A stretch of 64,000 nucleotides of DNA from Liolophura sinensis. Its lineage: Eukaryota. Under the pieces are notes generated by a model that saw only the letters and a list, made by a program, of their open reading frames with translations, was not told the origin of the DNA and did not search any database. Both the position numbers and the translations under genes were made by a program. The stretch is taken from the NCBI RefSeq assembly GCF_032854445.1, contig NC_088295.1:28756498-28820497 (forward strand), given 5' to 3'. Of the stretch, positions 1-64,000 are shown piece by piece. Each line of letters begins with the position of its first letter. Positions within the stretch are counted from its first letter, which is position 1.

Positions 1-944
1 CTGAAGAGATCTGAACACAAGTCCTCAAACCTTGCCCGTGTGACTTTGGTGTAGAAGTCAATGCCCTCAAACAGAGCATCGATCTCAATGTTGGCATCAG
101 AACTGCTGGACAGCGTTCTCTTGGCTCGCTCACAGGCTGTGCGGAGGCGACGAATGGCACGTTTATTTCCACTGATATCTTTGTGGTGTTTTCTCTTGAA
201 CTCTTGAACGAAATGGTTGACGAGCCTGTTATCAAAATCTTCTCCACCCAGGTGAGTGTCTCCTGCAGTGGAGCGAACTTCAAACATGGATCCTTCATCT
301 ATTGTGAGGATAGACACATCAAATGTGCCACCTCCCAAGTCAAAGATGAGCACATTTTTCTCACCTTTAAGGTTTTTGTCCAGTCCGTAAGCCAGAGCAG
401 CAGCTGTAGGCTCATTGATAATCCTGAGAACATTTAGGCCAGCAATTGCTCCAGCATCTTTGGTGGCCTGTCTCTGTGAGTCATTGAAGTAGGCAGGAAC
501 CGTTATCACTGCATCCTTGACTTTCTGCCCCAGGTAAGCTTCAGCTGTCTCCTTCATTTTGGTGAGAACCATGGAACTGATTTCCTCAGGTGCAAATGTC
601 TTTTCTTCTCCCTTGTACTCGACCTGGACCCGTGGCTTGCCGTTATGGTTCACCACAGTGAAAGGCCAGTGTTTTTTGTCAGCCTGTACCAATGGATCGT
701 TGAAATCTCGGCCAATTAACCGCTTGGCGTCAAACACAGTGTTTTTGGGGTTGAGAGCCACCTGATTTTTGGCCGCATCGCCAATCAGTCTCTCACTGTC
801 TGTGAATGCCACATAGCTGGGTGTTGTTCGGTTTCCCTGTTCATTGGCGATGATTTCGACTTTCCCATGCTGGAACACTCCAACACAGGAATATGTCGTT
901 CCCAGATCTATGCCAATCGCTGTAGATTTCGTACCTGCTGGCAT
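1..944 (-). CDS. hsp70: Cytosolic heat-shock protein 70 (HSP70/HSPA family). This is the N-terminal 314 codons (nucleotide-binding domain and the start of the substrate-binding domain). There is no intron in the window. The 3' end lies beyond position 1.
   Basis: Minus-strand translation from the ATG (reverse complement of positions 942-944) gives [66 protein letters not shown]...[12 protein letters not shown]...[16 protein letters not shown]..., with no stop codon through the window edge. These are diagnostic HSP70 ATPase-domain motifs ([23 protein letters not shown]). The six-frame track did not list this ORF because it has no stop inside the window. Confidence 0.93.
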
Positions 945-1110
945 CTTTTCTGTCGCTGTATTAAACTTACAGTTGTTGTTGTTGCACACAGTAGAAAAAT
1001 CGCTGCAGTCGGCGAATGAAAGTCGTGAACTACGGTGGTTCGTCTCTCTTCAGATATGTCTCTGATCGCTTGTGTCTATTATTCTGACAGGCAGCCTCCC
1101 TGTGAGCCAT

Positions 1111-1118
1111 ATTTATAT
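1111..1118 (-). promoter_or_regulatory. TATA box of the hsp70 promoter (TATAAAT on the minus strand)
   Basis: The plus strand reads ccATATTTATAtgtg, so the minus strand reads cacaTATAAATAtgg. It lies about 170 bp upstream of the hsp70 ATG, which implies a 5' UTR of about 140 nt. Confidence 0.6.
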
Positions 1119-1131
1119 GTGTTGAGGTAAT

Positions 1132-1143
1132 TTCCAGAAAGTT
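1132..1143. promoter_or_regulatory. Proximal heat-shock element (imperfect: TTCcaGAAagTTa) next to the TATA box
   Basis: The sequence is an alternating nTTCnnGAAnnTTn pentamer array. Its third unit is degenerate (TTA). Confidence 0.45.
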
Positions 1144-1234
1144 AGAGGAGGGACTAGAACCATGCGCTGAGATGAATACCAATGACTGGCTTGTTTACAC
1201 CACGTGATACCCTTTGTCCTGCCGGGAAAAGACG

Positions 1235-1252
1235 CTAGAAGCTTCCGGAAAT
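1235..1252. promoter_or_regulatory. Distal heat-shock element: a perfect three-unit palindromic HSE (ctaGAAgcTTCcgGAAat)
   Basis: The sequence matches nGAAnnTTCnnGAAn exactly. It is preceded by a GGGAAaaGA half-site. A CACGTG E-box lies at 1201-1206 and a CCAAT box at 1179-1183. Confidence 0.65.
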
Positions 1253-1949
1253 GCACGAGCTAAAATAAGCACTGTGGCTCTATTTTTAGACATGTTCAGA
1301 CGGCGAGATGGCTACAAAAGTTGTAACTGGTGTGTGATTAAACCCATTGCAATGCTGATTTCACGACTGGAGAAAGTTCTATGCATTTCACAACTGTGTA
1401 CAAATCAGATTAGCGCGTTGGCAAGTGATCATGATTCTAGAAAGTTTGCAAAACTCTACCAGCTCTGTTGGTGTCAGCTTCGCCATCTCGATCTCCACAT
1501 ACTAAACGCTGAGGTCTATTTTCAACAATGTTTGAAATCTACCTGCATCAGATATCAGAAATTATTAAAAATAAACCTCAACCTTTAAATTAATTGAACT
1601 ACATACTGCGATATTGGTGTTACATCCAGACCTATTAGACATGACTCAGCCTGTGTACTTGTTCATTACACATTGCACACAGGAAAGTTCAGCGAGTGGA
1701 ACCTGCATGATTCCATCTGAAATTAAATCAGACTTATTTAGCCCATCATGCATAAACCTATACTATCTCCACGGTAGGCTATTCTAATCTATCGATTCTA
1801 TCTTGGACAAATTCTATGTATAGCAGACGGAAGGCTAGCTATATTTATAGTATCCGACCAGTTCCTCGCAATGACCAGGTGATAAATAAAATGGAGCTAA
1901 ATAGCCGAAATGCTGATTTTTGCCGATTTCCAAAGTTTAGCGAGTTATT

Positions 1950-2130
1950 GGACAATAAAGCTATCATATTGGAAGGCTATGCATATCTGAATACTTTTCC
2001 AGAAAAAAATTCATACCTAAAAGCTATATTTTTCATTATTCATGCTAAAATCTTATTAATTCATTCCTCTATCTCACCTGAGTTAAAATCGGTTTGTTTT
2101 CACCGCCAACACTCTAATCACGTGACTAAA
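1950..2130 (+). repeat. Dispersed repeat family A, copy 1 (about 180 bp, unclassified, carries CACGTGA). It lies between hsp70 and UHRF1.
   Basis: About 75% identity with 26125-26320 across ...ttttccagaaaNaaattc...aaagctatattNttcaNtattcatgctaaaatNt...cggttNgtttgttttaacc...tNNtcacgtga[c/g]taaaga...gc[g/a]gctatga. Confidence 0.6.
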
Positions 2131-2639
2131 GAGTGTGCAAATGACAGGCCCAAAGCGGCTATGAATACGTACGTACAAATCCCATACAGATATAAACAGT
2201 TTATGCTTCCGAGCAGTATATTTCAAACAAAAGTACACCCAATATGTGATCTCCAGTTAAAAAAGCTCTAAAATATGAAAACAGAACATAAACGTCTCGT
2301 ATAATACAAGGGTGGGCACTCAAGCACATGCAATATGTATACTAACAATGTGTGAAAAATATTTTCACATTTCAACCGAAGCAATTTTTTCTACGGGGTC
2401 AAGCTGTGTTTTGCAGTCAGCTGTAGGCCTAATCTGAAGTACATTATAACTTTGTAGTGCCGCCCGGCATTTCAACTTGTACAAAAATTATAATACTTTG
2501 ACACTCTAGTATAATCAATGCCTATATAAGACTTCTTTGGTGACCTGTCTTTTTCAGATTACTGTAAGAAAGTTATACAATCGGCAAATGGTTTTAAATG
2601 TGATACAAAAATGTTGTTACCGGTACAACTAATTTGTTC

Positions 2640-2810
2640 CTGGAAGGGCGGGAGGTTGGTGGGGGGCGCATTTCGTGCATTCATGTTAATTATTGGAAAG
2701 TCCGGGGTTAAAATCACACAGGTAATTCACCTCTCCACACACTGGGATAGCCTTTTCGTCGCATCGTGGAGAATACTTCGTGAAAATTCCCGCCAAAATC
2801 ACACGTGCCA
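2640..2810 (+). promoter_or_regulatory. Candidate UHRF1 core promoter: GC box (GGGCGGG, 2646-2652), E2F-type site (TTCCCGCCAAAA, 2787-2798) and CACGTG E-box (2802-2807). All lie 110-270 bp upstream of the UHRF1 ATG.
   Basis: Motifs read directly from the sequence. The reverse complement of 2787-2798 is TTTTGGCGGGAA, the classic E2F recognition sequence. This is the local G+C/CpG-rich patch in an otherwise AT-rich intergenic region. Confidence 0.4.
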
Positions 2811-2917
2811 CAAGGTCAGCGTTGTTGTTTTCCTGGATTTCCGGTGTTGAAGGAGGTTATGCGAAGTGGCACCTGTAATAATTTTTAGATTTCTGTGCAA
2901 ACTTTTCACGTTGCATC

Positions 2918-3070
2918 ATGTGGATCCAGGTGAGAACGTTTGACGGGAAGAAGTGCGTGCGAGTTGACAGCTTGTCGAAGCTGACGAAGGTTGAGGAACT
3001 GAGAGAAAAGCTGGTGGCACCGTTCGATGCGCCCCCGGAGAGACAGAGGTTGTTTTACCGGGGAAAACAG
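2918..3070 (+). CDS. UHRF1: UHRF1 exon 1 (ubiquitin-like domain, N-terminal part): [51 protein letters not shown]
   Basis: The ATG is at 2918. There are 51 codons. A GT donor follows at 3071. The sequence aligns residue-for-residue with the vertebrate UHRF1 N-terminus (MWIQVRTMDG...RLFYRGKQ). Confidence 0.88.
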
Positions 3071-4751
3071 GTTCGTGGATCAATTGCCTGTTCGTGAACA
3101 TAATGTAGAATTGCAGTGCATTTTTTCACGTCACATAGATGCGTTGTCACATCACACCACCACTCTGTCATCAAGGTGTAATTCAGAGTATGAACAGGCA
3201 TAATCTGTTCTTCAATTCCTTCTCCTCGTTGGAAAATAAACACCTCTTGAGCTTTCACTCACGCAGCCTATCTCACGAAAAAGCATGCAAGCAGATAAGT
3301 TATGGATCAAAGATATCGTATCGAGCAAAGATTATAAAGAGGGCTTCCTGCTTTCAAGCCGGGATCTTAAATCTTCAAAGTGTGAAGTGTGGGGGATTAG
3401 GCCTATATTCCATTTTGTCAAGATATCAAGGCCTACCTCTTTAAGCCATCTAGATGCACTTGGTGTGCTATTGTAAAATTCTGACGTTCATCGTAATTTG
3501 TTAGAGAGTTCATCGCCGACTCTCAAACAAATCGCTGCATATGTGCACACTCCAACTCGATGGAGGCAGTAAGAGAGATGTGCGCTCACGCCACCCAAAC
3601 TTACCTGCACTAAAAATACAAGTTCTTTTCTATGCCTTTTTGGATTGAACTAAGAAGGTTGAAGTTGTTCTAGGAGACGGCAATCGAAACATAATAGTTT
3701 TTTTGAGGATTTCAATACCAAAACTCAGTTGCATTTCAAACCCAGAAGTAAGTCATGTGACACTTCAAAATGGCTGTCAACAGAGAGACACTTGGTACCC
3801 CTGAAGTTCTAGCAATGACTGTGACGACCACTCAGTGAGTTGATTAGTTTCATAGGTGAAGACAGTATTTTAAGAGGATAGTATTAGAGATTTCAACATA
3901 AGATTACATATGAATGATCAGAGAGTAGGTTATTTAGAGTGCCATACATGGGGAAGAGATGGGAGCTTGAAATCTGCGCCATGTTTTTTGAGAGGTGTTG
4001 ATGGAGTCAGTGTTACGATGAATATCAGAATTTTAAAATATCACAAGGAGTCCATCTAGATAAACTACCTTGTATTTTAATCCTTGAAGACACAAAAAGT
4101 TCTGAGGTGAATACCATTTCTGGCACATTGGTTTGCTGTCATTTCAATCTGCCATAACTGGAAATTTGATTGGTAGCATGTTAAAGTGACAGACTGAAAG
4201 TAACAGACTGATGTGCTCAGGCTATCTGTAGGACTGTACTGTCCAAAATCAAGAAAGCTTTGAAGCATAAACCCACCTCAAACTTTTCAGTTTTCTGAAA
4301 ATAGTTTTATAGTTAAATGTATGCTGTCAACCGTGGAAGTGTATTCCCTGTAATCTGTGACGTTTACCACAAAAGACAAATGTGCAGTTCTCGAAATTCT
4401 CCAACTACTGGATAGGCTGATGATCTGCAGAACAACTGACTGCGGCGCTGGCGTCGAATTACCCTGGTAACACCTGGCACGCCTCATTTACGATGAATCA
4501 CCTTGTAGCCAATGCATGAGGCAATGTAGCTAGGGTGGCGCGGTCAGTTCTTAAATAACTCCAAGGCTAACAGAGCTCTCCTTATGTAGTGCCCTTACAA
4601 CTGGAACCCTTCCACATGTTTAGTAGAGAATCATTCCCAAAGTTATCTGGAGTGTAGCTAGACACATCAAGGCCATTATAGGTGAACTATCTTTAACTGT
4701 AATCCAGCTGTTGCAGCTAAACACTTGACTGACGTTGGTTCAAATACTATG

Positions 4752-5031
4752 CTTGGCCTCCATGGGCCTCTTGTGACCAAGGTGATTAGCATGCCAGCGT
4801 GGTGCAATAGCCAGGAGCCTCCCACCTATGCGGCTGCTGTGAGGTCAAGTCCAGCTCCAGCCATAAGTGGCCGTACGTGGGAAGGTCTGCCAGCAACCTG
4901 CGGATGGTCGTGGGTTTCCGCCGGCCTCTGCCCGGTTTCCACCCACCATAATGCTGGCCGCCGTCATATAAGTGAAATATTCTTGAGTACAGCGTAAAAC
5001 ACCAATCAAAAAAAAAAAAAAAAAAAAAAAA
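4752..5031 (+). mobile_element. tRNA-derived SINE, near full-length copy with a 30-nt poly-A tail. It lies in UHRF1 intron 1.
   Basis: The head has A-box-like and B-box-like (GTCAAGTCC) motifs. The conserved core is ...ccataatgctggccgccgtcatataagtgaaatattcttgagtacagcgtaaaacaccaatcaaa followed by A30. Confidence 0.8.
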
Positions 5032-5190
5032 ATCCAGCCGCAAGTGGGAAGGTCTTGCAGCAACCTGCAGATTGTTGTGGGTTTCCTACGGGCTCTGTCT
5101 GGTTTCCTCCCGCCATAACGCCTGCTGCCGTCATCTAAGTGAAATATTCTTGAGTATGGGGTAAAACACTAATCAAATAAATAAATATGT
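5032..5190 (+). mobile_element. SINE, 5'-truncated copy with an (AAAT)n tail. It sits in tandem immediately after the previous copy.
   Basis: The sequence is tccagccgcaagtgggaaggtc...gtgaaatattcttgagtatggggtaaaacactaatcaaataaataaat. Confidence 0.75.
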
Positions 5191-5264
5191 TTGGCCTCCG
5201 TCTCAAGCTAAATCCATGGATATGAATATGCCAATAACATGTGTGTGTACATTCTACATTGCAG

Positions 5265-5447
5265 ATGGAAGATGGCCACTCGCTGTTTGACTACAGTGTG
5301 GGTTTGAATGACCTCATCCAGATAATGGTGAGGAACCCCCAGCCTGTAAAGCAAACCTCTGAGGACAAGACAGATGACCCCAAACGTAATAATGGCTACT
5401 CAAGCAGTGGGGAGGAAAGCAACTCTTCTGACAAAGAAAACAAACAG
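5265..5447 (+). CDS. UHRF1: UHRF1 exon 2 (rest of the UBL domain plus a Ser/Asp/Glu-rich linker): MEDGHSLFDYSVGLNDLIQIMVRN...SDKENKQ
   Basis: The acceptor is ttgcAG|ATGGAA and the donor is CAG|GTGAAC. The exon is phase 0 at both ends. It matches vertebrate [24 protein letters not shown]. Confidence 0.85.
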
Positions 5448-5695
5448 GTGAACAGGTTCAAATGACATTGCTTTGATCACTATCACTTTGGTCACTATCA
5501 CTTTGATCACTTCTGTAGTAGTTGATTATAATTGAATGACATGTTGGAGGTGCTTGACTTTTAGTGTTGATTTCTTGTCTTGCTTTCAATTCTGTGTAAC
5601 CCATCTCTGTAGAACTGTAACTTTTCACAGAAAAAAATTGTCTCTGATCCGATGTTGGTTAGTTTGGGTTGCTACATGTGTTGATATGTTTGCAG

Positions 5696-5782
5696 CCTAT
5701 TGAAACAAAACCCTCTACAAGTCAAAATGAAGCCATGGAAACTGACGAGGAGGTGTTGGGGACTGAAGGAAGTTTATTTAAG
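5696..5782 (+). CDS. UHRF1: UHRF1 exon 3 (acidic linker: PIETKPSTSQNEAMETDEEVLGTEGSLFK)
   Basis: The acceptor is tgtttgcAG and the donor is AAG|GTAAAG. It is 29 codons long. ...DEEVLGTEGSLFK corresponds to vertebrate ...DETELGLYK. Confidence 0.8.
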
Positions 5783-8482
5783 GTAAAGTGAGATTTCTGT
5801 CATTGTGACTTGTGGCAGGGCAGGTCTTTATTTTCGTAATTCTTTACCAGAATCTAAAGGGATTCCCGTAGGGTTGCTTTGCGGGAATCCACCCGAATGT
5901 AGGTCAAATCTAGTACCACAAAGAATGCTGTTACTCAAAGTTTTAATATGTGGCATATAAAATCAAACACTTTTGGGGATTCCGGGTGACACAAATATCA
6001 CGATACAGGAGTAGAAATAAGCCCCATAAATCAGAAAGGGGGCAGGGCCAGTTGACTTGGAAATCAATTGGCCCTTTCCCCATTCCCAATAAAGTTTTGA
6101 CAATGTGGGTTGATCTGATGTATATAGTTTATTATTATCTTTGTTCAAAGGATTTCATGATTACTGGTTACTGATGACATTTTTAAGAAGTTCAGGTACT
6201 AGAGGCTTGTAACCAAGAAATCAGCTGTGAATATTGGGTAAGATGTTGGTGGGCAAGACAGCCTCGCATAGACCCTATTAGTAAAATATAAACCATCAGT
6301 TCAGCTACAAAAGTCCTCTGTATCTGATTGACTAGCTGACATTTGAAATAGATTTGCTACACAGCTGTGACATTTGACAGTAGCATACCACAATAAAATC
6401 TTACGTTCAGTTCTGAAACTCCAGTGTAGATACGATCAAATTTACAAGCAAACTATTGTTCCGATTTATGTCGCTTTCATTGTTTCATGGCCGTTTAATT
6501 CATTTGCTACCACAATGTCCCAAGGCCCCCGCTACTGCAATCCTGTTCACCGCTTGGTCCCCAGCAGGCCACAGCAGAAATACAATTTTGCACTAAAAAT
6601 TCGAATTTTTTGTTTTATTTTTTTCTGGATAATTCAGTGATCAGCTTTTCGGTGGCAGTTGGTATTTTTGCTCGCTGTTGTGTGTAAACATAAAATTAAT
6701 GGCTTTATTAGAACTGTGTATCTCGCGATTTTAGTAAACTTGCAATAAAAAACGGTGTCAGAGCTTGAAAATTGGTTGTTTCCGTAGGTGGCGTTACAGT
6801 TTCCGATTGTTCAGATTCGCATCTCGTTAATTCTGGAGCGTAGTTGACCTAAAGTTAATTCCTTTCCACTTGGTTGGAAGACTCTTCTATGTCACTGCTA
6901 ACATCTGAAACCGAAATATCCGAATCGAAATCCTCCCAAATGTCTTCATTCGTAAAGCCCTCGAAATCGTCGTCTGTACTTGAGTCCGCCATTTTGGCAA
7001 AAACTCATAGAAAGGCGTCAGATCTTTTCCACATTTTTTCGCGCCATTTTATCGCTTGCAACCAATGAAAATCTGCGAACACAGCTTGTGTGGCTTCCAT
7101 AGGATCTCATAAAGCTCCCCAAAAATCCGAATTTCCGTGCAAAATTAGACCAGTCAGAGGTAGTGTATTACGCGTCTTGAGCCACTTGCCGGGAAATAAG
7201 GTCTTGTGAAATGTGCGGCTTGAGCCGCACACGGGGACCAAGGGGTATGGCTAGGCTGCAGCTAACGGCGCTCCCAGTGGCAAAAGAGTTAATAGCCAAC
7301 AAAGTATTTTTACAAAAATGTCTTCACACACCCCTTTTCATAGCTATATGTTCATTACTTTGCAATCTTCTCATTAGTTTTGGATATGTGTCAGTTTTAA
7401 TTGTCCGAATTGTCCGATGGTCAGAACCACTACCACTGCTGTAGCTATCAAACGGCCATTGCCTTGTTGTACACAGGTGGCATTTCAACAATTTAGAAGC
7501 TCATTCATTGGTCCACAGGAGAGACACAGCCAGTGGGATAGCCTGTATCATAGTAGCATTCACTAGAAACCAGCACGTTGTCTATTTTTTTTCACTTTTA
7601 CCTGCGTGCCAAAGATGGATCAAACTAAAGACTAATGAACTTCCTCTTTGTTTACCCACCATGCCTTATTTCATCAGAGTTTGTGTACACATTTAAAGCC
7701 CTTATTTTCCCTCCCTGCTGTAAAAATGTAGCTTGGCCCGCCAGACTTTCTTATCCCATCTCTTACCCACCACGTCAAAGTTTTCACAATCAGCGAGCCA
7801 GCAGTTATTTTGACCCTTGCTGTAATTCATTACATGTCAGTTTATGCTAAAGAATTCGCTTGCAATGGAAAATTACAAATTTGTTCACAGTTTATTTTGA
7901 TCTCCGTTCGTCAGTATAGACACGCATTATGACGATGTTAATGGTTGTACGTCCTCTTATTGAGAGTAGGGATAGTTATGAATTGGAAATTGGAGAACAG
8001 TTGGTCATTTTCAGAATCATTTTTGTGACTTTCTTATTTGGTTTATGGGAGTCATGGAATCCGATTCCTAGATTCCTAGATTCCTGTCGAAAGTAAAGCC
8101 CTGCAGGCTTAAGCGTCATCTGAATATTAGAGAAGTAATGGTTGTATTGTTTTTTTAACACCTCAAACCCTTTTGGTTATAGGCATATGTATCTGTCTGC
8201 TCCATTGGCTACTGATAATTTGGAACAAATTCCTCAATGGTGTATCGTTTATTCTTATATGAATGGAAAGCGTGTTGAAAATTATTTTGTGGATGTAAGA
8301 GGATATTTTATTGAGTTATGCTCCTTTATTCAATTGTCTGATTTTGTCCTGCTTTATTTCACTACCAGCCAACTGGATTACACCAAGTTCTGTGATGTTG
8401 GAACTCTTGTAAGATGAGCCAGAGTGTCCAGGGGTTTTGGTTAGCGCAATATTGTGTTATCTGTTTGCATTCTTTTCACTAG

Positions 8483-9021
8483 ATTGGAGATATTGTGGAT
8501 GCTCGTGACGTTACCATGGGAGCATGGTTTGAAGCGAAGATCATGAAAATCAGACGGGCGGAACCTGATGATGATTGTGAAGAACCTCTGGCCACACCGT
8601 TAGAAAGTTGGGACGATGAAAATGTGCCAAAGTTATCTGAAACAGACAACAATGTTACAAAGAGCGAAACAGAAAACAATGTGAAAACAGAAGAGCAAAA
8701 GACCTCTGCTTCAGAAATTGAAACAGAGGAGAACTCCAAACAGGGAGACAACCCTACAAGAAGTGATATTACTGACAAAGTCACAGAAAATTCAGAATCC
8801 AAACCAGCTGATTCAGACAAATCCAACCCAGACGAAGTTAAAAAGGAAAACCTAGATGAATCAAACAATAACAATGTAGATGAATCAGATAAAGTGCAGC
8901 AAGAGTTGGAGAATGTGTTGAAAGAAACAGTGGTTGTTAAATCTGACATTACATCTACAAAACCTGCCATACATGTGTGTGATACAAATGATGGCTTTGT
9001 CTATTCTGTGCAGTATGAAGG
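8483..9021 (+). CDS. UHRF1: UHRF1 exon 4 (first Tudor domain of the tandem Tudor, with a long acidic low-complexity insertion)
   Basis: The acceptor is cactAG|ATTGGA and the donor is GG|GTAAGT. It is 539 nt long and ends in phase 2. IGDIVDARDVTMGAWFEAKIMKIRR matches vertebrate [25 protein letters not shown], and FVYSVQYEG matches VIYHVKYDD. This exon is listed in the six-frame track as ORF 8495-9025. Confidence 0.85.
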
Positions 9022-9744
9022 GTAAGTAAAGCAGAGTGGGTACATTTTTCATTCTTTATATTTTTTTACATTGTCGAAAATTGGACTGTAATACTGCAAT
9101 TGTTGAGTTAAACCCCAATCATTCATTCTTTCATTTTCTATAATTCAAAAGTTTGTCTATATTTTGAGTGAATCATTCTGTGGAACAAATTACCAACAAA
9201 TTTTCCTCGCACAACAGGTGCTGCTGCAGTAAATTAGGACTTCAGTGACACGAATCTTAGGCCACATTAAATATGTTGTGTGCTGCAGTTTCATCTATGA
9301 CATATAAGGTCTACTCGCCGTTGTGTGAGACTGTTAAAGCTGCAGTGGAATGTAAAATGTCACTGAAAAGATGTACAGTGAAACCTAACATCTTGACAAT
9401 ACCGACCATACTGCTTGGTTCACTTTTATCTCTATTTTCAACTCGTGTTAAAACTTGTCTATTCTGAAAACTCATAGGGGTTTCCAGCCCACATTATATC
9501 AAGTGCATGTAAATCCACTTTGCACAATGCGGACAACCTGCACAGCTTGTTGCTGGACTTTGTTCACTGCTCACTGGAGAGCTTTTAGCAAAGGGTCATA
9601 GTCCAAATAGCTAGTTCATCAGGCAGTGACAACCGTTCTTTAAAACATAACTTCACATCAGAAAACTTCTTACATTACATAAGGTGTTCGTTCACAGCTG
9701 AGAACAGCAAATCAGGATGTTCGTAACGATTTATTCATTTAATT

Positions 9745-9830
9745 GATTGGTGTTTTATGCCATTCTCAAAAATATTTCACTTATACGACAGAGTCCAGCG
9801 TTATGATGGGAGGATCAGTAATGAATATAT
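9745..9830 (-). mobile_element. SINE 3' fragment (minus orientation)
   Basis: The sequence ttgattggtgttttatgccattctcaaaaatatttcacttatacgacag...ggaggatc is the reverse complement of the SINE 3' core. Confidence 0.55.
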
Positions 9831-9966
9831 ACTGGAGTTTGAATTGACTTTGAACTCAATTCTTCGCTATGAAGAGGACATGTTAGCATGTCAACTGCTG
9901 ATTTTCTGGTTTAATGATCTTTTTACATTTTATTGCTTATAAATATGATTCTATATTTAAATTGAT

Positions 9967-10207
9967 GGCCTCTGTGGCTAGCGTGCCAGTGTGACACAAT
10001 GGCCCAGGAGCCTCTTGTCAATGCAGTCTCTGTGAATTCCCGTCCAGCTCATGCTGGCTTGGCCGGGGGAAGGTCTGACAGTAACCTGCGTATGGTTGTT
10101 GGTATCCCCGAGCCAAGTTTCCTCCCACCGTAATGCTGGCCTCTGTATAAGTCAAATATTCTTGAGTATGGCATAAAACACCAGTCATGTAAAGAAATAA
10201 ATAAACA
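9967..10207 (+). mobile_element. SINE, near full-length copy (UHRF1 intron 4)
   Basis: The sequence runs from ggcctctgtggctagcgtgcc...aatggcccaggagcctcttgtcaatgc through gtcaaatattcttgagtatggcataaaacaccagtcatg to an AAAT-type tail. Confidence 0.75.
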
Positions 10208-10481
10208 TAAAAATGTAATGAAACAAAACACTGTAGTAACTTTTGACTGTAAAGTTATTACATTTTCAGATTTAAGTTTACCATTCATTTAATTCCTGGA
10301 GCGATTTTATGATTGCTGTTGCTGCACAAACCAGCTTCTTGATTTACACAAATTTTACCTTATTACCTAACACTTCGAACTTCAGGCATTTGTTAGGAAC
10401 ATAAAAATGCTGAACAGGGAATGTGCTAAGTTGATTTTTACTACCAAGTTCTAAGAAACTGTTCCTAAACTGCAAGGTGCA

Positions 10482-10699
10482 GGGCCTGTGTGGCAGTATT
10501 GTTTAGTGCGTAGTGGAGCGTAATGACCCAGGAGCCCCTCACCGGTGCGGTTTCTGTGAGTTCTTGTCCAGCTCATGCTGGCTTCCTCTCCAGCTGTACA
10601 TAAGGCCTTCCAGTAACATGTGGATGGTTGTGGGTTTTCCCCTAACATAATGCTGGCTGCTGGCTAAAACACCAGTCAAGTTAATAAAATAAATTAAAC
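10482..10699 (+). mobile_element. SINE, with a tRNA-like head and an internal deletion of part of the 3' core
   Basis: The sequence is gggcctgtgtggcag...gcgtaatgacccaggagcccctcaccggtgcggtttctgtgagttcttgtccagctcatgctggcttcctctcc...aacaccagtcaagttaataaaataaattaaa. Confidence 0.7.
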
Positions 10700-10761
10700 T
10701 GCGAGTTTTAAGAAAGGGTCAAGAATATCTTTATGAGACATCGTTACTTGGTTTGTGGCAG

Positions 10762-10957
10762 ATATGAAGATGATGATTTGACAGACGTCCGAAGCAATCA
10801 CCTGCGACCTCGTGCTAAGACAATGGTAAAGCTGAGCGATGTGGAAATCGGCCAGAAATTGATGGTAAACTATAACTACGATGAGCCGGATCAAAGAGGT
10901 TATTGGTATGACTGCGTGGTCACAGGTAAACGTGATACACGCACCATCAAGGGAGGC
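10762..10957 (+). CDS. UHRF1: UHRF1 exon 5 (second Tudor domain). The 3' boundary is unresolved. The reading frame hits TGA at 10958-10960 with no canonical in-phase donor.
   Basis: The acceptor is ggcAG|A. The translation is (G)YEDDDLTDVRSNHLRPRAKTMVKLSDVEIGQKLMVNYNYDEPDQRGYWYDCVVTGKRDTRTIKGG*. This matches vertebrate [73 protein letters not shown] at 10926 is a donor-like sequence, but it lies inside the conserved coding run and is in the wrong phase for exon 6. Confidence 0.5.
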
Positions 10958-11216
10958 TGACCGGCACGGTTTTTTTAGGGTAGGCTGTAGTGTGTGTTCT
11001 GATGTGTGGAATTTTATAATAGATTAATACAAGCATTAAACATTGATTTCTTAGGTGTTTTAATAGAATGATTTTGCTGATTTTTATTTCCAATCTGGAC
11101 AACCATAAATAATTTCAGGCTGTCTCTCTGAGACAACTCAAACATGTCATAAGTTCAAGTTTAAATTTTAAATTCGTTCAAATTCCATCAAGATGTTTTC
11201 CCACATTAATTTCCAG

Positions 11217-11344
11217 AAAAGATCTGATGCCTCTGGAGAACTGTAAGATACTGTTTGTGTATGAGCTGTTCAAGATTGAGAAGGTTGGAGCGCAGATTAA
11301 CCAGTCTGATATTGACAAGGACCCCAGCGCGTCACCTGTCAAGC
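11217..11344 (+). CDS. UHRF1: UHRF1 exon 6 (end of the tandem Tudor plus linker): (x)KDLMPLENCKILFVYELFKIEKVGAQINQSDIDKDPSASPVK
   Basis: The acceptor is aatttccAG and the donor is C|GTAAGT. It ends in phase 1, which pairs correctly with exon 7. It matches vertebrate [38 protein letters not shown]. Confidence 0.75.
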
Positions 11345-11641
11345 GTAAGTCAGACTGCGAGCAGGTTTGCAGACTAAGATGGTTGTTAACATAAACTCTG
11401 GCTGCAGGATTTGGTGTATTTAGATGTATGCTTTGGTGAATATTTTGTCCTTCATATAGCTGCATTAAATATGAATTTGAGACACATGAAATATTTTATG
11501 TCCAAAAGTCATATGGTGTCAAACATGAGTTATCTCCCCTTATGTTTATGGCCCAGGTCAAAAGTAAATTAGGGAATAATTCTAGATGTTGAGACAAAGT
11601 ATTGGCTGTCAAAATGATGATAATCTGGTCTTATTTTACAG

Positions 11642-11828
11642 GTCAGAACAAGCCTGAGTGTGACCATTGCCTTGACAACCCACGCAGGAAGTGTAAGTTC
11701 TGTGCATGTAACATTTGTGGGGGTAAAGATGACCCTGGGTCACAGATCTTGTGCGACGAGTGTGACATGGCCTACCATCTCCAGTGTCTGGATCCCCCAC
11801 TGGAAAAGATCCCGGAAGAGGATGAGTG
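11642..11828 (+). CDS. UHRF1: UHRF1 exon 7 (PHD finger): [63 protein letters not shown]
   Basis: The acceptor is ttttacAG and the donor is TG|GTATGT. It matches vertebrate [61 protein letters not shown], including all of the PHD Cys/His ligands. Confidence 0.88.
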
Positions 11829-11852
11829 GTATGTGGCTTAAAATGGTTGAAT

Positions 11853-12008
11853 GTGGCCGTACGTGGGAAGGTCATTCAGCGACCTGTGGATGGTCATGGG
11901 TATCCCCCGGGCTCTGCCCGGTTTCCTCCCACCATAATGCTGGCAGCCGTTATATAAGTGAAATATTCTTGAGTATGCCGTAAAACACCAACCAAATAAA
12001 TAAATTAA
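11853..12008 (+). mobile_element. SINE, 5'-truncated. Its 5' end lies 24 bp downstream of the UHRF1 exon 7 donor.
   Basis: The sequence is gtggccgtacgtgggaaggtcattcagcgacctgtggatggtcatgggt...tataagtgaaatattcttgagtatgccgtaaaacaccaaccaaataaataaattaaat. Confidence 0.8.
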
Positions 12009-12813
12009 ATTGTTGACATTCCAGTACACCCTTTCAGTTGTAGAAACCATTAAGTTACTTTGTCCCTGAGAGGGTGAACTGTAAACTGAAAGATTGCAAG
12101 CTACCAAAATGATATCATTATGTCTTATCCAAGCCCTGTCCAAATACTGAATAGCCTTGAAAGAAACATAGACACTCAGTCCTTGAAAGTCCTTGAAAAG
12201 ACTTTTCTTTCAAAAGTTTGGACTTAGGTCTATGAATCTGTTCACCTAGTGAAAACTTTTCAGCCAATAAATGACTTATTTGTTTGAATTTCAAGTTAAA
12301 TGATAGGGTTGTACTTAAATGTCAAGTCATATGGCTTTTGGTTCTGTGAAAGTCTTTAACACTGGCTCTAGATTTTATCCATAATGTTGGAAAGACCGAT
12401 ACCTGTTGGGTGGTGTCATTTAGTGTCTGCGTGAATTTTTCCCCTCATAACAGTAGAAAACCATTGTTTGATGAAGAACTGTGATAGGAATGAGACTTTA
12501 ACCTAAACAGTTTCCTTCAGTTGATGTCTCTCATGTTCAGGTATTAAATTAAACCAGTGGGAAATAGCCAGTGATCTGTGTTTCACTGAGAAGGACTAAT
12601 TGTCTCCCTATCCATTTGCTGATCTCTCTGTTAGAGGGGACACCTTATTTTACCTCTCTTAAAAACTGTACAGGCATTAGTTATTGTAGTTACCCATGCT
12701 TGATAAGTAATAAATTATTGCTGGCAAACCTATCTAAAAAGTTTACCAAGCATATGCATTGATCATGTGTATGAATAAATATAAGGAATATTGGTAATGC
12801 ACATGAATTGCAG

Positions 12814-12937
12814 GTACTGCCCGACGTGTAAGAATGATACCAGTCAAGTGGTTAAGGCCGGAGAAAAACTGAAAGAAAGTAAGAAGAAGTCCAAGATGGC
12901 ATCGGCTACAGCAACCACGAGTAGAGATTGGGGAAAG
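12814..12937 (+). CDS. UHRF1: UHRF1 exon 8 (end of the PHD plus a basic linker): (W)[41 protein letters not shown]
   Basis: The acceptor is aattgcAG and the donor is AAG|GTATGT. It matches vertebrate [41 protein letters not shown]. Confidence 0.88.
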
Positions 12938-13283
12938 GTATGTGGTGAAGGTCGTGACATGACCCTATCATTGAGGAACTCAAGAGCATTAAAATACGTG
13001 CAGTAAGACGACTTTTCGTAATGTGTCCTGATAGAGGAAGAGAACTGAGAAGTAGCATTTTGTTTTGTTTCCAAGGAGAACTCTTATGGACGATTTATGG
13101 GGACGGTCTTGTGTATGCTGTAATATCGAATAATTAGCACTGTCAGCTGAGGTAAGGGGAGATAATCGTGTATTGAACTTTTGCAACAATTGATTTGTGG
13201 CTTGGACAAGGAGTAGTACTTTAAAGTGACATGATTGTTGTTGTGCAAGAAACAGAAAAGTACAGGGTTTACATCCTTTGCAG

Positions 13284-13389
13284 GGTATGGCATGTGTCGG
13301 AAGAACCAAGAGTGTAGAATTGTGCCTCCAAACCATTTTGGTCCTATCCCTGGTGTTGAAGTGGGAACGCAGTGAAGTTCAGAGTACAG
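13284..13389 (+). CDS. UHRF1: UHRF1 exon 9 (start of the SRA/YDG domain). It is 106 nt long (the vertebrate orthologue's 36 residues predict 108) and carries two internal 1-bp frameshifts.
   Basis: The acceptor is cctttgcAG and the donor is CAG|GTGATC. Frame 0 gives GMACVGRTK. Frame +2 gives ECRIVPPNHFGPIPGVEVGT. Frame +1 gives VKFRVQ. Together these rebuild vertebrate [36 protein letters not shown], but only across three reading frames. Confidence 0.7.
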
Positions 13390-13912
13390 GTGATCTATAA
13401 CTGCGGAAGGATTTATAAGCAGAGCTTTGTTGTTTGGTAAACTTGGCTTTGACTCATTTGGAGGCCGAAAAGATCTTCACAGGTCGTGAATTCTGACCTC
13501 AGACTAAGGTGGTAATATCATTTGATGAATCACTCCCACTGTTGAGATCATTCGTTTGAACAAGAGCAGAAAATCTTAATTAATTCAACCCAACTGTTGC
13601 GTTGGGCCCTAAATGCTTATGCATGCTAAATTAATGATGAAACTGGTGTTTCTCTCCATTCATGACTTGCGTTGATTCCTTTCAAAGCCTTATGGCCCTC
13701 AGCTACTGGAAGCAAGAACCAGTGGAGTCAAGTCTAAACACCGATGGGTGCAGGGTTTTGCATGCCTTATGTTGTGCCTTTGTTGAGAAGTTCCAGTGAC
13801 AAGGAAAGGATTTCTAGCATTGTGGGATCTTAAAGGATTTAGAATTTCATGGCTGAAACAGATTGTACTTGTGAGATTGTAAATATGTGACATTTTGACT
13901 GTTTTGTTCCAG

Positions 13913-14017
13913 GCGAGTGAGGCAGGGATTCATCGCCCGCATGTGGCGGGAATACATGGACGTGAGGAAGAAGGGGCGTACTCTATCGTCCTGTCTGGGG
14001 GCTATGAGGATGATGTG
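13913..14017 (+). CDS. UHRF1: UHRF1 exon 10 (SRA): [35 protein letters not shown]
   Basis: The acceptor is ttgttccAG and the donor is GTG|GTAAAT. It matches vertebrate [35 protein letters not shown]. Confidence 0.9.
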
Positions 14018-14505
14018 GTAAATGCAACTTTTCAGATTCAAATTGAAGCATTGATAGTGGTACTGGAAACGAATTTGTTTTATCTAAAGATGACCTGGTG
14101 TTTAAGTTGTTATGTTAAGTCATGGCCATTCGTGCATAAAACCGTCCTAGTGCTAAGTGTAACTATCATGGCAGTGTCATGTATTTACTACTAGTTGCTA
14201 TTTGTATGATTTTATTACTATAAGGGCATCATGAAACTGACCCTTGGCACTTGCAGTGGATTGTTTGGTACGCTGTTTTCTTGAAACACTGTCTTTATGT
14301 CGGACAGTCTTTTGTATTACACAATAATCCAGTTAGTGTTAATGTGGCTAGTGTTATCCGATTCTGCATTGATTCCCAATAAAGTCACAGTTTAGTTTCA
14401 GCTTCAGTTTACACGCTCAGTTACTGTCTTGAAACACTTTATGTGATCGATTATCATTTGTTGAAAGTGTTCAAAGCTGTTATCAAGACAGTTGTTTTTG
14501 TGCAG

Positions 14506-14612
14506 GATCGAGGGGATGAATTTACATACACTGGAAGTGGCGGCCGTGATTTGTCAGGAAATAAGCGAACAGCTGAACAGTCATGTGACCAGAAACTGAC
14601 GCGCATGAACAG
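14506..14612 (+). CDS. UHRF1: UHRF1 exon 11 (SRA): [35 protein letters not shown](R)
   Basis: The acceptor is ttgtgcAG and the donor is AG|GTAATA. It ends in phase 2. It matches vertebrate [36 protein letters not shown]. Confidence 0.9.
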
Positions 14613-14799
14613 GTAATAAATATGTGCACTGGTAAAAATTACTTTACAAGATAATATATATTTATCATTTAAATAAAATTACATTACAAGAACATACAAA
14701 ACATTTCTTTGCAAAGTGAAAAAAAAAGCTGATAATTTTGAAGAAAGTTTACCTTCACATAGAATCAGGCGAAATTTTTCAGCACGCTTTTGTTTACAG

Positions 14800-14962
14800 A
14801 GCGCTAGCGAAAAATTGCAACGCTCCTCTAGATTCAAAAACTGGAACAGAGGCGAAGGACTGGAAGGGGGGTAAACCTGTTCGGGTAGTGCGCAACTGTA
14901 AAGGTCGAAAACACTCCAAGTATGCCCCAGAGGAAGGGAACCGATATGACGGAATATATAAG
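14800..14962 (+). CDS. UHRF1: UHRF1 exon 12 (SRA, with the NRYDGIYK motif): (R)[54 protein letters not shown]
   Basis: The acceptor is tgtttacAG and the donor is AAG|GTGGGT. It matches vertebrate [55 protein letters not shown]. Confidence 0.9.
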
Positions 14963-16624
14963 GTGGGTTTGTTTGGTGAAAATCAAATACCTTTCTAGTG
15001 TGATCATTAACCAAGAAGGAGAACATTACAATTTCCTCATATATGGAGGACCTGGATTCATTTGTGAGAAGATCATTTGTATGATTTGAAAATTTACACT
15101 CTTGTGTACTGTCTCGCAGGTAACAAGGATAGGTAAAATAGATAATCTTCCTCTACCTGCTTTCATAGAAGTGAAATGTTTTTTCTTACTGTGTATAATA
15201 TCAGATAAATTCATCACATCTCTGTAGATGGCTGAAACATGCAGGGCTTCCGCTGGGGCTCGCCATGGTCGCCAGTTGCGAATAAAAATTTGGATTGGCA
15301 ATAAAATCAGGGAAATGGCAAAAGTTTCTGGCGACAAAATTATTTACTCGAGAATATATACTGGCTATTGAGGAGGTGGAAATGGCCACAGTGTGAAGAC
15401 TCACAATGCACATGGCCATGTGTTGTTCTTCTCTTTTTTGACGGAAATAATGGGTTGGTGAACGTCATCACAGTTTCATATAAACCACGTGTGTTTATTT
15501 TATTCACTTTTTTTAAGCAAGCATCACATCCATTTTTTAAAATTATGTAAAAAAAGAAACGGTATCTGAGCTTCTGCTGGTGCTTGCCATTGTCGCAAAT
15601 TTAGAACGATTTTTTGAGATGGCGGTAAAAATCGAAAATATGTTTAATGTTTTTGTTGATGAATTTATTTACAAAGAAAATGTGCTAATGTTATACACAA
15701 AATACCTGGCGAAGTTTTCCTGGTATTTTTCAGGCATGAGAGTTTTCTGTGGTTTTGTGCGTATTCTCGCTATTTTTCTGATGAAAACAATCAATTTACT
15801 TTTATTTCAAACGGCTTCATTTCAGCGGAACAACAACAACAACATAGTCAGGGCGATTTTAATAGACAGAAATCTACAAAGAGGGTTCCGCATTCTTGGA
15901 AGTTGACTTACATTGGATAGCGCTTGAAAATCGTTTTTATTAACTAATGAGCGAGAATCATGGCATTTTTGGGGATGCTATTAAGGGAGATAAATATAGG
16001 TAGTGTTAGGCGTGTAAATGAAGTTACCTCCCTTGAAAACCTTAACCCTTCCACCCATGAACTAAATTTATGAATTTATTTTGTAACAAATATCTCTGGT
16101 AAAGGAAACATTTACTACAACCCTACACAGATTAATTGAAAAAATTTGCTGATTTTTTCAAAAAACAAAAACACTCGGGCATTATTTTGAGGGCATTTTG
16201 TTTTAAATATGGCATGGGATAAACTCCAGGTATAGCTGGAAGACACCAATCTGACTAGCAGCTATACCATGGCAGATAAAAACGAATTACAGATGGAGAC
16301 CACCAAGAGTCCTAACTACTGCTCCCATTCAGTCAATTGAAGATCACAAAGATTACGTCAAGGTCGCTTAGTATGGCTAAAGAAAAATTGTATTGGCTAC
16401 AAAATCTGATGAGTGGCTCAAGTGACTGGCTAAAAAAAATACTTAGACTAAATAGAGGAAACCCTGAACATGTGAAAGAAATACACGTGCATAAGAAAGA
16501 CTCGGGCTTTGTAAACTGGGCTTAGTTCTGATTGGTTTTATTTTGTGTCTGCTCACAATCAGAGTGATTACACAGAGTTGTTGATTTGCTATTTGTAACC
16601 AGTATTTATAACCTTTGTTTGAAG

Positions 16625-16762
16625 ATTGTGAAATACTGGGCAGAGAAAGGAAAATCTGGTTTCCTGGTATGGAGATATCTGCTGAGGAGAGATGACCCTA
16701 GCCCAGCTCCATGGACAAAAGCTGGCAAAATCAGGTCTGCAGAACTAGGTCTGGAAATGCAG
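16625..16762 (+). CDS. UHRF1: UHRF1 exon 13 (SRA C-terminus): [46 protein letters not shown]
   Basis: The acceptor is tttgaAG and the donor is CAG|GTAAAT. It matches vertebrate [46 protein letters not shown]. Confidence 0.9.
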
Positions 16763-17039
16763 GTAAATGCTTGTGGTGTGAAGTGTATTGTTTATGCACG
16801 GAGTTTTTTTTTTTCTGGTTCAGATTGAGTTTATTTATGTTTTAAACACTGACTATAACCAGGTATTGAGTTCAGTTCCGCTTTGGCGACTGGTAATTTT
16901 GTTAACGTGAAGTATGTACTATATACCGATATATATTAGAGAGAAAGTTCAGTTTCATTTGAGGTTCATTTCTGATCATGATTTTATTGTTGGTACACAA
17001 TTATACGTCAGGTATATTACCCTGATATAGATTGTATAA

Positions 17040-17330
17040 TAAAACAGATATTAACCATGGTGATGCATGTTCACTTGTTGGTTGTTATGATAAAGGGAAG
17101 AAAGGAACTAACAAACATTACATCGAAAGTAAACATGTGCAAAATATAGAGATAAGGCTTATCCTGCTCAGAGGTATATAATTAAACAGTTATAAACCAT
17201 GCATGTGAAATTGCTGGTTGTTAAAAATATTTGAAGAAAGGAACTAACAAATATCACATAAAAAATAAACATGTATAGGCCAAGAAACACAGAAGAGAAG
17301 GCTTACTCTGATCAGAGGTACATACTGTAA
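17040..17330. repeat. Tandem duplication of a roughly 140-bp segment (two diverged copies) in UHRF1 intron 13
   Basis: The string gttataaaccatg...gaagaaaggaactaacaaa[c/t]at[t/c]aca...aaacatgt...aggcttaYcctgNtcagaggta recurs at about 17040-17180 and about 17180-17330. Confidence 0.55.
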
Positions 17331-18680
17331 AGTATTTATTATTCGCTGGAATTCATATTCGCGGATTTACTTCAAAGATGGTTTCACAGAAATTAAGTTT
17401 CGTCAAATTAAAAAGGAAATACTGAAAAAAAAAAAAATCTTAAAACTGTTTAATTTCCACAGATATAATACGGTTGAAATTACTCAAGCATGTAAAACAG
17501 GTATTATGAGGTGGCTATGTAATCCACTTTTATTTCTTGTGGTTTTGATAATCCTCGTAATCTGGATCAGAAATTAAAACAACGGGGAATTTATCATCAC
17601 TATTTAAGATGATGACATTTGCACCTACCGTGAGCAGTATTCGAAGCCTAATATGTGTCAGTCATTTGTTTTCGGTTCGGCCTTTCACTGTTGACCTTTA
17701 ATCAACTGGCAAAGTGACCTGTAATCTTTTGAGCAGTTCAACGTAAGACACACAAATTTGCCATTATGGGAGCCAGTCATTCACACAGTCAAGCAAGACG
17801 ATTAGTTTTCGATTGTTTTAATCCTGTGTAGCTAGAAATCGCTAACATTGCGTATTTGTCATAAGGCCATTGTGTTGTATACAGTTCATAACTTGTTAGA
17901 AGCTCACTCATTGGTCCACAGGAGACACTACCAATGGATTATCGTGTACCAGTGCGACATTCTTTGGAAGCCAGCATGTGTTGTATCTACTTTTCTTTCA
18001 CTTTCTTGGCATGCCGAAGATTGATCAGACTAAATACACATGGACTCCCACTTCGTTTTATACCCGCTAAACATTATCACCATAGTTTGAATATATTAAA
18101 AGCCTACTTTTAATTTAATTACAGCCAATACACACGTGGCCACTTTGGCTTGTCACAGATGGCAGCTGTCTGCAATTGATATAGACCTCTCATCGCTACG
18201 CAAATATTTTCGAATGCAATTCAGTTCTTATCTAAAAATTTGAGTATTTGTACCAGAAAAACTCAGAATTGAATTTTTTTTTACCCTAGTTTTCAGTTTT
18301 TAACTGAATTTTCCCTCCGAATACCAGGGTAAAAAATCAACACGTATGAATCCCTCTCATGATACCTCGATGGCATGAAGTGAGTTTATTGTATTTGTTG
18401 TCTTTGTGTACATTCATAGGATAAGAACATTGGTTTCTTTTGTGCAAAGGTCAGTATGTAGGTATAAGGCTATCTCAACTTTACCTGGCGTCATATAATT
18501 GAAATATTGAGTATGGTGAAAAACACCAACCGATCAGATTTCAATTTTCCAGGTGATCTTACTATAACATTTTGAGGAATATCACACTTTTTCTTACTAG
18601 AAAGTGTGATGCTAATCACTGTGTAGTACAGGTCTGTTTTCGTCTTTACTTAACTGATACTGAAATCATTCTTTCTCCAG

Positions 18681-18777
18681 TATCCAGAAGGCTATCTCGA
18701 ATCTCAAAAGGAGAAACAGGAAAACCTGGAAAGTGCTAAGAAGGGGAAAGGAAGGAAGAGAAAATGTTCAGAATCGG
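18681..18777 (+). CDS. UHRF1: UHRF1 exon 14 (linker): YPEGYLESQKEKQENLESAKKGKGRKRKCSES(D)
   Basis: The acceptor is ctttctccAG and the donor is G|GTAATG. It ends in phase 1. YPEGYLE equals vertebrate YPEGYLEA, and it is followed by a basic K/R-rich linker as in vertebrates. Confidence 0.8.
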
Positions 18778-18952
18778 GTAATGTTAAGATTTTACTCTTA
18801 ATTTATAGTGAAAAAAGGCATCGTTGATTCATAATGTAAAATTTGAGGGGAATTTTGGGCAATATGGGTAAATTGCACTAATCAGTTTCAGTCCTATGCC
18901 TTTAAATGGACTTGGTTGCAACTGTTTGAGTGTAGCTCATTCTGATGCAACT

Positions 18953-20428
18953 TACTGGTAGTGACTAGCAAAGAGTAAGGTAGATATTGGAAACTGTGTT
19001 GTCGCACAAACTCTCTGGTAGTGACTGGCAAAGATTAAGGTAGATATTGGAAACTGTTGTTGTCACACAAACTTTCTGGTAGTGACTAGCAAGGAGTAGG
19101 GGAAATATTGGAAACTGTTGTCGCACAAACTCTCTGGTAGTGACTAGCAAAGATTAAGGTAGATATTGGAAACTGTTGTCACACAAACTCTCTGGTAGTG
19201 ACTGGCAAAGAGTAAGGTTGATATTGGAAACTGTGTTGTCACACAAACTCTCTGGTAGTGACTAGCAAAGAGTAAGGTTGATATTGGAAACTGTGTTGTC
19301 ACACAAACTCTGGTAGTGACTAGCAAAGAGTAAGGTATATACTGGAAACCGTGTTTTTGCACAAACTCTCTGGTAGTGACTAGCAAATGGTAAGGTAGAT
19401 ATTAGAAACTGTGTTGTCACACAAACTCTCTGGTAGAGAATAGCACAGAGTAAGGTAGATATTGGAAACTGTGTTGTCACACAAACTTTCTGGTAGTGAC
19501 TAGCAAAGAGTAGGGGAAATATTGGAAACTGTGTTGTCACACAAACTCTGGTAGTGACTAGCAAAGAGTAAGGTATATACTGGAAACCGTGTTTTTGCAC
19601 AAACTCTCTGGTAGTGACTAGCAAATGGTAAGGTAGATATTAGAAACTGTGTTGTCACACAAACTCTCTGGTAGAGAATAGCACAGAGTAAGGTAGATAT
19701 TGGAAACTGTTGTCGCACAAACTCTCTGGTAGTGACTAGCAAATGGTAAGGTAGATATTGGGAACTGTGTTGTCACACAAACTCTCTGGTAGTGACTAGC
19801 AAAGAGTAGGGGAAATATTGGAAACTGTTGTCGCACAAACTCTCTGGTAGTGACTAGCAAAGATTAAGGTAGATATTGGAAACTGTGTTGTCACACAAAC
19901 TCTCTGGTAGTGACTAGCAAAGAGTAAGGTATATACTGGAAACCGTGTTTTTGCACAAACCATCTGGTAGTGACTAGCAAATGGTAAGGTAGATATTGGG
20001 AACTGTGTTGTCACACAAACTCTCTGGTAGTGACTAGCAAAGAGTAAGGTATATACTGGAAACCGTGTTTTTGCACAAACTCTCTGGTAGTGACTAGCAA
20101 ATGGTAAGGTAGATATTGGGAACTGTGTTGTCGCACAAACTCTCTGGTAGAGAATAGCACAGAGTAAGGTAGATATTGGAAACTGTGTTGTCACACAAAC
20201 TTTCTGGTAGTGACTAGCAAAGAGTAAGGTATATATTGGAAACCGTGTTTTTGCACAAACCATCTGGTAGTGACTAGCAAATGGTAAGGTAGATATTGGG
20301 AACTGTGTTGTCGCACAAACTCTCTGGTAGAGAATAGCACAGAGTAAGGTAGATATTGGAAACTTGTCACACAAACTTTCTGGTAGTGACTAGCAAAGAG
20401 TATGGTAGATACTATGTTGTGGCACAAA
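18953..20428. repeat. Minisatellite of about 25 units of about 59 bp (ctggtagtgactagcaaagagtaaggtagatattggaaactgtgttgtcacacaaactct), with a higher-order variant pattern. It lies in UHRF1 intron 14.
   Basis: The tandem periodicity can be read directly from the sequence. Unit variants (gtatatactggaaaccgtgtttttgcac, atggtaaggtagatattagaaact, agagaatagcacagag, gtaggggaaatattgg) recur at spacings of about 120, 180, 238 and 355 bp. It is the source of the nested artefactual minus-strand ORFs at 18965-20427. Confidence 0.9.
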
Positions 20429-20571
20429 CTTTCATAAAATTCTTTTTCTGTCCAATGTCAAAAAGAAAAGCTTCACAACAGTATGGCTGAAATATTGCAG
20501 ACTGGCTCTTGTTGAATTTAGTCTGACTGCCTTTAAATTACCTGATCAGTTGTAATATTCTTTCATAACAG

Positions 20572-20717
20572 ATTCATCCCCTCGAAATTCTCCTGGGAAG
20601 AAAGCTAAAGTTGCGGAGTACAAGGTTTCCAAAGAGGTGAAGAAATTCATTCAGGAGGATAAAATGAACAAGAAGGTTTGGGATGAGGCTCTTGCAGTCA
20701 CAAAAGAAGGAGGAAAG
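20572..20717 (+). CDS. UHRF1: UHRF1 exon 15 (basic linker): (D)SSPRNSPGKKAKVAEYKVSKEVKKFIQEDKMNKKVWDEALAVTKEGGK
   Basis: The acceptor is cataacAG and the donor is AAG|GTAGAA. It starts in phase 1, which matches exon 14. It matches vertebrate [48 protein letters not shown]. Confidence 0.8.
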
Positions 20718-21432
20718 GTAGAAATTCCTAGAATGTAACAATTCATGCTTCACTTATCATTTGTCCATCTTTTCACCTAAATTTTCATACCTGACGTCAG
20801 ATTTGACTTCATTGAGTTAGGTTTTGTACTAGGCTCTAAAACCAGGAAATTGACAGTAAGCTTGACCAGACCTGTCAATCACTTGATTGTAGCCTGAGAA
20901 TTATTTTTCTTGATACCCTTAAAATTACATGCTGCATACTTGTGTGGATGAGGAATTGCAGCCAATAAGATCATTTTACATAGCTTGAGATTTGCATTAT
21001 TGTAAAATATTTATTCCAATTAACCTGGAAAAGGTGAATTTTCGGCATGGAAATTGTCTGGAAATTTGAAAATCATCAACGTGTACAAACCTGATTTAAT
21101 GTCAATTTGGGTATATGGTTGTGTCCCATTGGGCAAACTGCATGGATCTATCACTGATTTTATGTTTGAATACCTTCACTTGCAACCTTCACTAAAATGG
21201 TTGTTATACATTGTAAATCTTTTTTAATCATGGGGTCAGTTCTGTGCTGGAACACATCTTTCTTTCAGTCTGAAACAAATTCAGTCTAGTTTACCTTGAA
21301 ACTGGAGTGTCTTCTTAACATCCTGTCTTGTTAGTGTCTGTGATTGTACATAGCTTATTAGTAGGTGGATCACCAGAATTAACATGGAAATCAATGATTT
21401 GAGCAGGTCTAATCTATTTTCTTGTTGACCAG

Positions 21433-21531
21433 GTGTTCTTGGAGAAGGTGGAGGAGCTATTGCTGTGTATTTGCTGTCAGGAGCTAGTGTATAAACCCGT
21501 CACCACAGACTGTCATCACAATATCTGTCTG
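21433..21531 (+). CDS. UHRF1: UHRF1 exon 16 (N-terminal half of the RING finger): [33 protein letters not shown]
   Basis: The acceptor is ttgaccAG and the donor is CTG|GTGAGT. It matches vertebrate [31 protein letters not shown]. Confidence 0.88.
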
Positions 21532-22392
21532 GTGAGTCAGCAGTGTTGTGATTTGGCAGTTGTTATATTAGTGAAGTATGTGTGAAACTTGGATTTAGTA
21601 TGGGTGGTAAGAGTCAGAATGTTTGAACTTTCCTAGTCATCAGTGTGATATCCTCACCAGAATTTTACACTGTCCATCCTTCCATGAAGTGAAAAAAAAA
21701 AATCAATTTCCACATTGTATTAAAAAGCAAATTTCAGACTTGTGTCCACCTTAATTTGTATGAGATGACTGAGAAAGATGCAGGGAGATGAGTGTACTAA
21801 TACATCAAAGGGAGGTAACTGTGTCACAAGTGGATTATTTGTTGGAGACGTGATAACAAGTCCTGGTTTCATGAAGTGCGCTTAGCTAGGCAATCCAAAT
21901 ACCCTAAATGCTCAAAATCCTTAACAATTTTGACAATGTGACGTGTTGCATGTTTTTGCATATTACAGGCATCTTACCTGATCAGGACAGGTTATTATAT
22001 AATTTCTATGAAGTTCATATATGCCCCTACCTAGACAAAACATTTTAGTCAGCAAAATCTAATGAATTTTGTTTTCATATTGCTTCAAACATTATACTCT
22101 GCTGGTCAGATTGATGATAATTTAGATATCTTGACAACTGCAGTGGCATATGTAGACGCTTGCTTGGCACTCTGTAGTAGGGAATGTCAAGACTTGTATT
22201 GTTGCATGCGGAGAACTACCATGTCAGTGCGTCATGGCTTTCTTTGTAGTTGTCATGGTACTTTATTAGTTAAATGTATGTGCAGGTAACTATGTGCCTC
22301 TGGTTCCAGGGTGTGACTGGGTCAGTTCATAGTGTTGAATTTAGTTCATATTTGGTCAACTGCTCTTCATGTAAGGAAGGTCTGATGAGATA

Positions 22393-22518
22393 TATTTATT
22401 TATTTGATTGGTGTTTTACACAGTACTCAAGAATATTTCACTTATACAATGGCGGCCAGCATTATGGTGGGAGGAAAGTGGTAACCTATGACCATCGGCA
22501 GGTTGCTGGTCTGGCAAG
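22393..22518 (-). mobile_element. SINE, partial (minus orientation). UHRF1 intron 16.
   Basis: The sequence is atttatttatttgattggtgttttacacagtactcaagaatatttcacttatacaatggcggccagcattatggtgggaggaaag... Confidence 0.7.
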
Positions 22519-23021
22519 AGTTTTAGTGATCATTACGAGTGAAGGGGGCAGTGCAGAACACAAGGTGTCTTCTGCAGTTAGATCAAATACTTCACATTAG
22601 GAAAGGAAATAGTTTTCAAATGGCAATGGGGAATATGGGCCAAAATATTAGAAACAATGGAAATTGAAATTTAAAGTTTGTGGCAATGCCCATCTTGCAC
22701 ATAAATGGTAAATTCTGTATGTAAGGACTTAATACTGCCACAGCTAAAGTTTGACTGAATTAACTAAATTTGTTGTTGTTAACATAAGTCTGAAAGACAG
22801 TTGTCGTCATTGACACCCTCAAGATTTTGAAATTTTACTGAAATGTTGTTGTGCCTGCTCTCACAGTTCATGGGTCCAGGTAAGAATAAGAGATTAAATG
22901 TTGTCATGTGGCTCTGCAGTTTTGTGGAAAACCAGTTGTCTTCCACTAACCAGTATGTTGTTAATGGAAAAGTTAGTAATTCACTGATACTCCAGTTTTC
23001 TCCACTCATAAAAAAAAAAAA

Positions 23022-23075
23022 AAAAAATTCTTGAGTATGCCTTCAAACTAAATCAAATAAATAAACCAATAAATC
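23022..23075 (+). mobile_element. SINE 3'-tail fragment preceded by an A19 tract. It lies 25 bp upstream of the UHRF1 exon 17 acceptor.
   Basis: The sequence is aaaaaaaaaaaaaaaaaaattcttgagtatgccttcaaactaaatcaaataaataaaccaataaatc. Confidence 0.5.
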
Positions 23076-23099
23076 AGATGGTTATGTTTGTCATTGTAG

Positions 23100-23246
23100 G
23101 ATTGTTTGAAGCGTTCCTTCAAGGCAGAGGTGTACACCTGTCCAGCGTGTAGGACGGAACTGGGCAAGGACTATAGTATGCCTGTGAACAAAGCCCTCAA
23201 ATCTGCACTAACAACACTCTTCCCCGGTTATGAAGCTGGCAGATAA
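23100..23246 (+). CDS. UHRF1: UHRF1 exon 17 (C-terminal half of the RING finger plus the stop): DCLKRSFKAEVYTCPACRTELGKDYSMPVNKALKSALTTLFPGYEAGR*
   Basis: The acceptor is tcattgtAG. The TAA stop is at 23244-23246. It matches vertebrate [48 protein letters not shown]. Confidence 0.88.
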   Translation, partial: DCLKRSFKAEVYTCPACRTELGKDYSMPVNKALKSALTTLFPGYEAGR

Positions 23247-24592
23247 GCTGGGTCATTCAGAGGACAGAAATCTTGCTCATTGTTTACAGTTTTAAATTTA
23301 ACTTAACCACATCAGCGAACAATGGAGTGTACAATGTAGTCATTACCTCATATTCATTGTATTTTTTGGTCATTTTGCTGTGTACAGCCATTTTTTCCTG
23401 TCTCAACCAATGAAGTTCAAGGATTTGTCATGACTACTGCTCTGCCTCAACAAATGAAGTTTGGTTTTTTCTTTTAATGTTTTCTTTTTTCTTATATTTT
23501 GAAGAATATGGTTCAACACATTTTTATTGCATTTGTTAATTCACATTGATGCATTTATTAATTTAGACATTTTCATGATCAATTTTGGCTTTGCTTAGTT
23601 TCTTAGTTCAATATCATGTAAATTTATGTTTTATTTTGATTGCCATTGTGAAAGTGACCATACAATCTCAGCAACATTCCTCCCTAAATTTTTGCTTTGT
23701 TTTCAGAATATATATTTTAAGGATGTCATTTTTTTATGCAATCAGGCATTTTTATGAAACCAGCTAGTGATGTCTAATTTTTTAGCATGGCATATCTTGT
23801 ACGGATTGCACATAATTTTACCTCATGTTCTGCTTTAGGACGCGTGTAATTTTGAACACATCTGTATATTTACACCAGAAACAAAAATGATATATCAAGC
23901 TTTCCACAGAATGTGCATGTTTGTATTAAACACCTGTTCAAAAAAGAGAATGCTATCATTTTGAGGGAAAGATATATAAAGTCCTGGATGCCTTCTTCTG
24001 GTTTTGGATCAGTTTAACATTTAAAAAAGTACATCTAGTTTGTAAGAAATCTGACTAGTTCAAGGATAAAGTTTTATATCATAGTTTTAATTTTCATCGG
24101 ATTTACAACTTATTACCCCTCAGATGTGCATCTTTTAAACTGGAATGTTACCATATATTGTTTGAAGATCTGTGTCAGCCTTTTAAGTTTACTTCTCTCT
24201 CAAAAAGGTAACTGGATTTGTTTAAAGCAGGCATCTTAGTTTTATTTCAGTATTGTGTAATCAAGGGTATGCATCTTCATATACATCCTTATTATGTTTT
24301 TAACCGTCGCGTGATGTTTAGTGGGTAACTTTACCAATGACTTTATCTGATCTGATATGACTTAACCTCAGTCTAACATTCCTGGTATAGCTGTTAGCGA
24401 TGAGTTCATCTGTACTTTGCACTGACGTTTTTAACAGATATTTGACTAAAATATTTTTGTTTTGTTTTCTGTAGGTGATTTTTAGAAGACATGAGAAATA
24501 TAAATACAGCCTGTCTAATAGATTTAGTAGATATAGTGTGGAAATCACCAATTTACCACGTTTTAACCATTTAAAATACAAAATATCATGAC

Positions 24593-24598
24593 AATAAA
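24593..24598 (+). terminator. Candidate UHRF1 polyadenylation signal (AATAAA), about 1.35 kb downstream of the stop
   Basis: This is the first canonical AATAAA after a long AT-rich 3' region, and it is followed by a T/GT-rich run. I found no stronger signal nearer the stop. Confidence 0.25.
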
Positions 24599-24825
24599 CT
24601 ATGTTGTATATATATATATATGGTTGAATTTATAATTAATCTACGTTCACATTCTATCCTTGTTCACATGCTATAAGCTAAATAAAGGTTTATATACACA
24701 AGTCCTCCAGTTGCGAGACTTTGTTTCTTGAAGGGATAGAATTGCGCTGATTGACATTGGATAGGGTTTCCTAGGTTAAATCTTGCAGCCTTTTTTAGAT
24801 TTACTAAAGCTCCTGTAAACTTCAT

Positions 24826-24960
24826 TTGATGGCATTTTACGCCATACCCAATAATATTTCACTTTTACGGTAGCTGTCAGCATTATGGTGGGAGGGAACC
24901 GGGCAAAGCCTGCAGAAGCACAATCCTCCACTGGTTGCTGGTAGACCTTCCCACGTAGGA
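24826..24960 (-). mobile_element. SINE, partial (minus orientation)
   Basis: The sequence is ggcattttacgccatacccaataatatttcacttttacggtagctgtcagcattatggtgggagggaaccgggcaaagcctgcag...ccttcccacgtagg. Confidence 0.7.
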
Positions 24961-26124
24961 CAATAACCCTTTGAGTAACAATTGAAACGTCCCCTGCTCT
25001 CATTCTTCATGGAGCCAACAGATAAACACTTGGCGATGCTTGTGGGGCCGTTCACACTATTGTTGATTTCCACCAGTATGTTCATGTCTAGCCTGCATGT
25101 GGAAAAGTGTCGGTGACTTGCCAAAGGACGGTGATAAAACTCAGTTAAAGGAACAGGTTGTAGAATGCTGTGGCCATTACAGACTTATCTCAAAATACTA
25201 AAAGTAACAAAACTATGTTTGGCTATTGACAAAATTCGTTGTAATTTGCACTAATGCATATAAATCATCTATTCAGAACATAAGTTTAGATATCAAAGAA
25301 AAAAAGCATGCTGTATGAACGTCATTGGCACAGAACAACACCTTTAATGTAGTACATAGGCCTGGGAATAAGGCACAACTCGCATTTATTTTTTTTATTT
25401 ATATTTTTTTTTTCAAGAAAGGCCTATTAAAAAGATTTGTAGGGTCTGTTAAATAGCAGTATTCATTTTGATCATGACCACTTACGTTTAATCTTATAGG
25501 CTACGTCATGGTGTTCCTCTTGAATTATTCCAGATTTTAAAGTTATTTTTTGTTTTCATCATAACATAATATCCCTTTTTTCTCCAATAATATTATTCTC
25601 TCCCAAGACTCCAAAACTGCTTCACATAAAACAGTAGAAGAAAGAAGAATGTACGAAGTTATTCTACATGTTAAAAATTGCTGAAAATGCCAAACGGAAA
25701 TTCATGGAGCATTTTGTTGATAAATGCTCATCTTTTGATGACGTCATTAATTGGTAAGCATGTCGTGTAAAATTTGACCGTAGGAAAATTTAGGCGCGAC
25801 GTTTGTCGTTCTAACGAGCACGCGCATGGCGGGGGCTTCGATTTAAGAGGTGGTAAATCTCAAGCGTTGTCAAAACGAGCGCGTTTACATTTGTTTCGTC
25901 GTACTCATTGGCTCCTTTTATCGATGTATTTATTCATAAAAATTTCAGATAACCGAAAGAATAAACATCTGCTGTGCAAAATTGTGATTTTGTGTTGGAA
26001 GAAACAAAAACTTTTGCGAGTTTTTACATGTCTACCATGTCATTTGTTTACCAGTGGCAGTGGGTAGTATAGTCCCTAGGCATGGATAGGTTTGAGCATG
26101 GATTCCTAAAGTTTAAAGCATTAC

Positions 26125-26320
26125 ATGACAATGGAACTATCATATTTGAAAGTTAGGCACATTTTGATTATTTTTCCAGAAACAAATTCTTACCATAAAG
26201 CTATATTATTCACTATTCATGCTAAAATTTCATTCAAGGCTTATCTCGCCTGGATTAAATTCGGTTCAGTTTGTTTTAACCTTCAATGCTTTAGTCACGT
26301 GAGTAAAGATGGAGCGTACT
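26125..26320 (+). repeat. Dispersed repeat family A, copy 2
   Basis: See copy 1 (1950-2130). Same orientation. Confidence 0.6.
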
Positions 26321-29300
26321 GACGATTGGCTCCGAGCAGCTATGACATCACTTCAAAACTGTGAGGTTAGAGGTCCGTCAGCAGACTCATTACAGACAGA
26401 CATAGCTGACAGACGACAGTGACTGTCAGCTGATGTGGAAATTGTCTGACCACAAAACTTTACTTGTCCCATAGGTGCAGGCATGGATGTAGAAAATTCA
26501 GCATTCCCATGAGAGGGGTATTCCACTAATTAGTCTAGCACCCTACCCTCTATGTGCAGTTGTGCAGTTGTCAGGAAGCAACCTGCAGGATTTGAAAAAA
26601 ACAAAACAAAAACTCTTCTTTCAAGGCAGTGCAGAAGAGCACAGCAGAGCATGTAAATCAGTGTAGATGGCAGAAAAGTAATTAAGATACCGGGTAAAAC
26701 AAAAAGGCAATCTTGTCAATCAGACTTGCCTTAGTACAAGTATGAAGGTGTTGATTGTAGCTCAAGAAATCTTACGCAAAATGGATATTCACCCTGTAGT
26801 AAGCAAGACGCAGTTAGAATAAGTCACAGGCTCTGAAGTGAAAATAGTACCCAAACTTTGTGCTCTGTGAGATCTGCTGACATTTTGACCAAAAAATGGA
26901 TGACTGGCCTAAATGTGAATGTTACTTGTTGAAATCAATCATTGAAATGCTTTCAAACTTGGCTATTGCCTTGTCATGGTTGAGATGCTCATTAGGATTG
27001 TATTTTATTGCTCTTCATGTCGTTCTATCTATCTGTAACTATCCATAGAATGTGACATATATACTGAAATCAACTCAAGGAATTGTTTTCAAACTTGGAC
27101 GGTGCTGTGTCATTGTCAAGACAGTTGTCATTGTGTTTTACAGCCCTCTGTGATCCAAGATGACTGCTTTTGATTATCTTATTGAACTTTGATTCATTTG
27201 TCTGCAACCTAGCTGTGAAACAGAAAGTGAATCATTCCTCCAAGCATACTCCACTGGAGGTGGGAGTCAGGTTCTAGTTCTGCCCGAGCCATTATGCTGA
27301 TACAGGTCAACCACTTGTTGTACTATCCCCTTAATGCTGAATGCTAAGCGAGGAAGCTAGAACTTCCTCTTTTAAGGTCTAAGGTGTGACCCAAGTCAGG
27401 ATTGCCCCTGATCTACTGCCCCTGAAATGGAGGCTCAGCAAGCTTCAGAGAAAGTATGTAACCAAAACATTGTGAGGGGAGGTGAAGAATATATAACCTT
27501 TCCCTGACTCACACCTTGTAGCATAAGAACAGCTTAGTAGGTTATTGTTATATTAATTGCTTCCCCTGCCTAGTGCTAGCTACAAATTATTTGTTCTGGT
27601 ATTTATGTTAAGCTGATTATGTTGGTACTATATACACAGGTGTCCCAGAACAGAAGTAACAGTGGACAACTTTGGTATGGCAGGTATGAAGTGATTAACC
27701 CCAAACCTCTGACCATGTGGCCCACACAGGTGCCCCTCACCCCGAGGGCTATGTTGATAAACCTGCAACTATTACCCTTTCTTACCTCAATGTCCAAGAT
27801 GGTTCAACATGTTCTTGCAAGCCTGAGCTCATAGTAATGTCAACTGACCAAGCACCAGAGGTATGTGTATTATAATGTTTCATTTCTTGTCTAAATGTTA
27901 AAATTGCTCAGCCTGGTGATTAGACTCTTTATGATACAGTTTGAGCTGTTGTTATACATGTACAGTGCACACACTCGTTTCTTGCATGTATATATCTTGA
28001 ACCACCTTGGGTTGTTATGATCAGACTGTACCCTAACATGGTGACTACAATGTGGGGGGAAATGGTGCACATGTAGGAAATTTTGGGGAAAGTCATTGTC
28101 GTTGGGCATATAGAAGAAAAAGACAACAAATAGTACAACCTATCTATTTAGGGAGAGTGGTGAAAACAAACTTAAATGGCCACAGAAATTTGTTTTTGTG
28201 ATGTGCGTGCTAGCCGCAGAAATCAACTTTTAATCAGGAATTCTTGTTAGGCCATGTGAGAGCAACCAGAAACACAGTGTCACTTGAATCACTCATATAA
28301 CAACTATATATGGTTAAAAGGCCAAACAGGGTTTGAGTGACGTAAGTGGAAACTGTTCATCGTAAAAATGTCAAGCAAAATGTGTACAAACTTTACTATG
28401 AGAGCTACTACAGAAGGGATATACATGTTTATGCCTTGCACACTGCTCCAGCTGTCCTTCATTCTAGGACAACATATTGGGATTACAGTAATTGTCATAT
28501 ACATGAACAAAGTATAATATTCTATATGGCAAAAATGCTAACTCTGAAAGGGTTAACACTATTGGTGAGATTGCCTGGTGACACTAGTCGTCACACTTTC
28601 ATTTTCCTGCTCAGGAAAATGTCTTTATTTCCATTTTATGTGGAATGGATGAACAGTGGCAGAAATACAGTGAGCATCGATCATGTTTGAATTGATCAAA
28701 TCTGTTGAAGGAAACAATAGTGAGTATCAATCATGTTTGAATTGATCAAATCTGTTTAAGAAAACAGATTTTCAGCATGTTGTTTTACTGTAAATCTTCA
28801 ACATTTTCGACCTCTAAAGTACTTCTCATTGGAATTTATGCGTGCATTTATCATGAAAAAAAAAGATTTGTTTGTGTTAGATACAAGCTGCAAAAACTAT
28901 GCATATTATTTCTCTACACCCCAAAGCTACACTCCAGGAATGGTCAAAAATATTGGTGATATTGGTGGTAGTGGTGGTTAAATAGGTTCGATAATTAGGG
29001 TGTACTAAATGTAGCTGGCAGCAACTTGAACTCAATGTTGTTTTTTTTTTACGTGTTTTTTTTTTTTTTAATGAATACTAGTATGGTCATGGTCGCACTG
29101 GCCATACTGCCTCCTTTGCCATTGAGTATGGTGTGTAAGTCTGCATATCACACCTATTAAAGTATAGCAACATCTTGCCAATGGTCAGTGATTTGCCTCA
29201 CAAAGTCCATTTAATTTCCTTGGCTGAGACAACAGACCTCTACTGTATAGGCAAAAATTTTGGGGTTTTTCAAATATCATCAATCAAATAAGTAATATAA

Positions 29301-29456
29301 TGCATGTATAGATGCCCAGTCAGTATTATATTGGATTTCATACTCATATATCTTGTAAGTTTTCAAGTAGTTTATATGTGGGCTTAACCTAAACAAGTCT
29401 TTCTTATGAACAAATGTAAATATGTATGAAAAAATGATTTTAAATGGAAATGGCCC

Positions 29457-30636
29457 TAATTTAAGTGATGAAACATGTACAGATGTGTGTGGTATTACCT
29501 GTTTGTTGCACATTTAGTTGTACACATACTTAAGTGATGATACATGTGCAGATGTGTGTGGTATTACCTGTTTGTTGCACATTTAGTTGTACGCATACTT
29601 AAGTGATGATACATGTGCAGATGTGTGTGGTATTACCTGTTTGTTGCACATTTAGTTGTACGCATACTTAAGTGATGATACATGTGCAGATGTGTGTGGT
29701 ATTACCTGTTTGTTGCACATTTAGTTGTACGCATACTTAAGTGATGATACACATGCAGATGTGTGTGGTATTACCTGTTTGTTGCACATTTAGTTGTACG
29801 CATACTTAAGTGATGATACACATGCAGATGTGTGTGGTATTACCTGTTTGTTGCACATTTAGTTGTACGCATACTTAAGTGATGATACACGTGCAGATGT
29901 GTGTGGTATTACCTGTTTGTTGCACATTTAGTTGTACGCATACTTAAGTGATGATACACGTGCAGATGTGTGTGGTATTACCTGTTTGTTGCACATTTAG
30001 TTGTACGCATACTTAAGTGATGATACACGTGCAGATGTGTGTGGTATTACCTGTTTGTTGCACATTTAGTTGTACGCATACTTAAGTGATGATACACGTG
30101 CAGATGTGTGTGGTATTACCTGTTTGTTGCACATTTAGTTGTACGCATACTTAAGTGATGATACACGTGCAGATGTGTGTGGTATTACCTGTTTGTTGCA
30201 CATTTAGTTGTACGCATACTTAAGTGATGATACACGTGCAGATGTGTGTGGTATTACCTGTTTGTTGCACATTTAGTTGTACGCATACTTAAGTGATGAT
30301 ACACGTGCAGATGTGTGTGGTATTACCTGTTTGTTGCACATTTAGTTGTACGCATACTTAAGTGATGATACATGTGCAGATGTGTGTGGTATTACCTGTT
30401 TGTTGCACATTTAGTTGTACACATACTTAAGTGATGATACATGTGCAGATGTGTGTGGTATTACCTGTTTGTTGCACATTTAGTTGTACACATACTTAAG
30501 TGATGATACATGTGCAGATGTGTGTGGTATTACCTGTTTGTTGCACATTTAGTTGTACACATACTTAAGTGATGATACATATACAGATGTGTGTGGTATT
30601 ACCTGTTTGTTGCACATTTAGTTGTACACATACTTC
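29457..30636. repeat. Satellite or minisatellite array of about 17 units of 69 bp (acttaagtgatgatacacgtgcagatgtgtgtggtattacctgtttgttgcacatttagttgtacgcat). The units are almost identical to each other.
   Basis: Repeated directly in tandem. Only 2 or 3 variable positions (catg/cacatg/cacgtg and acgcat/acacat) distinguish array edges from array centre. Confidence 0.92.
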
Positions 30637-32451
30637 CTAAGATGGCCAAATTATAAACCATGCGTGCAAGGCTTAAATTACTCAGTAGAAACGTGCAAAA
30701 GTTACTTTCTTGCCATGATCTTCCTCTCAAAATTGGCTTTTGTGTTTAACCTCAGATTGTTACACAGTGTTTTTATTAGATCATTTGTGAACCAGTAACA
30801 AAAGCAGAGATTCTTTTGTATTTTTGTTCCATTAACTAGAAACATGAGGGCTTTTTGATGTTTTCATATCCTGGATTTAGATGTTTTTAAAGTCATAGCT
30901 GTCACTTGGGAGCATTTTTGCAAGTTTCAAACAAAGATAATTCTTTATTAATCAGTTTTACAGTGCTAGAAAGCATTAAAATAATGAGATTAAGGTTTTG
31001 TCATGTATTTTTCTGGTTCGTCATCAATTTTCATTTACCAAATTACATTTCTTCCTTTGATTGAAGAAAATAACCTGCAATTTGTGTGTGTTGCATAATT
31101 ATCTTTTAAGACCCACTGATTGGAAGCTTGTCAGTGGTTGTGCTGTATTCTTCTGGGAGTTAGGCCCAGGATCTCTCCACCACAGTGAAATCAGCTATTG
31201 TTTTCGAAGGACAAAAGGCTCGGTGTCCAATGAAATTTGAGGGAGTGATTGTGTGCAAGGGTGCTGTGCGAAGCACTGCGACAGCTGCTGCAGGCAGACT
31301 GGATCATTAGAGCTCTCCTCACGGCAATCAATATATGGGAACTCGGAAAATCGGCATAACTGTACTGCAGTCAGCCTCAGTCTCAACATCAGGCCAGTGG
31401 AGCAGCGTGGGTAATTCCGGAGCCTGTGCTATAAGCTTCTGTCTCGGGTGCGATTGGTCAGCTGAAGTCTAGTCTGTGTAAACACAACGGTATACTGCCG
31501 GTCAAAGACTGGGCACTCTCTTCACAGTCTTAATACAGCAGCAGCCATCGGGTCAGTAGAGACTCAGATTCTGTGGAAACCTGATGTATTGTAGTGGGTG
31601 ATCATCTTACATGTAATCAATGAGGAAGGTGAATTTTGGTGCGAGAGAATAAGGATAATTTGCTCTAGATTGCACTGACACACGTGACAGTTCAGCGAAG
31701 CGCTGCGCCAAGGCAGGGTGAGTCTACAGACGTTTTTTATCAGTAGGGCGGGCTGCTGTGCTATAGCGTCAGTCTGTATGAAGTCACTTTTATATCAAGA
31801 CAGTCTCATTATCATATTATTTGATGTCATCGTTCAGGTAGTTTGGTATCGGTAGGTAATAGATAAAGCCATCTACCTAACTCCTCATTTACCATCAGTA
31901 AAACCTTTTTACAGTTTTGCACTGACAGCCCCTACATGTACATGTATTTGCAGGTGTTGTAAATTTTGACTGGAATATGTAATTCCTATCTACATGTATA
32001 TAATAATGTTATGTCTGTGGCTAGAGTACAAGACTGTTAAAGGACATCATGCTCATGTGTCTTATATATGTAAAGCTTATAGATTTTACACCTACATGTA
32101 TAGCAGGAATTTATAGTGTATTGTTCGTTGGCAGAAAGGTCTTTTGACACACTGTGCCTTTAGGTATAATTTGTTGTGCGATGTGGTGTCTGGCTTTGAT
32201 GGGACCCAGGCCAGCTGTTTCTCTTGACTACATATGTCCCATGTGCCACTGGGTATATCCATTTGTCAACATGTTTTCACAGCGAGGAGTGATTTGTCTG
32301 CTTAGGTGCTGCATTGTGTATTGTAGCTTAATACACTTGGTTGTTCTACTGCATAGATACAGGTATCATCTCTCTGTCATCACGCAGCCTTTATCATATC
32401 AGCATTTTAGTTTAGTCAAGAGTACTTCATGACACAGCTCTAGTGTTCTGA

Positions 32452-32540
32452 ATTATTTATTTATTTGATTGCTGTTTTATGGGGTACTCAGGCACATTTC
32501 ACTTATATAATGGTGGTCAGCATTATTGTGGGATTTTTGG
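32452..32540 (-). mobile_element. SINE 3' fragment (minus orientation)
   Basis: The sequence is ttatttatttatttgattgctgttttatggggtactcaggcacatttcacttatataatggtggtcagcattattgtggg. Confidence 0.55.
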
Positions 32541-33518
32541 AATTAAACAGCTTGTGCTTGTATATTGCCGATGTACTATTTCTATTTTATTGCACAGATA
32601 TACAACATTTCAGTTGCATTATACTACAACTTTTGCAGTATGATTTCAGTTTTAAACTATTGCTATTATAGACTAGTACTGTTAAAGCTTCTAACAGCAC
32701 ATTTAAAATTTCATCATAGATGAACAGATTTTGTTTTGCTCTTGGAGTGCATTTCTTCTTTAATACCAACAGGTATAGATTTAACTGATATTGTTGTGTA
32801 AATACCTTTGTCATGTAAGGTTTACTACAAACAGAGGTAGTAGAAAATGGCATCAGTATGGGATCATGATTGATCCAGACAGGTGTTTTAACTCGAGGAC
32901 TCAAGGCCTTATCATATTTCTGAGGATCTGCTTGTATTGTCAAGCTTCAGCGATGTTACATTTACAAACGTAAAAAATGGTTGATGTCATTTATATGACT
33001 TTCAAGTGCAATATGTGAATTGCACTGAAGCCCTGTAAGGCCAAGTATACATCATACACAAGCATAGCCCTTTGATGTTTTCAGGCCACTACGTGATACA
33101 GCATCATGTCTGGCAGCATCTATTGTTAACTTCTGCCAGGTGTTAAAATGTCCACATAATATACATGCACAGTATATTATTTTCTTATTTGTACATATAA
33201 TATGTCTGATTTAGGGAACTCTTCAGTTTGTTTTTTGCGATGCCTCTTTGCTATATATTTACACTTTTGGAGTAAATTGATAAAACTGGATTTTCTCTGT
33301 TTCTATGTAAGTAAATACAAGTGCCATTGGCCAGCCCATCCCAACAATTTGATATCCCATAATACTTCAGACAGATGAACTTGAATCTTTTTTTATGCTG
33401 AGAAACTGTGGATATAAAGATAATCACTGCTCAAATAGGAAGTTGTACCTCTGATATGTGCATCATCGTGCAGATTTAATATTGGGATGTACGGCCCTCG
33501 GTAACGAGCCTGACAACC

Positions 33519-34331
33519 ATATGGGTAACTGATGCTTGTCAGGGCAAACCAATGGGTAACTGATGTTTGTCAGGGCAAACATATGGGTAACTGATGTTTG
33601 TCGGGGCAAACATATGGGTAACTGATGATTGTCGGGGCAAACATATGGGTAACTGATGCTTGTCAGGGCAGACATATGGGTAACTGATGATTGTCGGGGC
33701 AATCATATGGGTAGCTGATGCTTGTCAGGGCAAACATATGGGTAACTGATGCTTGTCAGGGCAAACATATGGGTAACTGATGTTTGTCAGGGCAAACATA
33801 TGGGTAACTGATGTTTGTCGAGGCAAACATGTGGGTAACTGATGTTTGTCAGGGCAAACATATGGGTAACTGATGATTATCAGGGCAAACATATGGGTAA
33901 CTGATGTTTGTCAGGGCAAACATATGGGTAACTGATGTTTGTCAGGGCAAACATATGGGTAACTGATGTTTGTCGGGGCAAACATATGGGTACCTGAATT
34001 TTGTCAAGGCAAACATATGGGTAACTGATGCTTGTCAGGGCAAGCATATGGGTAACTGATGATTGTCAGGGCAAACATATAGGTAGCTGATGTTTGTCAG
34101 GGCAAACATATGGTTAGCTGATGTTTGTCAGGGCAGACATATGGGTAACTGATGTTTGTCAGGGCAAACATATGGGTAACTGATGTTTGTCAGGGCAAAC
34201 ATATGGGTAACTGATGTTTGTCAGGGCAAACATATGGGTAACTGATGTTTGTCGGGGCAAACATATGGGTAACTGATGCTTGTCAGGGCAAACATATGGG
34301 TAGCTGATGTTTGTCAGGGCAAACATATGGA
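33519..34331. repeat. Minisatellite of about 26 units of 31 bp (catatgggtaactgatgtttgtcagggcaaa)
   Basis: Tandem periodicity with point variants (gatgcttg, gatgtttg, gatgattg; tcaggg, tcgggg). It generates spurious minus-strand ORFs at 33463-33702 and 34159-34374. Confidence 0.9.
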
Positions 34332-35324
34332 ACATTTTTTTTTTGTCGTTACCATAGCCATATAAATAGGTCATGTTTTGTGCTTGATATATGTGCTGTC
34401 ATAGATTATGAAGGCGTCAGAAGAAATCAGTTAGTAATCAATGACAACCTTGTATTACGCTTGAACTGCAGGCACACATGTTAGTGCTAGATATCATGCT
34501 ATGATATAACATATACATGTATTGCTATGATACTTCAACTGCAGGTATACTTTGGATTGTAGTTACCTGTATATTTCTGACATGTTGTTTTTAGAACAGA
34601 GCTCGTGCTCTAGGGGCTAGGGTTATGTCCTACGCAATGTTTTATGCACAGACCAAGAAAACCCCAACAAAAAATGAGAATGCTCCATGCATCTGTAAGG
34701 TGGTGGGGGTTTTTTTTGTCTGTTATTCAGAGGAACTGTTATACTGCTCATCTCTGATTGGCTGGTCATGGATCAGCCATTGTAGTTGTCTGTACTGTGT
34801 GCTCGCCTCTTGTATATGATTGGTGTACACATACAGTGCCACGTAATACATACAGCAAACAGTGTTTTGATTGTTGTATGATGTAGCTACATGGATGTAA
34901 AGCATGAAATCAATCAAGAGATGTCTATTTAAATTTATTCAAGAACTGTATAAAGGGACAAAGGAATGTAAAATCCTTCTGCCTTTATAACTCCCATTGA
35001 GCACATCGGTGTCCAATCTTATGCTCCTCCTGGATGGGGTTAGCATGTATTAAATGAGTTGATTCAGCAGCATTTCCAGCTGAGTCTCACATATCACCCA
35101 CTGAGGGAGTGCGAGAGTATTATTGATCACAGTTCTCTGAAGTTTGGTTCTTTATTGTATTTTCAGCAATATTACTTCTTTGCTAAGATCCAGGGAGAAT
35201 ATTAAAATGAAGCCATTGATTCGTCTGTAATGAGTACTTATTTTGTTGAATTGTGGGAGATAGGAGATGGGAATGGGGTGGGGGAAAAACCAGAAGTGCT
35301 GGTGGTGGAAGATTTATACTGTAA

Positions 35325-35560
35325 CTCTTCAATCGCCACTGCAACCAATATTTTGAAACATTCTGAAACAAGTGTGATAAATTAGAGAAATAACTTAAAC
35401 AGTTGGTGAACCTGGCATGACACAAACAAATCATTTTTGCATCACTTTCATAATAATTGTATGCATATATTCCACTGAAAAAAGCGCTTTAGTGGTTGAA
35501 CAGGTTGAAGATTTACAGTATATACCCAAACAAGAAATGATGGACAAAATGAGTTGGTGC
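35325..35560 (+). repeat. Dispersed repeat family B, copy 1 (unclassified interspersed element, at least 230 bp)
   Basis: The shared core is ctgcaaccaatRttttgaaaYattct...caaatcatttt.gcatcaNtttcataataattgtatgcataNattccactgaaaaaag...acagtat, also seen at 42090-42320 and 60990-61160. The antisense ORFs share the peptide MHTIIMK. Confidence 0.65.
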
Positions 35561-38500
35561 AAAATGTGCAACAAGGTAAACAATGTACTGACAACATTCA
35601 GTGTAGTATACAGTTTGCACTGGACATCATCGTATTGTATTGGAACTACCATGGGTGATAGAATTTCTCTCAGGTAAGTAATGTTTTTGTCCTTGATCAT
35701 TTACACACCAAATATACATCAGATCTGCCCTGTCTATATCCTTATGGATTGTATTTCTCCATTCATATCATTCTTGGAGGAAGAAAGTAACTGCAGTGTT
35801 TCATAGGGCATGAACTAGACATTAGCCACTATTACTGCAATCTTCCATCTGTTACGTTTATGCGTTTTGTCTCTTGCAAAAATGTATGCCAGTGTATAGT
35901 GTATTTTCAAAAGACACACACTTGTTTAGTTCTGTATGTTAGATGAAAAGTATCTTCTTACCCTTGTGATCTTCAGCATGCATACAAACGTACATCTGAT
36001 AAGGGGAGGCAACCAGTGTTGGGCTTCTTGGGGGATATTTGTGTTGTACAGTTAAGCATTGTCCAGAAACATTACATACTGCAGGATCCCTTCTTGTATT
36101 CCGTCTCAGCCTTACTGACATTTGAAGGTCATACACTCACTGCCTGATGTAGATGTAATTATACCATCTTGGATGTTAAATGCCAGATATGACTTACATG
36201 ATATGGTTTTAGTGGATGCTTGATATCAAGCCTTCCTATGAGATGTGTCAAAACGTTGCTGAACTAACACCCTCCTCAAGGGCCTCTCATTTAAAAGGAA
36301 GGCAGAAGCATCACGCTTAATTGATGTCTCTGTCTTCTATCATTAAATCACCTATCAGTCTCTCCATCTTTCCCCATCCATGTATTCTATGGTCGAAAAT
36401 TGTCCTCTCTGTGAGGGAGCCAATTCATACACTATTGATAGAAAAGGATATTTTTTTTCATATGAGCCGATCTTAAATTGATGGAGCTATTTTTTCTCTC
36501 TCTACAAAGCAGAATAAATTATTTACTTTGTGCTGGCTGTGCAATCTGACACGAATGCAGTAGCGTGGCTCTCGACCCTAGGCATGTGCCCCATTGTGAA
36601 TCCTGCGTGGAAAAACTTGATCAATGATACGCTTGTATAAAGTGATCACATCAGAGCTAGTTGACACCCCTCAGTAATAATATCCTTCTTTTTTTTGGTG
36701 CTTTGTTCTATTTTGCTGTTAAATCGCTCCCCATTTTGTAATTACAAATAGTCGACCTTAGTTTAACAAATGGTGGCTTGGTTATTATTATTGGACGATG
36801 TCTTTATCCGAAGATAGAATCTGGATGTTGGCTTGCACCCTGACCTGGTTCTGGACAGATGTATAATTGATATAGGCATGTCTGCAATCAGTAAAACAAA
36901 AACCTAATGGCTTTTTGGATAAATTGCTTTATATGACTTTTTGGGTAGGGTTGTGGATGAACAGACTTTCACTTGGCAAAATAAGTTTTTCTAGTTCAGT
37001 TTTTTTGAAGTAGTTGGAAATTTTTTTACATTCTGACTTAACACTTTTTGTTTGTTCTTGAATAAAACAGAAGAGTAAGATTTAGTTTTATATCCACCAA
37101 AAGTTTGGTGAATAAATTATCTACTGACATTGGGAAAAACATTTCAATTCCAAGAGCCAGACTAAACACACCTATCACTGAATTGAAGCTACAGTCATGA
37201 CTTGTTATTGGATTTTACACATCTTGACAGCATTTAGCTGTGTTTTTCTTGAAAGTTAAAAGTACATGTGGGTAGCCTGTATTTCTTGAGATAATAATAA
37301 TCCTCAGACTTTGAAATTGAATGAAGTTGCTAAGGGATATTGGGAATTTTACCACATTCTTGTTTTCAAAAACCTTTGTCTTCAGTTTGAAGTATGTCCT
37401 CTATTATAAATTTAAGGTGTACTTGGGGAATCCCCACACCATGAATATTAAACAGGCTCCACGCTGGATTAAACTGAACAAAGAATGCTTGCTTGTATAG
37501 ACAGTGGCATTGACAATCTGGACTAAATTCCCCACCACACCTACATGTACAGATGAAAACCCAGTGGCAGAAATGTTGTCCAACTGCATCTGTTAAGGTT
37601 GACTAGTGGGGATACTATAAAAATTGTATAGCTTTTGGACATTTTGGATAAATTGGTTGATCAGATGTTGTTGCTGTGTTGACGATTGACAACATGAGCA
37701 CTTCAAAACCCAATCACTTTCCCTTTACTGCCAGTCAGTACATGCACAAGGATATCTTGTTTCAGTGGTGTAATGTTTGCCAAAACACCTATCTGAAAAG
37801 CTTTTAATTCACTGTTGTTGAAATTTTTTTCATGCAGTTCTCTTGTCATTTTCTTTAAACTTTGAATTGGATCATTAGATGACCAATCCATACAATCGTC
37901 TGTGTGGCTTTTTGTGGCCTGAGGCATTTCGGCCATTTTATTGGCTCTGTGGTAACTTGGTCACCAAGATGTTTCAACAGCACATGGTACTAAGTTTTAA
38001 GAGTAAAGTGTGATAAGCCTGATATTATAATCGAGCATTACTGTCTGAATTTCAAAGTTTCTTTCTTCTTATATTCCTACTTATAGTCTTAAGTTTAAGG
38101 TGTGCCGTTGTCTTCAGTTTGAAGTGTGTCTTTGTCTTAATTTCAAAGTGCGCCTCAGTCGTAAGTTTAAAGTGTTCCCGTCTCAAGTTTTAAATGTGTT
38201 GAAGTATGTTTCCTCTTTACAGGGTGACTTTTGTCTCTATCGTATGACTTCACACTAAGCTGTGAATTGAGTAAGATTGGAAAACAAGCTCACTTTTACA
38301 GATTAAACCTTTCTTTTAATTTTCAAACATGACAACATTTCTGTTCATAGCTATTCTAAAAGCATTTTGTATTTCAAAAAACATTTTTGTAACAGTCGTC
38401 TGTCAGTTATTGATGTCAAATTCATGTTCAAGATTTTTTGTTTTTATCTCTTTGTTTTCCATTTGTGTCTAGAATGGTTGACATACATAATGTATATACA

Positions 38501-39695
38501 GTGGTTGACATGCATACTGTATATACAGTGGTTGACAGATTTCTGTTCAGAAGCTCTCAGGTAGGAACAGAAATTTCTGGATGTTAAAATTATCAAGGGT
38601 CATTGTGTTAATTTATGCACCTCAGGGGACTGGTTTCAGGAATATGAGTGGTACAGAGTTGTTATAACTGCCACCAGAGGGCTGAGTGCCTGACTCTGCC
38701 CTCTACCACAGATGCTGTTTCCTTGGAAATTGATTGGCAGCTTGTCCAAGACGATACTGTGCTGATGTGGGTGTCATGTTTTGGGGGCTGGCATCAATAT
38801 TTCCCCAGATCTAAGCATTTCCGGCTCTGGTTCTTATAAAAGCTTGGATAGACTTGATGGTAAGCCAACAGTCCTGCATTGGTCATGTGAAGAGACCTCT
38901 GAAATCTATAGTCTGTAAGCCTCACTTGAGCGATCCGCCATCAAGGAGGTGTATCCGGCATCGGAAACAAGTCAGTTTGAAGATCCAGGGCCATCTGACA
39001 TCTTATCGAATTGAATTGAAAGTTGGAGCGAAAATGAGGAAAAAATAGTTCGTACCCATTAAAGCCTGACCGGCATTCACTTTACCGTCTTCATAGGGTC
39101 CCCCTAGAAATGGGTTAAAGTGGAAACCCAACCTAGTGAATCTAATCAGTGCTAAATCCTCTTTCCCATCTATTATTGATACATGCCGTTGAAGAGGAGA
39201 TTCCCAGTCGTGTAGCACTTGGGGTAGGGCACATTCGTAAAGTGGTCAGCTAAGTGCTGGCAGCATGGAAAGCTGGCCAATCTGTCATAGTTTTCAAATG
39301 CGGTTGTCAAGGCAACATTCTGCCAAAATTCTACCTGTGCATTTTAAAGCATTGTGCAATATAAGGTAATCTGTGCCTTCCCTTTTCCGCTGTAGAAAGG
39401 GAGAATATTCCCACACAGCATATGTTATAAATCATTGAAATTGAAGTGACATAAGAAAACATGCTTCTCACATCAGACTGAGGTGAAAGTTACTTGTGAA
39501 TGTTCAGGCCTACACTGTTGGTCTGTAATTTCGTCTGCCGTCTCTCCAGATAACCTAGTATGTGAGAATATTTGCAAGGTAAAGAAATTTTTCATTGACT
39601 GGTAGTTATTGTAAACTAACTGAAGCCATGGGATATGTTTGGATCCAAATCTTTTGTATTTATCATTTATAGTACCATATTGTAAGAGTTATGAA

Positions 39696-39868
39696 ACCTA
39701 CTCCTGGTTACATGTAGGCAAATGACCATGGTAAGTAGCTGACTCCTGGTTACATGTAGGAAAATGAACATGGTAAGTAGCTGACTCCTGGTTACATGTA
39801 GGAAAATGAGCATGGTAAGTAGCTGACTCCTGGTTACATGTAGGTAAATGAGCATAGTAAGTAGCTGT
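39696..39868. repeat. Four tandem copies of a 42-bp unit (ctcctggttacatgtaggaaaatgagcatggtaagtagctga)
   Basis: Direct tandem repetition visible in the sequence. Confidence 0.85.
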
Positions 39869-41262
39869 CATTTTTATTTTTCAAGACATATATCGATCTT
39901 ATCTAGATGCATGTCAGATTGAGAAGACATGTAAGATGCAAATTGTAGTTGTTAAAGAGCTCCTAGTATGTGCAGATGTATAACTCTCAGCCTGGCTGAA
40001 AATGCACCCGATATCAGTGGTATGTTTTCCTTACCAGTCTTAAAATTTCCTGTAGCATGTTGGATTTACATGTAAATGTTCAGTGTGCATCAAGTACTTT
40101 TGATGAAATTGTTGTCAGTTGATAGCCTATTAATTGTATATGAATCCTAAGTATAATTCATTTGAGCACTAGTTCTGCTTAATATGAAATTAAAGCTTTG
40201 GAAACATGCAGGCTTTGACTTTTCATACTGTACATGACTCTGTCAATCTTGTAGGCTTTAGTGCTCCGATGTAGTGAGTGTACCAAATGCAGATATATAT
40301 GTGCATGAAATACAAACCCAGCAGGAACATTTTCAAACAGTGACATTTCATCAGCCTTTTCTAGTTAGTGTTTCTATAAATACAAATTGTACCGAGTATT
40401 ATATAAGATGTTGCCAAGATAAACAGTACAGGCTGTGATGCTACATGAGTAATATGACCATCACACACAAGCATGGAGTGAGTTTACCTCGCCAAACCTG
40501 TATATATATACATGGGTAGTTCCCGTCTAATGTTATTATGGGTGTGGTGTGTTATTTATACTGCATGTGTACATGTAATTTAATAGAATGATATTATGTG
40601 ATGAAGTGCTTAACACATGATACGTACTTCAGCAAATTCTGTACAGATAGGTTAAAAAATTGTACTGTATCCAGGATGGCATAAAAATATCTAGCTGTCT
40701 TAATACAAATGAGGCTGGTACATGGTATGTTTTTCTGGGGGCTTCTGAAGAGTTTGTGGTTTGCTGACAAAAAATTCATTCTCATTATAGTATTAAGTTC
40801 GGCAAGTACATGGCAAGCAAGACTTTTACATTGTACTGTATATTTTCCAACGTTAATTTCCTTACAATAGAGAACCACAGAGACTAAAACATTTTGTTGG
40901 CTACAACTATGGGACTCAGATATGTACTGTATGCAAACCTTCGAAATTGTCATATAATTTAGTTTATTTTATAGCGAACTGTGAGACAGGATTACAGGCA
41001 TGTTGCCTATAAGTACATGTTTATATAAGTGTAGAGTTTTATTTTTATACATTCAGATCTACAGATGAAAGTTTGAATCAGAATAATTGAAGCCTCGGTT
41101 CTGCAGGAACTTCTGCGTGTTTAATTGAAGTCATCCACTATGGGAAATGTTTTAGATGTTGTAGACAGACTGACAATTATTGTGAACTCTAGTAGACATT
41201 ATTGCATTATTTTCAAACTGTGTTGCTGCGAAAGTTACAAGTGATAATGTTAACATTTGATA

Positions 41263-41385
41263 CACCCAAGGTTTGAAACATTGGCAACATGTATTAAGGT
41301 TGTTGACAAATTTGCAACATTTAAAGTTGTTGACAAGTTTGCAACATGTAAGATTGTTGACAAATTTTGCAACAAGAAAAAAGAA
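41263..41385. repeat. About 3 or 4 tandem copies of a roughly 30-bp unit (ttgcaacatNtaaNgttgttgacaaRt)
   Basis: Direct tandem repetition. It generates the spurious ORFs at 41152-41513. Confidence 0.7.
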
Positions 41386-42089
41386 GGGATTTTGCAATGT
41401 GTATTTAGTGGTTGATGACATAATTTAATGTAATATGCAGGCAATATTAATATAAACCTAATGAGTTCAAATGCTGGTATAATAACACATAAAAAAAAAG
41501 CATTACCTTGCACAGGAGTGTTTAACTAAGAACCTATAAGATAGGCAGAAGTGTATGGACGTTTTCAAAATGATTTAATGGATTTAAATTTTTATATTGA
41601 TCAAAATTCTGTTTATCAGTCATGGCAATGGGTTCACAATGCCTGTTCACCGGGATCAGGATGGGGCAGGGTATAGTGGCGGGCTAAGTGGTTGAGGCAA
41701 CAGCTGGCAGGGTTACCAACACTACCCTGACTTGTCAATGGCTATGCTTTTCACCCAATTATTTGATTTCTCTGGCTTTGCTGCTATTGACTTTTTATTG
41801 CCTCGCCATTAGTTCTGTAAGTTGTTCTATGTAAAGTTCAGACTTGGCTGGCGGCTTAAGATTGAATTTGGGCCTGTTGGATAAGCATGGTTGAGCACCG
41901 AAGTGTAGGGACGAGGCAAAGTGAATGAGGGATTCAGTTAGCGGTGAGATGTCTGGACAGATCACATTGAAACATCCTTGTCCTTGGCTCTAAGTAGATC
42001 TGTATTTCCTAAAACTCTTGTGTTATTTAAGGTGATAGTCACAGTACACTGGAGTTGTCTGTTATTACTGATCCTTCAGTGCTTACCTT

Positions 42090-42320
42090 AATTCTTCAAC
42101 ATTTCATCCATCTCTGCAACCAATGTTTTGAAATATTCTAAGAGAACTATGGGGTGTAGAGAAATAATTTGCATGATTTTATGAAGCTTGGGTCTTTAAT
42201 AGCACAAACAGATCACTTTTAGCATTGTTTTCATAATAATTGTATGCATAAATTCCACTGAAAAAAGTTGAAAAGATTGAACATTTACAGTATCTTGGGT
42301 ATAGAATGGATACATGACCA
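42090..42320 (+). repeat. Dispersed repeat family B, copy 2
   Basis: See 35325-35560. Confidence 0.65.
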
Positions 42321-42877
42321 CTTCACGTATATGGCAGCAGATACTTGCACATTTGTGACAAATAACTTTTAATACAATACAGCTGTATGGAATAAATACC
42401 AACTTGATAGCTCCATGACTATGTTAAAATACATCACAGATCTTTGTCATTTCATCACATACCAAATTCAAGTTTGGAGAATTTTCAGAAAGGATAGGGA
42501 AATCTTTACATTCTGTGTCAACACACATACAGAGTGATACCTAGAATGCGATATACGCTTGAATAGCCTTGCATAGTTTTCCTGTTGATGAGTTTGATGG
42601 AAGGAAAATTAAACTGTTCAAGGATCTCAAAACATGCATTTCTAAGGATGTACACTGTATGTGTATGCAAGATGTTGCATTATATGAAAAGCACACATAA
42701 ACTGATACCTGTATGTGAGGAAAGTATTCTGAAGTCGTTTTTTCATTTACATGAATAAGAAGGTGCGGAATTTGTGGTGATTGTGGCATTGCTGTAATGA
42801 CACTTTCCATTGTGCTTACACATTTTGAGCTGCCACATTTTATCAAGCTGTTTATGCTGTATAGCCACATTATATTG

Positions 42878-43225
42878 TGTTTCCCCATTATCAGCATTTT
42901 CTGTTTTCATTGTGTTGCCCATTGTCAGCATTTTCTCTTTTCATTGTGTTGCCCATTATCAGCATTTTCTCTTTTCATTGTGTTATTCTGTTGCCCATTA
43001 CCAACATTTTCTCTTTTCATTGTGTTGCCCATTATCAGCATTGCCACATTTCATAATGTTGCACATCATCAACATTGTCTCTTTTCATTGTGCTGTCCAT
43101 TATCAACATTGCTACTTCCATTGTGTTGCCCATTGCATGCCACTTTTCATTGTGTGGTCCATTATAGCTACCAGCATTGTCACTTTTCATCGTGTTGCCC
43201 ATTATGATCATTACCGATTTTTTTG
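42878..43225. repeat. Degenerate tandem array of about 10 copies of a roughly 36-bp unit (cattgtgttgcccattatcagcattttctcttt)
   Basis: Diverged units with periodicity. It yields long artefactual Cys/His/Phe-rich ORFs at 42797-43250 in two frames. Confidence 0.8.
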
Positions 43226-43994
43226 TATGCCATTCCCGTGGAGAAGGTGAACATGGTAGATACTTGTCTTTACCTTAATAGTAATGCACTGAATACATGT
43301 ACCTGTTCTATATTTAGAGGATATAAAGAGAGATTATGATCTGCTGAGGCAAAAATCTATATGATTATTGATTTCTCAGTACCACTATCTGGCTGTTCAA
43401 AATTAAATTAGTTTGAACATGCACTTGCACCACTCTAGCAAATCGACTCTGATGTTTGGTAAATTAGATGTGCAGGTTGCATTTAAATGCACTGGGTTTC
43501 TGTCTGTCAAAAACTCTTACACCCTTGCTGTTGTCACATTAATGGCGTAGTTTCAATGGGATGCACTTAATTGTCCAACTTCAACCATGAAGTTGCCCTC
43601 TTGTAGCTTCTGCGAGCCAGTAAATGAGTACTGTAATTAACAGCTGACTGACCAATCGGAGGGCAGAGTTCTTGTTGGTAGCGCTACATATGATGGATTT
43701 CTTGGGACTGTAATTGCCCTTGATGCTGTGTGCCTGGTGCTTGGCAGACTGTCCTTCAGAGCGCGTATTGATCCCCCCCACTACGCTGCAGGTCCCACCA
43801 CAATCTGGTGACTACCGGTGTCTACAGGTCTAACATTAAAACTCGCCCACCCACTCCTTTAAGTGGCTCTGCATGGACTATCATATCCGTGACATCTTCA
43901 GGGTGCTGGCATCCAATTCCCTCCTCTCAGGTCTGTTCACTTATGTAGAAGTATATAATCGTGCTACAAACGGTCTTTGATTTCACATATACTG

Positions 43995-44100
43995 ATTCTG
44001 TTTATTTATTTATTTATTTATTTATTTATTTGATTGGTGTTTTACATTGTACTGAAGAATATTTCAATTATATGTGACGGGGCCAGCATTATGGTGCATG
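43995..44100 (-). mobile_element. SINE 3' fragment (minus orientation) with a (TTTA)8 tail
   Basis: The sequence is tttatttatttatttatttatttatttgattggtgttttacattgtactgaagaatatttcaattatatgtgacggggccagcattatggtgc. Confidence 0.6.
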
Positions 44101-45007
44101 GGGTATAGTCTGATTCTAGGTATATAAAAGCTGAATACAATATTAGCCAGTCCTATAAAGTGCAACATATACATGTATGTTGTATTAGCATACACTGAAT
44201 GCCAAATAAATGGCAAGAAATATATTTTTCATTCATAATTTATGCATTGAAAGTGGGAGCTAGAAGAAAAGGCTTGAAATTTTTGCTTGTGATATTAGGC
44301 CTGTCCGCTGTTTGTTAGTTATCTTTAGAGCCAAAATGGTTAACCATTAGTTATATGCAGCATGCATTCTTAACGTTGAATACAGTTTTTTTGTATCTCG
44401 TACGGATGTAAAGGGTCTCTGACAAGTGAACTTTTAACCTTAAATCATAGTTGATGACACTGTTACAATGTAGCTGGATTGATGACAATTCAGCTACAGC
44501 TTGCTTTTGCTACGGCTTTAAATTTCCGAAAATTTTCAGCAATGTATTGGTTTCAGATTGTCTCCTAAACCAAATAAACCACAGGCAAGGTAATATATGT
44601 TAAATTAACCTGAATGCATCTTATAATTACTCCGATGGAATGAAAAATATGAAATAAACAAAATCAATAAATGACATTGATTGTGAGTAGTCTCTGTATA
44701 TTGCCGGTGGCTATACTGTTACAAATGTGGAAAAGTAATGTGCATCCTTGAGCAGGAGGGCTTAATGTTATGCTTTGTTGACTGCTTTTGATTTGCTATA
44801 TAGAGAATGTTTGCATACTATCATGGATTGCAAAGGGCTGTATATCTCTGAGGGGTTTGTTTCATTTTGTATACCTTTTCCCTAGTGTTACTGCAGATTT
44901 TCCTGGGTAACTTTTATTTTATTAGGTTTTCATACGATTATTTATTAAGTATGTGAATTAGTTACTGTTCAGAATAATTTAATATTTTAATGGTTGTATT
45001 TATTTGT

Positions 45008-45203
45008 GCTGTGAGATCAAGTCCAGCTCATACTGGCTTCCTCTCTGGCCATGCGTGGGAAGGGCCGCTAACAATCTGTGGATGGTTGTGGGTTTCCCCT
45101 GGGCACTGTCCGATTTCCCCTCACCATAATGCTGGCTGCCTTTGTATAAGTGAAATATTCTTGAGTGCGGCGTAAAACACCAATCAAATAGATAAATAAA
45201 TTT
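45008..45203 (+). mobile_element. SINE, 5'-truncated copy (plus orientation)
   Basis: The sequence is gctgtgagatcaagtccagctcatactggcttcctctctggcc...cataatgctggctgcctttgtataagtgaaatattcttgagtgcggcgtaaaacaccaatcaaatagataaataaat. Confidence 0.8.
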
Positions 45204-45431
45204 ATTTGTGTATAGTATTGGCTTCTTAATATTCAGAATAACATTTGTTGCTTTGTAGATTGACCAGAGACCTTGTACAAGTGGTTGTATGTGCCTCGGT
45301 TCTTTCCTGTTGCACAAGAAAGGAAGGCCAAGACTACTTGGATTACATTTTTCTCCAAACTGCCATTGCTGTGAACAGCAAGATGTAATTGCAAAGATGA
45401 CTGCCAAAGGTAGGAATTAATGTACATATAT

Positions 45432-45690
45432 TTGATTTATTTATTTATTTGATTGTGGTTTACGCTGTACTCACGAATATTTCACTTATATGACAGCGAC
45501 CAGTTTTATAGTGGGTGGAAACCGGCCAGAGCCAGGGGTGACCCACTACCATCCGCAGGTTACTGACAGACCTTCCCACGTACGGCTGGAGAGGAAGCCA
45601 GTGTGAGCTGGACTTGAACTCATAGCGACCACATTGGTGAGAGGCTTCTGGGTCACTTTGGTGCGCTAGCGTGCTAACCGACTGAGTACA
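45432..45690 (-). mobile_element. SINE, full-length copy in minus orientation. With the 45008-45203 copy it forms an inverted pair about 230 bp apart.
   Basis: The reverse complement reads ctgtactcagtcggttagcacgctagcgcacc...gaagcctctcaccaatgtggtcgctatgagttcaagtccagctcacactgg...tataagtgaaatattcgtgagtacagcgtaaaccacaatcaaataaataaataaatc. Confidence 0.8.
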
Positions 45691-48600
45691 GATATTTGAC
45701 ATGTGAACATAAGGAAATGTGCATGTACATGTATCTTTCTGTAAATCATGTAAAATCGATTGTGGGATGTTTGTGAAAGATAAGTCTTGAAATAGTTGTC
45801 TTTAAACAGTCATCTAGTGCAATGTGTGAAATAATTCTCTTTTTGGGTGACTGATTTTATTGGTGTGCTTTCTGTCTAATGCTATTGGTTTGTATTCTGA
45901 CCAATCGAATCATAGGTTGGAATTTGGTCACTATGGTAATGGCTGATAATGTACACTGGGATCAAATCACACATCAGACTTGTCAGAAAATGGCCCTTTT
46001 CTTTGTTCATTAGTCAGTGGCTATGAGAATATGAGTGACCAAGAGTGGATAGAACATCGGCCAGAGCGTCTTGCCAGCGTGTCCTGAAAGCTCTTCTCCG
46101 GACAGTCTCATGAAATATACATGAGCTTTCATTACTTGAACGCAGTTGTGTGATGCAGCATCATGCACACTTTGGTTTCTAATTTGCATATTTAAGCAGA
46201 AATGGACTTTAGATTTCTTACTCTAAATTACACATATTTTAAGAATTTCTAGGGAAAGTGTGGAACTTTCTTGTGATTGTGAACTTGAGTTCAATTCCTG
46301 AAGTAAGTGGTTTGCATCTCAGTTTTCTGTGGAAGTGAAGAGGAATTATTAAGGGATGATATTTTTTCTGTACTTGAAGAACAATATCAGTTATTGTTTA
46401 CTTTTGATGCAGAACATAACATACATGAATTTTTTGTGGTGAACATATGTTTTTGATTCATGTATGCAAAATAAAATTGATTATGTCCGTCTGTATAATA
46501 CAGCGCAATTTCTTTCATGAGATTAGTATTTTTGGTTGAAATTGCTCAATCTGGACTGCACTTGAATTCTGCTGAGTTTGATGTAGCACAGTGCACATTC
46601 TTCAAAGTGTTTAGGTTCTGCACTGAAGGAGTATTGCTTCCAGGTACATAGGTAGTGCAATCAAATCATTTATGCATCATTTACTTACATTTCTTCATTC
46701 CGTATCAAATTAAGAAAATGAAGGTTGTCTAGGTTGTACTACCAGAGGCAAGTCTCTTAACCAGGCAATTTAAGGGAAGCTTCTGTCAATCCTGTCAGGA
46801 GGAAAAAGCTTCAAGGCCGTGTGGGTTCCATGGCTGTCGACATTGACGGACTGGACGCTGATTGATCCTCGTACAAGCAGATGACTTGCCCAGCAGAATC
46901 CTCAAGTACATAGTACACCATCATTATACCACGATCCTCGAGTTTTTCTCTCCCAAGTTGAATTATACCTCTCTTAACAAAGACCTTGGTATGAGAAGAG
47001 TGTGTGAAAATCCGAACCCGGGTTTCCCTCACTGCCATCTTCAAATACTGGAGCACTTGAAATGTTGTCGAACCCTGTGGAGCTTTGTGCTACATATGCC
47101 TTACACTGTGAATAGCCTGGTCCTTGTTGTTAGGTTTGAGTGTGGTACTATGGCTGTACGCTCTGTGACAAGACAAATGAATTTTATTTCTCCACTTTTT
47201 CCTTCCTGTTAAGTAAAGTTTGTACTTGTGGCCCTTCATACACATGTAACTGAAATACTGTGTACATGTATGTATGTTGTGTAGAGAATAAGTGCTGCAT
47301 ATTCTTTGACAAGATGATTGGAATGTTCTTGCATGTTTTTTTCATCTGTTTCATCTTCGTCCGTTTTTACCTGTCCCATGAGGTTTTCACACTTAAGCAG
47401 TTCTAAACATGCAGATGGAATCGTACATACTTGTGTACACCTGCATAGTATTTGAAATATATAGCAAGTTGAATTAGTAACACATTGTTTGCAATAATGT
47501 GCAAAAGAAATAGACTGATATGATTTTAGGAGTTAATAAGTAAGGCACTTTGGGTACCTGCCTCCTTAATGTGCTTTCAGAAAAGTTGCTCTTATCATGT
47601 TGTAAAAAGCCTTGAACAGGTATCTTGTTGTTGTTTTTTTGGTGCCAGGAAAACAAGAAGGAAAGAGGAAAAAATGAAATGGGAAAAAGGTTGTGGATAA
47701 ATTTAACCCATGATTTCTTTTGCTGGTGATTACATGTGTGAATGTAGCCTTGTAGTGTTTTGTACTGGAGTTACATGTATGCATGTCCATGGAGTGAAAT
47801 CTTGCCTTATTATGGGTGCAGCTTTGTCTGTGTATCTTAATTGTACAGGCTAGATCATGCTGTGTCCTGATGGTATATTCGATGTTCAGAGCGGATTTTG
47901 TACAAAGCCTTGAGTGCCTACTCTGCCGGCGTGTCGGCACCATGCCAAATCTGTGCGCTAGTGACGCCACTCCGTCCCTTGTAAATGGGCTGAGAATGGA
48001 CAGCAGAGAGTGGTGTAGTTCCCCATGTAATGTAATCATGACTTGATTTGGCTAAAATCTGCCCCATACAAGCCCTGATCTGTTATAAATGCATTTGGGT
48101 GTGCTAGCGGTCGTTGAGCAAAAAGCCACCTTGTTTTGGAGGTCTTGAGCCGATGGCCTGAAGTCACTCTGCACAAGGCGAGGAATCACCTCATTGGAAA
48201 TTTATGAGCTTTAGCAGTGTGCGGTGTATTCTCAGTGATTTACAGTTTACATTGCAAATGGAAATTGGCTGTGTTTATTTTGTAACCTACATCCTCAACT
48301 AGGAGGGCATCTTGTTGGTCTGATGATAGCTATAACCTAAAGTGCATCTGGTTTCCATAGGATATGCAAATATAACTCCATATGAATGGAAGTTCAGTAC
48401 TTGGCCTCATAACCTTATTAATGATAAGCTGGTGATGGAGACACTCTTTGGGATTGTTTGTAAAAACATTCAGGGGCTTGAACCATTAAGATTTAGTGAT
48501 GTCCTGTTTGTTATTGTATAATATGCAATTAGGGTATTTATGAAGCTGTTTTGTTAATGCCAATTTCAACACTGAGAGAATTCAGGGTTTAAGTAAATTA

Positions 48601-49268
48601 TAAACTACAATAAATGCATCATTATGTCCAGTACAATCAGCAAGATGTCTAATGTTATCAGGAAAGCTGTATGTTTTAGGCAGTTGAAGTGAAAGTTCCT
48701 GGCATGGGGTAGGTGTAGTATGTTGAAATCCAGATAACATATACATGTACCTGTTTAAAGACCTTCGGTTCTGTTATATTAATTCCTTCCTCAAGGTTAT
48801 GTTTATTTTGTAAGTGTAATGTTTGGAATGATCAACTGAATATCACATGTTTTTGTTTTGTTTCACTGTTTGGACTTGACTGTACTACACATGGATAGAA
48901 TAGGGTATAAAATTGTCACACTACAGATGGTGCACATTGCATGCAGTACTGTGTTAGCCGTTTGCGTGCTTGCCAGGACTACGTATTTGTTTAGATTGGT
49001 TTAATGGATAAAGGTCAGGATGTAAAGAATGTGTTGAGTTTGTGAGTGTCACGTGTTGTTTAAGTTGCATTGCATACTGGGTAACATCAATATGATCATC
49101 CATGCTGAACACCGGCATGCAAAATTTAGGCACTCGCACAAGAGGCAAAGTAAGATTTCTTAAAAGCTGGGAAAGACTGCTGGAATTTAATCCAGGAGAC
49201 AATTGGATTTGATAAAGTATCAATTTGCCTAGATTCTACAGGCCTAAGCCAATTTGGTTCCGCAGCAA

Positions 49269-49295
49269 CATAGTAAAAAAAAAAAAAAAAAAAAA
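49269..49295. repeat. Poly(A) tract of about 23 nt
   Basis: A homopolymer run visible directly in the sequence. Confidence 0.9.
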
Positions 49296-51109
49296 ATCAG
49301 TTTGAAACATGCAAGCTACAAACTTGAAAAAGTCAATAAGACGTCGTATTGTGGTATTTGAAAGTATTTAAACAAGACCCTTATGTATACATGTACATGT
49401 AAAAGAGCATTGATGCAGTTTCAGCATGGTAAGGCTGACCTAGTAGCCCACCTGTATACTGGTACATGTCCTCAGTTTAAAGATATTAAAGGTGAGTCCA
49501 AGTGCATGTTTCTTGGGATGTACATGTGTAAAAGCTACATTTCCTGTATGCATGAAGTTTGTCATCACATGGACATTGTACGATGACCAGTTAACTTTAT
49601 GCTGATGGTCATTTCTTGTTACTGTCACCTGAAGAAAATGTACACTAGTTATATCCTAATCTGTAGGGTATTCTTTAAATTGAACTGAATAAAATATTAT
49701 TTTGATCTGGTGATTTTATTTGTTTTTGTAGTTGTAAAATAAAATATTCCCATAGTGTTGATTATTTAAGTGTTAATTAGTGTCTGGTATTTAGCGTAAT
49801 CCTTAACCATGGCAATATGTACACAGACATTTTAAATACACATATTTTTTAGGGGCTTCGGAAGCATTGCTTATTCATATATAGTGTTGTTGTCAGATAT
49901 TGCTGAAGATGGAATTGCATTGTGCAAATCTTTAAGTGTTTTACATGACACCTATTTCTGGGTGTTATGTAACTTGAGTGGTGGTGTTTTTTAAGGTTGG
50001 GTTTTACTCACCCACCCTGTTCCATGGCAACGATGTGGTATGTGTATGTGGCAACTGTTACATGTATGTCATCAGCAACTGCACCAGAACGATATATGAA
50101 AACACTGCCTTATTTTCTCTGCAAACACGAATTTTATATATATAACATGGGCGATGAAAACATTGTTGAATGTCTGCTGTATTGATTCCTGTACTCTAGG
50201 CTGAACTTGAGGAATTTTTAAAATTACGACTTGTAGTTGACTTTTTCTGACAGCTCATAGAAATTTGAACCTGGTTAAGTTTTTAAAGTTGCTCTGTTGT
50301 TAAATGTGAGTGGTGTTATTAAATAAGTCATAGTTATTATGCCATGTTTCCTTCTCAGATGACATACATGTATTATTGATGAAGGCAACAGCATTCATTA
50401 CACAGTCAACATGCTGTTCACCTAATGCATAGTAGTTAGCGGTTAACAATTCTTCACAAATGCCACTTTCTCTTTCTGTCATTTTGAATTGTCCAATGCA
50501 ATATATTTTTTGAAGAAGTTTTAGAACACAAAGAAATTGGTTTAGAGAAGTTTAAAACCTGAGCTAGGAGACTTAATTAGGATGTTTGTTAGGACCATTC
50601 TTGACAAGGTGTGATCATTTTTTCAACAACCTTTCTATGATTTTTCTTGGAAATAAAAATTGACCGCTGCTAAACATTGTTGAGTATTATACATGTAGTA
50701 TTGCAAACCCTTGAATATATACATGAATACATTTAGATGTGCTTACAGTTAAGGATATAAGCACTTCTAATACAACACAATTAAATAGTTTTTTTATTAG
50801 AATTATGGTCGTCTGATCTGGGTTTTGTTCTCTAAGGGTTTTGTCTTGTCCTTGAAGAGTTCTGTTTTTGGCTGGTTTTGTTCTTGAAGGGATTTGTCCT
50901 GCAGTATGTTGGGCTCACTGGGTTTTTATTCTTTATGAGAAATTATTGTTCTAAACTCGTTTCCTTGTACCTTGTTAATTTTGTTTCGAAAATGTGGAAG
51001 AAAACAGAATTGGTGTAATATATTTTACCACATACTGGAATAATGTTTTGATTAATCCTTGTCACAAATGAGTCACATGTGGAAAAGTTTGTCAGTTAGT
51101 TGCCAAATG

Positions 51110-51235
51110 GCTGGTGGTTTACTTAGGGCACTATGATTTCCTCCACCCCTGCATGGAATTGACCTCTGATGTATGAGTCAAATATTCTTGAGTACGGCGC
51201 CAATCAAAACCAATCAATCAATTAAACATCAATCC
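51110..51235 (+). mobile_element. Degenerate SINE 3' fragment
   Basis: The sequence ...tttcctccacccctgcatgg...gtcaaatattcttgagtacggcgccaatcaaaaccaatcaatcaattaaac is a weak match to the core. Confidence 0.4.
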
Positions 51236-54200
51236 CTCTTTGGTCTGGTAACTTGCATTGAATGTTTACCTCTCTCAGACACAGTGGATGTTTATTTCAA
51301 GGTACAGACATCAATAAATCTGTAGCCTGGATAAAGACAGCCTTGAACATGTACTTGAGATGGTTATTATATCTGTCTAAATGTGTTCAATTACAGGCAA
51401 AGTTTATCCTGACCTGCTGTGTTGTCTATTGATCAGTGTGCACAGTTGGACTTGTCACATCCAGGTTATACAAAGAGATATACAAAATAGAGCTCTTATG
51501 TACATGTGGAAATCGTGGTGCAGTATTCATGTACCTGGCTGCTATAAGTGAAATGTTCTTGATTGGGTGTCCAAGCGAAAAAAATAAATGCCGCTCTATA
51601 TATTCTGGTATGTGTCATAAAATACCAGGTACTCTAACACGTCTGGCGAATGCTTCCTACACAGAGAATAGAGATGCTGACTGCATGTATCGGACTGTAT
51701 ATGCAGTGATTTTTTTCACGCAACCTAACACTATTGTCGTGGAGTAACGTCATAACGTCCAGCAGGGTTATTCCAAACATAAACAAATGAAAAGCCATGG
51801 AAAATTCTACTTACAAATGTTAATTTATTTATTTTAATTTTCCATCCAAATTTTGATGATCATATCCAGTCAGAAACATCCAGTCTTGATCATTTTACGT
51901 GGCAAATAAAAAAAGTCTTTTCCGGTGCCCACATAAAAACTCTGCCTTGGTTTTTCCGATGTTTGTATGGCTCACTGGGTGCATGAGTATCTTTTAACAG
52001 GGGCAAATAAGTGTCGGAAATATTCAAGCTTGCAGTCTCATCCCGGGCTTCATGTTGTCAGTGACAGCACAAAATCGTTGAGCTAACCAAGAGTCCGTAG
52101 CTGGTAACATCCAGAATGTGTAGATGGTTTACCAAGTGCATTCACTACTACTGATTAAAATCAAAAGGGAGTAAAAGTTGATAATTAATGGAAAATAAAT
52201 ATGAATGGTGATGTGTTAGAATAGAAATAATGGCTGCATTTGCTGCCTGTATGCTGTGATAACTGCTGTAAAAAAGGGAGTCTCCATTGTTTTAGGACTC
52301 TGCCAAACAATGAACACTCCTTTTCACTGCAGCTATCACAGTGTATACACGGTAAATAAAGACATTCTTAAATAATACAGTACAATACATGTATTACAAG
52401 ATTGACAATATCAACAAAAAATGGTATTAAAAGTATACTAGCGCTTGGTAAGAACAAGGTTGTGTTAGATTTAGCCTAAGTGCTGATTTTTATCTATTTG
52501 TCAAGCAGTTTTGTAGTATACCACTATACTTCTAATTTTTGGAAATCTGGTCTGCTCTTTAGCCAATATATGCATGGAATTGTAACAGGAATACAATGTT
52601 CCTCTTTTCTCACATTGTTAGCCCATGCATCAAAAGAACAACATATCCATATCTTTACTTTTCTGAAAAAAACCTGGGAGAGAAATGCTATTTTTAGCTT
52701 TGGGCACTACTAATATCTGTCCTAAAAATAAGAAAATTATTACAGTATGTACGCAGTGTCGTTCAGATCGGAATGTGCATATAGGGTGTCTTCCTACATA
52801 TGCCATATTTACATTGAGCGTATATGGGAGAAAGTGGCAAACCCAGTACATTCCATGCACTGTATATCTCAAGTTCTGCCTATCTATTATAATGGTAGAA
52901 ATATTCTAGAGTACAGTGTAAAACACCAATCAAATAATAAATAAGTAAATACATTATAGTTGCAGAGACATTTTGGTTGAATGATTGAATGTATATAAAA
53001 ACTGCTGCATGTTAATTACTAATCATTTTATGTTCGCTTATAATTCTCTTTATGGAACTCAACCGGTTTGGCTGACTGTTACATGGAAATTGTCCTCCTG
53101 TCTCGTATAATTGCTGATGACAGGCTCTGTGAGTTACTGTTACACTCTGGACCATTCACCTCCCAAGTCTTGCAGTTGTCTGGAGATGTAATGGAAGCAG
53201 TTTATGACAGGGTTGTTTGGCGTGAGATGACTTTCATTGCGACAGTTTGGGCTGATGGATGCGTGTGACCGGTGGCTTCAACAAACGGTGCTGTACTCGT
53301 GGAGGAATTCTGCCCGATCAAAGTTTAATAGATGGAGGAAAAGATTGCTCTGAATTCTCAATAGATTGACCATTTAAAGCTCAACCCAGGGTTGAGATTG
53401 AGGTTGTGGTAAGATAGGTATGTAATTAACTGAGCTGTGACTGTAAGACAGAAGGGCAGTCCTGCTCGTCTCTGGTAGAGATCTCCCACCCATGAAATTA
53501 GGCATCAGGAAGGAGCTGAGGAGCAGCCGACAGCCTGGGGGTAATCCTTACTTAGTCAACTTACTGTCACCATTTAACCATACTGTGATGCTATAGGGCA
53601 ATATGCCAGTTCATGCTTCTTAACCATTTGACACCTCTGTTAAAGTTCTGTTTTTAAGCTGCCACATGTACATGTAGCTCTAAAAGTCACTCTGTGTCTG
53701 TCTGTAGACCTGTTGGTCAGTCTTTGTTTGATCAGACTTCTTACACCACGTATCTTTTGATGCAGGCAGTTCAACCAGACTTTCGACATCCTATCTTTTA
53801 ACATGGGTCATTCATTTTTATGAAGGGCCTGAGTGCACAACAATATCCTGTTTAAGTGCAATGATCGAGTCAGCTAGGGCAGGTTTGTGTTTTTTTTCTT
53901 TTTGTCAAAAGTGCTCTACAATATTATTTGTCTTTAACATGATGTGTGCTAATCTTCATGTACAGTTTATCTTAAAGTTGGAAACTTACTCCTATTCAGC
54001 ATGCAAGGTAACTAACTCTAGGGAACCTTTTTAAACATCCTTTGTCCTAAAATCTGTATGACAAATATGAATCTATATATGCATAATTTTGAACCTGTTT
54101 ACAGTTGTAAAGATTCAGGCTTGATACACTGTTACCTGTATGTTTTACTGTTCTTGAAGCCTTTTGATTAAGATTTACATGTGGATAGAAATACTGAAGG

Positions 54201-56389
54201 CACATCTTTAATCTAAGAATATGTGAGCAATGTATCAAAATGTTACTGTCTGTAAATGGTGAAATATTGATATTTTAACTGTGATAAAATAATACTACAT
54301 CAGTTGAACTGTCTGTCTGTGTCTTAAAAGAGTATAACTAGCACAATGATCACACCCCTCATGGTTTCAATAAAGGACACAGGAGGCAAGCCAGCAATAT
54401 GGCAGTAAACCAGCTCAAGTGCCAGTGAGAAAGGCAATGGTTGTTGTTTATGTCTCAGTCTGCACAGTACATGCCAACCTACATGTTGTTTCTGGCCCAA
54501 TTTGCACCATGCCAAGGTGATAAAACAATATTTAGGGATCGTCAAAATGAAAACAGTTTTGTAGTACTTGTACCAGAGACACAGTATGATATCAGAGGGG
54601 CTATAACAGCGCGACTTTATCTTTCATTCTCATGTCCCTCATCAACAACAAAATTCAAATGGCTTCCAGTGATGACAGACTTGAAGATTAACTTGTTGTC
54701 TTGGTATTTATAGAAAAGTCAAATCAGTGCATTTGCACTTGTAATTTGTAAATGGAAATGTAACCTTGTTATCTCTGAGATTCTGGAAATATGAAGGTAT
54801 TAGTTATGTTAGATCATAAATATAATTTTTTGACCAAAAATGTTCGTTAAAGCTTTCATGAATGTGGAAGAATTATGTGAAGACCACTTGTTACTCTCAA
54901 TATTGAAATTCTCAAAATATAACAATTTTGTCCAAAGAATATTCCTTAAAGCTATAGTTATATATATATCTGTGTATTGTCATGACTGAAGGAATATGAA
55001 AACTATCTGTATAGGTAACTTTAAATATTGAAATTCTCATCTAGGGTGGATTTCTATGTAGTCAGTACACTATTTGCATCTGCCTCTTAGAATGTCCGCC
55101 TAGAAGAAAGCCTAGAAGATTTAATTAGTTTAGCAAGAAAAGTAATTAAGATGGACACCAAATTAAGTGGAGAGAGAGAAGGTTGCTCTGTTGTTCTTTG
55201 ATTGTTCCTGTGTTAGCACAGTTTCCAGAGACTCAAAACTGCTAATTACATGTATGTGCTGCATGATTGCAGTGACATTTTGCAGTGTTGTTCTTCATTC
55301 TCTTCATAGATGTACACGCTAACCGATTTTCACAAATATATCCATTTGTGTTTCCCCAGTTACAATGAAGAGTTTTTCATCCATTATAAGCCTTGTTGAG
55401 GCTTCTTAATACCTACAAAACATATTGTTCATACAGCCTGACTGTGCTGTGAAATGTTGATGTCACTACACATAAGGTGGTCATAATGCTGTCTTATTGC
55501 TAATCTGCATATTATGTCTAAATTGAACAGGTCATAATTTTTCTCATGCCTGTAGAGTCAGTCACCCAACATAAATACACTAATTTGTAACCAGACATAC
55601 ATGATATTGTATGTACTGGAGCTCAGTTGGAAAGGTTGATAGTTGGTCATCTAAGGACAAATGGGCGATATCCTTGCCTCTTAAGCTAATTGTTTTATGT
55701 GGGATAAACTGGATGCACAAACTGGAAGAACCATTTATGGCTGGTATTGGATGGTGGGCACCAGCCATTTAGCCAATTCTGTCTGTACCATGGACAAGGC
55801 CCTGTAATAGGTAGTTGTCTGGGAGTGTAAGCTCAGACTGATCTGACAGTCCTACCTATGGATCAGTGAGCATCTGACAGTGGGACTGGTTAGGGGCAGG
55901 AGCTTAGACAGGTGGCCCTGACAGGTGAACCAGCAGGCTTGTTGGGATTGCCCAGGCTACACCAGCCCTGCTGTCCCTACTCCCTCTCCCCTTGGTACAC
56001 CAGGCTCATTCTCAGCTGTGACCAGCTTATCACTAAACTTTGACTTGTATAATATCAGGGCCACTCTATATTGACTTTCTGATGCAGAGTTTTTGCTCCC
56101 AGTGTCAGAGTCATTTAACTGTTGGTATGAGAGATGATAATTCCCTTAAGGGTTTTTAGCGAATGTGAATAATTTTTCAGTTCAGCTTTTCAGTTTTTTC
56201 GAAGACATTTTATTGAACACTGACAGTTTGTGTTGAACGTCCTGATGCAGTATGGTGCAATGGAAGCTAAGTGGATTCTATACAATTGCACAGTTAATTC
56301 TTTAAAGAAATCTGAGCTGATGTTGTCATGCTGTTGTGTGAATTCTTCTGTATTATTCTCCATCTATGTAAACATGACAGCCTTCATAT

Positions 56390-56440
56390 AAGACAAAAAT
56401 TCTTGAGTGGAGCGTTAAAACCAATCAAATCCCAGCTGTT
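56390..56440 (+). mobile_element. Short SINE 3' fragment
   Basis: The sequence is catataagacaaaaattcttgagtggagcgttaaaaccaatcaaatcc. Confidence 0.35.
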
Positions 56441-59195
56441 CACTGTTAGACTTGTTACACATAGAACGCAGCTGTGGAATAAAGTTATAGCCAAAACATG
56501 TCGAGGGGGTCTTTGTAACCTTTCAGTAAGTTATCATAAAACTCTTTGTTTGTGATAGTCTGACATTATATGCATACAATGACATGCAATTCCTTGGACT
56601 GCTCTGTCTGTCTATGATGTCACAATAGCCTTTAACATGATAATATCATAAAAAAAGATGTAGTGAATTATGAAGTCAAATGGATCAGCTATCATTTTAA
56701 AAAAAAAGGTCTGTACATGGACAGTAATTGCCAAGATTATTTTTTGCATACATTCATGCAAGTGTATAATGTATGTCGACTGTTGATCTGTACTAAAGTC
56801 TTTCTGACATTGAAAACATCCCAACACCCTTGTAAAAAATATAAAAAAAGAAAACACGTTTTAAAAAAAAACATAAAAAAAAAACACCATAATGAAGTTG
56901 ACCAGCATGAGGTGGAATAATTCCAGCGAATATTTCATCATGTTGTGAAATCTTCTCATATTCTCACCTTGTGCTCATGATTAAAATGAATTTTTGTTGA
57001 TTGATTTGACACTTTAGGGAGATGCATTTAATTAATCAAGCACAGCTCTCTACGGTTTTCTTTGAAGGAATGTTACTTTTTATACAAGTAATGTTATTAG
57101 AGTGATGAAAGCTATCGAAAATCATTTTTAATTTTCACCAACTTTTCCATAATTTACGGTCATGCCATTTTCTACAGTTGATCCAAAAGATATGCAGTGT
57201 TGTGTTAGGTGCTAAGTCAGAATTAATGCAGGACTCAACATGCATGTGCACTCGCAAGCAGTGGATGAAATCACTGCTCACGTAGTGGGTGTCACATCTC
57301 TTCTTTCCTCCATTTTACACATTATAGCATCTCTTGTGCAATTTTTTGGCTCTAAAATGCCAAGTGTCAGATAGGCGTTGTCATTTATCATCAGTGTTGG
57401 TTATTGGACGAGTTCAAAATGGAAAACACAGTTTACTTCACTACATCATCTTTATCAATCACCGCTTACAAAATTAATTACGAGTTTTACCAGCTTCTTT
57501 CTGTTTTCACTTTCCAAGGCGGCTTCTGCTGCAGGCCATGGCTGTATCATAGGGTGAAGTCTGTATAATATTACATGGTCTAGGGGTGCTGTTTTTTTAA
57601 GAGATGCTAAGGCTCACCAGAAATCATTTAAAAAAAGAAAGTTTTTTTTTTGTGGAAGGATAAGTGAGTGTATCTGCTCATCCCATCTCTGAACCCGCAT
57701 GATTTACCTGATCTTCGTCTTGACATGTAACCCAAAGGAAATCCTGTTAGAACCTCTTTCCACTTTAGCCCAGCTTATGGGCTTGAACATTTGCAGGCAT
57801 GGCTCACACTATAAGTGTGGCCCTATGACTAGTGGTACAAGTTTTTACCCATATGTCAATAGCCCTACATCCTATGTTTGTGGTGAGTTGACCTTCACAA
57901 AGGCGCTGGATCGGATCAACAATCAACGCTGCCGCTGGTAATTGTTTGCATTGTATTTCAACTTAGTCTAATTTGTTTTTCTGTATTATTTTCTCTTTCT
58001 GACTTGACCAACACGTAGGTTAACAAAGATTGACTGTCAGATCCAAAAAATATCCAAATGAATGTCAATGTAATTATTGTTCAGTTCAGTACTTTCAGCG
58101 TAGCTAGTTTTTGTAATACAAGTGTTGGATTGCTACTCATGACACCATATACATCTTATAGTGTTTTTACATTGTATTTTTGATTAGCTGTCCTCTGTCC
58201 ATAAACTGACTTGTATAAATGAAAAATCCTTCGTTAGAGCACTAAATACCACTCTTGGATAACGGTTTAATTCTAGCGCTCTGGTTTTGTGTACCTTTAA
58301 AGCTGATTGCCAATGTGTAAATAAAGCAGTGCAAACTCTTCAAAAACTGACACCCTGCAAAATGTCTTGGACTAGTTTGTCTGGCATTCTGGACTCATTG
58401 ATAAATAAATGAATAGCCTGGCCTTGTTAAAAGATATATATCAACAGTTTTATCAGCAGACTGACTGACAGACTGACAGAATAGGCAGTACTGGCAAATT
58501 TTTGTCACCATAAAACCGCTTGACTATGGCACTGAAAAAGTGAACTACACGTAAGTAAAGGAATACCTATATATAAATTGTCCATTTTTACACTAAAATG
58601 AGCCTTGAAAGTGTAATCTGTTGTTATAACTGGCTAAGACGATGTATGGTGTCTGTAAGTGTATGGTATCTGTGAGTAGCTATAAGGTATTGGAACTTGG
58701 CCCAGTCTTTACCAGTGTGTTCATGTGTATAGACCCATGAGTGGTGTAGCAGACGTATGGTTATCAGGGTGGGGGATGTTGGGCGAAGTAATGGCTATAC
58801 TGTATTCACTCAGGTGTAGTAGATAATTGTGAAGACACAATTCCTGTGGCATATGGTACTTAAACATTCATCTATAGTAATGATGTTGACATGTTTCTAT
58901 CACATTAGTGTCTGGAGGTTGGGGTGTTGATGCAGGCATGGAAGTGTAGGATGGCTAATCCGATTGTGCTAACTTCCTGGGAAATCATTGTAAGGTACGA
59001 TCGTTAGTCCAAGTGTAGCAGATATGTGAAAGTCATTGGATGATGCGAGTATAAGCTATCCCCAAGCGTCACAAAGATGCCTTCCAGACATTTGGACCAT
59101 TCAGACATGTAAACTCACAGACTGCTTGTTAAAGTAGTAGTTCTTCTCTCTCCATAATAATGCTTGAAAATGGACTGTATTTCACTTACAGTTAG

Positions 59196-59469
59196 GGGGC
59201 CTCCGTGGCTCAGTCGGTTGGCGCGCTAGCGCAGCGTAATGACCCAGGAGCCTCTCACCAATGCGGTCGCTGTGAGTTCAAGTCCAGCTCATGCTGGCTT
59301 CCTCTCCGGCCGTAAGTGGGAAGGACTTCCAGCAACCTGCAGATGGTCGTGGGTTTCCCCCGGGCTCTGCCCGGTTTCCACCCACCATAATGCTGGCCGC
59401 CGTCATATAAGTGAAATATTCTTGAGTACGGCGTAAAACACCAATCAAAAAAAAAACAAAAAAAAAAAC
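59196..59469 (+). mobile_element. SINE, intact full-length copy with a poly-A tail. It is flanked by an 11-bp target-site duplication, cttacagttag (59185-59195 and 59470-59480).
   Basis: The sequence is gggcctccgtggctcagtcggttggcgcgctagcgcagcgtaatgacccaggagcctctcaccaatgcggtcgctgtgagttcaagtccagc...ccataatgctggccgccgtcatataagtgaaatattcttgagtacggcgtaaaacaccaatcaaaaaaaaaacaaaaaaaaaaa. It has a tRNA-like head with an A box (TGGCTCAGTCGG) and a B box (GTTCAAGTCC). The identical flanks cttacagttag are visible directly in the sequence. Confidence 0.9.
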
Positions 59470-60989
59470 TTACAGTTAGACACTTTTCAAGTGACACATT
59501 TCATTTCATTCTGATTGATTCATTTATCTTTTATTGCCAGTTCAGAAAATTTTGTTAAGTGTGATTACATGTAATTTCTTAATATCAGAAAACATAAGTG
59601 TTGGCATAAAAAGTATCATTTTAAATCCTTTATGTGTTTCTGAAAGTGCATTTTAACATACCAAACTTGAGGTGATATACGGTAGCTGGTATGTATAAGC
59701 TCATTTCTTAATGCCATTTAAATTTCCATCATGTCTTCAGTCTCAAGCAATCTAAAATCAAGAAAATAAGCACTTAATTCTCAATTATTGATATTTATTA
59801 TTTCTTATACATGTAGCTGACAGTAGAAACACAATCTCATACAGCATCCCAATGTTACAGTTTATTTGTCAAAAAGTTTTAAAATGTGTTTGTATGGCTT
59901 CCTTATCATAGATCACAAAGGGAATTCAGTGTCTCTCAAACATTTTTTATCTAAAGTATAATATTGTGTTTATGCTATTTTTTGAAAACATCTTTGCAGC
60001 AGAGATTAGGTTTACCCAACTAGCACATATTCTTTGATGATTGCGGTGATAATAACAGTGGTGTATTTCCTATGCTATAAACGTTTGCCAGTTCTTTTCT
60101 TCTTGATAGATTTTTGGGGTGTCCACTCTTTCATCTTCAGGGATAAATTTGTTCTCAAGTACAGTAGTTTTTTGTCATCATTGTTATTTTGTGTTTTGCA
60201 AGTTTTTAAATCATGTAATGGGGTGATACATTTTCCCTTCTATATGTAAAACATTTCCTTCACTGAGGAAAGTGATGGTTTTAGTCTGTGGACTTTCCAC
60301 ATTCACCATTTTGAATATACTGTTCTAATTTTTGGTGCACATGTAAATGGTCATCACCCATCCATATGGACACTCATGTTACTAAGCTATCATACTTGTA
60401 ACTCAAGTAACTGGTTCCTCAGATGTGATGTGACCATTAGTGGCTTCATAGGGGGGTGGAAATTTCATTTACTATTTCTTAATTACTTCAGTACCTTAAG
60501 GCAGCTTCTCAAGTTTACCCAGATCCTGTTGACTCCTCTGTTGCTGAGGTAATTAGTTTTTAAGGAAGCTAGCCCAAGCCACATACTCTGTCCCTCGGTG
60601 TCTTATGATTTATATTGTCCTACTGTACACTGCGCTAAAAATACCAACTTGTTGTTCAGGAAACTAACTGATAATATCTATCTAATCTGTAGAAGATTGG
60701 GGATTATTGATCCTATATTCAGTCATAATTCTGACTTCATGAAGAAATGTGGAGAGTATTTGCACCGTTGATCTTGAAAAAGTCACATTTTTATTCTATG
60801 GAATGTCCCCAGATTTACATGATTAACCTGACAGGTGATTTTAAGTGATATCACATTTACGTATATATCTTTTGAACTGAGCTCATGCGTATGTGGACAA
60901 ATCAACCCCAAATCTAATTGAAAGAGTTTGGAAAGAAGATGACTATATCATTGTAATAAGGGTCCCTTAGTTTGCTGGCTCAACATTAG

Positions 60990-61160
60990 CTGCCGTAATT
61001 CATAAACTGTTTCAACATAATTTGTACAGTTTTTGGAAGACACAAGCAAATCATTTTAGCCTCATTTTCATAATAATTATATTGCATAAATTCCACTGAT
61101 AAGAGTACGTCAGTGGTTTAAAAATATTTACAGTATATACTCATTTGTTGTAAGTCAGTG
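60990..61160 (+). repeat. Dispersed repeat family B, copy 3 (more diverged)
   Basis: The sequence is caaatcattttagcctcattttcataataattatattgcataaattccactgataagag...tttacagtatatac. Confidence 0.55.
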
Positions 61161-61654
61161 TACATTATTGGTAATTCTTTGATCCATGTCTTAGATTACT
61201 TTTCCCCAGCAAATGTTCATGAGGTTGTCCTTTCACTTGATCAGGGCAGTCCAAGTGATATGTATTTGAAGTCTTCTACTCTCACAATCTGATTCACTGT
61301 GATTTGACAGATGTAATGCTTAGATTGACTTAAAGACGGCTGGTTAAGGGTTTTTGTAGCATGCTTGTGTTTTAGATCTGCTAAAAGGTAAGCTGGTTGA
61401 TGTTAGTAGTCTTTCCTCTCCAGTAGCTCAAAGAGTTAATTTATTTGTACTCCATCAATCCTAGATACTAACTTTTCAACCAAACCCAGACTAGATAATT
61501 CATTTTTAGCACCAAACCATGTTACTGTCAATAACATGGTAAACATTCAAAGTTACATAGTTTCTAGCTTATCAAACCTTTTAATACAGTACTTTACTTG
61601 TATTACATTGTGTTACGACTATATCATTGTGTGTCCCATCTCCTGAGCATTGGG

Positions 61655-61820
61655 TTTTGATTTATTTATTTATTTACTTGATTGGTGTTTTACGCCATAC
61701 TCAAGAATATTTTCCTTATATGACAGCAGCCAGCTTTATGGTGGGAGGAAACGGGGCACAACTCTGGGAAAACCCACGACCATCCACAGGTTGCTGACAG
61801 ACCTTTCCAAGTTGGCCGAG
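61655..61820 (-). mobile_element. SINE, partial (minus orientation) with a (TTTA)n tail
   Basis: The sequence is ttgatttatttatttatttacttgattggtgttttacgccatactcaagaatattttccttatatgacagcagccagctttatggtgggaggaaacggggcacaactctggg... Confidence 0.75.
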
Positions 61821-62934
61821 TTGAGTTTTTTAATTATTTTTGACAAAAACTACTCGAACATACATTTTGTCAACTCCCATGAAAATCCCTATTTCAGATC
61901 CAGCAGCTATAACCTTTCTTCATCGTACAAATTTGTTTTGCTCTGGTAATGAGTATCTGCTGCCTTTGTAAGTGAGAAAAACATATTAAAACCCTGAACG
62001 AGACACAAGTCTGAGAATAATGGGGTTATGATTGGTCTTTGTTGGCAGTCACATTTGGTCAAACTATCGAGAATGGAGGTTTGTGTCTGTGGGATGTGCT
62101 TTGTACGAGCCATAACTGCTGCAGGCTGCCTCTGCCTCCTTGCTCTTTGCATATACATGTAAAGCCAGCTTGTCCTGTGCTAGGGAAATGGTCCAGCATG
62201 GAGAACCATTGTCAACAGAATCACAAATCTCATGTGTTTGGAACGAGCATGACGAATTCCCTCATGGGCCATTCAGATTGAACCATTTGTAGATTTGCAT
62301 GCTTTCCGAGAGACATTGTTAGTTATGTATTATTAATGGGCCAGGGACTGTTGGAGGTAGCAGAGGCGTAGCATGCAACATTAGGTTGATGGTGGTAACC
62401 TGATGGTAACGAGTCCCACAGAGATGCCGCTCTCCAGCTCTGATATGATTAATTTGGACTTCAAGCGAAATGATTTTACCTTTTCATACAGAATGTTACA
62501 TACATGTAAATGAGTACTGAAATAATTGATCTTCTGAGAATGGCCATTCGACCATTGGATAGCAACATGAGTCGATAACAGCCAGTTATATTGCCTGTTG
62601 TTCTGTGCAATACATCCAGCACTTGTGCGGGGATTTTAGGAATGTGGTTTGAAGTGTTTTGTAACATATGCATTTTAATATAAGTGTGGGATGTTCATGC
62701 ATTTTTAATCTGTCAGTGAAATTTCCTCAGTCCATGCGAATGCCATGTGTATTAGATTTATCAGTGTGGATTTTAGTGCAAATAAACCCAAACCAGCCTG
62801 ATGACTGCATCCACCATTTGAGAAGCTGCCCCAGTTCTGAAGCTGTTGTATTCTGTAAGAAGAGTTCAGTGAGAAGGATTTAAGATAATCTAGATCGCTT
62901 TTGTAATGGTTTCCTAAATGTTAAACAGTTTGCA

Positions 62935-62995
62935 AGATATCAATTATTTATTTTATTTACTTGATTTATTTTGGCGCTTTATGCCACACTACATT
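62935..62995 (-). mobile_element. Short degenerate SINE tail fragment (minus orientation)
   Basis: The sequence is ttatttattttatttacttgatttattttggcgctttatgccacactacattatatt. Confidence 0.3.
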
Positions 62996-63152
62996 ATATT
63001 TTGCTTTTGAAGACTTTTCAGTAGTGCCCATTAAATGTTGGCATTCCTTGTTTCTCTCTTTGACCCATACAATTTTTGACAATATGGCCTCATAAACTTC
63101 AACCCTATCATAATAGTTTCATTGAGACGATTTATAAATGGCTATTGAATGG

Positions 63153-63400
63153 CTGTTCAAATCTACCTCACGCTGGCTTCTTCTCCCACCCGTATGTGGG
63201 AAGGTCTGCTGTACGTGGGAAGGTCAGCTGTACGTGGGAAGGTCTTCCATACGTGGGAAGCAACCTGCAGATGGTCGTGGGTTTCCCCCAGGCTCTGCTT
63301 AGTTTTCTGCCACCATAAATAACTGGCCGCCATTGTATATGTGAAATATTCTTGAGTACAGCGTAAAAACAACAATCAGATAAATAAATAAAATATAAAT
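63153..63400 (+). mobile_element. SINE copy with an internal 4x tandem amplification of a roughly 18-bp core segment (gtacgtgggaaggtc...)
   Basis: The sequence is gttcaaatctacctcacgctggcttcttctcccacccgtatgtgggaaggtctgctgtacgtgggaaggtcagctgtacgtgggaaggtcttccatacgtgggaagcaacctgcagatggtcgtgggtttccccc...tatatgtgaaatattcttgagtacagcgtaaaaacaacaatcagataaataaataaaatataaat. Confidence 0.75.
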
Positions 63401-64000
63401 GGCTACTGTGATTCAACAGCTTTCAACAAAAAACGCATAAAGAAAGAAGGATCCTCTTTCGGATAGAAAATAAACAGAGTAGAGCACAACGAGTAAAAGA
63501 ACTTAACTGAATTATCTCTACAATAGCATTTGACCAACAAATATGAAATTCAAATTGTTTTCCATCAACACGATTGTTTATTGTTATTTATGTTTGCAGT
63601 TTTATAGTGTTTGCCCTTATAGGACATGAAAGTATGGCTGAGCTGTTTTCATTTTATGCTTGTACTATAAAAATGTAATTTGTTGAATCTACTGGAAGGT
63701 GCTATATGTATGATTTGCGATCACAGCTATGTTGGATCTCTAACAAATGAATTTCATGGTTTCTCCTGGAGTATTCTTTAAATATATACCCTGTGGTTCA
63801 TCAAATTCTTTTTCAGGTATCCAACATGGCTGCAAGTGTCAGTGATAGCTATAGCCTCCCAGAAAGCAAGAGTTATTTGCTAAAAATTTACTGTGGTTGA
63901 ATACTGGGAATGTGAATCTTTTAATAGTAATAACGAGGGGGTGTAAAACCATCCACCTGAACTAAATGTGTAGTGCCTGTATTTCACTTAAAGTGGTTCC

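What the first reader, a model, noticed from the sequence alone, without database searches (positions are those of the whole stretch)
10900..11220. UHRF1 exon 5 runs into an in-frame stop and has no phase-compatible donor
Conserved Tudor-2 coding sequence (...YWYDCVVTGKRDTRTIK, matching vertebrate ...[18 protein letters not shown]) continues straight through a GTAAAC donor-like site at 10926 and ends ...GG-TGA at 10958. There is no GT or GC donor in the phase needed by exon 6 (11217, which requires a phase-2 partner). About six residues equivalent to vertebrate ELYANV are missing. Like the exon-9 lesions, this is either an indel error or a real lesion that removes the exon 5/6 junction. The alternative splice 10925|11222 would delete 19 conserved residues and uses a poor acceptor.
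Basis: partly seen in the sequence, partly recalled or inferred. Interest (0 to 1): 0.7.

Follow-up and report, generated by a model that had tools for sequence, protein, structure and literature searches.

The report
Two-base frameshift in UHRF1 exon 5
The stop codon in UHRF1 exon 5 comes from two surplus bases just before an otherwise intact, conserved exon end and splice site, and it is most likely an indel error in the assembly rather than a broken gene.

Summary
The in-frame TGA at 10958 is really there. In the upstream frame, no phase-2 GT/GC donor lies between 10907 and that stop.

Read two bases further on, 10957-10979 encodes LTGTVFLG. The exon then ends GG|GTAGGC at 10979|10980. That is a phase-2 donor which joins exon 6 at 11217 (GG+A = Gly, then KDLMPLENCKILF).

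Two related-species genomic contigs (Logan SRR26493808 and SRR26493809) carry the same exon, donor, ~237-nt intron and acceptor. They read ...RTIKELTATVFLG in one frame. The window has GGAGG (10952-10956) where they have one Glu codon, a surplus of 2 nt.

Exon 9 has two 1-nt deficits. The rest of the 17-exon gene is intact:
- All introns are GT-AG.
- ω is about 0.02-0.04 in exons 2, 5 and 6, including the stretch downstream of the lesion.
- The repaired protein shows 0 deviations at 187 near-invariant columns.
- The UBL, tandem Tudor (TTD), PHD and SRA (SAD/SRA) domains pass Pfam; the RING match is weak.

Most likely this is a consensus/assembly indel error in a functional UHRF1 (about 0.8). 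A very recent real null allele or young duplicate pseudogene is not excluded (about 0.12). Interest is low.

The parts
2918..23246 (+). UHRF1 orthologue: 17 coding exons from ATG 2918 to TAA 23244-23246. All 16 introns are GT-AG.
   Evidence: tblastn with human, Lingula and Solemya UHRF1. Exon table, splice sites and phases. Pfam on the repaired protein finds UBL, TTD, PHD and SRA, plus a weak RING match.
10762..10979 (+). Exon 5 (second Tudor repeat): 218 nt as assembled, 216 nt expected. It is entered in phase 2 and left in phase 2.
   Evidence: Alignment with L001 and L002.
10952..10956 (+). The lesion: GGAGG stands where the relatives have one Glu codon (GAA). This is a net surplus of 2 nt. 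The simplest reading is two extra G in AAG-GAG-CTG; a single 2-nt insertion plus a substitution would also fit.
   Evidence: Three-way DNA alignment. 116 of 120 homologues have exactly 14 residues across TRTIKELTGTVFLG, and 104 of 120 have E at this position.
10958..10960 (+). Premature TGA, created only by the frame shift. It lies inside the codons CTG-ACC of the true frame.
10957..10979 (+). The coding tail of exon 5 in the +2 frame: LTGTVFL plus the first two bases (GG) of a split Gly codon.
   Evidence: Relatives read LTATVFLG and LTATVLLG. This tail plus exon 6 gives ω = 0.021 (16 synonymous and 2 non-synonymous differences).
10980..10985 (+). The true exon-5 donor, GTAGGC (AGG|GTAGGC). 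It is phase 2 in the true frame.
   Evidence: Conserved as AGG|GTAGGT in L001 and L002.
10980..11216 (+). Intron 5, 237 nt, ending tttccAG. It is roughly 65-70% identical to the relatives by eye on the alignment (not computed separately), against about 90% for the exons.
11217..11344 (+). Exon 6. Its first base A completes GG+A = Gly, followed by KDLMPLENCKILFVYELFKIEKVGAQ...SPVK. The donor is C|GTAAGT.
10926..10931 (+). It is not a splice site: it is the third base of Gly GGT followed by Lys AAA.
   Evidence: The relatives have GGC-AAA here. It is phase 1 in the upstream frame.
13284..13389 (+). Exon 9: 106 nt as assembled, 108 expected. One base is missing after 13310 (AAG.AG TGT, expected K-E/Q/K-C). 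One G is missing after 13374 (TG.AAG, where Trp is invariant).
   Evidence: 84 exon-9 fragments from other animals show the conserved exon-9 pattern GMACVGR..C..VP.NHFGPIPG..VG..WKFRVQ, as judged by eye from the printed sequences; fragment lengths were not computed and some fragments start at Met.

Best explanation
Exon 5 of a normal, selectively constrained UHRF1 gene carries two surplus bases in the assembled sequence. GGAGG at 10952-10956 stands in place of one Glu codon. This shifts the frame by +2 and exposes a TGA at 10958.

The rest of the exon is present and conserved: LTGTVFLG at 10957-10979, the phase-2 donor GG|GTAGGC at 10979|10980, the 237-nt intron, and the acceptor before 11217. 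Removing the two bases gives ...GKRDTRTIKELTGTVFLG|KDLMPLENCKILF..., which is colinear with every UHRF1 examined.

The surplus, like the two single-base deficits in exon 9, is most likely a consensus or base-calling indel error of the assembly, in short G/purine runs. The living animal then makes a full-length protein with UBL, TTD, PHD, SRA and RING domains.

What is shown: the anatomy of the lesion, the intact junction, and the purifying selection. What is inferred: that the cause is technical rather than biological.
For: Anatomy
- Translating three frames shows RTIKGG* in one frame and LTGTVFLG followed by the donor in another.
- The GT at 10980 is phase 2 only in the shifted frame.
- Two related-species contigs, L001 (SRR26493808) and L002 (SRR26493809), read ATCAAGGAA--TTAACTGCCACTGTTTTTTTAGG|GTAGGT, which is IKELTATVFLG in one frame. 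The window has exactly 2 extra nt.
- 116 of 120 homologues have the length that removing 2 nt restores.

Constraint
- ω = 0.03 for exon 5, 0.014 for exon 6, and 0.021 for the stretch downstream of the lesion, at dS about 0.7-0.8.
- The repaired 908-aa protein has 0 deviations at 187 near-invariant columns of a 121-sequence alignment. About half of the genuine orthologues show 1 or more.
- All 16 introns are GT-AG with consistent phases.
- UBL, TTD, PHD and SRA pass Pfam, and the protein is colinear with the human TTD-PHD crystal structures.

Genome context
- CpG observed/expected is 0.41 with a TpG/CpA excess. This is the signature of a cytosine-methylated genome that needs UHRF1.
- UHRF1 is retained in the three annelids examined in PMC11292947.

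Pattern of lesions
- There are three indel sites, each of ±1-2 nt in a short purine/G context, in a gene with no other damage.
- Long-read and collapsed-haplotype assemblies are known to create such apparent frameshifts (PMC12007338 and PMC8445201).
Against: - No reads or transcripts from the same species could be examined. Exact look-ups of the exon-5 ORF, with or without the frameshift, found nothing. The technical origin is therefore inferred, not shown.
- The only other gene in the window, an HSP70 N-terminus of about 940 nt, has no frameshift. This is compatible with an error rate of roughly 1 per kb (P about 0.25-0.35), but it gives no positive support.
- The longest homopolymer in the exon, T7 at 10970-10976, has the same length as in L001. 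A simple homopolymer-length error model does not fit neatly.
- Short-run indels are also the commonest real mutations.
Confidence: 0.8

Rival explanations
1. The lesions are real. This copy of UHRF1 is a very recently inactivated gene, either a null allele, a unitary pseudogene, or a young segmental-duplicate pseudogene. Its mRNA terminates at TGA 10958 after UBL and most of the TTD, and would be a target for nonsense-mediated decay.
For: Three separate frame-disrupting sites sit in one gene. The neighbouring HSP70 is clean. No same-species data contradict the assembly.
Against: There is no sign of relaxed constraint. ω is 0.02-0.04 in the structured exons, including downstream of the lesion. 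There are 0 of 187 deviations at near-invariant positions, no in-frame nonsense codon, and no damaged splice site. With 3-4 neutral indels, my rough estimate from a typical 1:8 indel:substitution ratio is about 20-30 neutral substitutions, of which about 4 would be replacements at invariant columns (P of seeing none about 0.02-0.1). The window is strongly CpG-depleted, so the lineage uses DNA methylation.
Confidence: 0.12
2. The frameshift is real but is bypassed in the transcript by alternative splicing. Candidates are the reader's 10925|11222 junction, or a GC donor at 10955|10956 joined to 11222. Either would produce an in-frame protein that lacks part of Tudor 2.
For: Phase-1 donors exist at 10926 (GTAAAC) and 10956 (GCTGAC), and an AG at 11220-11221 would give a phase-1 acceptor.
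Against: The GT at 10926 is GC in both relatives, so it is merely a synonymous Gly codon. The splice would delete 10-19 residues that are conserved in 116 of 120 homologues. The canonical donor and acceptor are conserved. It would not repair exon 9.
Confidence: 0.02
3. Translation crosses the lesion by programmed ribosomal frameshifting, or the transcript is edited.
For: None beyond the existence of the shift. The three lesions sum to zero (+2, -1, -1).
Against: The relatives have no shift at this site, so there is no conserved recoding signal. A +2 shift within 6 nt of the stop has no known mechanism in animal nuclear genes (my own knowledge). By my own arithmetic, not a tool result, a net sum of zero is expected by chance in about 3 of 8 cases for four ±1 events.
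Confidence: 0.01

Closest known systems
UHRF1 (ICBP90/Np95) orthologues of lophotrochozoans, e.g. Lingula anatina, Solemya velum, Pomacea canaliculata
   Same: After repair the domain order is the same (UBL-TTD-PHD-SRA-RING). Identity is 70-72% over 696 shared alignment columns. The protein is colinear through the lesion region: YWYD..GKRDTRTIKEL..TVF.G.DL.PLE.CK.
   Different: The assembled sequence has +2 nt in exon 5 and -1 and -1 nt in exon 9. A long acidic, low-complexity insert lies inside Tudor 1 (exon 4). No database protein exceeds about 75% identity, so the species or lineage is not represented by an annotated UHRF1.
The same exon in two related species (Logan contigs SRR26493808_64128 and SRR26493809_140849)
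   Same: Exon boundaries, donor GG|GTAGG, intron length of about 237 nt, acceptor, and phase are the same. Amino-acid identity is 94-98% in exons 5-6.
   Different: They have a single open frame (IKELTATVFLG). dS from the window is about 0.7-0.8, so they are not the same species.
Apparent frameshifts produced by long-read or collapsed-haplotype assemblies (PMC12007338, PMC8445201)
   Same: Isolated 1-2 nt indels split an otherwise conserved gene, with no other sign of decay.
   Different: The sequencing platform and read support of this assembly are unknown, so membership in this class is inferred rather than demonstrated.
Human UHRF1 TTD-PHD crystal structures (e.g. 8xv4, 4gy5, 3ask)
   Different: There is a two-residue length difference after the Gly, and the Tudor 1 insert.

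Membership tests
UHRF1 orthologue | UBL, tandem Tudor, PHD, SRA/YDG and C-terminal RING domains in that order | tested here: met
   Pfam on the repaired protein gives ubiquitin 3-75, TTD 139-415, PHD 458-503 and SAD_SRA 557-724. The RING match is weak (zf-RING_4, 22 bits against a cutoff of 27), but a cysteine/histidine-rich RING-like stretch, CICCQEL...CHHNICLDC...CPACR, is visible by eye in the repaired protein; C3HC4 spacing was not checked. The 120 best-scoring database proteins listed, where named, are UHRF1/UHRF2 or unnamed proteins with the same domains.
UHRF1 orthologue | An uninterrupted reading frame across all coding exons | tested here: not met
   The raw spliced CDS stops at 10958 and regains frame only after the second exon-9 lesion.
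UHRF1 orthologue | Exon 5/6 intron at the conserved position and phase (split Gly codon after ..VFL) | tested here: met
   GG|GTAGGC ... AG|A in the window against GG|GTAGGT ... AG|G in L001 and L002.
UHRF1 orthologue | Hemimethylated-DNA binding and E3 ligase activity | not testable with these tools
   This needs biochemistry.
Pseudogene (real inactivation) | Disabling lesions present in the sequence | tested here: met
   +2 in exon 5, and -1 and -1 in exon 9.
Pseudogene (real inactivation) | Relaxed selective constraint (ω approaching 1, replacements at invariant sites, decayed splice sites) | tested here: not met
   ω is 0.014-0.043 in exons 2, 5 and 6. There are 0 of 187 deviations at near-invariant columns. 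All splice sites are canonical.
Pseudogene (real inactivation) | Lesions confirmed in independent reads or transcripts of the species | not testable with these tools
   No same-species sequence was found.
Assembly/consensus indel artefact | Isolated 1-2 nt indels in short runs within an otherwise intact, constrained gene | tested here: met
Assembly/consensus indel artefact | Comparable frameshifts in other conserved genes of the same assembly | tested here: inconclusive
   There is only one other gene in the window. The HSP70 nucleotide-binding domain is clean over 312 codons, which is too short to decide.
Assembly/consensus indel artefact | Lesion absent from, or unsupported by, the underlying reads | not testable with these tools
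   No read data are available.
Programmed frameshift / recoding site | The shift and its signal conserved in related species | tested here: not met
   The relatives read straight through in one frame.

The most novel reading that the evidence does not exclude
The three frameshifts are genuine. In that case a spiralian with a strongly CpG-depleted, historically methylated genome has very recently lost its UHRF1, or carries a freshly dead duplicate. That would catch the first step in dismantling the DNMT1/UHRF1 maintenance-methylation system.
Probability: 0.1. Interest if true: 0.5.

Novelty: not a real feature. Interest (0 to 1): 0.1.

Why it matters
Mainly for annotation. A gene finder, or a human reader, that keeps the upstream frame will truncate or mis-splice UHRF1 here and could wrongly report loss of a core DNA-methylation factor. 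The correct model is exon 5 = 10762-10979 minus 2 nt, joined to 11217, which gives a full-length 908-aa UHRF1. The three lesions in 2.7 kb of coding sequence also suggest that the assembly has an indel error rate of around 1 per kb in coding sequence. That should be kept in mind for every other 'lesion' flagged in this genome. Only if reads confirmed the indels would there be a biological story, namely incipient loss of UHRF1.

Tried and rejected
1. Same-species evidence. A search with the exon 5-6 peptide found only two related-species exon ORFs. Exact look-ups of the window's own exon-5 ORF, frameshifted or repaired, each with two start-codon choices, found nothing. The SRA run numbers occur in no paper.
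2. Exon 9 in the relatives. The search returned 84 exon fragments from other animals but none from the close relatives. The exon-9 lesions are therefore confirmed only against distant homologues.
3. A 1-nt deletion model for exon 5 (giving RTIKGRLTG...). I rejected it because it adds a residue that 116 of 120 homologues lack, and because the relatives' DNA is 2 nt shorter.
4. Both rejected.
5. Other genes in 23-64 kb as controls for frameshift rate. ORF lists and a crude codon-usage score, which was poorly trained, showed nothing convincingly coding. I did not pursue this with Pfam.
6. Rfam found nothing in the window.
7. Species identification. UHRF1 is about equally similar (68-72%) to brachiopod, gastropod, bivalve, cephalopod and nemertean proteins. 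The lineage remains an unidentified lophotrochozoan.

Full report
**What is in the window**

tblastn with human UHRF1 (sequence recalled from memory and validated by the hits), and with Lingula and Solemya UHRF1, places a complete UHRF1 gene on the + strand from ATG 2918 to TAA 23244-23246.

I built the exon table by hand. There are 17 coding exons, counting a small exon 3 (5696-5782) that I recognised only through a related-species contig. All 16 introns are GT-AG.
- exon 5 = 10762-10979
- exon 6 = 11217-11344
- exon 9 = 13284-13389

The best database matches are lophotrochozoan UHRF1 proteins at 62-75% identity, and none is closer. The species is therefore an unidentified spiralian without an annotated UHRF1 in the collection.

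**Checking the observation**

The frame entering exon 5 reads ...YWYDCVVTGKRDTRTIKGG and hits TGA at 10958. In that frame there is no phase-2 GT/GC between 10907 and the stop.

The frame displaced by +2 reads QGRLTGTVFLG across 10950-10980. The sequence AGG|GTAGGC places a GT at 10980. An exon ending at 10979 leaves two bases (GG) in that displaced frame. With the first base of exon 6 (A, 11217) this makes Gly, followed by KDLMPLENCKILFVYELFKIEK.

Homologues read ...RTIKELYATVFLGADLMALEDCKILF (Lingula) or ...[24 protein letters not shown] (human). The residues called 'missing' are therefore present, and a phase-compatible donor exists. Both were hidden by a frame shift between 10951 and 10957.

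**Related sequences**

A search with the exon 5-6 peptide found one 78-residue ORF from a Logan assembly of SRR26493808, and its cluster sibling from SRR26493809. Their contigs, L001 (1,249 bp) and L002 (3,831 bp), are genomic and carry the same exons and introns.

In the three-way alignment both relatives read ATC AAG GAA TTA ACT GCC ACT GTT TTT TTA GG|GTAGGT, which is IKELTATVFLG in one frame. The window reads ATCAAG-GGAGG-CTGACCGGCACGGTTTTTTTAGG|GTAGGC. Five bases (10952-10956) stand where the relatives have one Glu codon, a net surplus of 2 nt.

The donor, the ~237-nt intron and the acceptor are all conserved. Exon identity is about 90%, whereas intron identity is roughly 65-70% by eye on the alignment. 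The overall aligned region is 78-79% identical.

Removing 2 nt gives a 216-nt exon and the peptide TRTIKELTGTVFLG. 116 of 120 homologues have exactly this length, and 104 of 120 have Glu at the lesion position. A 1-nt-deletion model would add a residue and is rejected.

The GTAAAC at 10926 is Gly-GGT plus Lys-AAA. The relatives have GGC, so it is not a splice site.

**Exon 9**

The exon is 106 nt instead of 108. One base is missing after 13310 (AAG.AG TGT) and one G is missing after 13374 (TG.AAG, where Trp is invariant). This is supported by comparison with Lingula and Solemya UHRF1 and with 84 exon-9 fragments from other animals, which by eye share the conserved GMACVGR...WKFRVQ pattern.

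The raw spliced CDS therefore runs out of frame from 10952 to 13374 and then regains frame, because +2 -1 -1 = 0. By my own arithmetic, a zero sum is expected by chance in roughly 3 of 8 cases for four ±1 events. I attach no meaning to it.

**Real lesion or artefact?**

Evidence that the gene is under full constraint:
- Against the relatives (dS about 0.5-0.8), ω is 0.03 for exon 5, 0.014 for exon 6, 0.04 for exon 2, and 0.021 for the stretch downstream of the lesion (10957-10977 plus exon 6; 16 synonymous against 2 non-synonymous differences).
- Exons 3 and 4, which hold the linker and the acidic insert, are looser at ω about 0.3. That is expected for low-complexity sequence.
- The repaired 908-aa protein deviates at none of 187 near-invariant columns in a 121-sequence alignment. 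About half of the bona fide orthologues deviate at one or more.
- There are no nonsense codons apart from those created by the shifts, and no damaged splice sites.
- The UBL, TTD, PHD and SRA domains pass Pfam, the RING match is weak, and the TTD-PHD part is colinear with the human crystal structures.
- The window is strongly CpG-depleted (observed/expected 0.41; TpG/CpA 1.35). That is the footprint of germline cytosine methylation.
- UHRF1 is retained with a human-like architecture in spiralians that methylate their DNA (PMC11292947).

If 3-4 indels had accumulated neutrally, I would expect some 20-30 substitutions in the CDS, of which about 4 would be replacements at the invariant columns. 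This uses an indel:substitution ratio of about 1:8, which is my own estimate. Seeing none has a probability of roughly 0.02-0.1.

Isolated 1-2 nt indels that split otherwise perfect genes are a well-documented product of long-read or collapsed-haplotype consensus sequences (PMC12007338, PMC8445201).

I therefore put about 0.8 on a technical origin and about 0.12 on real, very recent inactivation (null allele or young duplicate). The small remainder covers splicing bypass or recoding.

**Caveats**

- No same-species reads or transcripts were available.
- The only control gene in the window is an HSP70 N-terminus on the minus strand (944->3). It is clean over 312 codons. That is compatible with an error rate of about 1 per kb but does not demonstrate it.
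- The T7 run in exon 5 has the same length as in L001, so a pure homopolymer-length error model does not fit neatly.

**Comparison with known things and verdict**

The locus is an ordinary UHRF1 orthologue. The 'lesion' is a 2-nt surplus in the assembled sequence, and the exon 5/6 junction is intact and conserved.

As a biological feature it is most likely not real, and interest is low. The practical output is the corrected gene model, and a warning about indel errors in this assembly.

Noticed in passing
window 3-944 (- strand): The N-terminal 312 residues of an HSP70-family gene (ATG at 944, running off the window). It is intronless here, colinear with the human HSPA1A nucleotide-binding domain, and lies head-to-head with UHRF1, whose ATG is about 2 kb away.
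   Followed up: partly
window 4961, 5128, 9763, 10140, 11947, 22424, 32485, 45139, 45468, 59400, 61698, 63330 (both strands): Twelve copies of an interspersed repeat of a few hundred nt, whose translation reads like ..DWCFTPYSRIFHLYDGGQHYGGRKPG..GKPTTI.RLL.DLPTYG... Several sit in UHRF1 introns, and one lies just upstream of exon 5. There is no Rfam match. It is probably a lineage-specific SINE-like element.
   Followed up: partly
window 18955-20411; 29461-30635; 33514-34330; 42874-43134: Minisatellite arrays: 60 nt x 24.5 copies (inside a UHRF1 intron), 69 nt x 17 copies at 99% identity, 31 nt x 26 copies, and a 34/76/110-nt array.
   Followed up: no
whole window: There is strong CpG depletion (observed/expected 0.41, down to 0.28 in some 8-kb bins) with a TpG/CpA excess of 1.35. 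It is not limited to the gene bodies, which suggests broad historical cytosine methylation.
   Followed up: partly
window ~10000-56000 (+ strand): There is a sustained positive GC skew and negative AT skew, extending well beyond the 3' end of UHRF1 (23246). This could be transcription-strand asymmetry from a second long + strand gene. No convincing exons were found in 23-64 kb.
   Followed up: partly
window 5696-5782 (+): A small UHRF1 exon 3 (PIETKPSTSQNEAMETDEEVLGTEGSLFK; 87 nt, phase 0/0). It is invisible to tblastn with distant homologues and was found only through the related contig L002. The intron after it carries about 2.3 kb that the relative lacks.
   Followed up: yes
window 8483-9021 (+): Exon 4 holds a roughly 130-residue acidic, Asn/Glu/Ser-rich insert inside Tudor repeat 1. 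It is shared with the relatives (ω about 0.29, with one in-frame 3-nt indel), and Lingula has an insert of similar position but different sequence.
   Followed up: partly
window 10952-10956, 13310/13311, 13374/13375: The three UHRF1 frame lesions sum to zero (+2, -1, -1), so the raw spliced CDS length is a multiple of 3 and the C-terminal 60% of the protein is back in frame. I judged this a coincidence.
   Followed up: yes

What the first reader, a model, noticed from the sequence alone, without database searches (positions are those of the whole stretch)
13284..13389. UHRF1 SRA-domain exon 9 carries two independent 1-bp deletions
The exon is 106 nt long, where 108 are expected. The conserved SRA peptide is recoverable only by reading three frames in succession: GMACVGRTK in frame 0, then ECRIVPPNHFGPIPGVEVGT in frame +2, then VKFRVQ in frame +1. 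Both shifts sit at positions where a GG dinucleotide would be expected from the vertebrate codons (AAG-GAG read as AAGAG; TGG-AAG read as TGAAG). This is the signature of homopolymer indel errors in long-read assemblies. The alternative is a very recent inactivation of an otherwise intact gene. If the locus is a true pseudogene, that is remarkable, because every other exon keeps perfect splice sites and conservation. If these are assembly errors, they matter for anyone annotating this locus.
Basis: partly seen in the sequence, partly recalled or inferred. Interest (0 to 1): 0.8.

Follow-up and report, generated by a model that had tools for sequence, protein, structure and literature searches.

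The report
Frameshifted UHRF1 exons, probably assembly errors
A perfectly conserved DNA-methylation maintenance gene (UHRF1) of a marine-invertebrate-like genome is broken by small base gains and losses at three sites within 2.4 kb; these are most likely local sequencing or assembly errors, not a dying gene.

Summary
The exon at 13284-13389 is 106 nt, and its SRA peptide can only be read across three frames. All 120 homologues have a fixed 36-codon exon, and the Lingula exon is 108 nt with the same splice phases.

- The gene is not from a vertebrate. The best matches are molluscs and a brachiopod, at 70-76% identity.
- Only the second missing base is certain: the G of the invariant Trp codon at 13374^13375. 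The first is undetermined.
- The other exons are not all clean. Exon 5 has a third lesion at 10952-10956 (GGAGG where GAG is expected, +2 nt). It creates a stop at 10958-10960, upstream of exon 9.

Otherwise the gene looks fully functional:
- There are 17 exons, all with AG/GT splice sites.
- The repaired 908-aa protein has all five UHRF1 domains.
- It matches 130/130 invariant columns and 264/265 columns conserved at 95% or more.

About 5 kb of other checkable sequence shows no indel: the remaining UHRF1 CDS, a neighbouring HSP70 gene and a 17-copy tandem array. All lesions fall within 2.4 kb. Strong CpG depletion (o/e 0.41) implies a methylating lineage.

The best explanation is a local patch of poor consensus or polishing (about 0.7). 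A very young pseudogene or null allele remains possible (about 0.2). No same-species data were reachable, so reads are needed to decide.

The parts
2918..23246 (+). UHRF1 orthologue, 17 coding exons: E1 2918-3070, E2 5265-5447, E3 5696-5782, E4 8483-9021, E5 10762-10979, E6 11217-11344, E7 11642-11828, E8 12814-12937, E9 13284-13389, E10 13913-14017, E11 14506-14612, E12 14800-14962, E13 16625-16762, E14 18681-18777, E15 20572-20717, E16 21433-21531, E17 23100-23246.
   Evidence: tblastn with UHRF1 proteins. Exon model with all acceptors AG and all donors GT. The repaired 908-aa product has the ubiquitin-like, TTD, PHD, SAD_SRA and RING domains.
13284..13389 (+). Coding exon 9 (start of the SRA domain): 106 nt where 108 are expected. 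This is the finding.
   Evidence: The stretch has a fixed length in 120/120 homologues. The Lingula exon is 108 nt with the same phases; 83/108 nt are identical, and the differences fall 2/4/17 by codon position in the repaired frame.
13310..13313 (+). First 1-nt deficit: AAG|AG|TGT, where a full codon is expected between Lys and Cys.
   Evidence: Frame change between GMACVGRTK and ECRIVPP. The identity of the missing base is undetermined, because this residue varies in homologues (E/Q/V/M/I).
13373..13375 (+). Second 1-nt deficit: TG^AAG, where TGG AAG (Trp-Lys) is expected.
   Evidence: Trp is invariant in 120/120 homologues. Frame change between ...VGTQ and KFRVQ.
10762..10979 (+). Coding exon 5 (tandem tudor domain): 218 nt, carrying a third frame-breaking lesion near its 3' end.
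   Evidence: Frame 2 reads ...GKRDTRTIKGG*. Frame 1 continues LTGTVFLG, followed by a canonical donor AGG|gtaggc at the intron position shared with Lingula.
10952..10956 (+). Lesion 3: GGAGG (5 nt) where one codon (GAG, Glu) is expected, a net +2 nt. It could be two single extra G's or a 2-nt insertion.
   Evidence: The stretch GKRDTRTIK-E-LTGTVFLGKDLMPLENC is 27 residues in 114/120 homologues and never 28. Sequence read.
10958..10960 (+). Premature in-frame TGA created by lesion 3. As assembled, the gene encodes a 386-aa product with the ubiquitin-like domain and most of the TTD, but no PHD, SRA or RING.
12814..12937 (+). Exon 8, ending in phase 0 (..SRDWGK|gtatgt). Together with exon 10 it fixes the expected phase of exon 9.
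13913..14017 (+). Exon 10, starting in phase 0 (ag|GCG AGT = [13 protein letters not shown]). Skipping exon 9 would keep the frame.
1..975 (-). Internal control: the 5' part of an HSP70/HSC70 gene, head-to-head with UHRF1. It starts at about 975 and runs off the window start, uninterrupted for more than 310 codons.
   Evidence: Pfam HSP70 model positions 1-306 are matched in one stretch.
29461..30635 (.). Internal control: a tandem array of 69 nt x 17 copies, perfectly in register with no indel. Its few variants sit at four columns of the unit, two of them at the unit's CpG (C>T or G>A), and most are shared by neighbouring copies.

Best explanation
This is the genuine, functional UHRF1 orthologue of a lophotrochozoan-type invertebrate. 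In this assembly its sequence carries a local cluster of small insertion/deletion errors in the consensus: +2 nt at 10952-10956, -1 nt at 13310^13313 and -1 nt at 13374^13375.

The likely mechanism is a stretch of at least 2.4 kb (10.95-13.38 kb) that was built from, or left polished by, too few or too noisy reads. Examples are an unpolished long-read patch, a filled gap, or a highly heterozygous stretch where short-read polishing failed. In such a stretch the lengths of short purine (G) runs can be miscalled.

Shown here: the lesions, their positions, the intactness of everything else, the lack of relaxed constraint, and the local clustering.

Inferred: that the lesions are absent from the animal's DNA.
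For: 1. No sign of decay. After the three sites are repaired, the 908-aa product matches 130/130 invariant columns and 264/265 columns conserved at 95% or more across 120 orthologues. Functional orthologues show a median of 1 deviation. All 32 splice dinucleotides are canonical. All five domains score well above the Pfam cut-offs except the RING finger, which is found below it. The SRA region aligns end to end with solved human UHRF1.

2. A neutral-mutation simulation asked how often at most 1 conserved residue is hit and no stop arises. The probability is 0.27 for 9 substitutions, 0.14 for 12 and 0.008 for 24. From general knowledge, real neutral sequence usually accumulates several to many substitutions per indel. 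Three or four indels with none of that collateral damage is therefore unexpected for a pseudogene.

3. Within exon 9, nucleotide differences from Lingula fall 2/4/17 on codon positions 1/2/3 of the repaired frame, across all three segments. The exon evolved as coding sequence until essentially now.

4. CpG o/e is 0.41 across 64 kb, with GpC at 1.05 and a TpG/CpA excess. The lineage therefore methylates CpG in the germline. Animals with DNMT1-dependent methylation keep UHRF1, and DNMT1 and UHRF1 are lost together (PMC10538959).

5. All lesions change the length of short G/purine runs. All lie within 2.4 kb of genome (about 570 coding nt). About 5 kb of other checkable sequence has none: the rest of the CDS, HSP70, and the 69-nt and 31-nt arrays. 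This fits a local quality problem.

6. Frameshifts that turn good genes into apparent pseudogenes are a documented failure of long-read assemblies (PMC10359078; PMC12007338).
Against: - No reads, transcript or second assembly of the species could be found, so the inference is indirect.
- The rest of the window looks very accurate: a 1.2-kb tandem array has zero indels. If the assembly is high-accuracy (HiFi-type) throughout, three or four errors in 570 coding nt would be very unlikely.
- The affected runs are only 1-3 bases long, which is not the long homopolymers where such errors are typical.
- If the indel:substitution ratio of this lineage is high (about 1:3), the constraint test is weak (P about 0.27).
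- The lesions sum to zero (+2 -1 -1; the unrepaired CDS of 2727 nt is a multiple of 3). I cannot explain this, though it has a 1-in-3 chance expectation.
Confidence: 0.7

Rival explanations
1. The lesions are real. This is a very recently inactivated UHRF1. It could be a young duplicate whose functional twin lies elsewhere in the genome, a unitary pseudogene in a lineage just starting to lose maintenance methylation, or a null haplotype carried by the sequenced individual. Translation would stop at 10958-10960, giving a 386-aa protein without PHD, SRA and RING, and the mRNA would probably be degraded.
For: - Three independent frame-breaking lesions are present in the sequence as given.
- Elsewhere the window shows no indel noise, which would fit a high-accuracy assembly.
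- UHRF1 is lost together with DNMT1 in several animal lineages.
- A few animals among the hits carry two UHRF1 entries, for example Oedothorax and Phyllobates.
Against: - There is no substitution at any of 130 invariant residues and only one conservative change (F837L) at 265 highly conserved ones. There are no nonsense codons and no damaged splice sites. The probability is 0.008-0.27, depending on the assumed substitutions per indel.
- Three or four indels clustered in 2.4 kb is as unexpected for neutral decay as for uniform error.
- The strong CpG depletion argues that the maintenance machinery is in use.
- The locus is complete, with its upstream region and a neighbouring HSP70 gene, so it does not look like a fragmentary duplicate.
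- No second copy is present in the window.
Confidence: 0.2
2. The gene is expressed despite the lesions, through alternative splicing. Exon 9 would be skipped, which keeps the frame because exons 8 and 10 are both phase 0. An alternative junction would bypass the exon 5 lesion. The product would be a UHRF1 isoform.
For: Skipping exon 9 is frame-neutral.
Against: - Exon 9 encodes 36 residues at the start of the SRA domain. They have a fixed length and are nearly invariant in 120/120 homologues and are part of the solved SRA fold.
- No in-frame alternative donor exists upstream of the TGA in exon 5. The ACAG|GTAAAC donor at about 10922 and a GC donor at 10955/10956 both give a wrong frame or a stop when joined to exon 6 (my reading).
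- No alternative copy of either exon lies in the introns.
Confidence: 0.03
3. Programmed recoding: ribosomal frameshifting or insertional/deletional RNA editing restores the frame at the three sites.
For: The net length change is zero, so a reader that corrected each site would produce the full protein.
Against: - No slippery heptamer or long homopolymer is present at any site (sequence).
- Three sites would need two different kinds of correction (-2 and +1).
- From general knowledge, no such editing is known for animal nuclear mRNAs.
- The uncorrected frames run into stops at once.
Confidence: 0.01

Closest known systems
Human/mouse UHRF1 (ICBP90/Np95), e.g. PDB 9lpk, 2zkd, 3clz (SRA domain)
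   Same: The domain order is the same: ubiquitin-like, tandem tudor, PHD, SRA, RING. The repaired SRA region aligns without gaps to human residues 395-613 (411 bits). Motifs such as GNKRTAEQS and YTGSGGRD are retained.
   Different: Identity is only about 56-62% over the whole protein. About 170 extra acidic residues are inserted inside the tandem tudor domain (exon 4), as in Lingula and several molluscs. As assembled, the reading frame is broken at three sites.
Lingula anatina UHRF1 locus (LFEI02000078.1, protein P0002)
   Same: Intron positions and phases are the same around exons 3/4, 5/6 and 8/9/10. The homologous SRA exon is exactly 108 nt. Identity is about 73% over conserved columns.
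   Different: The Lingula gene is uninterrupted. The window's gene has +2, -1 and -1 lesions. The species is not Lingula and is equally distant from molluscs.
Artificial frameshifts ('false pseudogenes') in long-read genome assemblies (ILRA, PMC10359078; Kastor, PMC12007338)
   Same: Single-base gains and losses in nucleotide runs split otherwise intact, conserved genes.
   Different: The published examples concern mostly long homopolymer tracts and occur assembly-wide. Here the runs are 1-3 nt, and the errors, if that is what they are, are confined to a 2.4-kb patch in an otherwise clean window.
Lineage-specific loss of the DNMT1-UHRF1 pair (e.g. some braconid wasps; PMC10538959)
   Same: If real, this would be a UHRF1 inactivation event.
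   Different: Known losses leave no recognisable intact gene and go with loss of CpG methylation. Here the gene is perfectly conserved and the genome is strongly CpG-depleted.

Membership tests
UHRF1 orthologue | Domain architecture: ubiquitin-like, tandem tudor, PHD, SRA, RING. | tested here: met
   On the repaired translation, Pfam gives PF00240 (48 bits), PF12148 (162), PF00628 (46) and PF02182 (179). A RING-type finger is found below its cut-off (22 bits). Full-length orthologues hit at E=0.
UHRF1 orthologue | Conserved residues of the family are retained. | tested here: met
   130/130 invariant columns and 264/265 columns conserved at 95% or more. Gap-free alignment to the solved human SRA.
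UHRF1 orthologue | Uninterrupted reading frame encoding the full protein. | tested here: not met
   As assembled, the frame breaks at 10952-10956, with a stop at 10958-10960. Two further shifts lie in exon 9.
UHRF1 orthologue | Orthologous gene structure (shared intron positions and phases). | tested here: met
   Compared with the Lingula locus L001.
Assembly/consensus indel artefact | The lesion is absent from raw reads or from an independent sequence of the same species. | not testable with these tools
   No same-species protein, contig or metagenome match was found.
Assembly/consensus indel artefact | Lesions are length changes of nucleotide runs, with no accompanying substitutions at constrained sites. 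| tested here: met
   The second exon-9 site is TGG>TG. The exon-5 site is GGAGG for GAG. The first exon-9 site is compatible with this but undetermined. There is no excess of changes at conserved residues.
Assembly/consensus indel artefact | Comparable indel noise in other checkable sequence of the same assembly. | tested here: not met
   The HSP70 CDS, the other 14 fully intact UHRF1 exons and two tandem arrays show no indel. A local, not a general, problem has to be assumed.
Unprocessed (duplicated or unitary) pseudogene | Frame-disrupting mutations. | tested here: met
   Three sites, provided the sequence is correct.
Unprocessed (duplicated or unitary) pseudogene | Relaxed constraint: replacements at conserved residues, nonsense codons, damaged splice sites. 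| tested here: not met
Processed pseudogene | Lack of introns, a poly-A tail, a new genomic location. | tested here: not met
   Sixteen introns are retained at orthologous positions.
Programmed ribosomal frameshift / RNA editing site | Slippery sequence or editing motif at the shift site, and an open alternative frame up to it. | tested here: not met
   No slippery heptamer or long run is present at 10952, 13311 or 13374. The stop follows immediately after the first shift.

The most novel reading that the evidence does not exclude
The three lesions are real, and this is UHRF1 caught within a very short time of its inactivation. The genome's CpG depletion shows that it has been heavily methylated. 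Either the lineage is at the very start of losing DNMT1-UHRF1 maintenance methylation, or a freshly duplicated UHRF1 copy is decaying.
Probability: 0.15. Interest if true: 0.55.

Novelty: not a real feature. Interest (0 to 1): 0.15.

Why it matters
If these are errors, the matter is practical. Automatic annotation of this locus will truncate UHRF1 at 386 aa, skip exon 9, or call a pseudogene. A survey of methylation machinery could then wrongly score this species as lacking UHRF1. The cluster also marks 10.95-13.4 kb as a stretch of the assembly that needs re-polishing.

If the lesions were real, this would be a rare snapshot of an essential epigenetic maintenance gene at the moment of loss, in a genome that still bears the mutational footprint of heavy CpG methylation. 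That would be of interest for how DNA methylation systems are lost.

Tried and rejected
1. Looked for same-species sequence to settle the question.
- Three protein searches were run: full length, exons 8-10 (112 aa) and exons 4-12 (447 aa). They gave at best 71-76% identity over long alignments, and 89% over one short piece. The search seems to return only targets of roughly 0.6-1.75 times the query length, which is why three sizes were used.
- Four exact look-ups of window ORFs next to the lesions found nothing.
- Two exact-pattern scans of metagenome contigs, written to match either the broken or the repaired version of each site, found nothing.

2. Suspected a nonsense codon at the exon 4 acceptor (..LHSFH*IGD against Lingula MHSTYKVGD). 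Rejected: Lingula has an intron at exactly that point. The missing ...SLFK exon was found at 5696-5782 with good splice sites.

3. First read FPTLISRKDLM upstream of exon 6 as coding, together with a CCATCAAG repeat as a possible target-site duplication. Rejected: the real continuation, LTGTVFLG plus a canonical donor, lies directly after the exon 5 lesion.

4. Looked for a second, intact copy of exon 9 or of the end of exon 5 in the introns (mutually exclusive exons). None was found.

5. Tried to use interspersed SINE-like copies to measure indel noise. The copies are 75-88% alike, too diverged to be useful.

6. Screened six-frame ORFs of 23-64 kb by eye for other genes to use as controls. 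Nothing convincing turned up. Rfam found no RNA gene.

7. Considered exon skipping, alternative donors, programmed frameshifting and RNA editing. All were rejected (see the rival explanations).

Full report
**What is at the coordinates.** The window carries a complete UHRF1 orthologue on the + strand, from the ATG at 2918 to the stop at 23244-23246. It was located with tblastn and resolved into 17 coding exons, whose 16 introns all have AG acceptors and GT donors. The flagged interval 13284-13389 is coding exon 9. It is 106 nt long and lies between ...cctttgcag| and |gtgatcta. Its translation follows the SRA peptide only when three frames are read in turn:
- GMACVGRTK (13284-13310);
- ECRIVPPNHFGPIPGVEVGTQ (to 13372);
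- (W)KFRVQ (13375-13389).

Exon 8 ends in phase 0 (..DWGK|gtatgt) and exon 10 begins in phase 0 (ag|GCG AGT..), so a multiple of three is required. The stretch DWGK...ASEAG has exactly 45 residues in all 120 homologues examined. The homologous exon of Lingula anatina is 108 nt with the same boundaries.

**Corrections to the observation.**
1. The organism is not a vertebrate. The best full-length matches are Lingula and molluscs at 67-71%, Ostrea and Pomacea at 74-76% over the central part, and vertebrates at 55-58%. Over 667 well-aligned columns the gene is about equally distant (70-73.5%) from brachiopod, bivalve, gastropod and cephalopod orthologues.
2. Only the second missing base can be identified. 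Trp is invariant, so TG^AAG at 13374^13375 lacks the G of TGG. At the first site (AAG|AG|TGT, 13310-13313) the residue varies among homologues (E, Q, V, M, I). The missing base could be the G of GAG, the C of CAG, an A, or the T of ATG.
3. The statement that every other exon is perfect is wrong. In exon 5 (10762-10979, tandem tudor domain) the frame reads ...GKRDTRTIK GG TGA. The next frame continues LTGTVFLG and ends at a canonical donor AGG|gtaggc, at the intron position shared with Lingula. Between AAG (Lys) and CTG (Leu) there are five bases, GGAGG (10952-10956), where homologues have a single residue, usually Glu. The surrounding stretch is 27 residues in 114/120 homologues and never 28, so the lesion is best read as +2 nt. 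It creates a stop at 10958-10960. As assembled, the gene would therefore give a 386-aa product without PHD, SRA or RING, and exon 9 is not the first lesion.

The three lesions sum to zero: the unrepaired CDS is 2727 nt. The sequence between them is nevertheless full of stops in the shifted frame and conserved in the original frame, so this is not a compensated frameshift.

**State of the rest of the gene.** I removed two G's in exon 5 and added one base at each exon 9 site. This gives a 908-aa protein with no internal stop.
- It contains ubiquitin-like, TTD, PHD and SAD_SRA domains well above the Pfam cut-offs, plus a RING finger.
- Its SRA region aligns without a gap to human UHRF1 residues 395-613 in solved structures.
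- Against 120 orthologues it agrees at 130 of 130 invariant columns and at 264 of 265 columns conserved at 95% or more. The exception is F837L. Functional orthologues tested in the same leave-one-out way have a median of 1 deviation.
- In exon 9 the 23 nucleotide differences from Lingula fall 2, 4 and 17 on codon positions 1, 2 and 3 of the repaired frame.

Apart from the three small length changes, nothing suggests relaxed selection.

**How much decay should accompany real indels.** I simulated random substitutions on the repaired CDS. I asked how often at most one of the 264 conserved residues changes and no stop arises. The probability is 0.27 for 9 substitutions, 0.14 for 12, 0.067 for 15 and 0.008 for 24. 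From general knowledge, neutral animal DNA accumulates several to tens of substitutions per indel. Three or four fixed indels with no collateral damage is therefore unlikely for a pseudogene, though not impossible if the lineage has a high indel rate.

**Quality of the surrounding sequence.**
- On the - strand, from about 975 to the window start, lies the 5' part of an HSP70/HSC70 gene. It is uninterrupted for more than 310 codons and matches Pfam HSP70 positions 1-306 in one piece.
- A tandem array at 29461-30635 has 17 units of 69 nt in perfect register. Its few variants sit at four columns of the unit, two of them at the unit's CpG, and most are shared by neighbouring copies. This is the look of real mutations, not of noise.
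- A 31-nt array (33514-34330) also shows 0% indels.
- Together with the remaining UHRF1 exons, about 5 kb of checkable sequence has no indel. All three or four events lie in about 570 coding nt between 10952 and 13375.

With a uniform rate, such clustering has a probability of roughly 0.03 (three events) to 0.004 (four events). This is my own estimate, 3 x 0.1^2 and 4 x 0.1^3. Whatever caused the lesions acted locally.

**Genomic context.** CpG o/e is 0.41 over the whole window and 0.48 in the UHRF1 gene body. It is 0.80 in the 1.9-kb region between the divergent HSP70 and UHRF1 starts. GpC is 1.05, and TpG/CpA are in excess. This is the footprint of long-standing germline CpG methylation. In animals, maintenance of 5mC uses DNMT1 with UHRF1, and the two are retained or lost together (PMC10538959). 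A species with this footprint is expected to need UHRF1.

**Interpretation.** The best-supported explanation (about 0.7) is a local patch of poor consensus in the assembly. Possible causes are an unpolished long-read stretch, a filled gap, or a heterozygous stretch where short-read polishing failed, so that the lengths of short G/purine runs were miscalled. False frameshifts that make good genes look like pseudogenes are a documented property of long-read assemblies (PMC10359078; PMC12007338).

Several points weigh against this reading. The affected runs are very short, the rest of the window is clean, and I have no reads.

The main rival (about 0.2) is that the lesions are real: a very young duplicate or unitary pseudogene, or a null haplotype. 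The following argue against it:
- the absence of any other damage;
- the clustering;
- the completeness of the locus;
- the methylation footprint.

Splicing around the lesions and programmed recoding were examined and are very unlikely. Exon 9 skipping is frame-neutral but removes 36 near-invariant SRA residues. No in-frame alternative donor exists for exon 5. There are no slippery sites.

**What could not be done.** No sequence of the same or a closely related species was reachable.
- Three protein searches of different query length gave at most 76% identity over long alignments.
- Four exact ORF look-ups failed.
- Two exact-pattern scans of metagenome contigs, written to accept either the broken or the repaired version, failed.

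The decisive test remains mapping reads or cDNA to 10,940-10,965 and 13,300-13,380.

**Verdict.** As biology it is most likely not a real feature, so interest is low. The residual possibility of a genuine, extremely recent UHRF1 inactivation (about 0.15) would be moderately interesting.

Noticed in passing
window 10952-10960 (exon 5, 10762-10979): A third frame-breaking lesion in the same UHRF1 gene: GGAGG where GAG is expected (+2 nt). It is followed by a premature TGA, upstream of the flagged exon.
   Followed up: yes
window 1-975, - strand: The 5' part of an HSP70/HSC70-type gene ([32 protein letters not shown]...). It is arranged head-to-head with UHRF1 and runs off the window start. The 1.9-kb region between the two starts has a higher CpG o/e (0.80) than the rest of the window (0.41), as expected for an unmethylated bidirectional promoter.
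   Followed up: partly
window, whole (e.g. 23247-64000: CpG o/e 0.35): CpG depletion is very strong and nearly uniform, with a TpG/CpA excess, in both genic and non-genic sequence. This is more like global methylation than the mosaic pattern usual for invertebrates.
   Followed up: partly
window 4811-5184, 9998-10642, 11855-12003, 22396-22509, 24825-24957, 45008-45686, 59100-59650, 61654-61809, 63227-63399: Many copies of a SINE-like interspersed repeat, 75-88% alike. One strand translates as ..DWCFTPYSRIFHLYDGGQHYGGRKPGRARGKPTTIRRLL.DLPTYG.. and the other as ..GLCPVSTHHNAGRRHISEIFLSTA... Several copies lie in UHRF1 introns.
   Followed up: partly
window 29461-30635: A tandem array of a 69-nt unit, 17 copies, 99% identical, with no indels. 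Two of its four variant columns lie at the unit's CpG, and most variants occur in blocks of adjacent copies.
   Followed up: yes
window 18955-20411 (intron 14 of UHRF1) and 33514-34330: Two further minisatellites. One has a 60-nt unit x 24.5 copies (86% matches). The other has a 31-nt unit x 26 copies (92% matches).
   Followed up: no
window 8483-9021 (exon 4): About 170 acidic, low-complexity residues are inserted within the tandem tudor domain. Lingula and several molluscs have a comparable insertion at the same place; vertebrate UHRF1 does not.
   Followed up: partly
window about 8000-50000: A persistent positive GC skew (G>C, often 0.1-0.18) on the + strand. It extends well beyond the 3' end of UHRF1 into sequence where no gene was recognised.
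   Followed up: no
whole CDS (2918-23246): The three lesions sum to zero (+2 -1 -1), so the unrepaired CDS of 2727 nt is a multiple of three. This has a 1-in-3 chance expectation, and no mechanism was found.
   Followed up: partly
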